Positions 1 to 64,000 of a stretch of DNA of 64,000 nucleotides are shown in pieces. The position numbers and the translations under genes were made by a program. The stretch is taken from the NCBI GenBank assembly GCA_000004985.1, contig GG738879.1, one strand, 5' to 3'. This DNA comes from Naegleria gruberi (taxonomy: Eukaryota). Positions within the stretch are counted from its first letter, which is position 1; every line of letters starts with the position of its first letter. The notes below the pieces were generated by a model. That model worked only from the letters and a program-made list of their open reading frames with translations, was not told where the DNA came from and ran no database searches.

Positions 1-3000
1 AGTAGATCTCCCAATTTAATGAGAAGTAACGATGATAACGTGCGAAGCAATTCTGAGCCATCACCAGTACATGGTGTCGAGTTGCATTTTGATAGATTTG
101 TAGATGGTGCAGTTGTATATGGACCTTGGGGAGACCACCAGAGAGCATTGCTTCAAGCTTTCTTCTTCCCTCCTCTCTATGAGAATGCAAAGTACTATAG
201 AAAAACAGCAGGACGACAAAGAAAATCTGAAAAATTTGATGTTGAGTTCTATTTTAATGAAAAGACAACTTGGGTATTCCCTTTTATTGCAACACCAAAA
301 ACTTTAAGAGAAAAAAAAGAAAATAAGGGCGACGAACAAATTTTGACAATGATTTTTGACAAGAATTCCTTCCTTCACTGGAGTGGTGATATGTATGCTT
401 CTTTAGCAACTAATGAAACAATTACCAATATTGATTTCAATTTCCCAGGAATGAGTCTAATTACAAGCAATACGCAAGCCACCTTTGGTGAATCAGAGAT
501 AGGAAAAGGCCACTTCATTATGAGAAACTCTGCTGAATGGAATGGCAGAAAGGACTGGACTTTCAATTTTGAAGCAAACAAGTCTACAGTTTATTACACG
601 GCAGGTAAGTTATCAATATATTTTCTAATTCTAAAATCATTTATAGAACACATTGGATTCATTATGGATTTAATTAGGGATTGGAGAAATTATCCAAACC
701 AAAAACAAGCAACTTTACTCGATTTTATTCCCTCTGTATATACATATAATTTTAAACTTTATAACTCAATGCTTAAGATGCATACTAACGACTTGAACAT
801 AGTGGAGTTTCCTAATGACAGCTCCAAGAATCACTTTTTCTGTATTGATTACCCTCTAATGAGTATCAGTTTTACTGCTCCTGGAGAAGTTTTTTCCCCA
901 CCTTCTGTAGAATATTCATTCAGTGTAGAGGTTAAGGGTGATGCACAAGTTGACCCTGGAGTACATATGGAATACCCAAAAGATCATCCTGTTCACGAAA
1001 TGCAAATGGAACCAGGAAAAAAGTTTTTATGGGGCGAAAGAGCTCATGTACATGGAACCTATACAGTCCATGACAAAATCAATGTCGAAAATGTGGATTC
1101 CTGCATAATTAATGTTGATTTATTCAATGTAAATTTAATGGTGAACGGATATCACCTCAATTATTTAATTACTATGTGGTTTGACCATTTCACTGCTGAA
1201 AGATTTTGGATGTCAGAATCTGAATACATTGCAAATGGATATAAGAATGACAAGTCAAAGCAAATATCCAATTTACAATCCACTGATTTGTCGTCCATTC
1301 CTTATCCATCTAACCCAACCGAATACTTTGTTACCATTAATATCAAACGAGGTATAGTACATTTGCCTCACTCTCTTTATTCGAGAGAAGAATGTACACA
1401 ACTTATGGGTGAAGAATTTACTATGGATATTAGATACGTACCTTCCAGTATTGATTTGTGTTTCAATCTTGGTCAACTTATGGCTGAAATACCAATTAAC
1501 CCAGATGAAAAAGTAAGGCCTTCAAAGAAGTTTATTGGTTGTGAAGGAATCAAATTTTTAGCACAATTACCAATTGGACCAAATCCTGATGGGTTACTTT
1601 GGAGAAGAAAAATTCACTTTGATATTGGAGCAATAACTGGTGAAATCACTCCAAGTCAAATTGGTAATATTGTAAATATTGGTCTCAATTTTGTCTATCA
1701 GTGGAAATTGGCCTACTTCCCTAAACCTGACATTACTTTTAAAAAAAGTGATTATTCCAGAAGACAATATTCTTCTGAAGAGTTTGATGAATACTTGATT
1801 TGGGATGTTAGAGTAACCTTTGTTTCTATTTCTGCTGTCATTTCAATGACCAACGGTATGGTCAATATCGATTTAGACAAGGGAATTGATATTAATTTTG
1901 ATTCACTCAATAATGGATCATCCAATTCTAGGCTCAATGTATTGGTACCCTCCATACATGCCAGAATAATGAATGCAAGAGAAACAGGAATGAAAGTAGA
2001 TGGTGATTGGGTTCAAATTGGAGAACTATTGTCTGGTCTTAAAGTTGGTATGGAAAAGAAAACTCACGACCTTAAAGAGCACTATTTCAGACAACAAAGG
2101 TTCATTCAAAATATGAACGGAGATTCGTTTGGATTGAATTTTAGTGCTGATAAACAAATGGAAACATCTCTTAACAAACGAGAGATGGAGACAAGTGCTT
2201 CAACAAGCAAGAAAAGGTCCAAAAAAAAGAATCCTTCAAAGAGATCTGTTGCTAAGACTACAACTGAAATTAGTGAAACAGATATTAGCGAAACAGACAC
2301 AGATGCTGAATTTTTCGATATAGATGATGACGAATTGGAGCTGGAAGAGGAAGAAGAGAAGGTTCAAAAGGTCAGAAAAGTGTTTAATGGTCTAACTTTT
2401 CATGATACCGAACTGGGTAAAACAATTAGTGTAGACTATATTGATAGTATAATTTCAGAAGATGGAAGCCAATTTATAGAAAAGGATGTATTGGACGATA
2501 GAGCACAATGGAATCTTATTTCGAAATCATCACCAAGTTTATCTACATATTCCAGTTATTTGAAAAATTATTACTATGAACAAGAAAGAGAAAGTCTTAT
2601 GCCTTTAACATATAATGCTAAGCAATTTCTTACAGATAGATATCCTCACCATAGAATGGGAATGTACTCTCCTTTCCCTGAATATCACTTAAGAAGAAAT
2701 AAGAATACTGAAGATTCAAATGAGTTACTACCAATAGTATCAAAATTCAGCAAACTTGACATGAAAGATTTTAGAGGACAATTCTATTCATTTTCTTCTG
2801 GAAAGGACCGTGAGAATATTGAGAGAATTTTGCAAATCGAAAGTAACTTTACCTCCCAAGAAAAAATTGATCAACAACATATCAACATTGAATTTTTAAA
2901 GAATATTGATATTAGCTTTTCACCAAATGTAATCTCTCTAGTACACCAATTAATCAAATATATAATACTTCCAGATTCAAACCTTCATGCTACAGCTGAT

Positions 3001-6000
3001 CATATCGAAAAGTCAAAGAAAGTATTCCATCAGGATGTCCCAGAGGAATTATTAGAAGAGAAGAAAACTATTCCAAAATGGGATTTAAAGAAAATTATCT
3101 TTTCTGGTGGTGTTAAATGTGTTAATGTTAACGTTTTACAATCACTCTCTGTACCTAATATTATACCTGAGTCACCTTTACAAGGAACAGTTTCTGCATA
3201 TTCTATCAAACTTTTTGCTACTGATTTTGTAGCTTCTGGATCTGTAACTTTGAGAAAAGTGGAAGAGGAAAAGAAAGTAAGCTCTGAACTATTTTCTATT
3301 GAAGGTTTTGGAAAATGTCTAGAGGTTGGAGGTATTTCTCAGTGCTTAGATAGTAAAACATACCATTACAAAGGTATTGATCCTTCTGAGTTACCACTTT
3401 ACTTCTTACAAAGGGTAAATCTAATACCAGACGCACCAATAGTTGCAGCAATTCTTGTAGAGGACGTTCATTTCCAAGGTAAAAATAATATCAAGGAGGA
3501 AAACTCTCAGGGAAGATTTACCTGTACAGTAGGAAAGCAAGGTTCTCTAGGATCAGGTGTTTCTGTACTCTTTACTCATGATATAATTGTAATTTCATAT
3601 TCACTTGTAGAAGTGTGGAGAAAAGTTATCACAGATATGGTATTGAATGTTAGAAACTATTTGAGGTTACGACACGTCTATGATTTGCTACTACTTAGTC
3701 AAGTTTCAAAGAAAGCTGTATCCAATACATCAGAAAACCTCTATGGAGTCTTGGAAAAAAAGCAAGCTTTGAAACATTTAAGAGCTTCTCTCTACTCTTT
3801 AACTTTTGCTGACTGTAGAAGTATTCAAAAGTTTATGCATTCTCATATAGGAATGGAAGTTGATTCAAAGGTAGAAATGAGAGCAATAAGAAATGAATAC
3901 TCTGAATTGATAGAAGACGAAGACCATGCCCCTCAAATTCATACAAGCAAAACCTCTGTGAGATTGAGAACTGATATCTCTTTCCACTTGGAACGACTTG
4001 ACCTTTCAGTTCATTCTGTTGATTTTAAAACAAAAGTTTACACAAAGAGTATTGCAAAGTTTAATGATATTTTAATGAGAGGAAAAGTAGAACATAGTTT
4101 GAATCCACTTTTCGAAACTGAGTACAAGAAATTTGAATCAGAAAATGCACAAAAGATAAGAGATATTTCTCTTATTTTATCAGTGAATTGTAGAGCCTTT
4201 AGTATTGATATTCACTCTCAAACTCTCATCCTTTTAACTTCAGCGCTTGGAGTATTCTTAATTGTTAAAAACAAACCTTTCATTAAAAAGTTGAGAGAAA
4301 AAGAAAAAAAGAACAAAAACAAAAATCCTCAACAAAACCACGGAGAAATTAAGGAGATAACACACGATGTTTCTGCATCAACCCATGAACCAGAGGGTGA
4401 AAAAGAAATACCAGTGTACCAAGAAAAAGTAGTCCTAAAACTGAATGTATTTACAAATGTTAATGTACAAAAAGCAACCGCTAGAGCATGGATGGACAAG
4501 AATAGTTTTGCAGAACTCAGTATTGATAAGTTTTCTCTACTCTTCAATCAACCTAAAAGCTCAGAAGAGCACATGCTAGCCATCAATAATGAGGAAAACA
4601 AGTCAGAGAAGAAGAGTAATCTTAAAATGGTACATAGTAGTAATATTTCCATTAACAAAATTCTATTCCAGTTCAATTATACAACTCCTGAAAAAACAAA
4701 CGAGAGAACAAAAGAGTTTATTTCTCTCTTTGATGTTACTGTGAATGATATTAGACTTAATGAATTTTTATTCAAAGAAAAGGACTTGAATGTGCATGCC
4801 TATTTTGCATTTGATAAGCTTTTAATTAATCTTCCATTTGCTGATGTTTGGTCTGCATCTTCAGTACAATTTAGGCTGTTTGTGAAAACATGGTATGAAG
4901 CTATCAAAAGAAAGCCTAATTTACCAAGCTTTGACATTTCAAAAGATTCTTCTCAACCAAAACAAGACCAAGAGCAACCCAAATCACCTATTAATTTCAA
5001 TATTCCTGCAATTAATATTGTTCTTGATTTGAATGATATTTCTGCATACTTCAAGTTGGTAGATTCTTTCCAAATGAGATATAGTCTCACGAAACTAACA
5101 GCTCACTTCAAGCAAAATTCAAAACTTGACAATAACTTTATGGTACACTTGTTCCCGCATTCGTTTACTTTGAAATCAAAGAATGATGAAGAATTTCCAA
5201 ACTCCAACAAGTGGGAAGGTCCAAGAAGCACAACACTTGGTTCGAATGAATTCAGAAAGATTTTCATTCTTCCTGAAGTTATTGTTTCTGGAAGTTTAGA
5301 AAATAAGGACAATAATGGTACTACACAGAGAATACTTTCCACTTTAATAGCTATTGATTACTTTGAAAATGTGGTTACAAGTGATTTGTTAAATCATGTT
5401 ATTGTCATTCAATCCGCTGTTACAAAAGAGATTAACAAGATCATTGAAAGCTTGAATAAGGGTGTTGAAGATTTAGAAAAAATCAAAAACGAATTACCAA
5501 AAGCTAAAAAGAATGTCAGATCTCTCAATCTTTTCTTTGATGTAAAGCTTTTGTTTGAAGGAATTAGAATCACAGCTCTTGGACCATCTACAGCTCTGGT
5601 TGTTGACTCTGGATCAGTTAATGTTACAGCTTCCAACATTGAACATGTACGAGTCAAGATGTCACTCAAAGGTCTAAATATTAATATGGTAGACACCCAC
5701 AACATCAAATGGGCAAGTACAAGAAAGTACAACAATAGATATTCTGAAACAAGTGAGTGTTACCAGTGGGCCCAATTCCAATCAAACCTTCAAGTTCAAA
5801 ACTTCCTGGATACTAAATTATCTACAACAGACAAACAATCCACCAAGAATTTCACTCTCGATATTTCAAATACCCATCTATACCTTAGACCTGGATGTAT
5901 AGAGCAAGCACTATTTTTATTTAAAGATTACAAGCAATCAGTCCAAACTGTGTTTGAAAAGTTAAAAGAGGCTAGACAAAAGAATAGATCTGAAGCTTTA

Positions 6001-9000
6001 ACTTCCCTCATCAAGACTGGAGAAGAATATTATTCATTATATTCTCATCAAATCAAAGAAAAAGTTGCTTCAGATGCTAGTACATTTATTAATTCAGGAG
6101 TGGTAAGAATTATGAATACCACCCTATCTATGCCATTCGGAGATAATCCATACTTTGGATTCCTCACAAATGAGGGTCCTAATTTCAAACCTACATGCTG
6201 TTTACAAGTAATTATTCCAGCAGTTGGTCTCTCAACAATGTCAGAATCAGAAGATGATGTTAGTGCTACACTAGATACATTGATTTCAACAGGAAAAGAC
6301 AGTGTTTCCAGTCAAAGAGTTGCCACTTGTAAGGTGAAGTCTATCAATATTTATCTCGATGAAAAACCCCTAAAGAAATCTAAATATTCCTTTAGTATGC
6401 CAACACTTCATGACTTTGATCAAGCAAAAACAAAAGGAAAGATTGAGAAAATAATGATGAGCTTGAAGCTAAGAGTCACAACCAACGAAATCAATGGTTC
6501 TGGTGTTATTCATGTACCTGGTCCTGATTTGAATATTTCACCAGTTATAGTTAGAAGAGCTCTTGAACTTGGATATGATTGGTTTAATCCAAAACGAAAA
6601 ATTTTCAATTCATATGTTGAATCTCCTAAGACCCAACCACAAAAACAAGACCAAGGTGTAATTACGCCAACGAAAGTAAGAGAACTCACAAAAAGAAAAA
6701 TTTATTTCCTCATTACTGCCAACATTCAACCTGGTGTATTTAATTTAGTTCACAATATGACACCAAATACACTCGTTAGACGTAAAATTACAGACGAAAC
6801 AGCTGTTGCAGTAGAAGGAAAATTGCCATCAGTTACAGTTACAGCCTTACACAAAAATCCAGGTACGAACACAAACCGATCTACAACACATATTCAAACA
6901 GGCATTCATTGGGATGGTGTTAAACTTCTTCCAAAATCATTATTCTTTGTATTGGAGGCAGTTCATGAGTTTAAACTTTGGTCAAAGGAAGAGCAAAAAA
7001 GAAGACAAAATTCTGCAACCTACAAGTCAAAAGATCAAAATACTACCGAAATTGAGGATACCAAGGAGGTATTCAAACCTGTTGCATGGATGAGAATGCT
7101 TAAATCCGTTCTCCTTGTACAAAGAATTTACAGAGGGTTTAGAGCAAGACAACTCGTTAAAAAACTCAGATCCGACAAGAACTTGAGAAGTACTTATCTT
7201 AAAAAAACAACAAAGAAGGAAATCAAAAAGAAAGAAAATGCTTCTCTCCAATCTGATTCCTTCAGTTTGCAATGTAGAATCAATCCTTTTAGAGTTGAAC
7301 TTTCTTGCTTCCCTCTTGCAGAAACGGTTACTTGCTTTGAATTCACATCTCCATTCGATATTATTTTGAGTAGAACATTGAGAACTGTACAAACGGGTAA
7401 TACCAAGGGTACTGCCATTTACCTTAACGTTTGCCTTTCTTGCCCTATTGCCTTGATAAGATGCTACCATCCTCTATCTCCTACACCATTTGTTATTTTG
7501 ACAGTAGCAGGAATTATTGGAAACTTGGGCAGTGGATTTGGAAATTATCTTAGATCTGATGACACTCCGGTATATTCAGGAACTCTTCACGTAAAAAAGG
7601 TTTCAGTAGAGGTTAGTCTACCACAAATGAACCACTTCTTTATTATGTACACAATTTGGATGGATAAATATGAAGAAGCCAGGAAGTCTCTCAAGATTGT
7701 AAGAGGAGATATCAAAACAACACCTAAAACTCAATTAGTTGTTCTGACGAACGAAGAGAAAGAAGAGAAAGATCAAAAGAGAAAGAAAATTATTATGGAA
7801 GAAATATCCCTTGAATCTACCTCATCTAAATTTGGTCAATTATTAATCTCCTCATTCGAAATTGTTAGTGATATGGGTCCAACTCTTGGTAAGCAGAAAT
7901 TGTATGCTGAAGAAATTTCCTTGTTCTGCAAAGATAAGGGACGTATAGTTAATGAAATTGAAAGAGAACCATTACATATTGGTGGATACTTAGGAAAATT
8001 TGAGGGAACATTTGTTGGAAGACTTCAAGGTAATATATCGATGAATGGTATTGTAGTTGGGCTAAATAGAACATTCAAGAAAGGAGGTTCATCTCCTACG
8101 TATAAGGGATCTAGTGAAGTGTTTATTACAGCTTTACCAACTCTAATAGATTTGGAGCTCAACTCTGCCAAGATACTCAACATCTCACTCAACACATTAT
8201 CCATTACATTCTGCGATATATTTGACTCTACAGATGGTAGACAATACCATGTGGAAACATCTGTAAACTCATCTGGAGCAACAGTTCGTCTTTCTAAAAT
8301 ATCTGCATCTGCTTTCATATACGTATTCTATAAGATCAAAGAGTTAGCCACTGAAAGAAAGAAAGCTGCATTAGATACTCTCCAAGGATCTGTTAATTTT
8401 TATAATACAGAGGATGCCTCTGAAAAAGAAACAGAAGAAGAAAAATCATTCGAAATCAAATCTCTAAAAATTCAATCTCCAACGAAACAATTTTTATCAC
8501 TCATTCCAATTGGTGATATAGTTTTTAAGGGTGTAAATCTCAAAGTTTACCTTTATGAAAAGTTTACAGTTGAAAAAGATCAATTCGTTCCAGCAGGAGA
8601 TTGGTTAGAGTTTGGAATGGATGACTACCAACTAAAGTTCAAACGTAAAGGACTTATGGAGGATAAATCTGTAGAAAGGTCACTGACATTGTTTTTAGCC
8701 AAAGTAGCTCTGGATAGAATGACTACTCCAAACAAGCGATCATTTATTTTGGAGGTCCCTGGAGCTCACTTAACAATGAACTCATTACAAACAAGATCTA
8801 TTCCAGATGTAATTAATTATACATTCAAAACCAAGTTCCCTAAGGCCATTACAGTCACCACCAATTTGAATGAATATACATTCTTACAAGGTTTGATGAA
8901 GCTCTACAAATCAGAAGTTACAAACGAATTGGAGGAACATAAGAAATCTGTACAACAACAATCATCATCTGTAATTTCCCTCACTTCTCAAAAACAAACA

Positions 9001-9264
9001 ACAACAGATACTCAAATATCCATATTTGGAATTCCAAAGAGAAAATTCGAAGGTACAATTCAACTAAATCCTAAGCTAAATGTTTTAGGAGATTTAACTC
9101 CTCAAGTTCAAACAGTTTTGTCATGGCTTGGAATTTCTGAAAGTATTATACCAAGAGCAGCTCATGAAGGAGTATCTGACTCTCTTGAGTCAATATTTAT
9201 CATTTGTTATAGAGCTTCTGAATTGATGGATAATTTATTTGTTGAATCAACTTATGAAAAATAA
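1..9264 (+). CDS. Giant protein, 5'-partial (more than 3081 aa; reading frame open to window start). Beta-rich repetitive sequence suggests a bridge-like lipid-transfer (VPS13/BLTP-like) family member; has an IQ-like motif (VQRIYRGFRAR, about aa 2375). Family assignment is tentative.
   Basis: Single 9.2-kb ORF in frame 1 with no upstream stop before the window edge. Coding-like composition throughout. Possible 42-nt in-frame intron at 606-647 (GTAAGT...TTTATAG). Internal antisense ORFs are short and low-complexity. Family guess rests on size and amphipathic beta-strand character only. Confidence 0.8.
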   Translation, partial: SRSPNLMRSNDDNVRSNSEPSPVHGVELHFDRFVDGAVVYGPWGDHQRALLQAFFFPPLYENAKYYRKTAGRQRKSEKFDVEFYFNEKTTWVFPFIATPKTLREKKENKGDEQILTMIFDKNSFLHWSGDMYASLATNETITNIDFNFPGMSLITSNTQATFGESEIGKGHFIMRNSAEWNGRKDWTFNFEANKSTVYYTAGKLSIYFLILKSFIEHIGFIMDLIRDWRNYPNQKQATLLDFIPSVYTYNFKLYNSMLKMHTNDLNIVEFPNDSSKNHFFCIDYPLMSISFTAPGEVFSPPSVEYSFSVEVKGDAQVDPGVHMEYPKDHPVHEMQMEPGKKFLWGERAHVHGTYTVHDKINVENVDSCIINVDLFNVNLMVNGYHLNYLITMWFDHFTAERFWMSESEYIANGYKNDKSKQISNLQSTDLSSIPYPSNPTEYFVTINIKRGIVHLPHSLYSREECTQLMGEEFTMDIRYVPSSIDLCFNLGQLMAEIPINPDEKVRPSKKFIGCEGIKFLAQLPIGPNPDGLLWRRKIHFDIGAITGEITPSQIGNIVNIGLNFVYQWKLAYFPKPDITFKKSDYSRRQYSSEEFDEYLIWDVRVTFVSISAVISMTNGMVNIDLDKGIDINFDSLNNGSSNSRLNVLVPSIHARIMNARETGMKVDGDWVQIGELLSGLKVGMEKKTHDLKEHYFRQQRFIQNMNGDSFGLNFSADKQMETSLNKREMETSASTSKKRSKKKNPSKRSVAKTTTEISETDISETDTDAEFFDIDDDELELEEEEEKVQKVRKVFNGLTFHDTELGKTISVDYIDSIISEDGSQFIEKDVLDDRAQWNLISKSSPSLSTYSSYLKNYYYEQERESLMPLTYNAKQFLTDRYPHHRMGMYSPFPEYHLRRNKNTEDSNELLPIVSKFSKLDMKDFRGQFYSFSSGKDRENIERILQIESNFTSQEKIDQQHINIEFLKNIDISFSPNVISLVHQLIKYIILPDSNLHATADHIEKSKKVFHQDVPEELLEEKKTIPKWDLKKIIFSGGVKCVNVNVLQSLSVPNIIPESPLQGTVSAYSIKLFATDFVASGSVTLRKVEEEKKVSSELFSIEGFGKCLEVGGISQCLDSKTYHYKGIDPSELPLYFLQRVNLIPDAPIVAAILVEDVHFQGKNNIKEENSQGRFTCTVGKQGSLGSGVSVLFTHDIIVISYSLVEVWRKVITDMVLNVRNYLRLRHVYDLLLLSQVSKKAVSNTSENLYGVLEKKQALKHLRASLYSLTFADCRSIQKFMHSHIGMEVDSKVEMRAIRNEYSELIEDEDHAPQIHTSKTSVRLRTDISFHLERLDLSVHSVDFKTKVYTKSIAKFNDILMRGKVEHSLNPLFETEYKKFESENAQKIRDISLILSVNCRAFSIDIHSQTLILLTSALGVFLIVKNKPFIKKLREKEKKNKNKNPQQNHGEIKEITHDVSASTHEPEGEKEIPVYQEKVVLKLNVFTNVNVQKATARAWMDKNSFAELSIDKFSLLFNQPKSSEEHMLAINNEENKSEKKSNLKMVHSSNISINKILFQFNYTTPEKTNERTKEFISLFDVTVNDIRLNEFLFKEKDLNVHAYFAFDKLLINLPFADVWSASSVQFRLFVKTWYEAIKRKPNLPSFDISKDSSQPKQDQEQPKSPINFNIPAINIVLDLNDISAYFKLVDSFQMRYSLTKLTAHFKQNSKLDNNFMVHLFPHSFTLKSKNDEEFPNSNKWEGPRSTTLGSNEFRKIFILPEVIVSGSLENKDNNGTTQRILSTLIAIDYFENVVTSDLLNHVIVIQSAVTKEINKIIESLNKGVEDLEKIKNELPKAKKNVRSLNLFFDVKLLFEGIRITALGPSTALVVDSGSVNVTASNIEHVRVKMSLKGLNINMVDTHNIKWASTRKYNNRYSETSECYQWAQFQSNLQVQNFLDTKLSTTDKQSTKNFTLDISNTHLYLRPGCIEQALFLFKDYKQSVQTVFEKLKEARQKNRSEALTSLIKTGEEYYSLYSHQIKEKVASDASTFINSGVVRIMNTTLSMPFGDNPYFGFLTNEGPNFKPTCCLQVIIPAVGLSTMSESEDDVSATLDTLISTGKDSVSSQRVATCKVKSINIYLDEKPLKKSKYSFSMPTLHDFDQAKTKGKIEKIMMSLKLRVTTNEINGSGVIHVPGPDLNISPVIVRRALELGYDWFNPKRKIFNSYVESPKTQPQKQDQGVITPTKVRELTKRKIYFLITANIQPGVFNLVHNMTPNTLVRRKITDETAVAVEGKLPSVTVTALHKNPGTNTNRSTTHIQTGIHWDGVKLLPKSLFFVLEAVHEFKLWSKEEQKRRQNSATYKSKDQNTTEIEDTKEVFKPVAWMRMLKSVLLVQRIYRGFRARQLVKKLRSDKNLRSTYLKKTTKKEIKKKENASLQSDSFSLQCRINPFRVELSCFPLAETVTCFEFTSPFDIILSRTLRTVQTGNTKGTAIYLNVCLSCPIALIRCYHPLSPTPFVILTVAGIIGNLGSGFGNYLRSDDTPVYSGTLHVKKVSVEVSLPQMNHFFIMYTIWMDKYEEARKSLKIVRGDIKTTPKTQLVVLTNEEKEEKDQKRKKIIMEEISLESTSSKFGQLLISSFEIVSDMGPTLGKQKLYAEEISLFCKDKGRIVNEIEREPLHIGGYLGKFEGTFVGRLQGNISMNGIVVGLNRTFKKGGSSPTYKGSSEVFITALPTLIDLELNSAKILNISLNTLSITFCDIFDSTDGRQYHVETSVNSSGATVRLSKISASAFIYVFYKIKELATERKKAALDTLQGSVNFYNTEDASEKETEEEKSFEIKSLKIQSPTKQFLSLIPIGDIVFKGVNLKVYLYEKFTVEKDQFVPAGDWLEFGMDDYQLKFKRKGLMEDKSVERSLTLFLAKVALDRMTTPNKRSFILEVPGAHLTMNSLQTRSIPDVINYTFKTKFPKAITVTTNLNEYTFLQGLMKLYKSEVTNELEEHKKSVQQQSSSVISLTSQKQTTTDTQISIFGIPKRKFEGTIQLNPKLNVLGDLTPQVQTVLSWLGISESIIPRAAHEGVSDSLESIFIICYRASELMDNLFVESTYEK

Positions 9265-9288
9265 ATAATTTAATTACTCGATATGCAT

Positions 9289-11310
9289 TTAGTCTGAAAT
9301 TCCTTCATTCCTCTGCCGCACTATTTCTTTAGCTTTCTTCACTCTCTTGCTAAGCTTTGCTTTCATCTTTGAAAGAAGCATAAATCTGTCTACAACTTTC
9401 ATTTCACGACCAACAGTAATAGCGCCAGCAATTTCTTGGTCTGTTGAAATTTCAATCTTATCAACTTGAGTAACAAATGGCCATTTACCATTCATTGTTA
9501 TCCAAGCATGTTCCTTAATCTCCTTAATTGTAATTCTTCTATGTGGATCCTTGCAGAATAACCTAGTTAATAAATCTTGCAGATCTGGCTCTATATTTTC
9601 AGGTATTTCTGGCTCGTCATTAAGAATAGCATTATACATTCCAAGAATACCTGGTCCAAAAAATGGCAGTCTACCATACAGCATAACAAATAATGTAACA
9701 CCTGCTGCCCAAATATCAGATGCATAGCCACTGTACGATCCAACATGACAAGCTTCTGGCGAAAGGAAAGCCGGAGTACCGGGTGCTGTGTTAAAAGTAT
9801 CATTGTCTCCTTCTAACATTGAACTAACACCAAAATCTGTAATCTTTAATCTGTCATCCTTTGTTACTAACACATTTTCAGGCTTAATATCTCTATGTAC
9901 AATTTTGTTTTCGTGCAAATATTCTAATCCGCAAATAAGGTCTCGGTAATATCTTCTACACGTTTCTTCTGTAAAAGCTGGTCTATCGGTTTTATCTTTA
10001 GATATAATTTTCATTAAACATCCACTTTCAATATATTCAAAAACAAGGAACAGCTTATCAATCTTTGGATCGTCTATCACTTCATAAAGTTCCACGACAT
10101 TTGGATGATGAAGTTTCTTAAGAATTGAAACTTCTTTCATCAATATCATTAAACTTGAATTATCCTTATCCTTAACTGGCCTTCCTAGCTTGTCCTTCTT
10201 TTTCAAATCTTTCAAAATGGACTTGTTAATAATTTTCAAAGCACATAATTCACCAGTATCACTCTTCTTACAAAGCTTAACTTTTCCATGCATACCTCTA
10301 CCAATCTTTTTAATAACGACATACTCATTGACAGTTTTCTTACCATCTTGATCTACACCTGTAGATAAAGTGGTTGTCATGTGAACTTGTCTCTTTGTTC
10401 TTGGTGAAGACCCTTCGGTTTCAGATCCACCAGTTGAAAGTGCACCTGAACTACTGTAACCTTCTTCATCAGAATAAGGTGAGAGCCCATTTGGAATATT
10501 CAACTTTGGCTCTTGTAGTATAGTAGATGAAGCAGGATTTTCCTTTTCTTCCTTTCCAGTATCTTCTTGTTCTGGTTTATCATCTTCAATTTCAAACTTT
10601 TTCAAGCTCCTAGATTTTGGACTAGCAATATTTACAATTGATTTTCTATCATCTGCATCCTGACCATTATCAGAATCGATGAATTTATCTTTAGATATAC
10701 TTCTATTCACTGAAGAAGCATTAGATCGTTTCCTTCTTAATTTCTTGCCTGAATTCTTCATCGATCTTGTTGAGGTTCTTACAGGTTGTTCAATTTCCTC
10801 CGAAGAAGATGAAGAATGAGAAGCTATTGGATTACCAATAGCAAAATCATCCTTAGTGAATGTGAATGAGCTCGCCTGTTGTATTGTTTTATGAGACCAG
10901 AAACGTCTTAATTCCTGTGGCGATTCCGTTTGAACACCTTTATCTTGTGGAGGTCCTTTTGATATTAATTGTTGTAATAATTGCAATTGCTCAGAATTTA
11001 TCATTACTAAAATATTTTCCAATCCAACAACCTCCTGATTTTGTTGAAGGTTAATATATTGTGAGCTTGAATTTGGTAAGTTACTATTTGTTGTGGGAAG
11101 TAAAAAAGAAGATGAAGAGGATTCATGTTGAGTTGATGCACTAATCCCCTTAGTCGGGTGATAACGATGAGAACCTCTCTCTGATGAATCATTATTTAGA
11201 AAAGGTTGGTTAAGTTGAACGTAATCGTTGTCATCTTTAGCCTCCCCAGGAATAACACGATTAGAATGATGTGGAACACAGCAAGCTTGTCCCATGATAC
11301 TTTGTTCCAC
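9289..11310 (-). CDS. Ser/Thr protein kinase, CaMKK-like (calcium/calmodulin-dependent protein kinase kinase family). Long Ser-rich N-terminal region.
   Basis: 673-aa ORF. Kinase motifs VAIK-like (CALKII), HRDIKPENVLV and DFGVS. RP-containing insert after beta3 (KLGRPVKDKD). Activation segment GTPAFLSPE as in CaMKK (GTPAFMAPE). A second in-frame ATG 15 nt downstream gives MGQACC, an N-myristoylation/palmitoylation-type N-terminus. Confidence 0.85.
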   Translation of the reverse strand: MEQSIMGQACCVPHHSNRVIPGEAKDDNDYVQLNQPFLNNDSSERGSHRYHPTKGISASTQHESSSSSFLLPTTNSNLPNSSSQYINLQQNQEVVGLENILVMINSEQLQLLQQLISKGPPQDKGVQTESPQELRRFWSHKTIQQASSFTFTKDDFAIGNPIASHSSSSSEEIEQPVRTSTRSMKNSGKKLRRKRSNASSVNRSISKDKFIDSDNGQDADDRKSIVNIASPKSRSLKKFEIEDDKPEQEDTGKEEKENPASSTILQEPKLNIPNGLSPYSDEEGYSSSGALSTGGSETEGSSPRTKRQVHMTTTLSTGVDQDGKKTVNEYVVIKKIGRGMHGKVKLCKKSDTGELCALKIINKSILKDLKKKDKLGRPVKDKDNSSLMILMKEVSILKKLHHPNVVELYEVIDDPKIDKLFLVFEYIESGCLMKIISKDKTDRPAFTEETCRRYYRDLICGLEYLHENKIVHRDIKPENVLVTKDDRLKITDFGVSSMLEGDNDTFNTAPGTPAFLSPEACHVGSYSGYASDIWAAGVTLFVMLYGRLPFFGPGILGMYNAILNDEPEIPENIEPDLQDLLTRLFCKDPHRRITIKEIKEHAWITMNGKWPFVTQVDKIEISTDQEIAGAITVGREMKVVDRFMLLSKMKAKLSKRVKKAKEIVRQRNEGISD

Positions 11311-11638
11311 ACAATATAAACTTTGTTTTTTTTCTTTTGATATTGATATACAGTTATCAGTAAGGGCCGAGCGAAAATGTGGTTCTTTCAGTTGGTGGCA
11401 GTTTGGTAATCCTTATTCTCCAACTTGCCTATTTTTGTTGAAATATGTGAGTAGTGTGTTTGTTGTTGAAAACTTGGAAGCGAACTGAATTGTAATAAGT
11501 AACATGAACATTATATTTACAATGTCTCGATAACCATTAAGGTTTCAAGTAGGTTTTATAATCAATGTACAATATTGGATCAATAATTTGATTCCATAAA
11601 AAAGAATACAATAGATATTTGAATTAGATGTTGTAAAA

Positions 11639-12340
11639 TTACTCAACTTCTTCCAAATAATCTTTAACTTCAGCTGGTGTCAAAACACGGAAAAGCTTAT
11701 CCTTTCCAACAATACCAATTTCAATATTCTTACTGTTGATTTGTCCATCAAAACCTTCTTTCAAGGTTAAAATAGCTGTGTGAATAGCATCTTCCAATTC
11801 AATATCAGAGGAATAACGCTTTTCCAAAAATGTATTAGCATTGACCATGTTCTTTCCAATTGCTGAAGCTTTCCAAGCCCAATATGATCCACTAGGATCA
11901 ACTTGATACAAATGTGGACCAGTATCATCAAAACCAGCAATTAATAAACTCACTCCAAATGGTCTGACACCACCACTTTGTGTGTATTCTTGCATCACTG
12001 AGGCAAGATGTTTGACTAATTGAGAGACTGGAATACGTTCCTTATAAATTCTATAGTATTCTTCGGCGTGTTTTCTTCCTTGTTTTGCCAGAACACGTGA
12101 ATCTGGACCCATTCCACTGTAAACCATTCCAATATGATCAGTGAGTGGAGTAACCTTTTGAAGAGAATTATGATCAACAAGTGGAGAAGGAAGCTTCTTT
12201 TCAGTTGCAACTACAACACCATTTGTTGCTTTTATAGCCAAAGATGTACTACCAGCCTGTACTGCATTAAGAGCATATTCGATTTGTACAAGTTTTCCGG
12301 AAGGTGAAAATGTAGTTAATGAAAATGATGTATCAGACAT
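11639..12340 (-). CDS. PSMA2: 20S proteasome subunit alpha type-2
   Basis: 233-aa intronless ORF. Begins [27 protein letters not shown], typical of the alpha-2 N-terminus. Proteasome alpha signature throughout. Confidence 0.93.
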
Positions 12341-12635
12341 TTTTTATGATTGATTAAACTAAAATATTTTATTGTATGAATTAAAAATAGCACATTTTTG
12401 CGGTCAAGTAAAAAAGACTTGGTACAGCTGGATACAAATGTTTGATACTATGTGCTAATTCTGAAATAAAATTAGCATGTGTTGTTTTTTTGTTTTAATG
12501 TTAATTGGTTCATCATCACTAGCAGGATGAGTAAGCTGTAGATTTACAATGCATCTTTTCCGGAAGGTGAAAATGTATTTAATGAAAATGGATGTTCTCA
12601 AGACGTTTCTGTACCAACCTCATCAACAATAAAAA

Positions 12636-14200
12636 ATGGCTCCAATACCAGAGTTAGAGGATGATGGTTCACTTCATGATTCGGAGAGAGACGTTTCTAT
12701 GAAGGAAACACCTGCTCCTACAAGAAAGAAAAACCAAAGCCACAAGAGAAAGAGTACAGATGATGAAGCTGTAGAGGATGCTAAAAAGAGAAAATCAAAC
12801 CCTACGGAAGAGGAACAAACAATATTGGAAGAGGAAACTTTTAGAACGGATACACCTTTCCAATCTCCTGATGTTAGGAGAAAATCAACAGGATTAAGAA
12901 CTAAACCACAACAACTTAATCAACAAGTATTCGTAAATCGCAAACATAAAAGTGTGCCTAGTAATGTTTTGGATGCAAACACATCCTATCAAACCCCTAA
13001 GAAAACTAATATTGAAGCTGAAGTTCCCCCATCCATTTCAACATTCATTCCAGAGAAACAATTCGCTATTTCAAGAAATAAGGCATCTAAAACGGGCACT
13101 TACACTATTTTAGCATCTCTAGTAGCTATTATTTCTATTGTATATTTAATATACGTTCAATATGTAACATTAGATATTCCTAAAACTAACGTAACTGAAG
13201 AAAGTAACTTATCCAATAATACTCAAAACTCTGCTCCAATAATTAAGTACTTTTATGTAACTAACAATGTTACTAGTAATGTAAATCACTCTGAAATCTT
13301 TGAAAAATTAATTGAAAAACATTCAAAACAATTCAAAAATAATATGCTAGATTTAATTGATACTAGATTGTATGAATTAGAAAGAAAGCTCAATAATAAT
13401 ATTAGAAGTTCAATCTCAAGCTCATCTGTTTCAGTGAAGAAGGAACAACAAAAAGAATTGGAAAAATTGAAAGAATCTCTTTTATCTAAAATATCAACAG
13501 AAGTTGACATTATTTTAAGTCAAAAACTCAAATCCATTAATGATATCAACGAACAATCAATCAGCGAAATCAAAGGAAGACTAGATACTATCATACCAGG
13601 TGTTAAGAATTTGATTGATGAATCTCTTGATAAATATGATGCTGACAAGATTGGTTTGACAGATTATGCACTCAGTAGTCTTGGTTCAAAGATTGTTGAA
13701 CATTCTCCAACTTATTCACCATCAAAGTTTTGGCCTCAACTCTTTGTTCCTGTAAAGACACCCGACATGATAATCAAACCAGATACAACTATTGGTAATT
13801 GTTGGCCTATGAAAGGATCTAGTGGTTTTGTTGTTATTGAAATAGCTCATTCTATTATTCCAACCTCTTTTTCAATTGATCACGTTCCAAAAGCTCTTTC
13901 TCCAAATATTTCATCTGCTCCTAAACAAATTTCAGTCTTTGGATATGAAAATGAAACTACCTTAACTAAGCTGTCTGCATTTGAGTATGATGTTCATGGC
14001 TCTCCTACCCAAACCTTCCCAGGTAAGCATTATTTTTGTTTTGAATTGTTTTACCTTATTTTTATTTAGTAAATGAAAGTACAAATAAGAAATATAACAA
14101 ATTCAGATTCCAAATCAGTGGTAACTATGGAAATAGTTTTTATACATGCATTTACAGATTCAGAATTCATGGTGACTCACAAGCTATGATGTTACATTAA
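12636..14200 (+). CDS. SUN-domain (Sad1/UNC-84) inner nuclear membrane protein. Exons 12636-14022 and 14070-14200 (47-nt intron GTAAGC...TTTATTTAG).
   Basis: K/S-rich N-terminus, one TM segment (YTILASLVAIISIVYLIYVQY), coiled-coil, then a SUN domain (FWPQLF...GNCWPMKGSSGFVVIEIA). After splicing the C-terminus reads ...GNYGNSFYTCIYRFRIHGD, matching the conserved SUN C-terminal motif YTC(L/I)YRFR(V/I)HG. Confidence 0.85.
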
Positions 14201-14249
14201 AATTGCTCAACTGAAAGCCAAGTCTGGCTTTAATAAAAATCTTTAAAAA

Positions 14250-14977
14250 ATGAACGAAAGTGATAAAACTTTTGCTGATGGCTTGATAAGAGTTTTGGAG
14301 GTTTGTGATCATTTGTACTTGTTAACATGACAATTCCGAAATAAAGCCTCTAACAACAGAATATGATTCAAAAGTGAAGGATATTCAAATCAGTCAAACT
14401 AAATTAGCTGAAGAAATAGATAGACTTGCAAAGAAATTAGATTCATGTAAAGAGGAAGCACAATTCGTTAACGTTGCTCCATACCTTCAAAAATTAGCAA
14501 ATTCAAGAAAACGTGTAATTAATATATCAACAACTCTAGGACACATATCCGATAGATTATCAAGATTGAACAAATTAGCAAAACAAAAGTATGTGTTAAT
14601 AATTCCTTACCTTTTAATCAAACAATCATAACAGATATCCAGAACTCGAACAACTTCGCCAACAACGTGAACGATTAAAACAACAGGGATCATCGGGTAA
14701 ACTTGTTGTCCAGCAACAATCTTCATCGTCTTCTGAAGTAGTGCCTGCAACAAGTACCACTACTCCATCTTCTACCACCGAGCAACAATCATCATCCACA
14801 ACAACACCAACCGAACAAACACCACCAGAACAATCCAGCACAACTCTGTCAAATGAAGATGAAACAACCAAATCAACTCCATCAACTTCCGAAGAAGCAC
14901 AAGATACTAATACCAACATTACAACTTCCTCTGCAACAACAGAAAACCCTGTTGAAGCTGTTGATCAGCAATAAATG
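14250..14977 (+). CDS. SNAPIN: Snapin homologue (BLOC-1/BORC subunit) with a C-terminal Ser/Thr/Gln-rich extension. Exons about 14250-14300, 14380-14588, 14635-14977.
   Basis: Exon 2 encodes AEEIDRLAKKLDSCKEEAQFVNVAPYLQKLANSRKRVINISTTLGHISDRLSRLN, closely matching the Snapin core (DLDPYVKKLLNARRRVVLVNNILQNAQERLRRLN). Proposed first exon MNESDKTFADGLIRVLE resembles the Snapin N-terminal DLFAEGLLEFL. The acceptor chosen for exon 2 is weak, so the start and first intron are uncertain. Intron 2 is 14589-14634 (GTATGT...AACAG). Confidence 0.65.
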
Positions 14978-15018
14978 GACTTTGCCGCCAAAAACATTTA
15001 CGTTTTTATCATCAAAAA

Positions 15019-17335
15019 ATGCAAACAGTGCATAAACTCAAGTCAATCAAACAATTACGAGAGAATCAACCCTACAGTGGTTTACTATTGGAATGTATTC
15101 CCAATCCTGTAATTTTTGAATACTATGAGGAGTTTGGAAAATATGAAATGGTATTGGAGATTTTAAATAGATCTGCAATACCTACAGCAATCCGACAAAA
15201 ATCAAATTCTTCCAAATATTTCAAAGTGAGAAGAGTGGATGCTAGTGAGGGTAAAATTGCTCCAGGATTATCAGCCAAATTCTTAGTATCTTTTTTCCCT
15301 GATTCACTTCTGGATTTTACTGATGAAATAACATTTATCAGTGCATCCAAAGATGAAGTAGTTTTACCACTTCTAGGGAGAAGGAAAAGACCTTTACTTA
15401 CCCTTCCGAGAATAATTAATCTAGGTTATTGTTTAACAGGAACTGAAATTAGCAAGCAAATAGTGTGTAAAAATCAAGGAGGAAAAGGAAAATTTATATT
15501 TCAACAAGAATACTCGGATCAAACAAACATCAAATTCCTTTTCTCAACACAAAATGAATTTGAGAAGGATATGGAAATTGTGGAAAAAGCACCATTTTTC
15601 GTTTCCCCAAAGTATTTCAGCCTTAATGAAGAAGAAGAGGCGCTCGTGACAGTTACCTTTAGACCAGAAGTAGTAGGGGAACAAAGCCAATCAATATTTA
15701 TTATATTTGACAATGAGCAGGTATTTGAAATTCAATTAGTAGCTGAGGCTCAATATCCTAGGATTAATCTTTGCTCAATGGCAAAGAGAAAAGACTTCTT
15801 ACCAGAAAGAGATTCAACTCTATTGTGTTTTGAAACAGTCTATCCATATCAAAAATCAGAATCCCAATTACTTACTCATTACAATAGCAGTGATGTGTCA
15901 GTTGAATTCGAGTGGAGATATATCAATGAATACGCTGACACTCCAATCTCATCGAATGGGATTAATCTTCCTTTCATGGTTAAACCAAGTATTGGAAAGA
16001 TTAAACCAAGAAGTTGTATGGCATTTGAAGTTACATTTACCCCTCAGTCATTGGGAGTATTCTCGGGATACTTCATTCTGTTTGTAAATAATGTACCTTT
16101 GCCGGTTTCCTCTGACCACCCTTATTTTTATTACTTTAAATCGGGATTTTCATGGTTTAGAGACAGTATTCTAAATTCTCTAAAGACCTCTGATCCTCTC
16201 AGATACTTTACCCCTTACAGCTCTGAGGTTGCTGAAATTGAGAATGAATCAAAAGCAATTGCCTTAGGAGAGTCAAACTTGGTTAGTTTTGGTTCTGTAC
16301 CAGTGTTTCATTGTAGACTATTTGGTGACACAAAGAAATTGGAGGTAACTCTAAATCCACCAATTATCAATTTGAGCAATAGTATTTTTATTGGGGAAAT
16401 TGTGGAAAAACAAGTGGTGATTGTGAATAGTTCTGATTTTGATGCTTATTTTAGATGGCTTGTTTGTGAGGAGGATGATGGTCTAAAGACAGAATTTGAT
16501 CCTCCTAGTGGAGTTATAGGGCCAAAAGAAAGAGTTCCAATTAAGATTTTCATTTCATGTTCAAAGCCTCAAGCATTCAACCTTTCTTGCATTTGTGAAA
16601 TTGCAAACTCCGAAGAAATAGAGCTACTGTTAAGAGGAGAAAGCAAGCCTCAGACTTTAAGAATTGACACACCATGTCTAGATATGGGGATAATTGAAAC
16701 TGGAAAAGTTGTTACCGATTGTGTGCAGATAACAAACACTTCTTCCTTAGATTTAAATTGGGCTTGTTCAACAATAGAGAATAATGCTGTCACAGTTATT
16801 CCATTCGAGGGATGCTTGCCAATAGGTAAAAGTTGTCTTGTAAACGTAAGAGTTAAGTCAGCTTATCCTCAATTCATTCAACAAATATTACGATTCGATG
16901 TTGAAAATGGAATTTCTCAATATGTTGGTCTTAACGCCGAAATCCAATCACCTCAAGTGGTATTGGAGGAATATTTCTTTAATGTTGGAGAAATAACAAT
17001 TGGCGAGTAAGTATTTATTGTTTTTGTTTGTTACTCACAACATTTTCAGTGTTGTCACAAGAACTATTAGAATGAAAAGCGTTTCTAGCATTAGTACTGA
17101 ATTCTGCTGGTATGATCTCAAATTAATAGAAGACAGACCATACGAAATAGAATTCATAAATGAGAAAGGAAAATTGCAATTGGGAGAGGAAGCCGAAACA
17201 ATTATAGAAATAAGAGCAATTGCAAAAGCAGCATTATTCGAAGAACTTTTCCCATGTTTTCTTCAAGATAGCAAAGATAATTATTTTGGAATCAAGATAG
17301 TAGGAAGTATAAAGGAAGAAAATACACTAGATTAG
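15019..17335 (+). CDS. CFAP221/PCDP1-like flagellar (central-apparatus) protein with ASH/MSP-type Ig-fold repeats. Exons 15019-17006 and 17050-17335.
   Basis: N-terminal region (PGLSAKFLVSFFPDSLLDFTDEITFISASKDEVVLPLLG) fits the ASH-domain pattern of PCDP1/CFAP221 (PGLS..V.V.F.PD....D.I.V......L.P). Repeated beta-sandwich-like segments follow. 43-nt intron GTAAGTATTT...TTTTCAG preserves frame into ORF 17000-17335. Confidence 0.55.
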
Positions 17336-17350
17336 ATTATGAGGTAATTG

Positions 17351-18397
17351 TTATATATTTTGTCCTGAAAAAGGTGAAATGAATTGGCCTTGAATAATCA
17401 AAGAATCCTCAGTACTAAACAAATATCCATTCGTATGTTTTGTTGGTGGAGCGAGTGATGTCGTAATTGAAAATGAAACAATATATTCACTCAGTGAAAG
17501 TGTTTTCTCATCTTTTGTTAGCGAAACTCCCACTAAATCAATAAGAGGATGCAAGGCAATTGTGAATAAATCAATATTACAATAGCCAAGCAGTTCATCC
17601 TCTTTTTTATCTTTCGTTTTCTCGAATACTCTAATACTAACATAATCCTTAGTCAGATCCGAAATCATTGACTTGCTCGGAATAATTAAATTTGTGAAAT
17701 GTTCATCAGCACTACTTGCTTCCTCCATCTCTAGTAAGTCCGAGATTGAAACGCTGGATCTCATTAGTTTTTTAGAAGTTACTTTGTCATAAACAAACTC
17801 CACATCACAGTCTTTCCACTCAAGAAATTCATTCTTGGTTAATAGAGGGAGCTTGTAGCAAAAATTGGAAAATTCATCACCTTGGTTAAGTTGGGCAATT
17901 ATATAAAGTTCAGAGGATGGACTTGCTGTTTGAGCTTCCTCTTTGATATTCAGTAATTTCAAATCTCCAACTGATATATATTTAAATGGCTTGATTGGCT
18001 TCGTACTAGTGTGTTGACTTTCATGACTATCTGCAATATAAGATGAATAGTATCTTGGTGTTTTTTGATTTTGAGGAAGTAATTGAGAGTCAATAATATT
18101 ATTTAATTCCTCTTCATCTTCATCAGATTCTGTATCCTTTGGAGGTTCAATTATTTCTTCAGTCCCCTTCTTTTTCCTTCTAAAACTAAGAAAACTCCTT
18201 CTTTTCTTTTTTTCAACCGTTGATGTGCTATCAAGACTTTTTCTTGTAGGTTCAATGGTATCATGAGCTGATGGGACGTCCAAGCTTTGTCTTTCCTCGA
18301 ATCGGACCGAATTATTATTGTTGTTATTATTTCCTTCATTCGGAATGTCCTTGTTTTTTTTAGACTTTTTCTTTAAACCTAATATTCCTCGAATCAT
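17351..18397 (-). CDS. Hypothetical protein (348 aa), poly-Asn and basic N-terminus
   Basis: Uninterrupted ORF with coding-like composition. No family recognised by eye. Confidence 0.55.
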   Translation of the reverse strand: MIRGILGLKKKSKKNKDIPNEGNNNNNNNSVRFEERQSLDVPSAHDTIEPTRKSLDSTSTVEKKKRRSFLSFRRKKKGTEEIIEPPKDTESDEDEEELNNIIDSQLLPQNQKTPRYYSSYIADSHESQHTSTKPIKPFKYISVGDLKLLNIKEEAQTASPSSELYIIAQLNQGDEFSNFCYKLPLLTKNEFLEWKDCDVEFVYDKVTSKKLMRSSVSISDLLEMEEASSADEHFTNLIIPSKSMISDLTKDYVSIRVFEKTKDKKEDELLGYCNIDLFTIALHPLIDLVGVSLTKDEKTLSLSEYIVSFSITTSLAPPTKHTNGYLFSTEDSLIIQGQFISPFSGQNI

Positions 18398-18828
18398 TCT
18401 TGTTTATTGTTTTTTATTGTCATTAAAATTGAAAGATTGCTTCCTCCGTTGTGTTGATGTTGTTGATGATTGATCTATTTTTTTTGATTATCTTTTTGGT
18501 GACCGTTTTGGCTTCTAATGATGGTTCTGATTTTTGCTTTGAGCAGTTGAACAAGTGCGAACAAAACCTATCAGTATCAATGCATGTTGGTCGTCACTTC
18601 GACATTGTCAAAAAGGAAGGCCTTTGGATTTCAAATTGATGAAGACTATTTGTTTACTAGAAATCAATTCTCAACCAACTATTGAATACAATTTAGTATT
18701 TTCAGGAAGCTTATTGATTTTGGCGCAAAAAGAATAAAATTTGGCGGGAACAAACTACAAAAAAATACAAACAAAAGCTTTGCTCACTTTTTCTCCAAGT
18801 AAATAACACAAACATCATCAAATCGAGA

Positions 18829-20852
18829 ATGAGTCAAGTTTGTTATAAGAATCGTAAAGGAGATGCGGAGGATGAATTTTCGAGGTTTTCTTCCTTCACT
18901 CTTGACCATACAACACTTCGGAAGTTGTTAGTAAATTATGGTGAATATCCTTCAAAATATAGAATGCTAATTTGGAGGTTTTTATTGAATATTCCTGAAA
19001 ACAAAGAGTCCTTTGAAGTACTCTACTCTAAGGGAATTCATTTTACTCAGTACAGCCTTCACAAACGATATCCAATAAGTAATTCATCAATATTTAGGAA
19101 AATACAGAGAATCATTTCAGCTATGGCAAATCTATCACCAATTTTTGGTGCCGTGGAATATTTGCCTGAATTAATATTTCCGTTCTTAAAAGTGTTCAAT
19201 CAAAGTAGCTCAACTATCTTCGAAATAGTATTAACATTCTTTGGTATGTAACAATACTTTAAAATTACGTATTAATTGATTGAATAGTTAATTGGGGAAA
19301 GGAATGGTTTGAATTCTTCCCTAATCCACCAGCAACTGTTCTTAACTATGTTGCTTCCTTGCTTCAAATTTATGACAATGACGTACTGGAGCATTTGTCA
19401 TCTCTTGGGGTGTCTTCTGCTTCTTTTGCTTGGCCAATGTTAAAAAGCTTATTTACTGAGCTCTTTACAACTGATCAATGGCTAAGAGTATTTGATCATA
19501 TATTTTCTAATCCTCCCTCTTTTATATTTATGTTTATTGTATCATATCTGAATTATTTTAGGAGAAGTCTTTTCCAAATTAAAGAAAGAAGAGAAGCAGA
19601 AAACTTCTTCCACAGTATTCACGCTTGTGATCTTGAAAAGATTCTAGCTTTTGCTTATGACATTCAAAAAACTCAATATGAAAGTTCTGTACAAAAGTTG
19701 ATTGCCAAATCATATGGTTCATTTAGTTTCTTGCCGAAAGGTCATTATAATATTTCTATTCGCTTTCCTGAATACTCTGTAGATTATCAATTAAAGCAAA
19801 GAGAAAGAATTGTAAAAAGTGAAGAGGATTTTGATAGAGCCAGAAACAATTATATTCAATTGAAAAAGCATAATGAGGAGTTTGAAATAGAGCATAGGAA
19901 CTGGTTAATAAGACAAAAAGCATTAATTGAAGTAAGCAAAACGCAAGAAGAAGCTTCAAAGAAAATGGAAAGAGAAATATTGGAGGAAAAAGAGAGAGTT
20001 AGACAAATGGAATTGGAGGAGCGCTTAAAAAATGTAGAATACTTGCAAGAAAGAAGAAAGATGTTAGCCAATTTACATGAGGCTGAATTGAATGCGAAGA
20101 CATTAAATCAACAAAGATACATGGAAAATCTAACAATTGACACACATAATGAGATCAAACACAAAATGACGGAAATGCAATTAGGGGAAATCGAAAAAAT
20201 GGAGCAAGCTAAATTGCAAGATATTGAGTGTTTCGTAAATCCTCCATCCAATTACTATTTTACAAAGAACCCATCTGCAACTTCACCAAGAAAACCAGAA
20301 ACTGTAAATATCAAACCACTTGCAAAAGAGGTTATTATCCCTGTATTTATCCCACCTGAACAGGCAAAACAGCCAGTTTCAGAAGCGATAACAAAGGACA
20401 CGACAGAGATTAACTCTCCTGAAATGTCAGAGCCGAATTCTAAAGAATCAAGTTTTGCAGATTGTCTTCAAGTGCATCTACTAGGAAATGAAATTAATTC
20501 CTTAGAAAAAGAAATAGAATCAACAGGAAAGAATCTGACTCCAAAAGATATCAAACTTCAGGCCATCATACAACCTGAAATCCCTCAAAAGAAAAAAGTG
20601 AAAAAAAAGAAAAAATTGGTAGAAAAGTCTAATGAACAAACATTAAAACAGAAGAAGAAAGAAGCATCTCCAAAAAAGGCTGTTACACTTCCTTCGCTCA
20701 AACAGATGAACTCACGAATGAGAAAACAAAACAAAAAGTATTACCAGAAAAGCAAAGGCAAGCAAAATCTCCAAAAAGAAAGAGCCCAAAGAAGAAGGAA
20801 ATCAAAGAAAGCAATCTTAAGGAGAAACCACAAGAAATGGTCACCCCGTTAG
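18829..20852 (+). CDS. TBC-domain Rab GTPase-activating protein with Lys/Glu-rich coiled-coil C-terminal half. Exons 18829-19243 and 19288-20852.
   Basis: TBC features (RMLIWRFLLNIPENKESFEVLYSKG ... WLRVFDHIF). 44-nt intron GTATGT...TTGAATAG joins the two ORF-track pieces in frame (…TFF-G|VNWGKEWFEFFPNPP…). Confidence 0.75.
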
Positions 20853-20981
20853 GTCATACTTCCCAAATTTCAACAAGTTCAAACTCATCCCAACCGGATG
20901 AGGATCGATTCAGATTATTACAAGAACAAATATCAAAACAAAAATCAGAGCTCAAAAAATCAGATAGGACTATGAAACATA

Positions 20982-21851
20982 TTGAATCGATTGCATCAAA
21001 CATTTCCAAACCATCAAGTAAATCCTTCAAACATTTCAAGGAGTATTTCATCATCCCCATCTATTGAGAGCTTAAAGAACACCAATGTTTTTAATAGGTT
21101 TGATTATTTAAAGAGCGTAGATTCTAGAGTTGATGATTTAATTCAAAAGAAGTTTAAGGAGTTTATTACAAGAAAGGTTGAACAACCAAGAGAAAAGAGT
21201 TTTAATGTTGAAGAGCAAAACCTTTCGTTCCCTACAAGCATATCAAACACAAACAGCGCATCAATACTTAACTCCTCTGCATCAACACAGTCACCAAATC
21301 CAACACGAAATAGCACTCTCAGAGGAACAATATCTGCCACTCTTAACCCAAGTTTTTCTCAAACTTCTTACTTGGCTCCTTCTTCATGTATTGATAAATC
21401 CAGTGACAATGAGAGCTCTTCAGATGTGAACTCTTTATTAAGACATAGTAGCGAATTTGAGACAACATCCTCTAAAAGAATGAACCTTTCTTCTGATTCA
21501 CATTTATACTCAGCATCCCCAAGATCCTATTCTGGAAGTTCAGGTTACAAATCGAAGACTACAACAGGTACATCCGGATCTCATGTAATTAATGCATATG
21601 TTTCCATTTCTGAAGCTCCTTATCATACCAAGACATCAGATGAAATAGTTAATGAGATTTCAGATACAAGAAGTATTGATGAATTACTTGAGAGTTTCAA
21701 CACGTCCTATCCTTCAATTTCAAGCAGTATAGAATCAATTAAGATCAAGCCACAAGACTATTCCTCCCTTGATCTAAGTTTTTTTAGTGACGAAGATGAA
21801 GTTACGACAAGTGTAAATACTTCAGCATTAATGACAGAAAAAGAATTTTAA
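20982..21851 (+). CDS. Ser/Thr-rich low-complexity protein (289 aa from a TTG-initiated ORF). Possibly a 3' continuation of the TBC gene or a separate gene.
   Basis: An 870-nt stop-free ORF in 65% AT DNA is unlikely by chance. No ATG at its 5' end. In the same frame as the TBC gene, but separated from it by stops; an intermediate +2-frame ORF (20636-21067) bridges them. Its stop codon overlaps the stop of the convergent cyclase gene. Confidence 0.45.
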   Translation: MNRLHQTFPNHQVNPSNISRSISSSPSIESLKNTNVFNRFDYLKSVDSRVDDLIQKKFKEFITRKVEQPREKSFNVEEQNLSFPTSISNTNSASILNSSASTQSPNPTRNSTLRGTISATLNPSFSQTSYLAPSSCIDKSSDNESSSDVNSLLRHSSEFETTSSKRMNLSSDSHLYSASPRSYSGSSGYKSKTTTGTSGSHVINAYVSISEAPYHTKTSDEIVNEISDTRSIDELLESFNTSYPSISSSIESIKIKPQDYSSLDLSFFSDEDEVTTSVNTSALMTEKEF

Positions 21852-24800
21852 TTCTTAATAAATTTCTCAGCTTCAAGTTCAGCATCAACATTGTGAGTTT
21901 CAATAATAGGTATTGGTTGTTGGTTTTGCTTCATGTTATCGTCTCCTATTGGAATAACAATATCATACTTATCAATATCTCGTTTCATACTCTTAGACAT
22001 TTCTTCTAAAGAGATGTCCGTTTCGTTTGGAATAGGATGTTGGTAATGTTTCTCTTTGAGAATGTAGGTAGTAATTTGTCCTTTACCTTTGATTTCAACA
22101 CCTTTTCTCTCATCGAATTCAAAGATATCATAGACTCTTTCGTAGGTTTGTCTGGTTACTTGGATTTTACCTGGAATACCAGTTGATTCCATTTTAGATG
22201 CAAGAGTAACATTTTCACCCCACAAATCATAAGCAAATTTCAATGTACCAATACAACCAGCAATTACACTTCCTGTGTGTAACCCAATTCTAATATTTAA
22301 AGTTGTTTTCTTTTCTAGATTATACGCATAAATAACAGAATACATCTCCATAGCAAATCTTAATACTTTTTCTGGATGGTCTGATTGTTGAAGATGTAAA
22401 CCTCCAACACAAAAGTAAGCATCACCACTAAATTGTAATTCAGATTATTATCTAATTTTCAAGCAACTTACATTGTTTTAATTTTTTCGAGTCCAAATTT
22501 GCTAATACCTCTATCGAATCCGTTAATAATAGCATTCAACATTTGAATCAAATCAATAGCTGACATGCCTGATGACATTTTGGTAAAGTTAACCATATCA
22601 CTAAATAAGCAAGTGGTATCATCAATTTTTTCTGAAATGTAGGTTTCACCAGCTTTTAACTATTATTTTACAGTAAATGTTCAATAACAAAACTTACTCT
22701 TGCAGCTACTTGCTCAGGAAGAATATTCAAAAGTAAAGAATCACTCTTCTTCTTTTCTTCTTCAATTAACATATTATGTTTCTTCTCTGAAGTGATATCT
22801 TTGATAAACAAACTGATTAGGTTACTCTTTTCAAATGATGAGACACTCATGGATACTTGAGCAGGGAATGTTGTTCCATTCTTTCTTTTAGCTTCCACCT
22901 CAAAAGACTCTCCATAACTTCTTATGGCATTACCCATCGATGTTACTGTATCTCTTATCTTATTAGAGCTTGCATCTGTAAATAAAAGAGATGGTGGCTT
23001 TCCTAATATTTCATCAGCCTTATAACCCAACATATTCAAAGCACTTGGATTGATAATATCAACAAACCCTGTTTTGCTATTCAACACAACAGCTCCATCA
23101 ACAGCAGCATCTACAAAAAGTTTAGAACATGAGCAGGCTTGAAAACTTACCCAAAATAGCTTTTGTCTTTGAAAATTTCTCTCCTTTTGCAGCCTTCTTA
23201 CCATCAGAAAATGTAAAGTATAAAATATAGTTCCTAATCTCCTCGAATTGCTCCAAAACATCATATTGAATGAAATTAAACATCCTTCTTAATTGGTGGT
23301 TTTCATTATCGAATCTTTTGACTTGTAAATACTTTGTGTAAGTCAATATAAGTAATATTGCAACAGAAACGCTTGTTATTGCTGGACTGATAATTCTAGT
23401 AGGTGATTTGTAAGTGTCTACATATCCAGTAAGTACAGAATACATTTTGGAAGTGAATTCACTGGAAATGGCAAAAATTCCAATAAATCTTTCTACCAAA
23501 ACACTATTAATATATGTATGTCTGTATGCATCCTCATTGAATCTATCTGCTGATAAAGTATATGCATCCATGAGTTGATCCAATCCATAACAAGTGTAGT
23601 TTTCTGCAGTGCAGTTTTGGCTCAAAATCTTGATATCTAAAGAAGAAACTCCTGTTATGCCAGAAAATCCATTCTCAATTGTACCGTAACGATAATCTAA
23701 CCAGGCTTCCATCATCTGTTGTGAATGTTGAATTATTTCATCGTGGAATGATTTCATGCTAGTTTGTAATATTGAAGAGTCACCTAATAAAAGTTCTCCA
23801 AGTTTAAATTTAGCTCTTTGTGAAATTTGTAATACCTTTGTACCATGCTCTACCTTTAACATAGTGTTGAATGAAGTCTGCATCATGTCCAAGCACTCAT
23901 AAAGGAGTAAAGCACTTGCAATAGCAGTGAAGAGGAAAATAGCAATAATGAGTGCTGAAATTATTCTCTTAGGAGTGAAAATAGATTTTTGGATTTTCAC
24001 AATCTTATCCTCGGATTTTTGTTCCAAATGGTGAAATACTGTACCCACAATATCCTTAGGAAGCTTTGCAAAAAGCTTTGTTAATTTTTCCATATGAAGT
24101 AAGTGAATATAAGAGAAAATTGTGTAGACAATAATGAATAGCACGTATACCACAAACACACCAACAAGGGTAAAAATGAAAACATTCTTTTCCTGATTAA
24201 GAAAAGTGTCACTTCTTGCGATCAAAGTGCCACAAAAACTTTCCAGACCACCAGTAATGGCTATTCTGTTTAGCCATATATACAAGAACTCATAATTTTC
24301 ATAAATATTCATGTAATCATCAAGTTTCCAAGCATATAGCTTTGTAGCAATAGTGTGGAGCTCATTTGTAATATCAGATAAGGAAGTATTTTTAGGGGTT
24401 GATATAAGACTGGATACAGATCCTGTTTGTAGTACTGGAACAAGAACTATTTTGTCTGCATAAACAAACTGCTTCATACTCTCTACCTCAAATCTTTGTT
24501 CGTTCATAATATCTTTAACCTTTTGTGTAATTGTCACTATGCTCTTAACTCTTGCCTTGTGGTTTGCCCATTCTGATTTAAATCTATTGGTAGTGTTGGT
24601 TGGAGATAATATCTGAATGTACCTAATACCTGAAAGAATTAAGTAGGGAACAGGAGACACTTGGCAAAATTGATTTACAGTAGTAATACGGTCGCTATCA
24701 TCTGCAAGTCCCAGATTCAACCCTAAAACAATTGCAATAATAGCAATTGATATAAATCCCAATGATTGAAGGAAAATAAATTTCTTTTTGCTTTCGTTTG

Positions 24801-26839
24801 GCTTGTTGATGGCTGACCTGTATATAGTTTGTTTGTCTTTTTTGTAATCTCCATATTGACTAGCTGATTCCAAATTTTCCATATCGTTCTCATCTTGTTT
24901 TGGTTCTAAGTAATTTGGACCATCATCTACATAATTGACAGGTAACACCTTGTTGCCTGGTAAATTACGTTTCTTAAATTCTGACTTTGAGTCAGAGGAA
25001 AATCTTCGTTTCTTTGATTGTTCATCCTCCAAAATGTTTGCTTCAGCATAAAATTCATCTGCCAATTCAGCTTCAAAAAGGAATTCTTCTAAAAACTTTG
25101 CATAGCTTCTCAATACTTGGGCGTTATTATGGAAATTAACAAGTAAGTTATTGAACGTTGTACTTGAATTTTCCATGTATGTGTGCATCATTTTAACCAA
25201 ACTATATACCTTTTCCGAGTTTTCCTCATTAGACACAAAGTGTTTCCAGAATAGCTTTTGATATTGTCTTAATCTTTCCTGTTGTTTCTCCACAGTGTCA
25301 AGAATGTGTCTAAGTTCTAAAGAATTTTTTCCTGTTGAAATTGAAGCCTCTATTTCCTTAGTTCTTTGGTAAACAAGGTAACGTAATACAAGATTAGAGT
25401 TCTTTTTACCTGCCTTTGCAAGTAGGTGAAGGCAAAAGCTTGGTGAATATTGATCTCCCATCATTTTCTTAAATATATATAAAGATGAAATTATCAGAGT
25501 GTAGGTATCTAATTCTAATCTTTGATTTGTAGCAACCTTTATCAAGTTGGTTATTAACTCATCTTCTTTAGTTTTGATAGAGAATTTCAAATATAAGTTT
25601 AAAAATTTTGGATTGACTAATTCATTAACACTAGTTTGAACGGTGATATTCTCGTTCTTGAAATCAGTTAATCTTCTTCTGACATATCTCATAACTATCT
25701 GTGTATAAATTTCAACAATAGAAAATCCAATAAAGAAAAATATAATCACAGAGCCAAATCCAACACCAAAAAGATAACCCAAACCAACATCTTCACTTAC
25801 AGGATCATTCGCTACAATGGCCAGTATGCTGGATATTGCAGCACCTGCTTTAGATAAGTACAACCCACCAAAAATCGAATTCACAATTCTATAGTGAAAT
25901 GGTAAATCATAAATTAGAAAACCAAATATAAGGAGTGTGAAAAATAAAAAGAGTAAAGGTCTTGCAATAAATGCTTGGGGTGGTAATATTTGAGAAATGA
26001 TTAAGTGGATTTGGTTGATTACTACAGCAGAAGCAAATACAACAGGGCTGTCCATACTTAGCCAAGACTTACCCTCAACCCATGTGTCACACGATAGAAG
26101 TATTCCAAGAAATGTGAGAGGTAATTGTAATATCATAAATAAAAGTGATATGGCTGCAAAGGAACCATTTAAAGGACTCCAACAACCTATGGTAGGAAAC
26201 CTTCTTAGAGCATATTGAGCAACTCCATCCACTACTAGACCTTGTTTAGAATAATCACAAGCCCAAAAAGCGGTCAAGCAAAATACAAATCCAAGTCCGA
26301 ACACTCCAAAGAACATGCATATAGCTCTAATTGTATTCTTGATTTTTGATGAATGCTTACTTCCTCTATGAAGAGCTTTATAAGCATAGTAGATTGCAAC
26401 CAGAGCTATCAACTCTAACACAGCAAGTATTACAGCAACGGCAAGAAAGAGCTCATAAGGATACCAACTGGCACCTAATGTTCTTGGAACTGCAATAATC
26501 CTAACACCTAATTTTGCAGACTCACCCCAATTAAATTCTAAGATGGTTAATAAATACATTATTTCAGGAATACTTACCAGACTCCCAACCTAGAGCTATT
26601 GATTGCTCGACCAATACTATATTCAATAATATGAAAAGCCAATTTGGTAATGCTTTTGGCAATTTTATAGAAACTAGAAAGAAGAATAATGTATCTTCTA
26701 ATTTTCCAACAATACTACTACCCCGAGTGAGGGTTGTATTACTAGTTTTTGATCTACTAGAAGAGCCTTTTGAAAAAACCGACTCTCCATCATGTCCTAC
26801 GGGTGAATGATCACTAGAGTCTCGCATCGAGTAGGCCAT
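21848..26839 (-). CDS. Polytopic membrane sensor nucleotidyl cyclase: two multi-TM modules + PAS domain + class III adenylate/guanylate cyclase catalytic domain, about 1610 aa. Exons (minus strand) 26578-26839, 23151-26537, 22698-23110, 22472-22659, 21848-22427.
   Basis: Four GT-AG introns of 38-44 nt (GTAAGT donors) restore a continuous frame. Exon 1 has one TM. Exon 2 has about 8 TM, a long coiled cytoplasmic region, then further TM segments flanking two Cys-containing loops. Exon 3 is a PAS fold (DAAVDGAVVLNSKTGFVDIINPSALNMLGY...). Exons 4-5 give the cyclase motifs FSDMVNFTKMSS...LNAIINGFD...KIKTIGDAYFCVGGLH...GLHTGSVIAGCIG...LWGENVTLASKMESTG. AC versus GC specificity is not determinable by eye. 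Confidence 0.85.
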
Positions 26840-27135
26840 TTGTTATAAATTGTAGTGATATTATCCTATTGTTAATGTTGTGTATTTTTCTTGTAGTTAA
26901 AATTGGCGGTATAAAAAATAACTGTTTTTAGGTTGGCTTTTTTTGGGTGAATTTAAGTGAGTAGATTTATAGCGTATAAATCGGGTTATTGAGTTCTTCA
27001 TTAACTTCGCACTGTATTTTGTCCTACTTACATGAGCCTTAGAATTGGTATCATTAACAGTACTCCAATATTAAATTACAACAAAATATTCATGGTACTG
27101 TTAATAACGCAAATTATTATCATCAAAATTAAAAA

Positions 27136-27960
27136 ATGATGCGCTTCAGAGCAAGTGTAAAGTTATTGAATAGGTTTGTTAGTGATTACACAAGCACAAA
27201 ATACCTTTCGGAAGAAACTGAACTTCTATGCAAAATAGTTGCCAATTCAACTTTAGGAAATTATAAGAAATTAGAAAATGATTGGAAATTAATTCAACAA
27301 CATCCAACAAAGAGCAGAATGTTATCCATGATGGCCATAGAATTAATTTCAATGAATTTTTGTTTTGTTGGATTTCCAAAAGTTTTAAATTCCTTGTCAA
27401 CTTTAAAATCCATCTCTACTAAATCACATGACAATCAAAAGCCATTTTTTACCGAAGATGAATGGCTTGAATTGACTAAATTATCGGATTCTGATTCTTT
27501 CCATCAAGATAGAATTAAGAGACAACATTTAGGAGAACAAACAATGAAGAAAATTTATGGAGAATCAAATTATTCAAAGTTAGCTGCAAAGTTTAAAACA
27601 CTTCATCCATTAGTCAACCAAAATATTCACATGAATGCTTATGGAATGGTATTACAAGATAGAAGTCATGTTTTTCTTGCAATGAGAGAGCTTTCCTCGG
27701 TTGTGAGTTTGTGTTATTTTGTAGATACATGTGGCCCTCAATTAGTTGCTCATATGAAAGGTTTTACCAGAGTGTACGATGAAAAGGAATTAGGATATTC
27801 CATCCCACTAATGAATCCTCATGTTATTGAAACAGAAAGTCGTGCCAAGTTGTGTTTGAAAGGAGTTTTCGAATTGACCAGTGAAATGTATGGCCTTAAA
27901 GAACCTTTGAATGAAATGTGGCAATCTCTAGAAACCTCAAATAAGAAATATACTCTCTAG
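27136..27960 (+). CDS. Hypothetical protein (274 aa) with basic, presequence-like N-terminus
   Basis: Uninterrupted ORF. N-terminal MMRFRASVKLLNRFV resembles a mitochondrial targeting peptide. No family recognised. Confidence 0.5.
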   Translation: MMRFRASVKLLNRFVSDYTSTKYLSEETELLCKIVANSTLGNYKKLENDWKLIQQHPTKSRMLSMMAIELISMNFCFVGFPKVLNSLSTLKSISTKSHDNQKPFFTEDEWLELTKLSDSDSFHQDRIKRQHLGEQTMKKIYGESNYSKLAAKFKTLHPLVNQNIHMNAYGMVLQDRSHVFLAMRELSSVVSLCYFVDTCGPQLVAHMKGFTRVYDEKELGYSIPLMNPHVIETESRAKLCLKGVFELTSEMYGLKEPLNEMWQSLETSNKKYTL

Positions 27961-28236
27961 TGAACTGATCGCCATCCTCCTTATTGACCTCCTTACTCTA
28001 TTCCTTCCGTAATACACATACAGTATTGTCTAGTGATAAACCTTATCGTCGTCAACACACTTACCATTCCAAAAGGAATATGATTTTTGGTCACCTCCAA
28101 AAGAAAGCTACTTTCCAATTGGGTTCTTTGTTCTATTTTAAGATTCTAAATTGTGATTCAAATAGAGGCAACATTCCAATCTCAATCAAAAAACAACACG
28201 AAAAAATATTTCAACCGATAAACAATAACAACAATA

Positions 28237-29247
28237 ATGGAACAACAAGCTGAAGAACAAGTGATAATTAAATTATATCTTTCCAAAGAACATATTAGAA
28301 GATTTACAATTCCAAAGATCGCATCTTATGAAGATTTAAAGAGTAGAATTATTCAATTCTATGATGAAGTTGGTCAGACAATTAACCCATCCGAAGATTT
28401 AGATTTACAATATTGTGACGATGATAATGAATGGACTGTGTTGAGAAATGAAGATGATTGGTATTGTTGTAAGGCAATTTGTCCAACAAATATTAAAATC
28501 AGAAAGCCTTCAATGTGGATGAAAGCACAATTTACTTACAAGTCAGGGCAACAAGCTGTTATTCAATCTTTCAACAAGGAAAAGAAATATTTGGTAGAAA
28601 AGAGCAAGCAAATCTTCTCTCAAGTTAATGAAGAATTCCAAAAATTGAGTTCAAATCAAGAAGTTAAAAAGCTTGAAAGTACTATGTCACATGCTGTTAA
28701 TGACTTTATTGAAACTGTCACACCATTATTACAAACAGCCACAAATACCACTTGTGAATTCATTTCATCAGTTGAAAACTCACTGAAAACTAGTGCTTCC
28801 TCAAGTGAACCTCAATTGATCAGAACTGATGATGTAGTTGAGGAACCAATTGATGAAGAAGAAGAGCAATTAATTGCTCAACAAACTGTACAACCAACCG
28901 TTCAAGGTGATACTATGGAAAAATCAGGATATGTCTGGGTTTTAGCTGATAATGAAAAGACTCAAGTCGTTGCTCAACAACAAGCTGAACCTGTTGTTGA
29001 AACACCAGTTGTTGAAGAACCTGCTGTTATTGAAACACCAGAAGTTGTTGAACCAGTTGCTGAAGAACAACCTGCTGCTGTTGTTGAAACTATTCCTGAA
29101 CCAGTTGTTGAAACACCAGTTCAATTCGCTGAACAAATGAAGATGTTAAGCTTAATGGGTTTCACTGATGTCCAAAAGAATATTGAATTATTGACCAAAC
29201 ACAATGGAAACCTTTCACTCGTTGTTGATGCCTTATTAGCTATGTAA
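28237..29247 (+). CDS. PB1-domain / UBA-domain protein (p62/NBR1-like selective-autophagy receptor candidate) with acidic PEV-rich repeats
   Basis: N-terminal PB1-like fold (VIIKLYLSKEHIRRFTIP...DLDLQYCDDDNEW). C-terminal UBA (FAEQMKMLSLMGFTDVQKNIELLTKHNGNLSLVVDALLAM). Repeats VVETPVVEEPAVIETPEVVEP. Possible LIR-like SGYVWVL. Confidence 0.65.
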   Translation: MEQQAEEQVIIKLYLSKEHIRRFTIPKIASYEDLKSRIIQFYDEVGQTINPSEDLDLQYCDDDNEWTVLRNEDDWYCCKAICPTNIKIRKPSMWMKAQFTYKSGQQAVIQSFNKEKKYLVEKSKQIFSQVNEEFQKLSSNQEVKKLESTMSHAVNDFIETVTPLLQTATNTTCEFISSVENSLKTSASSSEPQLIRTDDVVEEPIDEEEEQLIAQQTVQPTVQGDTMEKSGYVWVLADNEKTQVVAQQQAEPVVETPVVEEPAVIETPEVVEPVAEEQPAAVVETIPEPVVETPVQFAEQMKMLSLMGFTDVQKNIELLTKHNGNLSLVVDALLAM

Positions 29248-29274
29248 ATATTCGTGTAAAAAAACAATAAATAT

Positions 29275-32200
29275 TTATTCAATTAAATCAAATACACTTT
29301 GAACAACCTCTGCATGTCTTTCAGAGAATGTGTTGATTAAGAACATGATAAGCTTCTTTTGCAAGTCTGGAGTTAATTTCGATTTTCTATCCTTATTATT
29401 ATTAATAATTTTGTATAAAATAGAGTCACGAATCATATTTTCCTCATTTCCAGAATTAGCCTCCTTGATGAGATGGAGGAGTTGAACTGAAACATAGAAT
29501 GATGATGTGTAAATATTGAGAAGAATATCTAGTTTGGTTTGTTCCTCGACTTCTGTTTCCTTTTCATAGAAATCACAATAAATATCTGTTGCAATCAAAA
29601 GTCTATCCAATAACTTTTGTTGATTTTCCATAATTACCCTATTATCTGATGGAATACCTTTGTAGATAGAAATTAATAAATCAACAGCACCCTTATAGCT
29701 CTCATTTGCCCAATTTTGGTTTGGTTCCTCAATAGCAAGATCAGTTGCAAGTTGGGCTTGATAGTATGTTAGTTTGAGGAAATAAGAGGCAGAATTTGCT
29801 GTGTTAAAATTATTGTTAGCAACGGATGCAAGTTTCAACAGAGATAATCTGTTTCTGGTGGTTCCAAGCTCTCCTAATGGAAGGATGTTTTGTGAGTAGT
29901 CATCTGACAAATCAGCCAAAGAGGATTCAACTTCACCCAAGTTTCCAACTTGGATATAGTGCAACCATTTGAGGTTGGAGTTTGGTTCAATAACTGAGGC
30001 CATTTGTTCTCCACATCTGAAACTCCAATTGTTTGCCAATAACTCGTGATACTTTTTAGAATCTCTAAGATATGTTAATAGATATGTTGCAAAGTCTTTG
30101 TATCTCTTTACATAATGAGAATATTTAACAGTTCTTTCCTTTTCAGTTGGATAGTTCTCCTCTGCTATTTGTATCAAGTGTTTGAAATCTCTATATTTTT
30201 CTGCTAAGGTTAAGGCAAAAGTCTTTGGTGAAATTTCTCCAACATCCTTCATCTTTCTGAATGTACCAATTATTAAATCTCTTTTAGCCTCAAAATTGAA
30301 TGTCTGGAAATGAGAAACCTCTTTTTCTTTCATGGTTTGAAGAATTGAAAATGTAAAATCTGCTATTTCATACATTTGGTTGAGTATTTGAGGGACTGAT
30401 TTACTTTCTGAAGCGCTAAGATTACTGGCTGATCTTTCAAATTGTTCAAAAAATCTTGTAATAAGGAGACCTGGCTTATCAATTGTCCACGTACTTCCAC
30501 ATTCTTTAATATTGGTACCAAATCTATTCAATACCTTCCTAAATTCAAGTATCCCTTCTGAAAAGCATAAAAAGACTTGATTTACAAGAGATAATGTGTT
30601 ATAAGTGGTTTGACTAGAAATAATCTTTTCAGATTGAATTTGATAAATCAAACTTTCAACTCTTGAAACAAGAATGTAGAAATTTTCAACATTACATTGC
30701 GATTTGGTAAAATTAGCCTCTTCACAGCATAAGTTCATAGCTTGAATAATCAAATCTTGAGATGATTTTGATCCAAGTTGATTTTGTAACTCTCTTAACT
30801 TGATGCAAACAAAGAGCTTTTCACCATTTTGTAAAATTATTCTTAAATCCTCTTCTGAAAGGTTTTCAATAATTTGGTAGTCAACTAGGTATTGTAAGAA
30901 GTCCATATATTCATCCATCTTTTTTTGCAATGATCTTAAAATCAAAATAGATAGTTTGTCGTAATAAATCATTTCAGCATCAATAATCAAACTACCGGAT
31001 GTTGGAATGCTATCTACCAACATTTGACTAGCTCTAACAATAGATGGTCCAAAAACAGAGGAGCGAATGAAATTTAAAGAGCTGATTTTCTCACGTTTTC
31101 TAAAATTGCTTAAAACCTTATTAGCAAGAGTAGTTTCTGCTTCTTTTGGATCAGAATCCGATTCTTGATCCATGGATTGATCTACACAGTTTGATGCCAG
31201 ACTCATACTATCTTCCAATTTAACAATCCTCAGTGCCTTGAAATTTCCTGATTTATCAATTAAGCAACCATCCAAACCATCAATCATAATATCTCCTAGA
31301 GAAATAATACCATTGTAATCACATTGTGTAATAATTTTGTTGTCTTCAATTACAGTAATACTATTCAAAGTATGTACATAAAGTCTATTGCAACTCTTCA
31401 TAATTTGACATTTGGAATAGAATTTAGAGTTGATTTCACTAAAATCACACTTATCTAAGCGGATAGGTGATTCTACAACAATATTGTCGTTAATTTGGAT
31501 TGGCCATAAAAGATATTCGATAGTTGAACTACTTCTGGCAGTATCAAGTGGTTCTGGAACCATACATGTTAAAAGATAAATCTGTTCAGTTTGTTCATCA
31601 AAATTAAAATCTAACAGTCTCAATGAATAGTTTCTTATCATGTTCAAGCTTTGTAACTCATGAGAAATGTCCTTTCTCCAACAAAGATCCTTTCCTTGCT
31701 CTGTATATTTCGAGATACATTTCTCTGTTAAGATAAGCAAATCAGTCTTTGAAGATTGAATAGATAGTAATGATTCTGGTTCAAAATACTTAATAGTTGT
31801 TGGTTTAGTCCAAGAGGTGAACCAGCTAAACAAACCCTCATTAGAAACTGAAGAGGTATTTTGATTTCCGTAAACTTTCTTTTCCTTAATTAGGTTGACA
31901 GCTCCATTTGATAGTAATTCAATTTCAATGAAATGTCCACATTCAGTACCAATATAAATATTATTGTTTGAACTTAAACTATTCACAATGCAATTAATAT
32001 TTAATTTTCCATCCGAACTGAATGATGTAAAATCTAAAATATTTCCAATTTCATATTTAAATCTTGAGTCGTCATTATTCAAACTCAGATCATACCAATA
32101 TTTAAATTTTCCTTGAGCAGAGCAAGTGAAAATAGAAAAGTGGTCATCACTGCTTCCTAAAATAGTAACAAAATATTTGTCTGACTCGGAAAGTGGAACA

Positions 32201-32481
32201 TTCTCCAAGCATAAAACAGGAGAGTTTTCAGATTCCAACAAAAACTTTTTTACATTCCAAACATAAAGCTTATCACCATCCAATACCCAAGTAATTCCAC
32301 TATGATGAATACCAGCATTGGTGATGTCATTTCTAATGTGAGCAGGAAATGGGTAAGCCATTATTGTTTTGGCATCATACAAAAATTGATTATCTACTGC
32401 GGAAGACTCTAAAGAATTTAATTTTGTCTTCTTCATCAAGGATTCATCTGATGATGGAAGACCTTGTTGATAGCGTTTCAT
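29275..32481 (-). CDS. Large beta-propeller + alpha-solenoid protein (1068 aa), possibly a Nup133-like nucleoporin
   Basis: Intronless ORF. N-terminal half beta-rich with WD-like repeats, C-terminal half helical. The architecture fits scaffold nucleoporins, but no motif is decisive. Confidence 0.4.
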   Translation of the reverse strand: MKRYQQGLPSSDESLMKKTKLNSLESSAVDNQFLYDAKTIMAYPFPAHIRNDITNAGIHHSGITWVLDGDKLYVWNVKKFLLESENSPVLCLENVPLSESDKYFVTILGSSDDHFSIFTCSAQGKFKYWYDLSLNNDDSRFKYEIGNILDFTSFSSDGKLNINCIVNSLSSNNNIYIGTECGHFIEIELLSNGAVNLIKEKKVYGNQNTSSVSNEGLFSWFTSWTKPTTIKYFEPESLLSIQSSKTDLLILTEKCISKYTEQGKDLCWRKDISHELQSLNMIRNYSLRLLDFNFDEQTEQIYLLTCMVPEPLDTARSSSTIEYLLWPIQINDNIVVESPIRLDKCDFSEINSKFYSKCQIMKSCNRLYVHTLNSITVIEDNKIITQCDYNGIISLGDIMIDGLDGCLIDKSGNFKALRIVKLEDSMSLASNCVDQSMDQESDSDPKEAETTLANKVLSNFRKREKISSLNFIRSSVFGPSIVRASQMLVDSIPTSGSLIIDAEMIYYDKLSILILRSLQKKMDEYMDFLQYLVDYQIIENLSEEDLRIILQNGEKLFVCIKLRELQNQLGSKSSQDLIIQAMNLCCEEANFTKSQCNVENFYILVSRVESLIYQIQSEKIISSQTTYNTLSLVNQVFLCFSEGILEFRKVLNRFGTNIKECGSTWTIDKPGLLITRFFEQFERSASNLSASESKSVPQILNQMYEIADFTFSILQTMKEKEVSHFQTFNFEAKRDLIIGTFRKMKDVGEISPKTFALTLAEKYRDFKHLIQIAEENYPTEKERTVKYSHYVKRYKDFATYLLTYLRDSKKYHELLANNWSFRCGEQMASVIEPNSNLKWLHYIQVGNLGEVESSLADLSDDYSQNILPLGELGTTRNRLSLLKLASVANNNFNTANSASYFLKLTYYQAQLATDLAIEEPNQNWANESYKGAVDLLISIYKGIPSDNRVIMENQQKLLDRLLIATDIYCDFYEKETEVEEQTKLDILLNIYTSSFYVSVQLLHLIKEANSGNEENMIRDSILYKIINNNKDRKSKLTPDLQKKLIMFLINTFSERHAEVVQSVFDLIE

Positions 32482-32532
32482 TTTTATTCTTCAAAAAAAC
32501 AATTTTTTAAAAGAACAACAACAAACAATACG

Positions 32533-33000
32533 ATGAAGACTGATGCCATTGTTTTACTCTATAGGAAAATGTTGAAGCAATCTATATTGCTACCAACTGT
32601 GGAAAAGAGAGTAAATGCTATCAATGAAATTCGTTCAACATTCCGAAAATTTAAAAACGAAACAAACCAAGAAATTATTCAACAACAACTCAAGAAGGCT
32701 CATGATAAATTTGGTTATCTGTGCATGATAACACCAAAGAGATTACATACTGAAACCTCTCAAATTGATGGTAAAACGCAATTAGTAAAAATTGATGGTG
32801 AATGGAAGGATGTCAATGCTATTGGTGAAGATGATAATTTAACAAAGGAAGAAAAAGCAACATGGAGCAATTGGGGAAGAGGAAATTTAGATCCAGACCA
32901 AGTTAGAAAACATGAACAATTGTTGAAAAGACAACACTTTATGGATGGTCCAATGAAAGGCTATAAACCAATCTATGAAAGAAATTGGATGAACGATTAA
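32533..33000 (+). CDS. LYR-motif (Complex1_LYR-like) protein, probably mitochondrial
   Basis: AIVLLYRKMLKQ...IRSTFRKFK matches the L-Y-R...F signature. The ORF-track start at 32464 overlaps the upstream divergent gene; 32533 is the more likely start. Confidence 0.45.
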   Translation: MKTDAIVLLYRKMLKQSILLPTVEKRVNAINEIRSTFRKFKNETNQEIIQQQLKKAHDKFGYLCMITPKRLHTETSQIDGKTQLVKIDGEWKDVNAIGEDDNLTKEEKATWSNWGRGNLDPDQVRKHEQLLKRQHFMDGPMKGYKPIYERNWMND

Positions 33001-33164
33001 TTTGATGAAAAATAGAAAATCTCTAAATTATGGATTAAAATTGAAATTAAATGTTGGATGTAATACTATTCTATTAGTATTGCACTCATAAAAAACAGAG
33101 AGAGACTTATCCCGACAATAAAAGGCCAATATTTGTTAATTGATTATTAAATAAATTTAAAAAA

Positions 33165-33422
33165 ATGGAAAAGAATCGTAGAGAAGAATATGAGCTTACT
33201 TTAGATCCAAAGGAAATTGATGAAATGTCTCCTGAGGACTTGAAGAATAGAGTGCCAAACCAAGCCGATGAAGCTCTTAAACTTAGATTAAAAAAGTACG
33301 GAATGAAACATTGCAAAGTTGAAACCAAGAATTTTGCTGATTGTTCAAAGGATAAATTAATTTCTATTGCTTTAAAATGTAAAGATGAAATGCAAGCATT
33401 AACGGATTGTATTACTATTTAG
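33165..33422 (+). CDS. Twin Cx9C (CHCH) protein, mitochondrial intermembrane-space type (Cmc/COX19-like)
   Basis: 85 aa. CKVETKNFADC and CKDEMQALTDC are two exact Cx9C motifs 11 residues apart. Confidence 0.6.
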   Translation: MEKNRREEYELTLDPKEIDEMSPEDLKNRVPNQADEALKLRLKKYGMKHCKVETKNFADCSKDKLISIALKCKDEMQALTDCITI

Positions 33423-33476
33423 TAGGTTTATTAATATTTACTATTTACCTATATTGATAGTTTAAATGAGGATAAC

Positions 33477-33614
33477 ATGAACAAAATGAGAAGAGCCTAC
33501 TTGAAGGGAGAATTGGTTAGAAAACACAATTATACTGATTTGAAATCCGAATTAAATAGAAGAGTGGAAGAAAGAATGAAACAACTCTCTGAACAAAAAC
33601 AATCAAATCAATAA
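33477..33614 (+). CDS. Small basic coiled-coil ORF (45 aa), unassigned
   Basis: ATG-initiated MNKMRRAYLKGELVRKHNYTDLKSELNRRVEERMKQLSEQKQSNQ. Not in the ORF track because of length. Coding status speculative. Confidence 0.25.
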   Translation: MNKMRRAYLKGELVRKHNYTDLKSELNRRVEERMKQLSEQKQSNQ

Positions 33615-33656
33615 TATCAAATTATTTAAATAATAATAATTGAAAAGGAATAAAAA

Positions 33657-34781
33657 ATGAAAAAACTCTCTAATGCTCTCAAACCTTTAACATTGCTCAC
33701 TTTGGGAGGAGCAAGAGTGAGTTTGAGACCTACTAGTTTAATTATTAATAAACTGCAAAGTAAGACAACTTTTGGATATCATTCAACACACAAAAATAAT
33801 AGTACAACAAAAACAACATTAGAAGTTCCACAAACTTCCGATTCAAAAGAAAAACAACAATATGATTTTCAAAAATTACCAAAACTTTATTATTTATTTG
33901 TGATTGGAGGCAGTCTTGTGATTATAGCAAATTTTGTAGCAATTTATTTTGCAAAACAAGAATTTGATGAAGCAATTGGAAAATTCTCTTTGGATTTTAT
34001 TGGAAAAGAATCATTTAGTGATGAAGAAATTGAACAATTAAAATCATTGATTAAATCAACTACAGGACTTTTAAAAGTTGGATATTACCAAAAGATTTTC
34101 TATGAATCAAATTTATTGAAAGATTTAACATCACTTCAAGGAAAAACAATTACAAGTGAAACATCTAAACAATACGAAGTTCAATTGTTAATTGATAATT
34201 TACTAAAAATTTTGGATAAGTGTCCTTCAGATGAATTAAGATCAAAACAATATTTATATGTTTCTCCAGACGATAATGAACTAAACCAATGGGTGGAAAA
34301 GGATGCAGATACTTCTAAACAAGCTGGTATTTCTTCCAGTTTCATGACTTTACCTGCATTTTACAAAACTCTATGCTTTACTACTATTGCATCTCTTTCA
34401 TTTTTAAGACTTAATAGAATGCCTTATATTACTCAAAAGGGAAGAGTTACAATTGTTTCAATGATTTTACTTTATAGTGCATGGGTTGGAATGTTCAGAC
34501 CAGCTTCAATTAACAGAATTTCTGGAATTTTCAGTTCATTATTCGAATCAACCAAAGATGATAAGACTACAATTAGAGCGCCATTCGTTCATTTAATTTT
34601 CCAACAATATCTTACAATATTTTCCTTCATTATATGGTTGATGATGTATAGAGCAATCAAGTTTGTAATTCTTCCAGAATTATTATTAGGGTCTGATGAA
34701 CCAATCAAGTTTTTGGAAGCTCAACAAGAAAAAGAGAAGAAGCAATTAGCTCAATCAACTTCAGAAAATGAAAATAAATAA
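33657..34781 (+). CDS. Hypothetical membrane protein (374 aa)
   Basis: Presequence-like basic N-terminus and at least 3 hydrophobic segments. Uninterrupted ORF. Confidence 0.5.
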   Translation: MKKLSNALKPLTLLTLGGARVSLRPTSLIINKLQSKTTFGYHSTHKNNSTTKTTLEVPQTSDSKEKQQYDFQKLPKLYYLFVIGGSLVIIANFVAIYFAKQEFDEAIGKFSLDFIGKESFSDEEIEQLKSLIKSTTGLLKVGYYQKIFYESNLLKDLTSLQGKTITSETSKQYEVQLLIDNLLKILDKCPSDELRSKQYLYVSPDDNELNQWVEKDADTSKQAGISSSFMTLPAFYKTLCFTTIASLSFLRLNRMPYITQKGRVTIVSMILLYSAWVGMFRPASINRISGIFSSLFESTKDDKTTIRAPFVHLIFQQYLTIFSFIIWLMMYRAIKFVILPELLLGSDEPIKFLEAQQEKEKKQLAQSTSENENK

Positions 34782-34782
34782 A

Positions 34783-35061
34783 TTATTCTTCCTTAAGTTT
34801 GTACGGATTGAGGGGCTTGGCAAATTTAGGCATGAACACAAATAATTTGATGTAGAGAGGAATGAAGAGAATGATTCCGATAATTGCAATAGCCACAAAA
34901 ACATATCTTACATAGATGTAAGTATCCACTTTTTGTTGTGATGTAGTTAATACTATATAATTTTGAGATGTAATATCAAGAGGTAATTTGGGAGAAAGAA
35001 GGAAGAAGAGAAATATAAAGATAGGAATAAAGAATCCAATAAATATGACACATCTAAGCAT
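34783..35061 (-). CDS. Small hydrophobic ORF (92 aa, 2 TM), uncertain
   Basis: ORF only. An adjacent 61-aa TM ORF at 35093-35278 lies on the same strand. Confidence 0.25.
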   Translation of the reverse strand: MLRCVIFIGFFIPIFIFLFFLLSPKLPLDITSQNYIVLTTSQQKVDTYIYVRYVFVAIAIIGIILFIPLYIKLFVFMPKFAKPLNPYKLKEE

Positions 35062-35971
35062 TCGGCATGAGTAAAATTATTGTTAATCATCCTTACCCTT
35101 TCCTGAATCTTTTTTTTACAAAACAACAACAAATCATCAATAAGAACCAAATCACAAGAGAAACAATAAATATCAAAACTCCATATCCAATTCCTAAACC
35201 AGGGACAATAGCAGTAACGACCTCATTTGCCATTTTTTTTGTATGTTGATTTACAGTTTTAATATTGCTGATTCCCATACAAGCTTTTGTATTTCATCAA
35301 ATTCCATATTCAATTTTCTGAAGGTTGTTAGAGTTAGGGGTAATGGTGTGGCTCCAATGTTGAGGCAATAATAGCTGTTTAAATACTCAATAAGATTGCT
35401 TATTCAATATTCACTTGGCAGTTGTTCCATCAGATTTCAACTAATGAATACAATTCAGTAATACCCATTTTGTTGTTTCTTTTTAGTGGTCTTCTTCTTT
35501 GTTTTAGGTGTCAAATCATCTTCAGTTTCGTCTTGATTTTTACCTTTTCTTGGATTTGAAACCTTCAGTCATAACGCGAGATCTTAATTTTTCTCTTTGA
35601 GAGGGAGCTCCCTTGAAAGCATCCAATAACAGCTTGTCTTTTCTCAAAGCTTATCAAAGCCTTCTACATTTCAAGTCTGGATTGTTCCTTCATATTCTTC
35701 ATATCATATTAGCCCAACTGGACTTTTCCAATTCTAGTTTAATGAATACGATCTTCGGCAGCTTAAGAGATACGTGCAAAGTATCAACGTTTCAAGATCT
35801 TCTTTAGGGGCAATCCTGTAAGTGTTACTCCTTAGTATTATTTGATGAACCATCCACTCTCAAATTAGCTCCTAGGACAACCTTGAAACCCCGATTAAGA
35901 TGGATAAAATCAATAAAATTAAAATTTAAAAAAAAATAATAACAACAACACATCATCACAAGATATTTGTT

Positions 35972-37372
35972 ATGATTTTTAAAATGTTTATGCGTGCGGA
36001 AACAATACTGGAGTCTTCCGAAGACTTTCAAGTCGATGAAATTGGTTATACATATGATAGGATTATTCTAGGAATTATGACATCACTTGTTTGTCTTTAT
36101 ATTTTATTACAGATTGGTCTTACTTTCTACCACAAGCACAAAGTACCATCATTCCATTTCGGTTTTTTGGTGCTGTGTTGCATTTGGATGATTTTGAGGA
36201 CAGTTTATTATTTTTCTGTTATTGAAAATTGTGGTGTTTTCTTCTTGTACTACCTTCCTATTTGTGTAGAATTTGCAGTGTTTACTTTACTAGTAGTTTT
36301 CTTCTTCAAATTATTAAATTATGGAGGAGGTTGGGATAAATCAATTTTCTCCCGTTCTCATAACAATTCAACACCTTCTAACAGTATTTTAGTAGGTTCT
36401 GGTGTTCAATCTCCTCCGGAGAGAAGAAGATCTTCCAGGAATAGAATCAATGATAGTTATGGTGCTGTTTCTAATCACCATCACGTCTCTGTAAATGCTG
36501 CTTCAGAGGATGATGACACAAAATCTGATGCTTCTTTTGTGAGTCAAAATTTAGAAGATGTTATTTACGAAGAAGACTCTAAGTCAAGTTACTATAAGAC
36601 ATCAACAGGTGCCAAGTATTACAAGAAACTTCTTAAATCTATCTGTACAAAAAAGGTGATTTATATGGTAACATGGTTGATTTCCAATTTTGTATTTTTG
36701 GCAATAATCTTATCTTTCTGTATTACTTCATGTACTACTGCAATAGAAATAGAGCAAACTAATTCTATTATTGGATTTGCAAGTGCTTGCTCATTCACTA
36801 TTTTGATGATTATGTTATTAATTATTGGTATTAGAATGGTTTACATATTTAGAAGAAGAAATGATATTCCTGTGAGCTTAAAAGTCAGTAGAATTACTGG
36901 ACCAGGAATGATTGTCGTCATTATTGTGAACTGTTTTGTATTCACCAGTAGAGCTATATTTGATTGTTTGATTTTAATTCCTAATTTCCCAAAAGATTAT
37001 TTGAAAATTCAATTCTTAAGATCTACTGATTATGGAAGAATCTTTATTATTGTTACTAATTTCTTCTGGGAAATTATGCCAATTCTGAGTATTTTAATAT
37101 TCTTTAGCAAATTCAGTTTCGGTAGAAATGTTGTGAATATGAGCTTCAAAAGACAAGTTCAACCAGAGGACGAAACTCCAGAATCAGAATCAACAAATGT
37201 TGATCATGTTTTTGATCCTAACACTCCTTTGGTTATTGGTACAAACAATAACAGAAATGGAATGTCCAAAAGAAATGCGAGTTCAGGGTATTTAATTCAG
37301 GAGGGAGAAACAACAGAATCATCTCTTTATGATGATATTGAAACAGATAGCTCTTACAGTGCAAACGATTAA
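35972..37372 (+). CDS. Seven-transmembrane protein with a large Ser-rich loop between TM3 and TM4 (GPCR-like/TOM1-like topology)
   Basis: 466-aa ORF with 7 hydrophobic helices by inspection. No family motif recognised. Confidence 0.55.
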   Translation: MIFKMFMRAETILESSEDFQVDEIGYTYDRIILGIMTSLVCLYILLQIGLTFYHKHKVPSFHFGFLVLCCIWMILRTVYYFSVIENCGVFFLYYLPICVEFAVFTLLVVFFFKLLNYGGGWDKSIFSRSHNNSTPSNSILVGSGVQSPPERRRSSRNRINDSYGAVSNHHHVSVNAASEDDDTKSDASFVSQNLEDVIYEEDSKSSYYKTSTGAKYYKKLLKSICTKKVIYMVTWLISNFVFLAIILSFCITSCTTAIEIEQTNSIIGFASACSFTILMIMLLIIGIRMVYIFRRRNDIPVSLKVSRITGPGMIVVIIVNCFVFTSRAIFDCLILIPNFPKDYLKIQFLRSTDYGRIFIIVTNFFWEIMPILSILIFFSKFSFGRNVVNMSFKRQVQPEDETPESESTNVDHVFDPNTPLVIGTNNNRNGMSKRNASSGYLIQEGETTESSLYDDIETDSSYSAND

Positions 37373-37373
37373 T

Positions 37374-38456
37374 TTATTTGAATAGTTTAGAAAAAGTGTG
37401 CTTTTCCTTCTCCTTATACTTTTCCAATTCAGCTTTTGCTTTCTTGTGCCAAACCTCAATTTCCTTATTTCCTAAATTATTTTCAAGCAAGTCTGAAAAA
37501 TCCCTCTCACTATTTTGCCAATCTCCTCTTGAAAAGTATGAAACACCTCTTCTAAACTTGGCCTTTGTCTCAATTGCACTGATACCTTCCATCTCATTAT
37601 GATGGGTAACTAGTTGAAGAACTTTGTTGCACAATTCTATAACTGTTGCATATTCTGATTGTTTGATTTTAACTGCTGCAATATTTCCCAAAATAACAAT
37701 CTCTTTTTCTTCCAATAATTTTCTTTCATTTTCTTCTCTCATACCAGGCGCCAAATATCTAAATGCTTTCTCATATTTTTCTAATGCTTTTGAAAGATTT
37801 CCTTGCTTGAAAAATTGATTTCCTAGTTCTTTCAATTGTTCTGCAATTTCCATCTTTTTCCCAAGAGAAACATCTTCATTATCTGCTGGGTATTGAGGAT
37901 AAATATCTCCTTCCTCAACATTTTGTTGGTCTAGTATTCCATCACTCTGACCATGTTCAAGAACTCCACAATCCATAAAGGTAATTTCAATACTTGGATA
38001 ACCAGTTGTTTCAACGACAGGAATTCTTTCAATTCTACTAAGTATGGAAGTTCCTTTAGTTATTTTTCCAACAGGTAACAATTCATTCTTCATGTAAGAA
38101 AGGTTTGTTGTAGAAAACAAGAATTGTGACGATGCTTCTTTTGTTGATTTCTTATCAATGAACATAAGGAAATCCTCGTCACGTTCACTATCATAATAGT
38201 CATTTGCAAAATCCCCATCCACAACTTGTTTTCCTCCTTCTCCAGTGTTGAATTCATAATCACCAGCCTGAATCATCATCTTTTTAATTACTCTAAAAAC
38301 TTTACTTCCTTTGTAGCCTACTGGTCCTTTGCATAGAGTAATTATATTATTACAAATATTTGGGCATTTGTCTCTGAATAATTCTACTACAATTCGCCCT
38401 AATGAATTTCCTTTTACCTCAACTTCGAAAAAAACTCTATCAATATCCTGGCTCAT
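37374..38456 (-). CDS. Cyclophilin-40-like peptidyl-prolyl isomerase with C-terminal TPR repeats; cyclophilin domain divergent
   Basis: GRIVVELFRD...YKGSKVFRVIKKMMIQAGD is the cyclophilin core. The segment equivalent to the substrate-binding/catalytic strand (…SQFFIT) is degenerate (SSQFLFST). Canonical TPR helices sit at the C-terminus (ALEKYEKAFRYL...). Confidence 0.7.
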   Translation of the reverse strand: MSQDIDRVFFEVEVKGNSLGRIVVELFRDKCPNICNNIITLCKGPVGYKGSKVFRVIKKMMIQAGDYEFNTGEGGKQVVDGDFANDYYDSERDEDFLMFIDKKSTKEASSQFLFSTTNLSYMKNELLPVGKITKGTSILSRIERIPVVETTGYPSIEITFMDCGVLEHGQSDGILDQQNVEEGDIYPQYPADNEDVSLGKKMEIAEQLKELGNQFFKQGNLSKALEKYEKAFRYLAPGMREENERKLLEEKEIVILGNIAAVKIKQSEYATVIELCNKVLQLVTHHNEMEGISAIETKAKFRRGVSYFSRGDWQNSERDFSDLLENNLGNKEIEVWHKKAKAELEKYKEKEKHTFSKLFK

Positions 38457-39163
38457 GGTTTGTTGTATTTTTGTTTGTATTTTTATTTAGGGTTTACAAA
38501 TTTCGAAAGTAATTGATCTTGAATACAAAACCAACTGTTTTGGCCTGGAAGCTTCTCAACATTTTCAATTTATTTCCTTAAGAAACTAGATTTTTCGAAA
38601 AATCATGGAATCTTCGGAATTTCTCTAATAACTCAAGTTGACAAAGCATGTCTCCCTTATTTGAATTTTCTCGATGTATTGAACTTTGAAGAAAATGATC
38701 CAAGCAAATCATTCTTCTCTCTTGTGAAGATATCATCGTGAGTACAGGGAAGATTGGTTAGTTGAAGGCCTCTTCGTCGAAAGAGGAGTTTGTACATGTG
38801 ATGGTTTGTTGGGTTTCTTTTTTCTATGTTTCTTCTTTTTGGTGCTTTTCACTTCATTTAATTCAGGTAAAAATTGAGAAACTGGTGAGGGACTCTGATT
38901 GGTGTCAGAAAGAATTATTTAAATTGTAAACTTACTCTTTGAGGACCATCTTCTTCTGGTTGTGACAATTCTCCCTTATCCCCTTTTTTTATATCTGAAA
39001 GATAAGGAAGGCCTACCAATCCTCTTGCTTTCAGACTTGTGATATCTGGAAGAATTTCATGATGAACTTCTTGAGGTGGTTCTACTTCTTCTTTTCTCGT
39101 GTGTTTCTTCATTGTTTTAGCGAATCTGATTTCACAAATGTTACCAAAGTAATTAAAACCAAC

Positions 39164-40316
39164 TTACTTCTCTTCATCAATGTAGACAACAGAACCTTTT
39201 CTTTCTGTTTTTTCCTTCCTTGGTTTTTTCCATGAATTAAGAGAAATATTGTCTTGATCTAATAGTTGTTGGAAGTCAGTATTGTACCATTCTGAATATC
39301 CCTTTAAGTATGGGTGTTCCAATAAATCCTCATATGTACCTCTCTTGTTTGGATCAATGTTGAGACAAAATTTGATGAAAGAAAGAGCTTCTTTGGAAAT
39401 ATTTGTTTTGTATCTACTATCTAAGGAAACTATTCCCTCTGAAGATGGTTTTGGTAGATCTACATCTCTATACATTGGGTTATTATTGTACACTTCAATT
39501 TGTCTCTCTGACAATTTTCCAAAGCAATTAATAATTCTTGAAAGCTGATCAATATCAGAATCTCCAGGGAATAATGGTTGTCCTTCCAATAATTCCCATA
39601 ACATGCATCCAATAGCCCATATATCTACAGCTTTTCCATATTCTCTATCACCTACAACTAATTCAGGAGCTCTATACCATCTCGTTGACACATAATCGGT
39701 ATACTTTGCACCAGTTCCCTCCAATGCTCTGGCAAATCCAAAATCTGCTATTTTCATGACTCCACTTTTCGATACCAACAGATTTTCTGGTTTCAAATCT
39801 CTATGGATAATCTAAGCCCTTATTACAATAACAAAGCCGAGATGAACTTACATTCAAAGAATGACAATACTCGATGCCTTTCAACAGTTGGAATAAATAT
39901 TTCTTAGTCATATCTTCATCAAGACCGTAAGGATATTTTTCCTCTAGTTTCCCTAGAATGGTAGACTCCAAAAACTCGAACACAAGATACAGTTTTCCCT
40001 TTTTCCGAAAAACCTCCAACAAATTCACTATGTTTTCATGTCTTAATTGCTGCAAAATTCCTATTAACCTGTCGATGATGATTACGTACCTTTAGGATTC
40101 TAATCTCTCTTAGTGCCGTTTTTTTGACTTGTTCATCTTCATCAGATTCCTTAAACTTCTTAACGGCGACTACTTGACCTGTTTCCTTATGCCTACATTT
40201 CATAACAACACCATAGGCTCTAATCATGCCGATCAAGCAACAATTAATAAGAACAAAGACCGCCACAAACAAACATACCCTTCACCAATGATTCCAAGGT
40301 TCTCGTAGTTTTCCAT
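39164..40316 (-). CDS. Cyclin-dependent kinase-like (CDKL family) Ser/Thr kinase. Exons 40279-40316, 40090-40219, 39852-40049, 39164-39811; possibly further 3' exons.
   Basis: After removing three 40-59-nt introns (GTATGT, GTACGT, GTAAGT donors): [35 protein letters not shown]...[22 protein letters not shown]...[14 protein letters not shown]...DFGFAR...[13 protein letters not shown]. The TDY activation motif is typical of CDKL. A GTAAGT immediately after the annotated stop and downstream ORF 38915-39112 suggest an alternative longer 3' end. Confidence 0.8.
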
Positions 40317-40486
40317 TTTTTTTTTGGTGTTGTATCCTATCAACCGTTGTAGCCGAATGTTTTTCCTCTTTGTTTTCCAGGGTTATTTTAGTGATCTAAA
40401 GATAATAATTTCAAAAATATTGTGGTATGATGGGGGCAATCAGTATAAGGCCGCCAAAAAATTGATGATTTAAGGATTTTGAAAAA

Positions 40487-41687
40487 ATGCAAACAACCTC
40501 CTCGAGCGAAAACTCTTTCTTGGCTGATCATACAACACTATCATACAATGATTCTTCAATAGTATCGGAATCATCAAGTGCTATTTTGTCAAGTTTATTC
40601 ATGTTGGCAATTTCGTTAGGAGTTTATTCCTTATCACAAAGAACCACTTCTACAAAAACTAGTAAAAAATCGAAAAAGTTAAAAGAGGAACAAGGCAATC
40701 AGGAAATAGATCAAAGATTTAAACAAAGTAAGAAACCAACAAAGGAGGAAAAGAAAATAGCCAGAGAACTCTACAAAAATAGAAAACCAAAATCAATTGA
40801 CCAAGTTTTGTGTCAGAAAAAAATGGATTTAATCAAAAACAAACAAAAATCACTATCATATGGAAAAGAATTGGCTTCATGTCTAGGTGAAAGAAGATTT
40901 ATTAATCAAAAGAAATGGAACTGCTTATCCAGACCACAATACAAGTATTCTTGTGGAATTAGCTCACTAACATCTGTTTGGAATTTTCTCTTCTCATCAT
41001 TAGGCGAGGGAAGTTTACCACCACTCACTCAAGAAGAAGTTCTTTTAATACTTGGATTTAGTGAACCATTCGAACAAATAAGGTTTGTAGTCAAATAGAT
41101 ACAATTAGACTCACAGTTCAAGGTTTGGACCCTTTACTGGAAATCAAACATTAATGACATGGTTTAAAGAGCTCCTGGCAGCTTTTAACTGTAAAGGATC
41201 CTGTTCTATATTTTGGAAATGTGCAGGAGAGTCTGTGGCAATACCAACCAATGCAAAAGAGGAGATGAAGAGTGGTATTAAAGATACGAAGGTTGCTTTT
41301 ATTTATCATTGCTACAACCATTACATGGTACCAATCGGATATGAAGAAAGTTCTGAAATGCAATCCCAAATTTATGAAAAGGATATTGAAAAAACAAATA
41401 CATGGTTTTTAATTGGAGATAATAGTAGGCTGCAAGAACCAGTTGAATGTGTTAAATTTTCAGATATTGAAAAGGATTTAAAACAGGAAGGACCTAAATT
41501 TTTCAATATTAGACATCCAGAAAGAGGAATTCAGAAAAAAGAAGGAGGAAAATCACGTGGTAATGTAGATTGTATTCTCAAGTTCACATGTGATTCCACA
41601 CAAGTAAATATTAGACCTGAAAAGAGAACAAATTTTGACAAAACAAGGAAACAATCCTTTGAGCTTGTGTGGGCTGAAAAGTAAGCC
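40487..41687 (+). CDS. Phytochelatin-synthase-like (peptidase C83 papain-fold) domain protein with N-terminal TM anchor. Exons 40487-41082 and about 41117-41687.
   Basis: [15 protein letters not shown] matches the PCS catalytic-Cys region (AYCGLASLSVVLNAL). [13 protein letters not shown] matches the PCS His region (HFSPIGGY). 34-nt (or 40-nt) intron GTTTGT...CACAG. N-terminal hydrophobic [16 protein letters not shown]. Confidence 0.55.
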
Positions 41688-41888
41688 AAAAAATGTGGAT
41701 CGAAACGAAAAAAAAAGCCGCAATGTTGCCCTGAAATAATAAAATCAATCCACACCTGGAAAAAATATTTTATTAAAAAAATAGACATACAATTAACGGA
41801 TAGTTTAGCCACTTTCCAGTCATGTTTTTGGAATTTGCTTTACTTTACTTTCCTCAATATTATTTATTATTAAGACTCACTAATTGTT

Positions 41889-44377
41889 ATGTCCAATAAC
41901 GCAAATACTCCCAGGAAACATCGCTTTTCCTTTTCACTTTCTCCTTCCTCAAACAAGCCTAACATCTCTCCTTCATTCTTATCTTACAGACAACCTGAAA
42001 CAATATCAACTGCTTCATCTAGAAACAATTTATCTAACACTGTTCCACTATGTGATAGGTATGTTTTTCATCAAAGTCATTACCATTGTTAATCTTTTTT
42101 TCAATGTTGTTTTTGTTTAACGTCCGTTATTTTTCATCATACAATTTTAAATATTATTTAATTTTAAATAACATTATTCGTGATGAACGGTAACATAGAT
42201 TCATCTCTAATAGAAGCTCCTCTAACTTGCGGTTTGGTCTCTCCTCTCCCACAAACCATTACTCACCACAAACACAACAATCATCATTGCAACTGCTCTT
42301 TGATGTGTCTGATCAGAGTTATCGCCACTCTGTAACAGACTCCTCCATTAGAACAAGCCTTACTCCCTCCATATTTGATGGTAGTAATGTACAAGATAAT
42401 AGAATTTCCCATCTCCCACTCAATCGTCCAAGATCAGCCCCACTTGTGAATAACTCTTCAACCACTACACAAACAACACAACAAACTTCTCCTGAGGTAA
42501 GCCTTAGAAGAAGAAGAAGCCAAAGTTTAAATTCGTCATCAAATACATCCACCACCATTGTTGATTCCTCTCTTTCCTACAATACTGTATCCTTGCATCA
42601 ACATAGAACGTACACTACACCGAGCAGAACTTTAAGCAGAGCTGGTTCTGGTTATTCATCTCCTAGAGGCACAACAACTAGTAACAGCAGTACACAATTA
42701 AGTATTGGGTCGCTTTCAGAATCGGGAAGAAGTAACTCACTGAATAATAGTTCGAACTCTTTGAGCTCAATCAATTCCATACTTAATGATGGCTCTTTTG
42801 ATGATTCAATATTCAACTCTAATGGGTTAAGCAATGATTATGATCCTAATTTGAGAAATTCTGGGCAATCTGATAACTTGACATTTATTGATGATTTTTT
42901 GACCTCTACTCATTCCCACACAACCCTTTTTGATGAAGAACAAGAAAATTCAAATACATGTGAGGATACAATACCTCCGTCACGGGTACCTAATAGTTTT
43001 AACTTGGATGGAGTTCTTGTTGGAGGAAAGGGAGATGCATTTGATACTCTTTTAATGTCAGAGCTACTACCTAATAGTCAACCAATTAATAATCACCTAA
43101 CAGTTTCTGAAACACCTAACCCTGTATCTTATAATAGACGCACTCGAAGCTCTAACTCGTCACCTGTAAAAAGAATTAATACTAACAGCACACCTAACTC
43201 TAACATTTTGAACTTTAGCCCACATAACAAAACATCAAACAGTGTGGTAATAAGTAGGCGGCAGACATATAACAGTAATAAGGGAACCCCTGAACCTGCA
43301 TTCAGTATGCTTATTCATCCAAATAACACAGTCCTTACGAAAAATGGAATTAATCTGAAAACTAACAAAAAGATTGCTCTTCCAAAATCTAACAGAACAA
43401 TACCAGAAAAACCAATTAGAGTTCTGGATGCTCCTGGTCTCAAAAATGATTTTTATTTGAATCTTTTAGATTGGGGAGAGTCAGACCTTTTGGCAGTAGT
43501 TTTAAATACTAACGTTTTCCTTTGGAATGCTAATAACCATTCTGTATCCTCTCTTTTGACCACACCAGAAAATAACACAATAACGTCAGTATCTTGGATG
43601 AAAACAGATCCATACGTTTTGGCAACAGGTAATGAGGAAGGATTTGTTTCAATTTATGATGTGCAAAAAGAGAAAAAAATTAGAGATGTACATAGACACA
43701 CTGACAGAGTAGGAAGACTTGTATGGAATGGGTATTCTTTAACATCTGGATCTAGGGATAATCAAATTATTATAAGTGATATTAGAAGCAAAAAGTCAAT
43801 AATTCAGCTTTCTGGTCACTCCCAAGAAATTTGTGGATTGAAATGGAATAATACTGGAAAACAATTAGCCAGTGGCGGGAATGATAATAATCTATTTGTA
43901 TGGGAGCCTCAGCATAATAATAGATATCCAATGTGGAAATTTAATGATGGTCATAATTCTGCTATCAAGGCTCTTTCATGGTCTCCGTATGATAGTAATA
44001 TATTAGTATCAGGAGGAGGAGTGAGTGATAGATGTTTAAAGTTTTGGGATACTTCTAATGGCCAAGTACTGAGTACAAAAAAGACCAGTAGTCAAATTTG
44101 CAATATTTATTGGTCGAAATTTACAAATGAGATTGTAACAACACACGGGTTAATGAGTCAAAATCACATAACGATATGGAGTTCCTATCCGGAACTTAAT
44201 CCAGTTTCTACTCTCTATGGACATACTGAGCGAGTGTTATACTTAACAGCTTCTCCTGATGGTTCTCAGATTGTAACAGGTTCTGGTGATGAAACTATTC
44301 GATTCTGGTCCATTTTCCCAAGTAAGGAAAAACAAAACCAAGATATTCTTTCCAGAGTATCCCTAAACATTCGATAA
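41889..44377 (+). CDS. APC/C coactivator of the Cdc20/Cdh1 (Fizzy) family. Exons 41889-42058 and 42199-44377.
   Basis: Seven WD40 repeats at the C-terminus ending in the IR tail (…SLNIR*). The 140-nt intron (GTATGT...CATAG) joins …LCD|RFISNR, creating a C-box (DRFIxxR). Unusually long S/N/T-rich N-terminal region. Confidence 0.85.
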
Positions 44378-44407
44378 ATAAAACTAATTGATAAGCAATA
44401 TTTACAT

Positions 44408-47147
44408 TTATTCTTGGAGCACAACTTCAAAACTATGAACTGTCTCAGGATATTCAGAAATCATCTTTGTAACGACTGATTGCAGCTTTGATCCTTGATT
44501 CTTTTGATTTTCTAACTCTTCATTTACATCTGTTGGTTTTTTGGCAGTTCCTTTCAGAATATTTTGACACTTTTCAACCAGTTTCTTCAGTCTTTCTCTA
44601 TCAAAGCCAGTCTTTGTCTTTTGAGCTGACATTGTTTGCAGCTCCTCCTGTAAAGAATTAATGTCATTTCTAACAGAATCAATCTTTTGTCTTGCTTCCT
44701 CAATAGCCATTCCACTTTGTTCCGCAGCCATTTGAAGGGATTTGATAGCTTGGAACGCATCAGCAGCTTTTTTCTTTTTCCTTGTAATTTCTGATTGGAG
44801 GAAAGACAATTCTCTTTGAACATTTGCTTTGGTATTTGTAGAGTTCTTGGATTGAACAACCCTTCCTTTCGTAAGAATTAAATCTCTCTTCTCAATTGCC
44901 TTTTCCATTTCCAAAATCTTTCTCTTTTGTTCTCGCTTCAAATCATTTAATCTTTGTTCCATCAAGTGAATTTCCTTCTTCATTCTCGTTATTTCTTCTT
45001 GACCAACATTTGGATCAAGTGCTTCCTGAATTTCCTTTTGGATTTCAATCTTCTTATCCCAGAATAGAATTTGACGTCTTGGACATGTTAGTATGAAATC
45101 AAGGTAATACTTACTCTACATCAACAAGCTCGTTAATAATTGTTTTCTTTTGAGATTTGGTTTCTTCTATGAGATCTTCCAATCTGAAAGCCTCTCTTTC
45201 ACTTTCTTTCAATCTATCAAGAATCTTGTTTTCCAAATCATAATTGACATCAGCCAAACTATTTTGGGTTAGGTAGTTGGTTGAAATTTTCTTATTAAGT
45301 TTTTCGAGGACTTTGTGCATTTTTTGCATTTCGCCATTAAGGGACTTGATTTGGTTTCTTTCTCTAGTTGCTGATCCATCACTTCTACCCTTTCTTTGGG
45401 ATAAAATTGTTTGTTTGCTCTTGATAGATTTAATCTCATCAGAGAGTTCTTCGGATCTATTCATGAGCTTTACCAATTCGCTTTGGTATCTTGTCCAATC
45501 TTTTTTAAGTTGTTCACTTTCTTTCTCTTTAGCCTCAATAGCTTTAGAGATATTCTTGATTGTTGCTTCTAATGGCCCTTGGTTCTCATCTTTTTGATTT
45601 CCTAAGAGTTTTTCCATAAGTCTATTCAATTTATCCAAATCGCCTTGTTTCTTTTCAATATCGTCATTCTTTCTTCTAATCTCGAGCTCATACTTTTCAA
45701 TCAAACTATCCTTTTGTTTTAGGTCCGATTCAAGGTCCTTAAGAACTTGCTCAAGTTGAATATTATGATCTTGAGTTTGAAGTCTGTCAATTGTGATTCT
45801 TGCTAGCTCATTTTCCGCTTGTGAAAGCTCAACTTCCTTATCAACAACAGCATTCTTCTTCTTTTCAATGTCCTTAAGGGTGTTTTGACAATCCTTCTTG
45901 ATGGTAGTGTTTTCACTAAATAAATCAAGGATTTCTTCTTCCAAAAGCCTAATATCATTACTTGCTTTAGCCATCTTCTTTTCAACTACGTCAATATCCT
46001 TTCTGATAGTCTTAATATTCGCTTCCTCTTTAGCAATTTCTTGATCTGTCTTATCCAGAGTATTTCTAAGTTGCATATATTGTTGTTGCTTATTTTCCAA
46101 AGTTGCATTACTGTCGAGTATTTGTTTTTCCAAATATGTTTGCTCATTTTCATTCTTGATTAAAATTGAGGTAAGTTGTTCGTGCTTTTCTTTTTGTTCG
46201 TTAATTGACTTTTTGTAGCCTTCAATTTCATTTTGAATCTCAATAACTTGCTCCTTTTGTTTGCGTAACCCTTCTTCAGTAGCTTTAAGAGCCTCATCTC
46301 TTCTTTGCATACCAATCACACTTGTTTTCCATTGTTGGATAAGTCTCTTTTTCTCAAACTCAAGAGCTTCCATTTCAGTTGTTGCTTCAGCGAGAGTTTC
46401 ACTAGCAACTTTATACTCCTCTTTTTGAGCCTTGTGCAATTCCTCATATTCTTCAAATTGGTCTTTGAGCTTTCTAACTCTATCCATCATTTGATCTATT
46501 CTAAAATCTTGTTGCTTTTTTTGCTTTTCAACTTCTTCCATTTCCTTTTCAATTTTATGAGTTTTTCTCTTCTTGATAGCAATATCTCTCTTTGTTTTTT
46601 CATTTGCTGTAACTAACATTCTGAGAGTTTGTTGAGATTTTTCCAACTCATCTTGATATTTATACACTTTAAAACAATGTAAATAGAATATTTCTATTAG
46701 AAACCTACATTTTTTTCTCTTCTCATCAACATCGGATCTCTTAGCCTTAGCCATTTGAAGTTGATCATTTCTCTTTCTTTCCATTTCTTCTCTGATTTGA
46801 GTCATCATAATTAAATTATCGTGACCTTTATCAACATTCTCTTGAAGTTTTACAAGTTTTTGTTGTGTATTATAGAGATTGACACCCAAAGCTTCCCTTT
46901 CTTCCCCAATTTTTCTTTGTCTTTCATCCTTTTCAAAAGATTAGAGTTATCGGAAATGATGAAAACTTACAATTTCCTTATGTTGGAGAGTGAGTTCCTC
47001 TAATTGTCTTTGATATTGCTCTGAGATTCTGGCTTGGAGTGTAGCCAAAATTGGCTATTAAGAAAAAAGTATTAATCAATAAATCGTCATCATAAAACCT
47101 ACACTATTTGGGTCTACTCCTCCAAAGTCTGCAATATTTGGATCCAT
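44408..47147 (-). CDS. Long coiled-coil protein (about 870 aa); axonemal CCDC39/40-like is only a guess. Exons 47103-47147, 46971-47054, 45115-46928 (with possible 42-nt in-frame intron 46667-46708), 44408-45077.
   Basis: Introns of 48, 42 and 37 nt (GTAGGT/GTAAGT...AG) restore one frame: MDPNIADFGGVDPNS|PILATLQARISEQYQRQLEELTLQHKEI|DERQRKIGEE...LVDV-E|RQILFWDKKIEI.... Heptad-rich K/E/Q composition throughout. Confidence 0.75.
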
Positions 47148-47349
47148 TTTTTTTAGAACTTTAAATCGTAGAATGACAATAATTTGGCGGTTTTTATTGT
47201 TGATTAATTTGATGGAAAATGGCGCCAAATTTTCACTTCATAAATCAGCATAGTGTTTTGTTCCATTATCACATCTCATCAAATAAATTATGTTATTATT
47301 CGTAATTGAATATAATAATATTATAATAATTTGTAAACATATAAGAAAA

Positions 47350-47679
47350 TTATCCTTCCTTCCATTGATGACCACATTTACAACACTTGAAGAATTGAGT
47401 CATAGGTTCATCAGCAGATCTAGTTTGGAACATTTGGAAATAAGCCTTGTTATGGTCACATTTTCCACATTTTGTTTCCACTGTTTCGGACCAGTTGGCT
47501 TCGTCATCAATAACATCATCAACTTCCTTCTTTTCCAAATTCATATCAAAATACATTTCACTCTTAATATTACAAATATATGGGCAAGTTTTGCAGACCC
47601 ATCTATAGACTGAATCTGTTGAACGACCTGCTGCTTTTTCGATTAGCAGGATGTTTCCGCATTGTGGACAAAAGAACAT
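47350..47679 (-). CDS. POLR3K: DNA-directed RNA polymerase III subunit RPC11 (POLR3K; TFIIS-type zinc ribbon)
   Basis: MFFCPQCGNILLIE... N-terminal zinc ribbon and C-terminal ...QTRSADEPMTQFFKCCKCGHQWKE, near-identical to the POLR3K/TFIIS acidic hairpin motif. The likely start is the internal Met (47679) rather than the ORF-track start. Confidence 0.85.
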   Translation of the reverse strand: MFFCPQCGNILLIEKAAGRSTDSVYRWVCKTCPYICNIKSEMYFDMNLEKKEVDDVIDDEANWSETVETKCGKCDHNKAYFQMFQTRSADEPMTQFFKCCKCGHQWKEG

Positions 47680-47787
47680 TTTTTTCAAAAACAAATTTGC
47701 ATTTAAAAATTCAAATTCAAGCAAACAACCATCAAATAATAATAAATAACAACAATTAATGAATTATAATTTTGTACAATGTTTTAT

Positions 47788-48076
47788 TTAGATACATCTG
47801 ATCAAACCACCAAAACCCAAGAAACAAGCAAAAGCACCTCCTCCTTGTAACACAGCTTTAATTCCGGTTGTTTTCAAAAATTGTTTTCTGTTTCCTCTCA
47901 TGGATGGCATTAAAGAATAGCCTAAAATTGTCTATTAATTCATTTTGTCTGTATGAATAAAATTATATACACTAATAACCTACCAATCCAGCCATACCAC
48001 CTCCGACAAGAAATCCTGTCAGAGCTCCCATACCAACAGATGTTGGACAATCATTAAAGTTCTTCTTTTTGGCCAT
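47788..48076 (-). CDS. ROMO1: ROMO1/Mgr2-family small mitochondrial inner-membrane protein. Exons 47984-48076 and 47788-47931.
   Basis: Not in the ORF track (split by a 52-nt GTAGGT...AATAG intron). Spliced product MAKKKNFNDCPTSVGMGALTGFLVGGGMAGL|TILGYSLMPSMRGNRKQFLKTTGIKAVLQGGGAFACFLGFGGLIRCI (78 aa). Gly-zipper TM pair and C-terminal G.GIRC match ROMO1 (...GMGIRC). Confidence 0.7.
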
Positions 48077-48167
48077 TTATTATTAAATTTTTTTATTACT
48101 TGGTTTTTTCAAAAATTGATTGGATTTCTCCCCAATTTTGGATTTAATCAAAATGTCTTTATTCGTC

Positions 48168-50168
48168 TTAATTTAAAAATGATTTTAATGAAAATCCTTC
48201 ATTTTCACAACCTTCCTTAATATTTAATAAATTGGTACATAAATCTGCAGAAGAAGGTCTTTGTTCATGGTCAACTGAAAGAGTTTGCATTACTAAATCT
48301 ACAAGTGGAGCTGGGTAAAATCCTTTTTGAGAAAGTTTTTCTTTCACTGTTTGAAGTCCACTTGCTCCTTTAGTAAGTAATTGAGCACAAATATTAGTAT
48401 CCATTTCCTTTGTCATTAATTGATATAATACAACACTATATTTCAAAAATTAAAATAATTAAATTATTAACTAAACATACCCTAAACTCCAAATATCAGC
48501 CTTCAATCCATACGGTTCATTACTAAACACTTCACTATTATTTCAAATAACTAAGAAAATCATATCAGAAAGAAACTTACGGACTCTACAAAATGTTAAT
48601 GTGAAAAACATTATTAGAAACTTACCATAAAAAGAAGTGTTCCAGCCTTTGTTTGATTTTGGGTGTTATCAATTTGTTTCGACAAACCAAAATCTCCCAA
48701 AACAATATTTATCACGGTTGCATCCAAATTCTTGACAAAAATATTTTGTGGTTTGATATCTCTATAAAATAGGTTTAGAAATTAATAATTTCTATATTTA
48801 CCTGTGAATTAATCTTCTCTCGTGTAAATAGCTCAATGCCTTTGCCATTTGATAAAATACAGCAAAGACTATTTGTTTTGGTACCATTGCTGTACCAATT
48901 GTTTTTCTATTTAAAAATTTAAATTCCAAAGTTAATAATCTTATAAAACAAACCTTATATATGTATCCTATAATATACATGTTTAGAAATATTCTGAAAT
49001 TTTAGAGTTTAAACTTACTAAATCACCATGTGAATAATATTCCATACAGAAACAAAGTCCTTTGGTAGGTTCATATTTGAAAATTTCATAAGTTTTTAAA
49101 ACATAAGGATTATCCAATGACAACATGGCTGTTGCTTCTCTATTTGCATTTTCCATTTCCATTTCATCATCGAATGTTACAACTTTAACTGCTCTAATAT
49201 CGTCACCAATTCCACTTTGAGTAATTCTAACTTTATAAACAACACCAAATCCACCTTTACCAATTCTTTCCAAAATTTCATATTTTCCATTTAACATATT
49301 TGCACTATCCGTAGGTGTTTGAGCAGTTAGCTTATTATCTTTAACGTGATTTAAAATTAGTGTTTTAATATCAGGATTTTTTGTCCATTTATCAGGTGTA
49401 CTTCCAAATGTATCTGTTATTGATTTGTTTGCTCCATGATCCAATAGACATTTTACAACCTCTTTAGAACATAAGTGAGCTGCCTAAATTTTGAAATTAA
49501 TTATTTGAGAAAATTAACAAACATACCAAATGAAGTGGTGTTTGTTTTAACTCATCTTTTGTTGTAACATTCAATTGAATATCGTTAGCTTCCAATAATA
49601 ATTTTACCATATCATAACAATTTTTCTTACAAGCAGCATGAAGAGCTGTCCATCCATTCTACTCAATGTAAATATAAATTGAAATGTGAATATATGAAAC
49701 AAACATTTTGATCTTGAATATTAACATGGGCTCCATGTCTGATTAATAATCTTGCTGCTTCCACTTGATTACTACTCGCTGCTTCATAAAGTGGTGTCTA
49801 AATAATTGATGATCATCCTCATTAATCAAATTATAAAACCTACATGCTGTTATTTTCCACAATTTAATATTATTTCATTAATAAGAATATAAATCAAACT
49901 TACTCCTTTCTAAAACAAAATATAAATTTGAACAAATAATAATAAATACATACTGGTCCATATTCATTGATTAAATTAAGTGCCTCTTTTGCTTTCAACG
50001 TTTCCGTAAGTGTTTCTATTCAAGTCGGAACAATATGAACATCATATCCAATCAATCATAATTGATTCAACATCATTTTCCATCAAATAACTTACCAATG
50101 TCACCTTCTCTTGACGCTTTACTCAGTGTTTTTTTAATTTCACGTTCCACAGAATTTGATACTCCCAT
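48168..50168 (-). CDS. Ankyrin-repeat Ser/Thr protein kinase, at least 9 exons with 40-110-nt introns and putative micro-exons
   Basis: N-terminal MGVSNS (myristoylation-type). Ankyrin repeats (TPLYEAASSNQVEAARLLIRHGAHVNIQDQN / GWTALHAACKKNCYDMVKLLLEAN / TPLHLAAHLCSKEVVKCLLDHGANK). Kinase domain (IGKGGFGVVYKV...AVKVV...HRDIKPQNIF...GDFGLS...SPEV...DIWSLG) assembled from ORF-track fragments 48168-48446, 48798-48980, 48983-49444 and unlisted short exons. Confidence 0.8.
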
Positions 50169-50941
50169 TACTTTGTGCAATCCAAACAAATAATTCGTTA
50201 CTGAGTTCGATATTTTTTTAAAAAGGTGACTTTCATTGAAAAGGTGGTATGAAGGGATAACGCGTTATTGGAAGCTCAAAATTGAATAGTAATATTCCAT
50301 GATCAACTCAACTCAAATGGTCACATTCAATATTTTCATTTCTCCCCACATTATTGGTTAATAATTAGTTGTATTGAATGAATATTGGTGAAAAAGTTCA
50401 TAAGGAATGCAATAAAGAAACTCAAATCCAATAAAGCTCTGATTGATCTCATAATTAGATTCTCCATTCTGCAGAATCTACTGATATGTTCTTCATTACC
50501 AAATATCTATCTTAAAATTCAATAATAATCAAATAGCAAACAAGGTAGTTGTTTGTCCAAATTCAATTCTGAATTGTGATTCATTCACAACGCATCAAAA
50601 AAGATCCAATCATATGAAAACCAGCATGTTTGTATGATGAAATTCCTCATTCGTAAAAAGCATCTTCTTGTGCGTGTCAGTAAACAAGCAAATTCAATGG
50701 AGTAAACGGCGCTTGAGAATAACTTCGGGGCACTTGTGGGACTATAAAACTCGACACCCAGAAATACAATGCACTCATATTTAGATAAACAAAAAGAAAC
50801 AAAATCAATTCAGCTAACAACTGGTGTTTTATTATCCAACTCACACATTTGTTACTGCTGCTTATCTAGCTTGCGTACCGCCCCACTAAAATAGATTACA
50901 ACAAATCTTTGAAAAACAATCGACAACAAGGCTTTTGAGAG
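50169..50941. promoter_or_regulatory. About 770-bp divergent intergenic region between the ankyrin-kinase gene (minus) and the Myb gene (plus); probable bidirectional promoter
   Basis: Positional inference only. It is the longest ORF-free spacer in the window. Confidence 0.3.
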
Positions 50942-52029
50942 ATGACAGTCACAATCCTTAAGGTTAAATTTGTCTCTGAAGAAACATTATTTGAATATGG
51001 ATCACTTCCAATTGAGTTTGATATTTGTTGTTCCTCACCTAAATCTTCATCATCATCTTCAAATTCCAAATCAAAGACAAACTCAAAGAGAAAACAACAA
51101 GTCAAATGGTCTGAAGAAGATGATAGAATTTTGAGAATGTATGCAGAGAAGGAATATTCATGGAAGGTAGGTATCAATTTATAATACTCAATATCTCATC
51201 ATCATCACAATAATGTTATTAATTTAAAATTCAAATAATGATTAGGAAATTGCAACCAACTTTTTAAATGATAAATTTACTCCACAACAACTTCATCAAA
51301 GATGGAAGAGAGTTTTAAATGATAGTATTAATAGAGAGCCATGGTCTGAAGAAGAAGACAAGGCCATTATTGAATATGTTAAGAAGGTATGGTATCACTT
51401 TTTCATCTCTTAACTTAAATTAAAAACTAATATAGTATGGTTGTACTTGGTCAAAATTGAGAACTCTGCTTGGAACTCAAAGAACTGACACAATGGTCAG
51501 ACAACGTTGGTTAAAGATTACAAATGGTCAAGGTCTAGTTGGTGTTGCATCAAAGCATAATCAACCAACTTCATTGGCATCACTCTCTAACTCTTCTACT
51601 AATAGTGAATCTAGTCCTAATACTATTTCTCAACCACCTAATAATATTCAATCCATTGTAAATAGCTTCAATGAAGAAAATGATGTCTTCGATTTTATTA
51701 AGAAACATCAACTTATTACTCCACCTCAACAAGTTCAACAACCAGTTATTGAAAAGCAACCAATTAAGAAACCTGTTCAACCAATATCACTTGATAGTTT
51801 AACATGTGATGAAGAATTATTTGATCAGAGATCAGCTCCAACTGAACCAAAGTCAACTTGTCCACCATCCATTAAGGATATTGATCCAGCCATAACTATT
51901 GACTCAACAGTTTCTTCTTCTTTAGGGACTTTATTAGATAATAATTATGATTTGATGGATTTCCATTCATCACTTCAAACCAATTTGGAAAGAGAATGGT
52001 TGAACCAAATCTTTTCACAAGATTTCTAA
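50942..52029 (+). CDS. Myb-domain (R2R3-type, two SANT/Myb repeats) transcription factor. Exons 50942-51166, 51246-51386, 51436-52029.
   Basis: Introns 79 and 49 nt (GTAGGT, GTATGG donors). Spliced sequence VKWSEEDDRILRMYAEKEYSWK|EIATNFLNDKFTPQQLHQRWKRVLNDSINREPWSEEEDKAIIEYVKK|YGCTWSKLRTLLGTQRTDTMVRQRWLKI shows the regularly spaced Trp of Myb repeats. Confidence 0.8.
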
Positions 52030-52254
52030 CTGTATTATAACTCAACTCTTATATAATAAAAACATTTTTGTAAAAAGAAGACTTGTTCAACTTGTAATAA
52101 TACAACCCCAGATAATGAAATCACTCGATATATGGTTTCAATCATGACTGAAAACAAGCGAATTGGTTTGATTTCCCTTTTGAAATTTCATGAAATGAAA
52201 AAATGGCGCCAAACAACGTACAGTAATGAATAATCAAACACAAGTTTAAAAAAA

Positions 52255-53556
52255 ATGAGACGAGTTAATAACCCTAATCAAAGTCCCGAAAACAAGAAGT
52301 CGAAAAACTTCCAGGAAAAGGTAATTATTCTTAGCTATTGTACAACTTGATAATCCTGTTAGTTTAAGGATAAAATTAGTGTAACAAATAAGGATGGAAC
52401 AAGAACCAAACTTTCAAATGGAGAAGTGGAAAACAAATTTAAACCAACAATAATTCAAAAAACCTCTCCATCTAAACCACCAAATCCTTTTAATTCTCAA
52501 CAAAAATCACAAGAGGTTCCCACACCTTTCAAGCCACTTTACAAAATTCCAAACTCTCCAATACAAATAGCATCAAATAAGGATAATTCAAAGGAAACAA
52601 ATATTTTAATAGTGAACCATACAAACCATGATCGACATGTTGTTGGTGATTCTGTTCCATCAACAGCTTGCGTATCGGAAATATCTGTTTCACCAGAAAC
52701 AAATAATCATCAACCTGTAGTACATCATATCGTCTCTACTACATCATCGAGATTTTCTTCAAGAGAAAGTTCAGCCTCTTCAAGAAATAGAAAGAAACCA
52801 GTTATTACAGCTCAGCAATTTAAGAATATGGTGGAAGAAAAAAAGAAGGACAATGATATGTTAATTCCAAAAATTGAATCTCCACCTTCTCCTCAACAAC
52901 CAAAAGTAATTACTCCTCCAGAGAAGAAAATTAATGTTAGATTAATTCATGAATATGAAAATCAAGAGAATGAATCATTTATTTCCTCAATTGATCATGT
53001 CAGCCCTATCAATAAGCAGAAAAATGTTGGAGCATATTCTGATATTTATGGAATGCCAAAAAAGAAGAATGAAGCTGACTATGATGTGGAATCTGTTCAA
53101 AAAGATCCAGGATACGCCAAATCTAAAAAGGAAATCACTTACAAACCATATTCAATGAATGATTACAACAAAATCAAATCTCAAGGTAATATTAAATTAG
53201 GGGGTTTGGGAGCTGATTTACAAAATGAACAATTGTTGGAAAAGAAGGAAAAAGCGTCCAAGATGAAAGAGTACGCAAAAGAAATATCTCAACTCAATAA
53301 TAATAAGATTAAGAAACAAAAGACACCAACGACAAGCCAACCAACCCCTCAAGAAATTGAAGCTGCCAAACTGGCAAGTGTAAGAGAGAAAGCGCTCGAA
53401 TTTGCATCAAAAATACCAAAGCCAAAACCTAAAAAGAAGTACTCTGGCTCAGCAACAGCCGATGCCGAACCAGAACCATTATCTGAGTTGGAAATGTTGG
53501 AATTACAACATGAAAGAGACAGAGAATGGTTGAAAAAAGAGTTTGCTACTCGGTAA
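52255..53556 (+). CDS. Lys/Pro/Ser-rich hypothetical protein. Exons 52255-52320 and 52369-53556.
   Basis: ATG exon MRRVNNPNQSPENKKSKNFQEK, then a 48-nt intron (GTAATT...TTTAAG) in frame with ORF 52426-53556. Composition is coding-like. No family recognised. Confidence 0.55.
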
Positions 53557-53812
53557 TAATAAAAAAGCAATACCAAAACTATTTACTGGAATAGAGCAGT
53601 ACCAACTAAAATAGAGAAGTTGGGAAAGAAAGGAATTTTAGTTTTGTGTTTTTTAAAATGTATCTCTTATTATACACAACGAATACGCATTAGTAAATGC
53701 AGATATTGGTTGTTTATAATAAGTAATATCATTTTAAACGACACAAAACTAAAATTCCTTGCTTTCACCATATTTGATTGAAAGTAATTTCTCTCATTTG
53801 CTGGTACTGTTT

Positions 53813-55612
53813 CTATTTTTTTGACAAAGGATTGTAAAGGTAAGGAGGTATAGCTTTTTTGAGAGCCCCTATTTGGTCTAGTGAAATGCATGATTTTGTA
53901 CAAGCATTTTTTTTTGCTTCCTTTTTTGTTTTTCCATCTCCAATTTGATTAGTAAGTTTTAAAGCAGACAGATCAATTTCACAACGAAAACTTGTAATAT
54001 GTGATGGACCGTAGCATGTTTCAATATATGTAGGTTTCATATTTTGTCCAAATGTTTGACTCCAAAAATATTCCAATATTTGAACGGACCTACTTTCGTC
54101 AAACTCAGGCTCATCAGAAATTGTAGGATTAATAGGAATAAACTGGTTTGTTTGAGGTTGCTGAACCAAATTCTTAGCTAGAAATGATGCATAGGATTTA
54201 ATATGTTTTCTTCCCTTAATATGATCTTGAAGAGCATCCACGCTATTACAAAACATATCACAAGCAGTACAAATATAACCATCCTGTTTTCCAATCCTTT
54301 GTATAGTAACAACTCCCTCTGAAATTAATTGTTGAATTGATGGTTGTTCAACATTGTCAACAAAAGGAGGAGAAGTACCTTTAGAATAATTCTCACTAGG
54401 TACTGATGATGATGGATGTGAGGGTGGTGGTGATGTATATGTGGAATATGAAGATATTGTTGGTGGTGGTGATGTATATTGAGCATTAATTTGTTCTCTA
54501 TTAACATTTTTCAAATGCTGTTTTCCATTGAAATGAGTTAATAAAACATCAGGTCCATTACAATCCACATTACACAAAGTGCAAGAGTAAATTTCCAATG
54601 TTCCAACAACAGTCTTAGAATAATATTTAGCATGAATTCTAAATGCTTCAGGAATAGTAGGTGGTTGAGCCTTAGGGGGATAATTATTTTGAATTCCAGG
54701 AATTTGTGGATTGGAAAAAGGTGGAGTGTGTTCTCTCTGTAGTTCTTCAGGGCTAGTACTGCTCTGAATTGGATTTTGAATTGGATTAGAAGAGCTATAC
54801 GGTGTAAAAGCTGATTCTTGATAGAATGTTTTCTGCTTTTTTTGATGTTTAGATCCTCTTACGTGTTCATCATATTTCTCTTTACTATTGCAACTAATAG
54901 AACAAAGGCTACAATACCAATTATTCAAATGTTGAGAGACTGATGGATTATTACTCAAATTTAAACCATTAAAATTACTGATAAGATCATCCTCTTGACT
55001 ACTATAAGAATTTGTAGAATTTGTAGAATGTGTAGAATGAGTAGAATGTGTAGAGTTTGAATAATTTGTTCGACTATCATTAGGATAATATTGATGGGAT
55101 TGATGATGATGATAAGGTTCTTGAATCCTTGTATTTCCACCCATCAAATAGTTCCTACTATCAGTATATACAGGCTTTGTTTCTGGATGATAATTCTGTG
55201 TTGGATAAAAAGGTGTATAATGAATATTACTACTAGTTGGAATATTTGAATATCCTAATTGAGTATTACTATTTGTATATTGATGAGGATTTGTATTGTT
55301 GTTATTGCTTGCAGTCGGAAATGGTTTTGAAATTATTTGATCGTTTAGAGGAAGGTTTGTTGGATGTTTTTGAATATTTAAATGCTTAATAGGTTCAGAA
55401 TTCTTAATATTTAAAGATGATATGGGTATGTTATTACTATGTTGAATAAAAGATAATGATGCATTCGTTGTTGTTGGTGGAGGCTGTATAGTTTGACTTG
55501 TTGGTTTCTGTTTAGCCTCAGTTTTCCTGATATGTTCAGAACTTTTGAGATGTTCTCTATATTCTGAAGAGGAGTTTGTTGAGTAATTGCATGTATTACA
55601 TGTGAATGGCAT
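53813..55612 (-). CDS. Protein with matrin/U1-type C2H2 zinc fingers and a C-terminal dsRBD-like domain (ZFR/JAZ-like); contains a Ser-Thr-His tandem repeat
   Basis: Four CxxC...HxxxxxH fingers with dsRNA-binding-type spacing (CNTCNYS...HLKSSEH, CSLCSIS...HVRGSKH, CTLCNVD...HFNGKQH, CTACDMF...HIKGRKH). C-terminal GPSH...GDGKTKKEAKKNAC resembles a dsRBM. Confidence 0.7.
   Translation of the reverse strand: MPFTCNTCNYSTNSSSEYREHLKSSEHIRKTEAKQKPTSQTIQPPPTTTNASLSFIQHSNNIPISSLNIKNSEPIKHLNIQKHPTNLPLNDQIISKPFPTASNNNNTNPHQYTNSNTQLGYSNIPTSSNIHYTPFYPTQNYHPETKPVYTDSRNYLMGGNTRIQEPYHHHQSHQYYPNDSRTNYSNSTHSTHSTHSTNSTNSYSSQEDDLISNFNGLNLSNNPSVSQHLNNWYCSLCSISCNSKEKYDEHVRGSKHQKKQKTFYQESAFTPYSSSNPIQNPIQSSTSPEELQREHTPPFSNPQIPGIQNNYPPKAQPPTIPEAFRIHAKYYSKTVVGTLEIYSCTLCNVDCNGPDVLLTHFNGKQHLKNVNREQINAQYTSPPPTISSYSTYTSPPPSHPSSSVPSENYSKGTSPPFVDNVEQPSIQQLISEGVVTIQRIGKQDGYICTACDMFCNSVDALQDHIKGRKHIKSYASFLAKNLVQQPQTNQFIPINPTISDEPEFDESRSVQILEYFWSQTFGQNMKPTYIETCYGPSHITSFRCEIDLSALKLTNQIGDGKTKKEAKKNACTKSCISLDQIGALKKAIPPYLYNPLSKK
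55005..55060. repeat. Imperfect 12-nt tandem repeat (TGTAGAATGXGT about 4.5x) inside the zinc-finger CDS, encoding STHSTHSTHSTNSTNS on the minus strand
   Basis: Direct reading of gaatttgtagaatttgtagaatgtgtagaatgagtagaatgtgtagagtttga. Confidence 0.8.
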
Positions 55613-56286
55613 TTTGTTGAAACTTTAATAACTTGGGAATTCTCAAATTACTTGTTTTAATGTTTTTTAATCTATTAATAATCAGACACTAGTGCAACCA
55701 GAGCTTTACTTGGATCGGATTGATTTCGGATGCTACACTGTTGTAAGATATTAATATTTGGTTGTTCCAATGTATTGTTGGAAATGCGGAAAGAAGAGGG
55801 TCACTCTTCAACTGCAATAATACTTATTTTTTTTAAAGGTGTTTTTAGAGATTGAAAGATTAAATATATTATACTAATAACAAGTATATTATTGAACAAT
55901 TAAATAATTTTATATTTATTATGATGATTAAAATTATATGTTCCAATATTGTTATTGTCGTTCATTGAAGGTGTAGTCAAATATAATTATTTGATTTTTA
56001 AATCATGATGAATGTTTTGTGAGTTGTCCCATTGGAAGCTCTTTGGTCAAACAAAGCCATTGAGTACTTGTTGGTTAGGTTAAAAGCCAAGTATCAATAA
56101 TATCCGAGAAGTACGTATCTGCTACATTATTTTTTGCAAGGTAATTGTTGGGTAAAAATTTTGATTGTAAAATAACAGGCAACCACACATTTTAAAGTTT
56201 TGTTGAAAAAAAAATACACTAAATGTAAGTCTAGTCATCCTCATCTTTGCTTACGCTTCAAATCTTATTACTTTTCGTACAGCAAA
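55613..56286. promoter_or_regulatory. Divergent intergenic region between the zinc-finger/dsRBD gene (minus) and RPS13 (plus); probable bidirectional promoter including the RPS13 5' UTR and intron
   Basis: Positional inference only. Confidence 0.3.
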
Positions 56287-56745
56287 ATGGGCCGTATGCA
56301 TGGTGCCGGTAACGGTAAATCTCAATCTGTCATTCCATACAGAAGATCTCCACCAACATGGTTGAAGGTTACTGCTGAAGAAGTTGAAGACAAGATTGTC
56401 AAGCTCGCCAGAAAGGGTTACACTCCATCACAAATTGGTGCTATCTTGAGAGATTCCGACGGTATTGGTAGAGTCAAGTCTGTCACTGGTAAGAAGATCT
56501 TGAGAATGCTCAAGTCTAATGGTTTGGCCCCAGAAATCCCAGAAGATTTGTACCAATTGATCAAGAAGGCTGTTGGTATCAGAAAGCACTTGGAAAAGAC
56601 CAGAAAGGATAGAAAGGCTAAGTACCAATTGATTCTCTGTGAATCTAAGGTCCACAGACTTTCAAGATACTACAAGAGCACTAAGGTTTTGGCTCCAAAC
56701 TGGAAGTATGAAAGCGCAACTGCTGAAGCTTTGATCAATGCTTAA
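56287..56745 (+). CDS. RPS13: 40S ribosomal protein S13 (uS15)
   Basis: [28 protein letters not shown]...[15 protein letters not shown] is near-identical to eukaryotic RPS13. The ORF-track N-terminal extension (from 56200) is probably 5' UTR, with a possible 5'-UTR intron 56224-56280 (GTAAGT...TTTCGTACAG). Confidence 0.93.
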
Positions 56746-56898
56746 ATTTTAATCACTATAAAAAAACAAATATTTAAAATTCAACAATTTACAAATTTAT
56801 GCAATTTTTCAGAATGTTATTTCTTTTTGAACTTATTTTTACCTTCACATCTTGAAAGATTTCGACTTAGTTTGTGTTACAACCAAGAAATGGATTTA

Positions 56899-59800
56899 TT
56901 AAAGATATTTGACTAATAACTTGACATCATGAACTTGTTTGTTAATTCTATAAAATGGTCTTAATGTTCTACCCAATAATTCAAGTTGTTCATCTTCTCC
57001 TTGTTTGAAAATGAAATACTTGTAACAATCAATTGGATTCCATTTCAAATTCAAATCACAAATTAATTGAGATTCTTCCAAGGTTGATTCATTGAATGAC
57101 TTAGTAATTTCAACTTGTTCAATTGGTTTCAAGTTCAAATCTAACAATTTTTCACCAATATTCAAATAACCTAATTTCATTGCATAATAATCTTCTTCAT
57201 TACTATCAATAATGGAATGTTCATCAGAAGGTGATGGAGTTGAATCACTTTGAATACAATCAATATAAATATTTGTAATTTCATCATCGAATTCAATAAT
57301 ATTATTCAAAGAATAAGTTTTTAATATCCAACCACCATTCATCATTTCAGATTTAACATTTTGATCCATTTTACTCAAATCAATTAAACCTAATTTTACA
57401 GTTTCAATTAATAAATGTAAAGAAGAATATTTTTCATTAAATTCATTACTATATTTAAATGCATATTGAATATTTGTTATATTATTATTTAAATTATTAT
57501 TTAAATTATTTAATTTAATACTAGTTTTAAATAATTTAAATCTTGTTAATTTTACTTCATCTTGATTAAATTTTCCATAAAATTCTAAACAATTTCCACC
57601 TAAAAAGGAATCTAAATAATTAAAATTCCAATTAATTGAATATTCTTGTCCAATATTTAAAATTTTATAATTTCTAAAATTAGGTAATAAATCTTGTTCA
57701 GAAATATCATTCCATTTTAATACATTTTGATTATTTCCATAAATGTAATAATTTAATCCAACACCTGAATTAAAAAATGTTGAAAATAAATTTTTAATTA
57801 ATTTTTCATTTAAATAATTTGAATTATTTTCATTTTTACTTTTTAATTTTAAATTTAAAGAACAATTTGAAATTCTTGATCCAAAATTTCCCGCCCAATT
57901 TTCAACATCCTTTCCACCATGTTCCCAAATTATTGTTTTAATTAAATTTATATTTTTTAAAATAAAATTAAAATTAATACATTTCCAATTAGAGTTACAA
58001 ATAATTTCACCAGAATTAAATTCTTTAATAATTTTATCATTTTTATCTAAAAATTTAATTTTTAAATAAAATAAATCTTGACAATTTGGTTCAGTTCCTT
58101 TTATCCAACATTTTGCATTTAAAATTAAATTATTTAAATTATTATTATTTCCATTTATATCAATTTCATTTAATATAAAAGGTAAATTAATTAATTGTTC
58201 CATTTTTGACCAATTAAAAGATGAAATAAAAGATTTTGATTGATTAAAATCATTATTTAAAGATTTAATCCAATTTCCATTTATATTCCAACCTTCAAAT
58301 TCATTTAATTGTCCATTTCCATTTTTTAATAATTCAATAATTTTATAATTTCCATTCCAAAATAAATTTTCAATATTTTCATATTCATTTCTAATTAAAT
58401 TTAAATTTTCAATATTTTCTAAATTTGTAAAATTATTAAAATAATTTTCATAAATAAAACCTGGAGCAAATAAGGCAATAGATGTTTCATATTTGTTAAT
58501 TTCATTTAATGCTATTTTAGTATTAAATTGTCCACCACCATATTGTCCTCTACCAAATATATCTATACCTGTAAATATTTTATATTTATTTAATTTTTTA
58601 TTTAATTTTAAATTATTTTCTATTAAAATATTTTGTAATAGATTTAAATTATTTAAATTATTATTATTTTGTAAATTATTTTCTAATAAATTAATAAAAT
58701 TATTTAAATTAATTAAAGAATTATTTAACATTTCAGGTTTCCAATTATAATTTAAAAAAATTCCATCACTTTCATTTAAAAAAATTAAATTTTTTTCATT
58801 TAATTCATTTTGCCATTTTAATTCTCCATTTGGATAAATAATTGAATCATACCAAATTATTTTAGAATTTTTAATTAATTCTTTACATTTTAATTTTAAA
58901 TATTTAATAAAATTAATTAATTTTAAACATAAATCTTGATTTAAATTACATTCTATATTTAGAAACCATCCATCAAATTTATAATAAATTGCTAAATTTA
59001 TCAAATAATCAGCAAATTGTTCATAATTTCCATTTAAAATTTTAGAAATTTCTTTACTTCCTTCATCCCATTCAAAAATTAAATTTCCTAAAACTAAAAT
59101 TCCATTTTTATGTGCAATTTCAGTCCAACCAACAGGTGGTATTGTAATTCTATTTAATATTTAATATATTTAATATTATATAATATTTAATATTTAAAAT
59201 AAATTTAAAAAATAAAAAAAACAAACCTTTCATGACTAAAATAAATAAAAATATCAACAAATTGCCAATAATTAAAATTAAAAGTTAAAAAATCATTTCC
59301 ACTTTGAATAAATTTATCATTTAAATATCCACCTTTCATATCATGACATAAAATTACTTTTTGTCTATTTTTAGTAAAATTATTTTTAAAATTAATTTTA
59401 GCAATATTTAAATCATCTTTAAAATTAAATTCTTGATTAATTGAATAAATTGGTTCTGAAATTATTTTAAATGGTTCATTAGATATTTCTAAAGATGGAA
59501 ATGAATAATTAAAATTAAAATTAAAAATTTCATTTGAAAAATAAAAAAATAAATTTTGTAAAATTCCTTTAAATGGTTTTGAATTTTCTAATTTTGGTGG
59601 AATTATAAATGGATTAAAATTATTTATAATTGAATTTAAATTATTAAAATTTAATTCTTGTTCATATTCTAATTTATTATATTTAGTAATTTTAATTAAT
59701 AATTTATTTTTAAATATTAATTGAATATGATACCATTTATATAAATTAAAATTATAATTAATTATTAAATCATTAATTATTAATTTGTTATTTAAATATG

Positions 59801-60062
59801 TTGATAATTTAATTAATAAATCTCCTTTTTTTAAAATTGTAAAATAATTTGAATTTAATAATTCTAAAAAGTAAATTGAAAAGGAAATATTTAATGTAGA
59901 TTCAGAATTAGAAATTATTATTGGTGCATGAATTTTTAAATTTTCATTATTATTTGTAATAAAATTACATGATGGAAGTAAATTAATTAAATTTGATGGT
60001 AATGAAAGTTGTAGATGTGGATCGGATAGATGATCACTATCATTACTAATACTTTCATTCAT
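56899..60062 (-). CDS. Cytosolic endo-beta-N-acetylglucosaminidase (glycoside hydrolase family 85, ENGase). Exons about 59227-60062 and 56899-59149. Extremely Asn-rich.
   Basis: GH85 signature across the 77-nt intron (GTTTGT...AAATAG): KVILCHDMKGGYLNDKF...NYWQFVDIFIYFSHE|RITIPPVGWTEIAHKNGILVLGNLIFEWDEG...FDGWFLNIE. The long C-terminal region is dominated by N/I/K-rich low complexity. Start codon uncertain (first in-frame ATG at 60062; the ORF opens at 60125 with TTG). Confidence 0.8.
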
Positions 60063-60295
60063 TTTATTAGTATTATTATTATTAACAACTTGGTGATGAA
60101 TGTGAAGAGGTTCACCAGCAAGCAAATCGAGAGATGATGTAAATTTTTTAGGCTTGATCTTTCAATACAATTTCAGCCTTGTTTTCGTAAGTACCCGGCA
60201 GAGAAGATAAAATTCAGTGTCAAACATAATTGGCGCCAATCAAACTACAACAACAACAATAACACTAAGAAGATTAAAAACAAAGAATTATAAAA

Positions 60296-60757
60296 ATGGC
60301 TGACGAAGTAACACAAAAGAAATTGAAGGAGGCTTTCAGATTATTTGAACGTGAGGGGTGTATTGAAGTGGATGATTTAGGTATTATTATGAGACACTTG
60401 AATCTTAATCCTACGGAAAAACAAATTTCTGCATTAAAAACTGAAATGGGTCCAAATGTTATTGATTACAATGTTTTTGAAGCAGTGATGAGTAAGATTG
60501 TCCTTACATCAACCTATGATGGTGCAACTTTAACTTTGGACACTGAAGATCAATTATTAAGAGCTTTTGAAATTTTGGATCCGGAGAGGAATGGTTTAAT
60601 TCCTTCAGAGAAATTGGTTCAATTACTCAAATCACAAGGAGAACCAATGACTGAAGAGGAAATTAATGAATTCCTTCAATTTGCTCAATCCAAAGATTCA
60701 GCAATCATTCGATATGAAGAGTATGTCAATTTGTTATGTAGTCATTTAAAGAAATAA
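60296..60757 (+). CDS. EF-hand calmodulin-like protein (light-chain type, degenerate Ca-binding loops)
   Basis: 153-aa ORF with four helix-loop-helix units (LKEAFRLFEREGCIEVDDL..., LLRAFEILDPERNGLIPSEKLVQLL...). Confidence 0.7.
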   Translation: MADEVTQKKLKEAFRLFEREGCIEVDDLGIIMRHLNLNPTEKQISALKTEMGPNVIDYNVFEAVMSKIVLTSTYDGATLTLDTEDQLLRAFEILDPERNGLIPSEKLVQLLKSQGEPMTEEEINEFLQFAQSKDSAIIRYEEYVNLLCSHLKK

Positions 60758-60792
60758 ACTATTATTATGATTATAAAATTTTTCTAGATGAT

Positions 60793-61113
60793 TTATTGAG
60801 TTTCACGCAAACGTCTAATAGTAGATCTAACAGTAGCAGCAGCGACAGTGTTCAAAGTCCAGGCACCACCAGCTTGAGTCTTATTACACTTCTTGCAGTT
60901 CCAGATACCAACAGCAACTCTCTTAACGCTGTGCTTACCACAGAATTGACAGAAGTGCTTTTGCTTCTTGGCAATTTCGTATTTCTTGGCTCTCTTTCTC
61001 AAGTTAGCACCATATCTAGTACCGAATTTACCGCAAATACCTGCTTTCTTTGTTCTCTTGGCCTGTTATTGGTGTTACTATTTAAAAAAATAATGAGTAC
61101 GAAAACTTACCAT
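60793..61113 (-). CDS. RPL37A: 60S ribosomal protein L37a (eL43). Exons 61111-61113 (ATG only) and 60793-61062.
   Basis: The 48-nt intron begins immediately after the start codon (ATG|GTAAGT...AACAG). Spliced product [73 protein letters not shown]... matches eL43 including the C4 zinc ribbon. Confidence 0.9.
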
Positions 61114-61546
61114 CGTTATGTTTTTGACTTTTTTTTTCAACAAAAATTTTTAAAACTTGTGGTTGTCTAGGCACTACATACTTTACAATGAAAATAATCT
61201 TCAGCAGCTTCAAAAATATTCATCAAACAAATGTGAAGCAGTCATAACGGACATTCAGATAATCGGATCACTCAAGGAAACCTCTTGTGCCATTCATCAT
61301 ATTAACTATTATGTGCCATTCATCATAACAATTACACTCTTCTTAAAACAAGAACAATGTTACTTTGAATCAAAATTAATTTACTTTAAAAAGAATTCAC
61401 AGAACAGAATAATACACTTAAACCATTCCTTTTCTTCTTCTACTTTTTCTTAAAGAATGAACTGATAGATTGTTGTTTTGTACCACTATTACTAGCCTTG
61501 ACCACAGACTTTTTAGTTGTTGCTGCTGTTTCCTTCTTCTTTTTAG

Positions 61547-63073
61547 ATGCATCAGTTGTTGTTGCTGCTGTTGGTGCTTCGTCATCCTTCATGGCATTAT
61601 CATGATCTTCATCATCCGAAGATAATTCGTAGTACACTATCATCATCATCAACAACATCAACAATATCATCACTTCCATGTAGAGAAAAGGAAATTGAAC
61701 AAATTAAAACATCACTATCAAATTGTATACAATTATCATGTCCTAAAACAATGTACATTGCAGGAGAACCAGGTACAGGTAAAACAGCCTGTATTAAACA
61801 AGTATTAAATGATTTGGAAAATGAATATAATAATACATCATCAAATAATAGTAATAATAATAATAATAATAGTAAAAGTAATAGTAATAATAATAATATA
61901 CATAAATTTAAATATATATTTATTAATGCAATGAAATTAAATCAACCATTTAAAGCCTTTGAAATTATCTATGATCAAGTTATTAAAAATTCCAATAATA
62001 AATTAAAAATCAAGCCTAAAAAAGCGCAATATAAACCACGTATAGAAAATTATTTTAAAAATTCCAAAACATTTAACAAACGTAAATATTTAATTATAAT
62101 AATAGATGAAATGGATTTTTTTGTAACAAAAACATCTAATAATACTAAAAATATACATTTATTATATGATTTAGTTGATATAACAAGAGATTCTAATAGT
62201 AAATTATGTATAATTGGAATTAGTAATACAGTTTCATTATTAGATCAATTAAATAGTAAAATTAAAAGTAGATTTGATGAAATGATAACTTTTTTTCCAT
62301 ATGAAAATGATCAAATTAGAACAATAATTGAAAGTAAAATATTAACAAATTATGATAATTATTTTGAAAAGGGTGCAATTAAAATGATTGGTTCTTTAAT
62401 TGCTAGAAAAGCAGGTGATATACGTCAAGCTATTGATATTATTAAAAGATGTATTGAAATTTATTCTATAAAAGGAAATTTACAAGAAAAGAAAATTGAT
62501 TCTTTATTTGTTAAATCAATTGCAACTGATTTTACAGATAGATATCCAATTTCACAATTAAGTATTTATCATAAAATATTTTTATATTGTACTATTTTGG
62601 AATATGAAATGAAATTAAAAAATTTAAAAGAAAATCAAAATTTAAATAATTATGAATCAAATCCAAATAATTTATTATTTGAACGTATTGTAATGAGATT
62701 TCAAAATTTATTAGCAATGTTTGAAAATTCAATGAATATAAATAGTATTACTACTACTACTACCACTTTCAATAATAGTAATAATAATAATTTAAATAAT
62801 AATAATAATAGTACTTCCAATAATAATAGTAATAATTCAATGAATAATAATAATTTAAATAATTCCAATAATATAAAATATTCATTTATAAATCCAAGTT
62901 TAGATCAATTACAATTAATAATGTTTACATTATGTGAATTGGGAATAATTTCAATTGATAATGATAAAAGAGAACGTTTACCAATTATACATTTTGAAAC
63001 TGAATATCAATTATTATTATTTAATTTAGAACAAGATGATGAAATGAAACCAATTATGAAATTAAATAAATAA
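61547..63073 (+). CDS. Cdc6/Orc1-family AAA+ replication initiation protein; N-terminus uncertain
   Basis: SLPCREKEIEQIKTSL...MYIAGEPGTGKTACIKQVL (Walker A), IIIDEMDF (Walker B), sensor and winged-helix regions. Long poly-Asn inserts. The first about 40 codons of the ORF (MHQLLLLLL...) look non-coding and overlap a better-looking antisense ORF. Confidence 0.7.
   Translation: MHQLLLLLLVLRHPSWHYHDLHHPKIIRSTLSSSSTTSTISSLPCREKEIEQIKTSLSNCIQLSCPKTMYIAGEPGTGKTACIKQVLNDLENEYNNTSSNNSNNNNNNSKSNSNNNNIHKFKYIFINAMKLNQPFKAFEIIYDQVIKNSNNKLKIKPKKAQYKPRIENYFKNSKTFNKRKYLIIIIDEMDFFVTKTSNNTKNIHLLYDLVDITRDSNSKLCIIGISNTVSLLDQLNSKIKSRFDEMITFFPYENDQIRTIIESKILTNYDNYFEKGAIKMIGSLIARKAGDIRQAIDIIKRCIEIYSIKGNLQEKKIDSLFVKSIATDFTDRYPISQLSIYHKIFLYCTILEYEMKLKNLKENQNLNNYESNPNNLLFERIVMRFQNLLAMFENSMNINSITTTTTTFNNSNNNNLNNNNNSTSNNNSNNSMNNNNLNNSNNIKYSFINPSLDQLQLIMFTLCELGIISIDNDKRERLPIIHFETEYQLLLFNLEQDDEMKPIMKLNK
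61846..61905. repeat. AAT/AGT trinucleotide microsatellite (poly-Asn/Ser coding) within Cdc6/Orc1; a second tract at about 62770-62880
   Basis: Direct reading: aataataataataataatagtaaaagtaatagtaataataataat. Confidence 0.8.
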
Positions 63074-63124
63074 TATTTTTTGAACATCACATTAATATAA
63101 TTTATTTGTTCTTTTTGTAATAAA

Positions 63125-64000
63125 TTATAATTCATCTTTATTTTCTAAAGCAATAATTGAATTTGTCTCATCAGATAATTTCCATTCCATATTATTTTTA
63201 TCATTTTTATCATTTTTATCATTTCCATTATTTTCATTTTCATTATTTTCATTTCCATTTTCATTATTATTTAAATTAGATGAAGGTAATAAAAGTTTAA
63301 AAGGAATGTCTAAACATAAATGTTCAATCATTTCTCTTCTTTGTGGATCATGTTCTAATTGTTGATATTTATAAATTCTTAAAGTAGCTTCATGTGTACC
63401 ATTTAAAATGGAATATAAAGGTCTTTCTATATTAATATGATATGTTTTGTTTAAATTTATAATTGGACAATTTGAATCTTGTAATTTACAATTAATTTCT
63501 AAATTATTTTTAGATTGGTTTCCTAAAAAAGAACCACAACAAATATCATATGGTCCTTTATATTTAATTTTTTGACCTGTTTCTTCATGCCATAATTCTA
63601 AATTATAAAATAAATGATTAGTTTCCATAATTGGTTCATTAAATTTAATATCCATTTCAATTTTAACACCAGGTGTATTATATCTAGTAGGTACAATTGT
63701 TAAATGTGAAGTAATTAATGAAATTAAAGAATCTTCTTCATCATAACAATGTTTCCATTGTATAAATTTAGTATATGGTTTTGTAAATTTATTTTTTAAT
63801 GATTTAATTTTAATATTTCTATTATTAATTTGATCATTATTTAATTTATTTAAATTTTTAACATTGGAATTTAATGTTTTAAATTTTACTTTTTCTTTTA
63901 AACTTGCCTTTTCTTGACAATTTATTTGTATATTATTTAATATTGTTGTTAATAATAATAATAGTGATAATAATAGTGATAGTATTGTTGTTGTTGTTGT
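63125..64000 (-). CDS. Secretory/ER-lumenal protein ending in KDEL, 5'-partial (runs off the window end)
   Basis: ORF 63125-63655 ends ...ENKDEL*. The same frame stays open upstream to 64000 and encodes a hydrophobic signal-peptide-like stretch (ILSLLLSLLLLLTTIL) near the window edge. Internal N/E/D/K 9-nt repeats. Confidence 0.6.
   Translation of the reverse strand, partial: TTTTTILSLLLSLLLLLTTILNNIQINCQEKASLKEKVKFKTLNSNVKNLNKLNNDQINNRNIKIKSLKNKFTKPYTKFIQWKHCYDEEDSLISLITSHLTIVPTRYNTPGVKIEMDIKFNEPIMETNHLFYNLELWHEETGQKIKYKGPYDICCGSFLGNQSKNNLEINCKLQDSNCPIINLNKTYHINIERPLYSILNGTHEATLRIYKYQQLEHDPQRREMIEHLCLDIPFKLLLPSSNLNNNENGNENNENENNGNDKNDKNDKNNMEWKLSDETNSIIALENKDEL
63181..63270. repeat. 9-nt tandem repeats (TTTATCATT / TTTTCATTA variants) encoding an NENGNENNENENNGNDKNDKNDKNN tract in the KDEL-protein gene
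   Basis: Direct reading. Confidence 0.8.

Follow-up and report, generated by a model that had tools for sequence, protein, structure and literature searches.

A putative receptor-type adenylate cyclase of Naegleria gruberi that carries the signature of a heterodimer half

Results

A five-exon gene on the minus strand. The window analyzed here, a 64,000-nucleotide stretch of Naegleria gruberi contig GG738879.1 (assembly GCA_000004985.1), carries on its minus strand, from position 26839 to 21848, a gene of five exons and four introns that encodes 1,609 amino acids plus a stop codon. The spliced coding sequence is 4,830 nt long and its translation contains no internal stops. Introns 1 to 4 measure 40, 40, 38, and 44 nt, and every one has the form GTAAGT...TAG. 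The gene is laid out as follows.

26578..26839, minus strand: exon 1, with the ATG at 26839; serine-rich cytoplasmic N terminus and TM1 (residues 66 to 86)
26538..26577, minus strand: intron 1, 40 nt, GTAAGT..TAG, phase 1 (GWES/EF)
23151..26537, minus strand: exon 2, residues 88 to 1216; TM2 to TM8, TPR_TmcB region, disordered linker, and four-TM sensor module
23111..23150, minus strand: intron 2, 40 nt, phase 1 (KAIL/DAAV)
22698..23110, minus strand: exon 3; PAS domain and most of the helical transducer element
22660..22697, minus strand: intron 3, 38 nt, phase 0 (VAAR/LKAG)
22472..22659, minus strand: exon 4; start of the cyclase domain, with metal-binding Asp1375 and Lys1415
22428..22471, minus strand: intron 4, 44 nt, phase 2, interrupting KIKT/IGDAYF
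21848..22427, minus strand: exon 5; remainder of the cyclase domain (Asp1419, Arg1463, Asp1484, Thr1491, Lys1495, and Lys1530), C-terminal tail, and stop at 21850-21848

This structure bears out a preliminary description of the locus, made from the nucleotide sequence, which had proposed five exons, four introns of 38 to 44 nt, a protein of about 1,610 residues, and a catalytic motif (KIKTIGDAYF) itself split by an intron. In the annotated Naegleria lovaniensis orthologue, each of the four introns sits at the same position and in the same phase. At the point matching intron 2, a metagenomic fragment (P0003) reads straight through, and a neighboring RabGAP-TBC gene is syntenic with N. lovaniensis. 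No paralogue of the sensor cyclase gene was found elsewhere within the window.

The deposited gene model lacks two membrane segments. The gene had been catalogued before: GenBank lists it, without a functional name, as NAEGRDRAFT_69664 (XP_002675302.1; UniProt D2VL52), a "predicted protein" of 1,471 amino acids. The deposited model shares its start, its stop, and the four short introns with the five-exon model, and the two proteins are 100% identical where both are coding. It has seven exons, however, and omits residues 201 to 304 and 334 to 367, which hold TM4 to TM6 and TM8, by treating two in-frame segments as introns.

25888..26199, minus strand: disputed segment 1, 312 nt, in frame, encoding TM4 to TM6
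25699..25800, minus strand: disputed segment 2, 102 nt, in frame, encoding TM8

Could the five-exon model be an artefact, either because two genes, one with the membrane exons and one with the PAS-cyclase exons, have been joined or because the seven-exon, 1,471-residue model is the true one? The segments that the seven-exon model treats as introns do begin and end as GT..AG, and one of them has a GTAAGT donor. Both segments, however, are in frame, free of stops, and long (312 and 102 nt, against 38 to 44 nt for the real introns), and their TM helices are kept in the orthologues; we therefore take them as coding and prefer the 1,609-residue model over the 1,471-residue one. The coincidence of start, stop, and four introns between the two models, the existence of full-length single-gene orthologues in N. 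lovaniensis and Willaertia, and the conserved positions and phases of all four introns likewise speak against an artefact, which we regard as very unlikely. Judged against the orthologues, the deposited model wrongly splices out two membrane segments, and the five-exon model is the better one.

A 12-TM protein with helical-repeat, sensor, and PAS regions. The encoded protein is of a 12-TM receptor type, with its transmembrane helices arranged 8 + 4. Its parts map to the window as follows.

25687..26644, minus strand: N-terminal eight-TM module (residues 66 to 371)
24985..25662, minus strand: cytoplasmic helical-repeat region (residues 380 to 605), with the Pfam TPR_TmcB match at residues 494 to 596
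23329..24783, minus strand: second membrane module (residues 673 to 1157), with four TM helices at about 674-700, 871-900, 944-970, and 1134-1156
22791..23163, minus strand: PAS domain (residues 1213 to 1323), crossing intron 2
22642..22781, minus strand: helical cyclase-transducer/HNOBA-like segment (residues 1327 to 1360), crossing intron 3
22055..22635, minus strand: class III nucleotidyl cyclase domain (residues 1363 to 1541), crossing intron 4

The N-terminal membrane module stands as first described, except that the earlier count of about nine helices becomes eight, one in exon 1 and seven in exon 2. It also has an extracytoplasmic beta-hairpin (residues 181 to 198), with the conserved cysteines Cys181 and Cys206 on its flanks and a sequon at N211. 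The region that follows had been read as a coiled cytoplasmic linker; a Pfam scan instead identified it as the helical-repeat domain TPR_TmcB (PF25474; 45.2 bits against a cutoff of 27, E = 1e-11), an annotation that orthologues and paralogues already carry.

The second membrane module has, as anticipated, two cysteine-containing extracytoplasmic loops, each of about 165 residues (701 to 870 and 971 to 1133) and of a four-helix-bundle type. They are all-helical save for one beta-hairpin, bear N-glycosylation sequons, and contain conserved cysteine pairs (Cys712/Cys856 and Cys1063/Cys1070). These loops fold like bacterial NIT/four-helix-bundle sensor domains, the candidates for likeness being NasR, NarX/NarQ, Tar/Tsr, PcaY, PilJ, and TorS; the resemblance is structural only. 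The Pfam scan of the protein gave no NIT, 4HB_MCP, CHASE, or Cache match, and the combination that defines a NIT domain, a NIT profile match with a contiguous double four-helix bundle, was not found. CHASE and Cache extracellular sensors, which the preliminary description had thought worth searching for, were dropped, as no such profile matched at E ≤ 1. A Tweety/prominin-like four-TM topology, suggested by a weak Foldseek match to TTYH2 (E = 0.47), was set aside for the much stronger NIT/four-helix-bundle matches. A 1,128-residue model compared with the PDB by Foldseek returned nothing below E = 0.1. The signal for an internal duplication within the four-TM module was weak (hhalign probability, 62%; E = 7e-5).

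Profile searches of the spliced protein recovered both the PAS and the cyclase domains that had been predicted on the cytoplasmic side. The PAS fold was matched by PAS_9 at residues 1223 to 1323 (59.4 bits against a cutoff of 27, E = 4.7e-16) and by the PAS profile (34.6 bits against 22.6). Its closest counterparts are the haem-binding PAS domains of FixL and DosP, with FixL the best PDB match (E = 2e-4). We take the proximal histidine of FixL (F-alpha helix) to lie in the segment PYRHEHDGY. In the alignment, both histidines of that segment pair with the Asn and Ile of ASSNKIRDT in the N. gruberi protein; because the proximal histidine is absent, we rejected a haem-binding reading of this domain. 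Residues 1327 to 1360, which lead into the cyclase domain, align to the pre-C2 helix of AC9 and match HNOBA below threshold (16.6 bits against 23.4, E = 0.0058).

The architecture is common in Heterolobosea. A search of 1.84 billion proteins yielded 168 family representatives at E ≤ 1e-3. All five parts are present in at least 35 of these cluster representatives, which come from Naegleria, Willaertia, Acrasis, and Pharyngomonas. The five-part arrangement, first described as unusual, thus appears common in Heterolobosea, and the gene is one of dozens of its kind in these amoebae. The paralogues NAEGRDRAFT_71278, 71437, FDP41_001886 (Naegleria fowleri), and C9374_007051 (N. lovaniensis) share it over their full length at 20 to 35% identity, and the same family occurs among Willaertia, Acrasis kona, and Pharyngomonas proteins. 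To our knowledge, almost none of the Naegleria cyclase genes have been studied. Their repertoire is large, with about 80 to 100 genes (PMC9928731; PMC9283941).

The likeness to Dictyostelium TmcB lies in the TPR region, where the N. gruberi protein matches the Pfam profile above threshold; a difference is that this protein carries PAS and cyclase domains in direct fusion with the module. A profile search aimed at Dictyostelium TmcB returned five close relatives only. For the tmcB family, a role in cAMP signaling has been reported in the sexual development of Dictyostelium (PMC8516963; PMC12750705).

A class III cyclase domain without the transition-state pair. The C-terminal domain is a class III cyclase, as proposed (Guanylate_cyc, PF00211; 188 bits against a cutoff of 21.9, E = 1.3e-55, profile positions 3 to 182 of 183), and its PDB matches include AC9, AC8, and AC5, with E values down to 1e-68. 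The mammalian-type tmAC layout (6TM-C1-6TM-C2) is not what we see: there is one C-terminal cyclase domain, and the helices are split 8 + 4. The best single-domain matches to the cyclase domain and transducer helix (E about 2e-45) are PDB entries 4p2f, 5o5k, and 7yz9, which are named only "Adenylate cyclase" and which we take to be mycobacterial Rv1625c/Cya-type enzymes. Enzymes of that type are 6-TM homodimers; they lack a PAS domain, and their set of six catalytic residues is complete.

Much of the active site is present. The metal-binding Asp1375 and Asp1419 are in place, as are Lys1530 and the phosphate-binding Arg1463. The specificity residues, which the preliminary description had singled out for inspection, are Lys1415 and Asp1484, the ATP-type pair and not the Glu/Cys pair of the GTP type. 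The transition-state Asn-x3-Arg, however, is replaced by Thr-x3-Lys (Thr1491 and Lys1495). Most paralogues have the complete set D-K-D-R-D-N-R-K (24 family representatives), whereas the query and its orthologues in N. lovaniensis and Willaertia, hereafter orthogroup A, read D-K-D-R-D-(T/I)-K-K. A Pharyngomonas protein is without either Asp.

The loss of NxxxR with retention of the metal-binding aspartates is the signature of a C1, sGC-alpha, or NeoR half of a heterodimer. In such asymmetric dimers (tmAC C1/C2, sGC alpha/beta, and NeoR/RGC1-2), one half has the metal-binding aspartates without NxxxR and the other has NxxxR and the base-recognition residues. In our alignment, flatfish AC7 followed this pattern: C1 has T/H at the Asn/Arg positions, and C2 has N/R with its second Asp changed to Ser. 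The PDB scores agree with a C1/alpha-like character of the domain, at 127 bits for sGC alpha1 against 91 for beta1 and 92.5 bits for AC5 C1 against 81 for AC2 C2. Chytrid NeoR has T455/K459 in place of NxxxR, a replacement identical to that of the query; on its own it shows no activity, and with RGC1 or RGC2 it assembles into heterodimers that have a single active site (PMC12264004).

Might the protein nonetheless work as a self-sufficient homodimeric receptor adenylate cyclase that tolerates Thr1491 and Lys1495, with lower or differently regulated activity? The metal-binding, base-specifying, and phosphate-binding residues are all intact, most paralogues look like homodimeric enzymes, and the best single-domain PDB matches of the protein are homodimeric bacterial cyclases. 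Moreover, Lys is akin to Arg, and this conservative replacement makes a weakly active homodimer possible. A self-sufficient homodimer has six canonical residues per chain, however, and here Asn and Arg, a pair described as catalytically essential (Yan et al. 1997, as cited in PMC12264004), are both replaced, as they are in the inactive NeoR. In addition, the Asn position has drifted, to Thr in Naegleria and Ile in Willaertia, in an otherwise conserved motif, which suggests that the residue is no longer used. Because the Asn/Arg pair is missing, the catalytic domain is unlikely to be self-sufficient, and we consider the homodimer rather improbable.

The loss of two catalytic residues would also suit a TmcB-type receptor or scaffold whose cyclase domain binds nucleotide or dimerizes and never contributes to catalysis. 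In Dictyostelium, TmcB proteins reportedly influence cAMP signaling (PMC8516963; PMC12750705), and the Pfam family is defined solely by its TPR region, so that cyclase-free relatives may exist. Yet the two metal-binding aspartates, Lys1415, Asp1484, Arg1463, and Lys1530 are invariant across three genera in orthologues that are only 54 to 67% identical overall. Such strict conservation speaks for a nucleotide site that is still in use, and we judge a pseudo-cyclase distinctly improbable. Our preferred reading, held with moderate confidence, is that the locus encodes a 12-TM receptor-type adenylate cyclase of a heterolobosean TmcB-module, PAS, and class III cyclase family and that it would provide the metal-binding, C1/alpha-like half of a heterodimer.

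A sister orthogroup with the complementary defect. A second orthogroup, B, comprises NAEGRDRAFT_60042 of N. gruberi and its Willaertia and N. lovaniensis orthologues. These proteins read KIKTI(Q/G)(E/S)KYF, having lost the second metal-binding Asp and kept the first, and they retain WGDAVNxxSR. That motif is complete in Willaertia and N. lovaniensis; in the 2,426-residue NAEGRDRAFT_60042 model, visibly mis-fused after the cyclase motif, it is cut off immediately ahead of the Arg. A comparison with Naegleria cyclases, likewise suggested at the outset, placed the gene in A as the sister clade of B in a simple distance (neighbor-joining) tree, with bootstrap values of 200/200 for A, 198/200 for B, and 184/200 for A + B. 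This complementary loss is hard to explain by chance if A were a homodimer. The second metal position of B is Glu in two of the three species; since this Glu might still bind metal and the first Asp is kept, B need not depend on A. Equally, the partner of A could be any one of the many paralogues whose catalytic set is fully canonical.

Discussion

The idea that this gene encodes an environmental sensor with a second-messenger output is supported by our analysis, with three qualifications: the gene is in GenBank, its architecture is common, and its cyclase domain has no Asn/Arg pair. A ligand or physical cue would be sensed outside the cell by the two four-helix-bundle (NIT/4HB-like) loops, and the PAS domain is possibly a second, intracellular sensor. 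The signal may pass from the last TM helix through the PAS domain and the helical transducer element to the cyclase domain, which would act in a head-to-tail dimer. To this dimer, A would bring both metal-binding Asp residues along with the phosphate-binding Arg, with Thr/Lys standing where the transition-state Asn/Arg would be; Lys, Asp, Asn, and Arg would be contributed by the partner. The working specificity pair would then come from the partner, for which B, also Lys/Asp, is the best candidate. Of the two sites in an A/B pair, one would be active on ATP, and the other would be degenerate and possibly regulatory.

More tentatively, A and B may form an obligate heterodimeric receptor adenylate cyclase. 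In this view, a gene was duplicated before Naegleria and Willaertia diverged, and by that time its two copies had lost complementary catalytic residues. The principle seen in C1/C2, sGC alpha/beta, and NeoR/RGC would then have been reinvented independently. The heterodimer is proposed here from sequence, and it would differ from those systems in that the membrane and sensor parts are unrelated to theirs, that the specificity residues are Lys/Asp (ATP) and not Glu/Cys, and that two separate 12-TM PAS proteins would be its partners. If it exists, each subunit would have an ectodomain with a double four-helix bundle as well as a PAS domain of its own, and two different external signals could be integrated at a single active site.

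The present analysis corrects the public gene model of NAEGRDRAFT_69664, shows its membrane part to consist of a TmcB-type module and a bacterial-style helical-bundle sensor, and reveals two conserved sister genes whose catalytic defects complement each other. If the locus is the cyclase we propose, the fusion would link the enigmatic Dictyostelium TmcB membrane module directly to cAMP synthesis, a "Rosetta stone" connection between the TmcB family and cAMP production. The complementary defects of A and B yield the prediction that each protein is inactive alone and that both are active together. Should it hold, asymmetric single-site cyclase dimers would have evolved more than once, one of these origins lying in a deep-branching excavate lineage, and the number of cyclase genes in these amoebae would not equal the number of distinct enzymes.

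Structure of the cyclase gene and correction of its deposited model

The cyclase gene runs on the minus strand from a start codon at 26839 to a stop codon at 21850-21848, in five coding pieces separated by four short introns.

Introns of the cyclase gene
Intron 1: 26577-26538, minus strand, 40 nt, GTAAGT...TAG
Intron 2: 23150-23111, minus strand, 40 nt, GTAAGT...TAG
Intron 3: 22697-22660, minus strand, 38 nt, GTAAGT...TAG
Intron 4: 22471-22428, minus strand, 44 nt, GTAAGT...TAG

The spliced CDS of 4830 nt encodes 1609 residues with zero internal stops, in agreement with the preliminary description (five exons, introns of 38-44 nt, about 1610 residues). The catalytic motif is indeed interrupted by an intron, as described there: junction 4 (phase 2) lies within KIKT/IGDAYF.

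Could the gene model be wrong? Exon 2 by itself is an open frame of >1100 codons in DNA of 33% G+C, and the product matches curated profiles for the expected class III cyclase (E 1e-55) and PAS (E 5e-16) folds. All four codon positions carry introns of identical phase in the annotated N. lovaniensis orthologue, which has 4 further introns of its own. Together, the exon 2 frame, the profile matches, and the conserved introns exclude chance as the origin of the model. A wrong model is unlikely given these data and the RabGAP-TBC gene that is the convergent downstream neighbor in both species.

In N. gruberi, this RabGAP-TBC gene (19359-21851, plus strand) meets the cyclase gene tail to tail, and their stop codons (21849-21851 and 21848-21850, respectively) overlap; the opposite-strand 3' UTRs must therefore overlap as well. 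A divergent ORF of 274 aa (27136-27960, plus strand) with no Pfam match begins ∼300 bp from the cyclase gene on its upstream side, followed by a gene for a PB1 and NBR1-type UBA protein (28237-29247, plus strand). Elsewhere in the window, G+C drops abruptly from ∼33% to 13-19% at 57300-60000 and 61800-64000 while long ORFs continue, and the sharp boundaries fall inside genes. These stretches involve a GH85 (ENGase) and FBA protein with a very high content of Asn, Ile, Lys, and Leu (56899-59004, minus strand), its N-terminal piece (59205-60125, minus strand), and a Cdc6/ORC-like AAA+ ORF (61547-63073, plus strand) with 36% G+C in its first ∼250 nt and 16-19% in the remainder.

A cluster look-up identified the locus as NAEGRDRAFT_69664 (XP_002675302.1, D2VL52), a "predicted protein" of 1471 aa. 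The two models have the start, stop, and four introns in common, and XP_002675302.1 additionally removes two in-frame stretches of exon 2 (26199-25888, 312 nt; 25800-25699, 102 nt). The five-exon model is better, because these stretches lack stops, are much longer than the real introns, and code for transmembrane (TM) helices kept in the Naegleria and Willaertia orthologues. The gene is thus already in databases, without a name and under a defective model. Over its full length, the protein is closest to N. lovaniensis C9374_010202 (67% identity, 1619 aa) and Willaertia magna ABK040_006139 (54% identity, 1582 aa), which together with it form orthogroup A.

Architecture and family

The anatomy of the protein was derived from hydropathy and an AlphaFold2 model of the exon 2 product (pLDDT 83, pTM 0.60).

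Anatomy of the cyclase (residues)
Before TM1: cytoplasmic N terminus, Ser-rich
∼66-86, 115-145, 150-176, 209-236, 252-271, 279-297, 304-330, 336-371: 8 TM helices (hydropathy and AlphaFold2)
181-198: outside beta-hairpin of the 8-TM module, flanked by family-conserved Cys181/Cys206 and a glycosylation sequon
494-596: Pfam TPR_TmcB match (45 bits) in a cytoplasmic helical-repeat region
∼605-650: disordered acidic/basic linker
Second membrane module: 4 TM helices enclosing two loops of ∼165 residues each
1213-1323: PAS domain, after the last TM helix
1327-1360: helical segment aligning with the pre-catalytic helix of AC9
1363-1541: cyclase domain

The N-terminal membrane module thus stands with 8 helices rather than ∼9, and the region after it is cytoplasmic, as proposed, but made of TPR_TmcB-type helical repeats rather than coiled. 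For the 8-TM module, structure comparison detected no solved relative. The second module has the two Cys-bearing extracytoplasmic loops originally described: Cys712/Cys856 are nearly invariant, Cys1063/Cys1070 are conserved, and these residues and four N-x-S/T sequons fit an extracytoplasmic position. The likeness of the loops to bacterial NIT/four-helix-bundle sensors is limited to fold; the two bundles are also split by a TM hairpin. A Pfam scan of the protein gave zero matches to NIT, 4HB_MCP, CHASE, or Cache, the last two of which had been suggested for the search. An ancient duplication may underlie the two halves of this module (weak signal, hhalign probability 62%). Among PAS structures, the haem sensors FixL and DosP matched best (E 2e-4); a haem PAS of this kind was rejected, as another residue occupies the place of the haem-ligating His.

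Across 1.84 billion representative proteins, a complete HMMER scan with the exon 2 product revealed only 168 relatives (E ≤ 1e-3), many of them shorter fragments. At least 35 have the complete order of N-module, TPR, 4-TM module, PAS, and cyclase. The 30 representatives identified came from N. gruberi (nine different genes), N. fowleri, N. lovaniensis, Willaertia magna, Acrasis kona, and Pharyngomonas kirbyi; the amoebozoans Mastigamoeba, Mastigella, and Cavostelium have more distant TPR, PAS, and cyclase proteins. The architecture had been called unusual. Given these relatives and the ∼80 cyclases, with varied TM and PAS combinations, recorded per Naegleria genome (PMC9928731; PMC9283941), the protein is instead an ordinary member of a large, lineage-specific heterolobosean family. 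A second N. lovaniensis protein, C9374_011566 (625 aa), shares 68% identity with the N-terminal 44% of the exon 2 product and clusters with orthogroup A, perhaps as a partial duplicate or an assembly haplotig. The TPR_TmcB profile is named after the tmcB family. That family has a reported role in cAMP signalling during Dictyostelium sexual development (PMC8516963; PMC12750705). Heterolobosean proteins carry this module and an adenylate cyclase in a single chain.

Catalytic residues point to a probable half-cyclase

All family cyclase domains were aligned to the query, with fish AC7 as internal reference, and eight positions were compared: metal Asp 1, specificity Lys, metal Asp 2, phosphate Arg, specificity Asp, transition-state Asn, transition-state Arg, and phosphate Lys.

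Residues at the eight catalytic positions
24 family representatives: D-K-D-R-D-N-R-K (complete set)
Orthogroup A (query, N. lovaniensis, Willaertia): D-K-D-R-D-(T/I)-K-K
AC7 C1: T/H at the Asn/Arg positions
AC7 C2: N/R retained, Ser at the second Asp

In the query these are Asp1375, Lys1415, Asp1419, Arg1463, Asp1484, Thr1491, Lys1495, and Lys1530, and the K/D specificity pair sought at the outset is present (Lys1415 and Asp1484). Alignment with AC9 C2 revealed the same two replacements (Asn to Thr, Arg to Lys). The query's scores are higher for sGC alpha1 than for beta1, and for AC5 C1 than for AC2 C2. Chytrid NeoR likewise has Thr and Lys where NxxxR is expected; alone it is inactive, and its heterodimer with RGC1 or RGC2 works with one active site (PMC12264004). 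The query shares exactly this replacement. At the sequence level, the orthogroup A pattern is that of the metal-binding half in asymmetric cyclases. It is possible that the protein is a weakly active homodimer, as Lys can in part mimic Arg and all other catalytic residues are intact. It is less likely to be purely a pseudo-enzyme, since the other six residues are strictly conserved in orthologues that are 54-67% identical overall.

Half-site signatures also occur in family members from other loci or species. P0028 has Thr at the Asn position; P0092 (Pharyngomonas) has Thr and Glu in place of the two metal Asp and retains Asn/Arg; P0072 lacks the second Asp, in a model that may be wrong, the stretch between its metal-Asp positions not aligning with the family. 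The TmcB-module, PAS, and cyclase family may thus have undergone complementary degeneration repeatedly.

A sister orthogroup as candidate partner

The query's closest paralogue, Willaertia ABK040_006184 (35% identity), makes up orthogroup B together with N. lovaniensis C9374_012229 and N. gruberi NAEGRDRAFT_60042. Their motifs (KIKTIQEKYF, KIKTIGEKYF, and KIKTIQSKYF, respectively) have Glu or Ser at the second metal Asp. Orthogroup B retains YD(V/I)WGDAVNxxS. The next residue is R in Willaertia and N. lovaniensis, and the NAEGRDRAFT_60042 model stops matching just before this Arg. Right after WGDAVNAAS, that 2426-aa model, from outside the window, departs from the cyclase domain and becomes unrelated; an intron present at this point in N. 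lovaniensis orthogroup A (ASKM/EST) was probably overlooked, and the model is probably fused to a downstream gene.

In neighbor-joining trees of 34 and 43 family members (∼1500 trimmed columns, 200 bootstraps), orthogroups A and B were monophyletic (200/200 and 198/200, respectively) and sisters (184/200); the duplication is therefore older than the Naegleria-Willaertia split. As read from their residues, the copies then lost complementary catalytic residues. We infer that A and B would pair as a head-to-tail dimer, in which two Asp and Arg1463 from A and Lys, Asp, Asn, Arg, and Lys from B would make up one complete ATP site, and the second site would be degenerate.

Overall, the preliminary observation and interpretation hold, with the gene model and the PAS and cyclase domains confirmed. 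New here are the corrected gene model of NAEGRDRAFT_69664, the description of its membrane part as TmcB/NIT-like, and the prediction that orthogroup A is a C1/alpha-type half-cyclase that would pair with its sister orthogroup B.

Follow-up and report, generated by a model that had tools for sequence, protein, structure and literature searches.

How two convergent genes can run into one another at their stop codons, and what such contact means for their transcripts, is the question raised by a 64,000-nucleotide stretch of Naegleria gruberi DNA (contig GG738879.1 of assembly GCA_000004985.1; hereafter the window). A sequence-only reading of this stretch had singled out two gene pairs, one with stop codons that share 2 nt and the other with genes that terminate 1 nt apart, and had concluded that either obligate antisense transcript overlap or unusually precise termination must follow. 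The geometry of both pairs was correctly described. In pair 1, the stops have 2 nt in common (21849-21850) and the coding sequences including stops overlap by 4 nt, as the ORF coordinates and an independent metagenome contig, L007, agree; the junction is identical in L007 (99.5% identity). In pair 2, a single nucleotide, 37373, separates the stops at 37370-37372 and 37374-37376. A third pair that the earlier reading did not mention has its stops 1 nt apart at 34781/34783. The ORF coordinates and strands put the members of each pair on opposite strands, 3′ end toward 3′ end, which is the convergent or tail-to-tail arrangement (Table 1). We consider it quite probable that these are ordinary tail-to-tail protein-coding pairs in the compact N. 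gruberi nuclear genome and that essentially all of the spacer between them has been deleted. The arrangement is conserved in related species and is the ordinary extreme of a packing style that is already known.

Table 1. Genes of the three abutting pairs and hexamers at or near their stops, in window positions.
Feature	Position	Strand	Remarks
RabGAP-TBC gene (pair 1)	18829..21851 (at least this span)	+	Ser-rich C-terminal part is ORF 20982..21851; TAA at 21849-21851
Multi-exon TmcB-TPR / PAS / adenylate-guanylate cyclase gene (pair 1)	21848..26830	-	Terminal exon ~22426..21848; ORF 21848..22351; TAA stop 21850->21848 (TTA on + strand at 21848-21850)
AUUAAA hexamer, candidate dual-use stop/poly(A) signal	21847..21852	-	Covers cyclase stop and 2 nt of TBC stop
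AAUAAA hexamer	21857..21862	+	Begins 6 nt past TBC stop; antisense to cyclase codons Phe-Ile (TTT ATT)
374-aa membrane protein gene (third pair)	33657..34781	+	44.5% identity to N. fowleri neighbour gene
AAUAAA hexamer	34777-34782	+	Overlaps stop of 374-aa gene
92-aa two-TM protein gene (third pair)	34783..35061	-	Stop 1 nt from stop of 374-aa gene
GPR137-like multi-pass membrane protein gene, 466 aa (pair 2)	35972..37372	+	Stop TAA 37370-37372
Cyclophilin + TPR (Cyp40-type) gene, 360 aa (pair 2)	37374..38456	-	Stop 37376-37374; Pfam Pro_isomerase and TPR
AAUAAA hexamer, dual-use stop	37373..37378	-	Overlaps Cyp40 stop and the lone spacer nucleotide; class described for N. gruberi (PMC11529991)

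More exotic forms of contact were considered and set aside. True overlapping coding genes would share sense codons; the overlap in pair 1 consists of the stops plus 1 nt of each gene's last sense codon lying in the partner's stop (21848, 21851), and pairs 2 and 3 share no nucleotides at all. Stops of the Blastocystis type are completed by polyadenylation and leave no complete genomic stop at the end of the ORF. This type was ruled out, as all six genes of the three pairs carry a complete genomic TAA. A ciliate-like alternative genetic code, prompted by the tiny spacers and AT-richness, was dropped after the Cyp40-like model proved to be 100% identical to an NCBI N. gruberi predicted protein.

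The stops would not really touch if one ORF of a pair were not a true gene end, for instance because its terminal exon was mis-called, the gene is a pseudogene or the assembly is wrong there. We regard this explanation as very unlikely overall, and for pairs 2 and 3 it is largely refuted. Judged by sequence comparison, each of the six ORFs is a genuine gene end whose stop is encoded in the genome, since orthologues in the species compared (N. lovaniensis, N. fowleri, a further Naegleria and Willaertia) keep the same C-termini. For pair 2, a weak GPR137_N match in the orthologues of the plus-strand protein is in keeping with its earlier 7TM label, and its C-terminus, ending in SYSAND, is conserved in five species. 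The Cyp40-like label of its partner is borne out by cyclophilin and TPR Pfam matches, its C-terminus (...KLF(K/Q)) is conserved across species, and the identity of the model to the NCBI protein also argues against a false end. In the third pair, the 92-aa protein is 70% identical to a called N. fowleri gene, and its C-terminus is likewise conserved.

Pair 1 calls for a correction to one of its members. What had been taken for a Ser-rich ORF and a gene of its own belongs to a RabGAP-TBC gene, whose C-terminal part it encodes: Pfam RabGAP-TBC matches lie at 19359..20852, a 1144-aa TBC orthologue from N. lovaniensis aligns to 19248-20522 and, in the same frame, to 21201-21842, and in L007 an unbroken ORF of at least 703 codons leads to the same TAA. 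The minus-strand gene was rightly called a cyclase, given its Pfam Guanylate_cyc match; its domains were assigned from Pfam matches and its exon blocks by tblastn, using the orthologues of N. lovaniensis and Willaertia. Its last 29 codons, which are similar in length to the N. lovaniensis end (29 vs 32 aa) and not conserved in sequence, count in favor of a false gene end. The window's copy of the TBC gene also has a frame break, which is a caveat on the reality of this pair. Compared with L007, an indel shifts the frame by -1 near 20687 and another by +1 near 21020, and the two produce an in-frame stop at 20850-20852. Against a false end, translation of the frame-shifted middle part is still identical to the L007 protein, which speaks for a reference error or a change of very recent date; the L007 ORF runs on uninterrupted, and the alignment of the conserved TBC C-terminus with its N. 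lovaniensis counterpart reaches to within 3 codons of the TAA. Should strain NEG-M truly have these indels, its Ser-rich tail might go untranslated.

With the gene ends in place, the flagged pairs can be compared with their neighbors. Across the 10 convergent junctions of the window, the gaps measure -4, 1, 1, 15, 24, 27, 30, 51, 153 and 256 nt (median ~25), whereas the divergent junctions have an approximate median gap of ~400-415 nt (Mann-Whitney P = 2.5e-4). The earlier statement that the other convergent pairs lie 24-30 bp apart captures the gaps of 24, 27 and 30 nt and misses those of 15, 51, 153 and 256 nt as well as the third 1-nt pair. Several further junctions in the mechanical ORF list (window 33000/33107, L002 5160/5221, L006 5312/5703, L003 385/1549 and L001 12046/11994) were discarded as spurious, being made up of antisense ORFs or of exons that belong to one gene. 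If gaps are modeled as exponential with the median seen here, at least 3 of 10 junctions at ≤1 nt are expected with P ~0.013. The convergent gaps show a mild pile-up at zero, yet the gaps form a continuous distribution, with the flagged pairs in its lower tail. Seven of the 10 junctions are ≤30 nt apart, and therefore pairs 1 and 2 are not exceptional and the 3′-end overlap that we infer for them is the local rule.

The expected extent of that overlap comes from nanopore direct RNA-seq of N. gruberi NEG-M, in which 3′ UTRs have a median length of 39 nt, cleavage takes place 15-20 nt downstream of AAUAAA, and AAUAAA overlaps 11-13% of stops; in the genes concerned, the median 3′ UTR is 22 nt (PMC11529991). 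Because of these distances, each gene's 3′ UTR and poly(A) signal would lie on the antisense strand of its partner's last codons, and 3′-end overlap of this kind would hold for most convergent pairs in the window. The claim that 3′ UTRs and poly(A) signals must overlap on opposite strands survives insofar as it follows from published UTR lengths and hexamer-to-cleavage distances; what falls away is the notion that this is special to the flagged pairs. One member of each abutting pair has a dual-use hexamer (AAUAAA for the Cyp40 and 374-aa genes and, as a candidate, AUUAAA for the cyclase). In the two trichomonads examined, AUUAAA ranks second among the signals in use, and at the cyclase stop it is a variant outside the published overlap count, which was for AAUAAA (PMC11529991). 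No AAUAAA overlaps the stops of the TBC, GPR137-like and 92-aa genes; A[AT]TAAA is absent within 60 nt downstream of the GPR137-like stop, and no canonical hexamer lies within 60 nt of the 92-aa gene's stop. At the gene ends of the window's convergent junctions, 8 of 20 have dual-use hexamers (binomial P vs the published 13% = 0.002-0.01), and, so far as this small sample goes, tight convergent junctions seem to have more dual-use stops than the published 11-13%.

These observations fit a mechanism in which deletion would strip practically all spacer from between convergent genes. Naegleria 3′-end formation would need little beyond AAUAAA or AUUAAA, often overlapping the stop, and ~15-20 nt to the cleavage site, so that the whole 3′ UTR of each gene could sit on its partner's antisense strand, fitting opposite the last 4-13 codons. 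The cyclase mRNA is predicted to end at ~21837-21827, directed by AUUAAA at 21852-21847, the TBC mRNA at ~21872-21882, directed by AAUAAA at 21857-21862, and the Cyp40 mRNA at ~37363-37353, directed by AAUAAA at 37378-37373. With ends at these predicted positions, the two mature mRNAs of a pair would have tens of nucleotides of complementarity to one another, and Pol II would read some distance into the partner gene before terminating. The cleavage sites, the transcript overlap and the absence of a dedicated function for that overlap are what we infer from this scheme. Transcripts would escape overlap if the partners were never co-expressed in one cell state, or if cleavage took place at the stop itself to leave a near-zero 3′ UTR, and the distinct amoeba, flagellate and cyst programs of Naegleria and the very short 3′ UTRs known in N. 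gruberi can both be counted for such an escape. We find it extremely unlikely, however, given cleavage 15-20 nt past the hexamer and a dual-use median UTR of 22 nt, which put a UTR of 0-1 nt outside the reported behavior, and given stops that are fully encoded in the genome and need no completion by a poly(A) tail.

The import of this arrangement is mainly for annotation and for the reading of expression data. Most convergent Naegleria neighbors are closer together than two 3′ UTRs, so unstranded RNA-seq, knock-ins or C-terminal tags, and 3′-end edits will usually touch the neighbor's 3′ UTR or poly(A) signal. Many genes have doubly constrained last codons, which specify protein on one strand and serve as 3′ UTR or poly(A) signal on the other.

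Alternatively, the abutting arrangement may itself have been selected, with complementary 3′ ends acting as a cis-natural-antisense device that couples or anti-correlates the partners' expression via mRNA duplexes, dsRNA-derived small RNAs or transcriptional interference. We think this rather unlikely. It is consistent with pair 2, for which the stop-to-stop distances in five species including Willaertia are -4 (stops share 2 nt), 1, 6, 9 and 11 nt, with N. gruberi at 1, and with the third pair, which has a gap of 1 nt in N. gruberi and 2 nt in N. fowleri. The mild excess of junctions at ≤1 nt can be added to these. General synteny and purifying selection on both C-termini, which would be walls to deletion, explain the conservation equally well, however, and the cross-species junctions are not independent observations because they are orthologous. 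The partner genes are also functionally unrelated. Pair 1 argues against selection as well: its genes are 98 nt apart in N. lovaniensis and their orthologues are not neighbors in Willaertia, and therefore the overlap is recent. Means of coupling can be pointed to, in that Naegleria has candidate Dicer-like and Argonaute homologues (PMC13315211) and convergent yeast genes with short spacers form mRNA duplexes and mutually interfere (PMC6993858, PMC3900390). Taken together, the pile-up and the conservation of pair 2 as far as Willaertia leave some room for selection. A more ambitious version, which we consider unlikely, would make abutting stops and stop-embedded AAUAAA a selected and conserved "shared 3′-end module" of heterolobosean genomes, in which cleavage inside the partner's last codons gives a constant ~35-60 nt of mRNA complementarity that feeds dsRNA/RNAi- or interference-based coupling of unrelated genes. 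If the overlaps do yield small RNAs or coupled expression, the conserved pairs would be handy test loci, but nothing here points that way.

Read as ordinary compaction, the junctions have relatives in several known systems. Closest are the dual-use stop/poly(A) signals and ultrashort 3′ UTRs of Giardia, Spironucleus and N. gruberi, which involve the same organism and the same signal class; that study handles genes singly, whereas here the hexamer also covers the partner's stop or the lone spacer nucleotide, and the predicted cleavage falls within the partner's coding sequence (PMC11529991). [quoted passage not shown] Those pairs share with the present ones the tail-to-tail orientation, short spacers, the 3′ mRNA complementarity predicted here and the potential for duplexes or interference, but the yeast UTRs overlap within spacers that are usually ≥100 nt, whereas in the present pairs the stops overlap or have 0-1 nt between them and the UTR would lie in the partner's coding sequence. 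S. cerevisiae is also without RNAi, in contrast to Naegleria with its candidate components. Williams et al., in a 2005 PNAS study cited in PMC3629993, are reported to have described overlapping transcription in the highly compacted genomes of microsporidia and nucleomorphs, where, as is predicted here, loss of intergenic DNA pushes transcripts into neighboring genes. Those genomes are extremely reduced, belonging to parasites and endosymbiont remnants, and a transcript there often extends across several genes, whereas N. gruberi is a free-living amoeboflagellate with defined AAUAAA-directed 3′ ends. Its genome is ~41 Mb. In convergent Arabidopsis pairs, as is predicted here, the 3′ ends of both genes are formed in one short shared stretch of DNA, but the overlaps and UTRs are long, whereas the predicted shared region here is a few tens of nucleotides and coding (PMC3032780). 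Naegleria-specific literature on convergent or overlapping genes yielded nothing relevant.

The other possibility raised at the outset, unusually precise termination, is a mechanism that the junctions do not need and for which RNA folds and a terminator scan gave no terminator-like structure. Folds of 62 nt on both strands of the three junctions gave no stable RNA stem-loop, being no more stable than shuffled sequences (z -0.7 to +1.6), and the scan found no terminator-like site at the pair 1 junction; a hairpin or intrinsic bidirectional terminator was rejected on these grounds. Pair 1 does have a 7-nt inverted repeat, AAGAATT/AATTCTT at 21841..21856, centered on the overlapping stops. The chance of such a repeat being centered within 3 nt of a given point is ~0.005 per junction, and it is probably incidental.

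The two pairs of convergent genes that had been singled out for their touching stop codons were found as described, with the stops of pair 1 sharing two nucleotides (21849-21850) and those of pair 2 separated by the single nucleotide between 37372 and 37374. The standard genetic code applies, so these stops are real stops. The minus-strand ORF of pair 1 is the final exon of a gene of five exons, whose product combines TmcB-type TPR, PAS, and cyclase domains; this exon encodes the C-terminal half of an adenylate/guanylate cyclase domain. Its plus-strand partner, described from sequence as a Ser-rich ORF, does not stand as a gene by itself and forms the C-terminal portion of a RabGAP-TBC gene. 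In the same reading frame, the N. lovaniensis TBC orthologue aligns with 21201-21842, at most three codons short of the stop, and the C-terminal end is conserved (...KPQDYSSLDLSFFS...SALMTEKEF-stop in N. gruberi and ...SCLISDE-stop in N. lovaniensis). A metagenome contig with 99.5% identity to the window (L007, ENA ERZ929261) has the junction exactly as in the window (...AAGAATTAAAATTCTT...) and is an independent confirmation of it. The TBC ORF of this contig is unbroken over at least 703 codons to the same TAA. Compared with L007, the window lacks 1 nt near 20687 (a -1 indel) and has an extra 1 nt near 21020 (a +1 indel). The middle of the TBC gene is thereby shifted out of frame, and an in-frame stop arises at 20850-20852. 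Because the translation of the shifted segment is still identical to the L007 protein, the frame break most likely represents either an error in the reference or a change that arose very recently (a frameshifted allele), and it is a standing caveat on pair 1.

The 360-aa minus-strand protein of pair 2 matches a predicted Naegleria gruberi protein at NCBI with 100% identity, with its next relatives in N. lovaniensis, N. fowleri, and Willaertia magna, and its cyclophilin domain and TPR repeats constitute the Cyp40 architecture. The plus-strand gene encodes a multi-pass membrane protein whose orthologues have a weak GPR137_N match. A third pair of genes in the window also has stops 1 nt apart (34781/34783); its 92-aa ORF has a conserved C-terminus and 70% identity to a called N. 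fowleri gene, and the N. fowleri orthologues of this pair have a 2-nt gap.

Features of the abutting gene pairs, their poly(A) hexamers, and the Asn-rich genes in the window
Feature	Coordinates	Strand	Remarks
Pair 1, plus ORF (TBC)	20982..21851	+	TAA stop at 21849-21851
Pair 1, minus ORF (cyclase)	21848..22351	-	TAA stop, TTA at 21848-21850 on + strand
Cyclase gene exon blocks	26830-26579, 26538-23152, 23132-22695, 22659-22471, 22426-21848	-	tblastn with orthologues
AUUAAA, cyclase	21852-21847	-	covers cyclase stop and two nucleotides of TBC stop
AAUAAA, TBC gene	21857-21862	+	antisense of cyclase codons Phe-Ile
Third pair, plus member	33657..34781	+	374-aa membrane protein gene, AAUAAA on its stop
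Third pair, minus member	34783..35061	-	92-aa two-TM protein gene
AAUAAA, 374-aa gene	34777-34782	+	on the 374-aa gene's stop
Pair 2, plus ORF (GPR137-like)	35972..37372	+	TAA stop at 37370-37372
Pair 2, minus ORF (Cyp40)	37374..38456	-	stop at 37374-37376
AAUAAA, Cyp40	37378-37373	-	on Cyp40 stop
GH85 (ENGase) + FBA gene	56899..60125	-	Asn-rich, low G+C
Cdc6/ORC-like AAA gene	61547..63073	+	Asn-rich, low G+C

The stop-to-stop distance of pair 2 is 1 nt in N. gruberi, -4 nt in N. lovaniensis (L001; GAT TAG versus GAC TAA on the opposite strand, with 2 nt common to the stops), 6 nt in a Naegleria sp. (L008, ENA ERZ27254845; the spacer is exactly AATAAA), 9 nt in N. fowleri (L002), and 11 nt in W. 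magna (L003). Both C-termini (...SYSAND-stop and ...KLF(K/Q..)-stop) are conserved in five of five species. For pair 1, the distance is 98 nt in N. lovaniensis (L004), and the two genes are not neighbours in W. magna (L005). These distances, together with the conserved pair 2 C-termini, indicate that pair 2 is an old and stable abutment and that the pair 1 overlap is recent. The deposited N. lovaniensis model of the GPR137-like gene (L001 6915-8279, PYSW02000049.1) has 285 aa, ends at 7354, and is 3'-truncated; the ORF runs on to 6915, and its TAA shares the 2 nt with the Cyp40 TAG. At 1457-1468 of L008, a single poly(A) hexamer makes up the whole intergenic region, with the Cyp40 stop (TAG) on one side and the stop of the GPR137-like gene on the other.

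Published nanopore direct-RNA reads from N. gruberi NEG-M give a median 3' UTR of 39 nt, and the 11-13% of stops that are dual-use, overlapping an AAUAAA, have a median 3' UTR of 22 nt (PMC11529991). In each abutting pair, a hexamer overlaps the stop of one of the two genes. No canonical hexamer is present within 60 nt for the GPR137-like gene or the 92-aa gene. Combining the hexamer positions in the window with the published hexamer-to-cleavage spacing predicts cleavage at about 21837-21827 for the cyclase, 21872-21882 for the TBC gene, and 37363-37353 for Cyp40. With cleavage at these sites, each 3' UTR would lie entirely within the last 4-10 codons of the partner, and the two mRNAs of a pair would have roughly 35-55 nt of complementarity to each other. 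Published UTR spacing and hexamer positions thus favor the proposed 3' overlap on opposite strands. Of the 20 gene ends at convergent junctions, 8 have a dual-use hexamer, compared with 11-13% genome-wide (binomial P 0.002-0.01; small sample). Junction 44377/44408 has dual-use stops on both sides of a 30-nt spacer, which would approximate one minimal 3' UTR common to both strands, and the junctions of 24-30 nt can be understood in the same way as the abutting pairs. Convergent junction 29247/29275 (27 nt) has a perfect palindrome of 14 nt, AATAAATATTTATT (29266-29279), which places AAUAAA on both strands, with the minus-strand hexamer overlapping the stop of the minus-strand gene.

The sequence-only reading had also raised unusually precise termination. 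A 7-nt inverted repeat (AAGAATT/AATTCTT, 21841-21856) is centred on the overlapping stops of pair 1 and is marginally unlikely by chance (~0.005 per junction). RNA folds of 62 nt over the three junctions on both strands were no more stable than shuffled sequences, and a scan for terminator patterns gave no match at the pair 1 junction. Unusually precise termination is not supported, and such a mechanism is not needed.

The window has a G+C content of ~33%, and its genes are closely packed and contain introns. Its 10 credible convergent junctions measure -4, 1, 1, 15, 24, 27, 30, 51, 153, and 256 nt (median 25.5), whereas start-to-start distances at divergent junctions, which are approximate, have a median of ~415 nt (Mann-Whitney P = 2.5e-4). 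Inclusion of the orthologous loci gives 19 junctions, of which 13 are ≤39 nt and 5 are ≤2 nt; the 19 are not independent, since several are orthologous to each other. Within this continuous distribution, the two flagged pairs lose their standing as special sites. Junctions of ≤1 nt (3/10) are somewhat above a simple exponential model (P ~0.013), and we read this excess as a "wall" effect in which spacer deletion is halted at two selected C-termini. One could propose that abutment was selected for antisense coupling of the partner genes, as the conservation of pair 2 and Naegleria's candidate Dicer-like and Argonaute homologues (PMC13315211) might suggest. However, this idea is unnecessary because the pair 1 overlap is recent, the functions of the partner genes are unrelated, and the gaps are continuous. 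Instead, the stop contacts add a new example of what genome compaction is known to bring about. The overlapping transcription of microsporidia and nucleomorphs is among the closest known cases, as are the ultrashort 3' UTRs and dual-use stops of N. gruberi and Giardia (PMC11529991) and the Arabidopsis convergent pairs with shared polyadenylation regions (PMC3032780). The window pairs are of the same kind at its limit, with the spacer gone and each predicted UTR within coding sequence. Strictly speaking, they do not count as overlapping coding genes, since no sense codon is common to both members of a pair.

Two further observations concern other parts of the window. The divergent pair at 32464-32533, formed by 29275..32481 (-) and an LYR-like gene from near 32533 (+), has starts ~50 nt apart, far tighter than the other divergent junctions (about 170-2000 nt). 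The stretches 57000-60000 and 62000-64000 have a G+C content of 12-23% versus ~33% elsewhere and coincide with the bodies of two genes for Asn-rich proteins. The adjoining ribosomal-protein and EF-hand genes have normal composition, and foreign acquisition or local mutational bias is a possible origin of the low-G+C stretches.

Follow-up and report, generated by a model that had tools for sequence, protein, structure and literature searches.

A 5-nt coding exon is predicted to complete the SPE motif of an ankyrin-repeat protein kinase in Naegleria

The window analysed here, a stretch of 64,000 nt from contig GG738879.1 of Naegleria gruberi (GCA_000004985.1), carries on its minus strand a gene for a protein kinase with ankyrin repeats. 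Four of its predicted exons are tiny.

48168..50168, minus strand: whole coding region of an ankyrin-repeat / NEK-like Ser/Thr kinase gene; 13 exons, 1416 nt, 471 aa, open reading frame intact
50168-50096, 50015-49954, 49909-49904, 49846-49844, 49797-49705, 49658-49527 and 49483-49019, minus strand: exons 1-7
48967-48954, 48906-48802, 48761-48626, 48585-48581, 48534-48481 and 48435-48168, minus strand: exons 8-13
49904..49909, minus strand: 6-nt micro-exon AAAGGA (Lys-Gly), phase 0/0, in the first ankyrin repeat; flanks TTTGTTTTAG and GTAAGTTT
49844..49846, minus strand: candidate 3-nt micro-exon CAT (His), read as cAG, CAT, GTAGGT and giving ...GP-KG-H-TPLYEAA; absent from all annotations
48954..48967, minus strand: 14-nt micro-exon GATACATATATAAG, encoding D-T-Y-I and the first two bases of R; the frame depends on its 14 nt
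48626..48761, minus strand: 136-nt exon encoding (R)DIKPQN...DFGLSKQIDNTQNQTKAGTLLFM; length equal in all three species compared
48586..48625, minus strand: upstream intron, 40 nt, GTAAGT...TTTTGTAG
48585..48581, minus strand: putative 5-nt coding micro-exon AGTCC, phase 0 in and phase 2 out; supplies Ser and bases 1-2 of the Pro codon in the SPE (APE) motif of the kinase
48535..48580, minus strand: downstream intron, 46 nt, GTAAGT...AATAATAG
48481..48534, minus strand: 54-nt exon encoding (P)EVFSNEPYGLKADIWSLG; length equal in all three species

Once spliced, the reading frame is open over all 1416 nt, while each unspliced frame holds 44-60 stops. The product begins with Gly2 (MGxxxS) and continues into ankyrin repeats and a kinase domain. 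Residues 40-155 strongly match ankyrin-1, and the first repeat scores 30-35 bits with PF00023 (cut-off 21.1), which places it among the ankyrin repeats (PF00023 / PF12796). The kinase domain aligns with positions 1-258 of the 263 in the Pkinase profile PF00069 at 174.4 bits (cut-off 31.7), and all catalytic motifs are found in the spliced protein: GKGGFG, AVK (RAVKV), HRDIKPQN, DFG (GDFG), SPE, DIWSLG and HEQRP. The kinase may be related to the NEKs, as NEK1 (1e-31) and NEK7 are its best matches among solved kinases, but EGFR and CDPK score similarly; several protein matches, at about 35% identity, bear NIMA-related names. Among the protein-collection matches there was no N. gruberi protein for this gene, though the collection holds N. 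gruberi proteins, and no transcript-derived protein of it. Exact-product look-up of three contiguous open reading frames of the window likewise returned no record for any. The gene in N. gruberi is intact and apparently unannotated so far.

The first-pass annotation had singled out AGTCC as the segment that supplies the Ser-Pro of the S/APE motif, and reading frame, profile scores and conservation in two other species all agree with this proposal. On the minus strand AGTCC is preceded by CATTTTGTAG and followed by GTAAGTTTCT; the ttttgtAG acceptor and the GTAAGT donor described earlier can be read directly. The exon upstream, encoding KAGTLLFM, ends in ...AAGGCTGGAACACTTCTTTTTATG ahead of its own GTAAGT, and the exon downstream starts after aataatAG with TGAAGTGTTTAGTAATGAACCG. 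Splicing AGTCC in would join ...GTLLFM to EVFSNEPYGLKADIWSLG through Ser-Pro (ATG, AGTCC and TGAAGTG read as M-S-P-E-V, product ...GTLLFM-SP-EVFSNEPYGLKADIWSLG), restoring the frame and completing the APE at the end of the activation segment. The corresponding mRNA junction is predicted to be CTTCTTTTTATG-AGTCC-TGAAGTGTTTAG, with CTGGAACACTTCTTTTTATGAGTCCTGAAGTGTTTAGTAATGAAC as a k-mer that spans it. AGTCC has canonical AG and GT bounds, flanking introns of viable length (40 and 46 nt, the usual size for this gene, in which the other introns measure 40-51 nt), and its inclusion is needed for the open reading frame and for a conserved motif, as is the case for coding micro-exons (15 nt or less). 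The second AG of the tandem acceptor (tagAG, then TCC) was discarded, as ATG TCC TGA brings in a stop codon. A recursive splice site with a zero-length exon was rejected also; five nucleotides lie between AG and GT, and they are needed in the mRNA.

It had further been claimed that frame and SPE are restored solely with AGTCC, and this held against every alternative considered. Omission of the five bases results in a frameshift and stop codons (...FM-VKCLVMNRMD*). Nine single-intron alternatives with GT-AG, GC-AG or AT-AC ends keep the frame, and APE is deleted or corrupted in all nine. With AGTCC the Pkinase score is 174.4 bits; the model that skips to a cryptic acceptor reaches 140.9 bits, and the second near alternative 155.3 bits. 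The 5-nt exon model is the sole one that gives both an intact reading frame and a canonical kinase domain.

AG-N5-GTAAGT as such is no rarity: the two strands of the window together contain one occurrence, against 1.58 expected from shuffles. Its occurrence inside this particular 91-nt gap and on the correct strand has, by our own arithmetic, a chance of about 1e-3, and a random 5-mer would restore the frame and encode [S/A]-P in roughly 1% of cases. Given these two estimates, and the same 13 bases in two species whose introns are otherwise randomised, the signal is far beyond chance. Taken alone, the five invariant exonic bases are not significant. Internal patterns of the form AG-N(1-20)-GT[AG][AGT]GT in the kinase gene coincide with the conserved micro-exon sites only. 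Another pattern match, AG-GAAATT-GTAAGT at 46965-46978, was set aside as the ordinary end of a CCDC39 exon.

Comparison with Naegleria lovaniensis and Naegleria fowleri shows how this segment evolves. The N. gruberi gene is colinear with its orthologues at 67-68% protein identity, and synteny is kept (Myb, kinase, Romo1, TFIIS-type zinc ribbon, CCDC39). Both orthologous loci read ...TTTATG, GTAAGT..cAG, AGTCC, GTAAGT..AG, TGAAAT..., and the 13 bases of AG, AGTCC and GTAAGT are invariant in the three species (N. lovaniensis locus L001, 5418-5422; N. fowleri locus L002, 4747-4751). The introns on either side show cross-species identities of 0.42-0.57 versus 0.46-0.57 in shuffles, and the flanking exons 0.76-0.94; for the 54-nt exon identity is 76% between N. 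gruberi and the orthologues and 94% between N. lovaniensis and N. fowleri. Exon and splice sites are therefore retained while the introns diverge, as befits a coding micro-exon. Next to the micro-exons the donor is GTAAGT in each of the three species; elsewhere in the gene the donors vary. The orthologues share with N. gruberi the 6-nt exon and the run of three exons of 136, 5 and 54 nt; they differ in that N. gruberi has an extra intron, which creates the 14-nt exon, and is without two introns of the other two species. Zero-length 'exons' and an odd 5' end that arose from exact threading of the N. lovaniensis model were disregarded as artefacts. Two scans of metagenomes for further orthologous loci, one with TTTATGGTAAGT-N25-55-AGAGTCCGTAAGT and one with a pattern anchored on the downstream exon, came back empty.

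The public annotations of these loci conflict. The N. lovaniensis genome was annotated by BRAKER1 with RNA-seq hints (PMC6125883), and its model KAG2373918.1 (C9374_011583) already includes the 5-nt and the 6-nt exons; the protein contains FMSPEILCNQ and can be threaded onto the genome solely through the 5-nt exon. Both N. fowleri models (FDP41_010011 = KAF0971788.1, and CAG4709126.1) skip the 5-nt exon and lack 13 residues including SPE, and the stretch that they call intron (PEILCNQAYGFK) evolves as exon. The omission in both N. fowleri annotations is explained as a prediction artefact. One of these two models also skips the 6-nt exon, and the 3-nt candidate is in no model of any species. 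The micro-exon belongs to this orthologue group alone and does not reflect an intron pattern common to kinases, because the N. lovaniensis paralogue C9374_010600 (locus L003) encodes SPE contiguously, with its intron four codons upstream.

The gene tolerates very short exons more than once, as it has a 6-nt, a 14-nt and a probable 3-nt exon besides the 5-nt one. The 6-nt segment aaagga at 49904-49909 had been put forward earlier as a second candidate; its flanks are as described, and both other species conserve it as AATGGT. There it reads TAG, AATGGT, GTAAGT (Asn-Gly; L001 4031-4036, L002 3271-3276) and is carried by the proteins KAG2373918.1 and CAG4709126.1. This region was aligned by hand, since differing intron lengths led MAFFT to misalign it. 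At 49846..49844, CAT is a probable 3-nt exon. Equivalent places hold ttAG, TTT, GTAAGT in N. lovaniensis and aAG, TAT, GTAAGT in N. fowleri, and with the candidate included, what would be the longest 'intron' in each species becomes two introns of ordinary length. Its inclusion restores the ankyrin G-x-TPL pattern (KGFTPLYMAA and KGNTALHIAA in repeats of human ankyrin-1), and the Ank profile score peaks with it included in all three species. The N-terminal junction is predicted to read GGACCAAAAGGACATACACCAC with the 6-nt and 3-nt exons, GGACCAAAAGGAACACCAC with the 6-nt exon only and GGACCAACACCAC with neither. The 14-nt exon, which the first-pass annotation did not mention, is needed for the frame (predicted junction GGTGATTTAGATACATATATAAGAAAAACAATTGG); N. 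fowleri and N. lovaniensis lack the intron upstream of it and encode GDLDSYIR without interruption.

We conclude that, very probably, AGTCC is a true internal exon with coding function, lies between ordinary U2-type GT-AG introns and completes SPE (APE). Three other explanations have to be weighed against this one. Were the exon real and included in part of the transcripts, the skipped form would meet an early stop and the kinase would be turned down by regulated unproductive splicing. This overlaps with our preferred explanation and differs from it in exon usage only. The immediate premature stop on skipping would suit such control, the 6-nt and 3-nt exons (phase 0/0) could be cassette exons, and the annotations of the same locus are in conflict. 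We nevertheless hold partial inclusion to be unlikely, as strong, invariant GTAAGT donors and conservation suit efficient inclusion, and in mammals, micro-exons of <10 nt that are not divisible by three proved constitutive (PMC9929638). Constitutive inclusion of AGTCC is probable from the sequence, because skipping gives a frameshift and an early stop.

It is very improbable that the gene has no micro-exon here and a single 125-nt intron runs to a cryptic AG in the next exon, which would give ...GTLLFM directly followed by ADIWSLG (TTTATG, TTTTTATG, joined to GCTGATATTTGG) and thus a kinase without APE. Such an intron is in frame, has GT-AG ends and is exactly the structure of the two public N. 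fowleri protein models. It would nonetheless remove 13 residues including the S/APE and lower the Pkinase score by 33 bits; its DNA is conserved like coding sequence (76-94% versus ~50% for true introns); it leaves the invariant island of AG, AGTCC and GTAAGT unexplained; and the N. lovaniensis model contradicts it. Least credible of all is that the N. gruberi copy is a pseudogene or bears an assembly frameshift, with coincidental AG and GTAAGT flanks. The lack of an N. gruberi protein among the matches would fit this. The reading frame with the micro-exons is however intact over its full length and the unspliced frames are riddled with stops, the set of catalytic motifs is complete, and two further species retain the exon structure in a conserved gene order. 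The pseudogene alternative that had been raised beforehand finds no support in reading frame, motifs or exon structure.

Under our preferred explanation, that of a genuine 5-nt exon, the two introns would probably be recognised by intron definition and removed sequentially rather than simultaneously, because just 5 nt separate the acceptor AG from the donor GT. Once the first intron is gone, the five nucleotides would belong to an exon of normal size (141 or 59 nt). Exonic signals have no room here, and strong GTAAGT donors, present on either side without change in three species, probably make up for this. A branch-point-like CATTAAC lies ~11 nt before the AG of the 40-nt upstream intron and may serve as its branch point.

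Ultra-short coding micro-exons are already well known in plants and animals, and AGTCC of Naegleria is a further case. It adds a heterolobosean, one whose introns are very short, to the organisms for which coding exons of 5 nt or less are documented. Introns this short leave little room for the mechanisms commonly invoked for micro-exon recognition, namely exon definition, distant branch points and enhancer proteins. With four tiny exons in 2 kb, the gene is a compact natural test case for the order of intron removal, and an intact, apparently unannotated N. gruberi kinase gene has been recovered. For work on the kinome and drug targets of the pathogen, it matters that the public N. fowleri models are without 13 residues of the activation segment including APE. 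We regard it as a real possibility, somewhat short of probable, that Naegleria routinely and constitutively splices exons of 3-6 nt between introns of ~40-70 nt, with four tiny exons (6, 3, 14 and 5 nt) in a 2-kb kinase gene, the 3-nt one unannotated in three species. If so, intron definition alone would suffice for splice sites 3-5 nt apart, the branch point being no more than ~30 nt away, in the deep-branching Discoba, and mis-modelled or missing genes would form a systematic class in Naegleria proteomes, the N. fowleri kinome included.

A literature search turned up no relevant work on micro-exons of Naegleria or of heteroloboseans. Systems of other lineages offer points of comparison. Recursive (ratchet-point) splicing uses zero-length exons, AG directly followed by GTAAGT, in long introns of Drosophila and vertebrates. 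AGTCC resembles these in that a 3' splice site is followed almost at once by a strong 5' splice site, so that removal in steps is implied, but its five coding nucleotides are kept in the mRNA and its introns are tiny rather than very long. The neuronal micro-exons of animals (3-27 nt, SRRM3/4-dependent) are mostly multiples of three, alternative and tissue-regulated. AGTCC is small and highly conserved as they are, yet its length does not divide by three and its inclusion is probably constitutive.

The plant coding micro-exons of 1-15 nt, for which sequential removal has been argued (Yu et al. 2022, PMC8831610), include adjacent 5-nt and 12-nt exons in a rice transcript and the 1-nt exons of APC11 and VPS55 (PMC8831610). 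Like those of Naegleria, they are ultra-short, encode parts of conserved motifs (kinase domains included), have conserved GTRAGT donors, can cluster within a gene and are pervasively unannotated (PMC8831610); they are constitutive (PMC8831610), as AGTCC probably is. Naegleria differs from plants in its Discoba lineage, in flanking introns of only 40-69 nt and in that its exon is predicted from sequence. Human MPC1 has a constitutive 4-nt exon, and splicing persists after its shortening to 0 nt (PMC9929638). As with AGTCC, only inclusion keeps the frame, 4 nt not being a multiple of three, and MPC1 relies on strong flanking splice sites (PMC9929638). The MPC1 exon, in contrast, lies between introns of >12 kb and 3 kb, exon definition has been proposed for it, and its branch points, at -63 and -68, are unusually distant (PMC9929638). 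For AGTCC, with an upstream intron of 40 nt in all, the branch point would have to be within ~30 nt, and intron definition is likely.

The kinase gene on the minus strand is assembled from 13 exons (1416 nt, 471 codons) into a stop-free reading frame; the same region left unspliced has 44-60 stops in each frame. The protein starts with MGVSNS, carries ankyrin repeats at approximately residues 40-155 and has a protein-kinase domain that is complete (174.4 bits against Pkinase); its closest solved kinases are NEK1 and NEK7. The remaining catalytic motifs are intact. The activation segment of this model includes an exon of 5 nt:

Window 48585..48581, minus strand: 5-nt micro-exon AGTCC, 5' flank cattttgtAG, 3' flank GTAAGTttct

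The first-pass annotation had placed AGTCC at 48581-48585 between a perfect acceptor and a GTAAGT donor, and had argued that both the S/APE motif of the kinase and the frame require it; the minus-strand sequence bears out both statements. The preceding exon ends in ...AAG GCT GGA ACA CTT CTT TTT ATG (KAGTLLFM) before GTAAGT, while the following one opens after aataatAG with T GAA GTG TTT AGT AAT GAA CCG TAT GGA TTG AAG GCT GAT ATT TGG and closes with AGT TTA GG before GTATGT. Joining ATG, AGT CC and T GAA gives M-S-P-E, whereas leaving AGTCC out shifts the frame into stops within 10 codons. The bordering introns (40 and 46 nt) are canonical GT-AG and typical for the gene, in which introns range over 40-80 nt and are mostly 40-51 nt. 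By itself, AG-N5-GTAAGT is no rarity (1 observed in the window vs 1.58 expected). That it should land in the 91-nt gap, and on the correct strand, has an estimated chance of ~1e-3, and a random 5-mer restoring the frame and encoding [S/A]-P adds, by rough estimate, a further factor of ~1e-2. The acceptor itself is a tandem AG-AG (tAGAG then TCC; window 48586-48589, minus strand) in all three Naegleria species. Splicing to the second AG would produce ATG TCC TGA, with a stop in frame, which demands a precise choice of the first.

Comparison with other Naegleria species provides what we regard, at the level of sequence, as the decisive part of the case. At the protein level the best match, with 64% identity, comes from N. 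fowleri, and its cluster adds a second N. fowleri model and one from N. lovaniensis. The orthologous loci of N. lovaniensis (L001) and N. fowleri (L002) both read ...TTTATG, GTAAGT...cAG, AGTCC, GTAAGT...AG, TGAAATTTTG..., and exact protein-to-DNA threading returns the exon triplet 136 / 5 / 54 nt in all three species. In the three-way alignment AG-AGTCC-GTAAGT forms 13 unchanging columns. The flanking introns are at the shuffled level even for the close relatives N. fowleri and N. lovaniensis.

Pairwise identity around AGTCC in three Naegleria species
Flanking introns, splice consensus removed: 0.42-0.57; shuffled controls 0.46-0.57
Flanking exons: 0.76-0.94; shuffled controls 0.58-0.62

Gene order is also common to the three species (Myb, ankyrin kinase, Romo1, TFIIS-type zinc ribbon, CCDC39; window 47350-50300 vs L001 and L002):

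Window ~47800-48075, minus strand: Romo1, with an intron
Window 47350-47679, minus strand: TFIIS-type zinc-ribbon protein

No further orthologous loci were found in metagenome scans, and a paralogue of the kinase (N. lovaniensis C9374_010600) has no 5-nt micro-exon. A look-alike pattern in CCDC39 was rejected as an ordinary exon end. Elsewhere in the window, segments 58001-60000 and 62001-64000 have a GC content of 15% and 19% vs ~33% in the remainder; they are packed with short imperfect AT-rich tandem repeats and overlapped by long mechanical ORFs.

A single intron in place of the two, yielding a kinase without APE, would dispense with the micro-exon. We enumerated single-intron alternatives with GT-AG, GC-AG or AT-AC ends that keep the frame open; all nine delete or corrupt the APE motif. 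The two nearest score 140.9 and 155.3 bits against Pkinase, compared with 174.4 bits when AGTCC is included. Contradicted by these profile scores and by the conservation, this reading is very improbable. Slighter still is the likelihood that the N. gruberi copy is a pseudogene, as the first-pass annotation had also considered, or an assembly error, for the ORF is intact and the exon structure is kept across species. Regulated or partial inclusion of AGTCC is unlikely, if less so than either of these.

The APE glutamate fastens the activation segment to the C-lobe. With S-P-E completed by the Ser-Pro of AGTCC, an active kinase is expected because the other catalytic motifs are intact. N-myristoylated proteins follow the pattern MGxxxS/T, and the starts MGVSNS in N. 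gruberi (window 50151-50168, minus strand) and MGANNS in N. fowleri (L002 3001-3018) resemble it, which suggests a membrane-associated kinase.

Among public gene models, one already includes the orthologous 5-nt exon, as shown by FMSPEILCNQAYGFKTDVWSLG in N. lovaniensis KAG2373918.1. As the N. lovaniensis genome was annotated by BRAKER1 with RNA-seq (PMC6125883), this model lends the exon indirect support from transcripts. The two N. fowleri models, KAF0971788.1 (XP_044556504.1) and CAG4709126.1, read GTWLFM then TDVWSLG (L002 4687-4843, VFQX01000074.1). Each keeps that upstream donor and splices it to a cryptic AG within the following exon, with loss of 13 activation-segment residues (SPEILCNQAYGFK) and the 5-nt exon. 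The stretch that they call intron displays coding-like conservation, from which we infer that both are prediction artefacts. Among the protein-search matches there was no N. gruberi protein with any exon of the kinase gene (48168-50168), though the collection includes N. gruberi; the gene seems to be absent from that protein set and unannotated in this species, possibly on account of its tiny exons. Exact look-ups of contiguous ORFs from the window matched no record. A neighbouring ORF matches a predicted protein of N. gruberi at 100% identity, which assigns the window to this species. At L001 3760-3780 N. lovaniensis lacks an ATG for the MG(A/V)xNS start that is conserved among the orthologues (...tcagtaGCTGCCAACTCT...), and the public model starts ~770 nt farther upstream (MLVAANS...). 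The difference could be genuine, or else stem from a faulty model or an error in the assembly.

Other tiny exons accompany AGTCC. The 6-nt AAAGGA (49909..49904, minus strand), with its ttttAG and GTAAGT flanks, is exactly as first described. It encodes Lys-Gly; in N. lovaniensis and N. fowleri the sequence is aatAG, AATGGT (Asn-Gly), GTAAGT, the third position being the sole difference in the Gly codon between the window and the other two species. Two of the three public models of orthologues include it, and one of the two N. fowleri models lacks it. The first-pass annotation did not mention a further exon, within an apparent 112-nt intron:

Window 48967..48954, minus strand: 14-nt exon GATACATATATAAG, flanks tattatAG and GTTTGT

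Without it the frame shifts between ...EYYSHGDL and the next exon. It occurs only in N. gruberi; N. fowleri and N. lovaniensis lack its upstream intron and encode GDLDSYIR without a break. They have two introns absent from N. gruberi, so introns have turned over in this gene. Despite this turnover, the introns bordering the 5- and 6-nt exons and a candidate 3-nt exon are all retained in the three species.

The 3-nt candidate lies in the "intron" 3' of the 6-nt exon, the longest of each species (106 nt in N. gruberi, 109 nt in N. lovaniensis, 133 nt in N. fowleri), which in all three contains AG, NNN, GT(A)(A/G)GT:

N. gruberi, window 49846..49844, minus strand: cAG, CAT, GTAGGT
N. lovaniensis, L001 4089-4091: ttAG, TTT, GTAAGT
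N. fowleri, L002 about 3338-3340: aAG, TAT, GTAAGT

Taken as an exon, the triplet leaves two ordinary introns (57+46, 52+54 and 61+69 nt, respectively) and encodes His, Phe or Tyr, whose codons are separated by single base steps. The resulting GP-KG-H-TPLYEAA follows the canonical ankyrin G-x-TPL pattern (aligned ankyrin-1 repeats, KGFTPLYMAA and KGNTALHIAA). In each species the single-repeat profile PF00023 gives its highest score when both exons are included and its lowest for the annotated form (6 nt only); with the multi-repeat profiles Ank_2 and Ank_4, both and neither are not clearly separated in N. gruberi.

PF00023 scores by exons included
N. gruberi: 6 + 3 nt, 34.9; neither, 31.4; 6 nt only, 30.3
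N. lovaniensis: 6 + 3 nt, 42.9; neither, 38.1; 6 nt only, 37.2
N. fowleri: 6 + 3 nt, 43.6; neither, 38.4; 6 nt only, 37.6

The background of AG-N3-GTRRGT is 7 per window, an estimated few per thousand per intron of such size in each lineage. The candidate, absent from all public models of the gene, is probably genuine; being in frame, it could be optional.

In each of the three species the two donors bordering the 5-nt exon, and the one that follows the 6-nt exon, have the strongest form, GTAAGT, whereas donors elsewhere in the gene drift (GTATGT, GTAGGT, GTGCGT, GTTTGT, GTAAAT, GTACGT). By eye, a YTNAY-like sequence lies 10-30 nt from the AG in each flanking intron, for example CATTAAC 11 nt before the 5-nt exon. 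The intron length of 40-60 nt points to intron definition, in which splice sites would pair across the intron. Simultaneous occupancy of an acceptor and a donor separated by 5 nt is hardly feasible, so the removal of the two introns is probably stepwise; once one is gone, the 5 nt would form part of a 141-nt or 59-nt exon.

In practical terms, an apparently missing N. gruberi gene is recovered and two N. fowleri models are corrected; the presence of four tiny exons among minimal introns also gives the gene some mechanistic interest. We found no paper on micro-exons in Naegleria or heteroloboseans. Plant coding exons of 1-15 nt are amply documented and a notorious source of annotation errors, and Yu et al. 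made the same sequential-removal argument for them (PMC8831610). Constitutive mammalian exons shorter than 10 nt, of a length not a multiple of three, are also known, and for the 4-nt exon of human MPC1 strong flanking sites suffice even with the exon cut to 0 nt (PMC9929638). The MPC1 branch points are distant (-63 and -68), however, and such an arrangement does not fit into a Naegleria intron of 40 nt.
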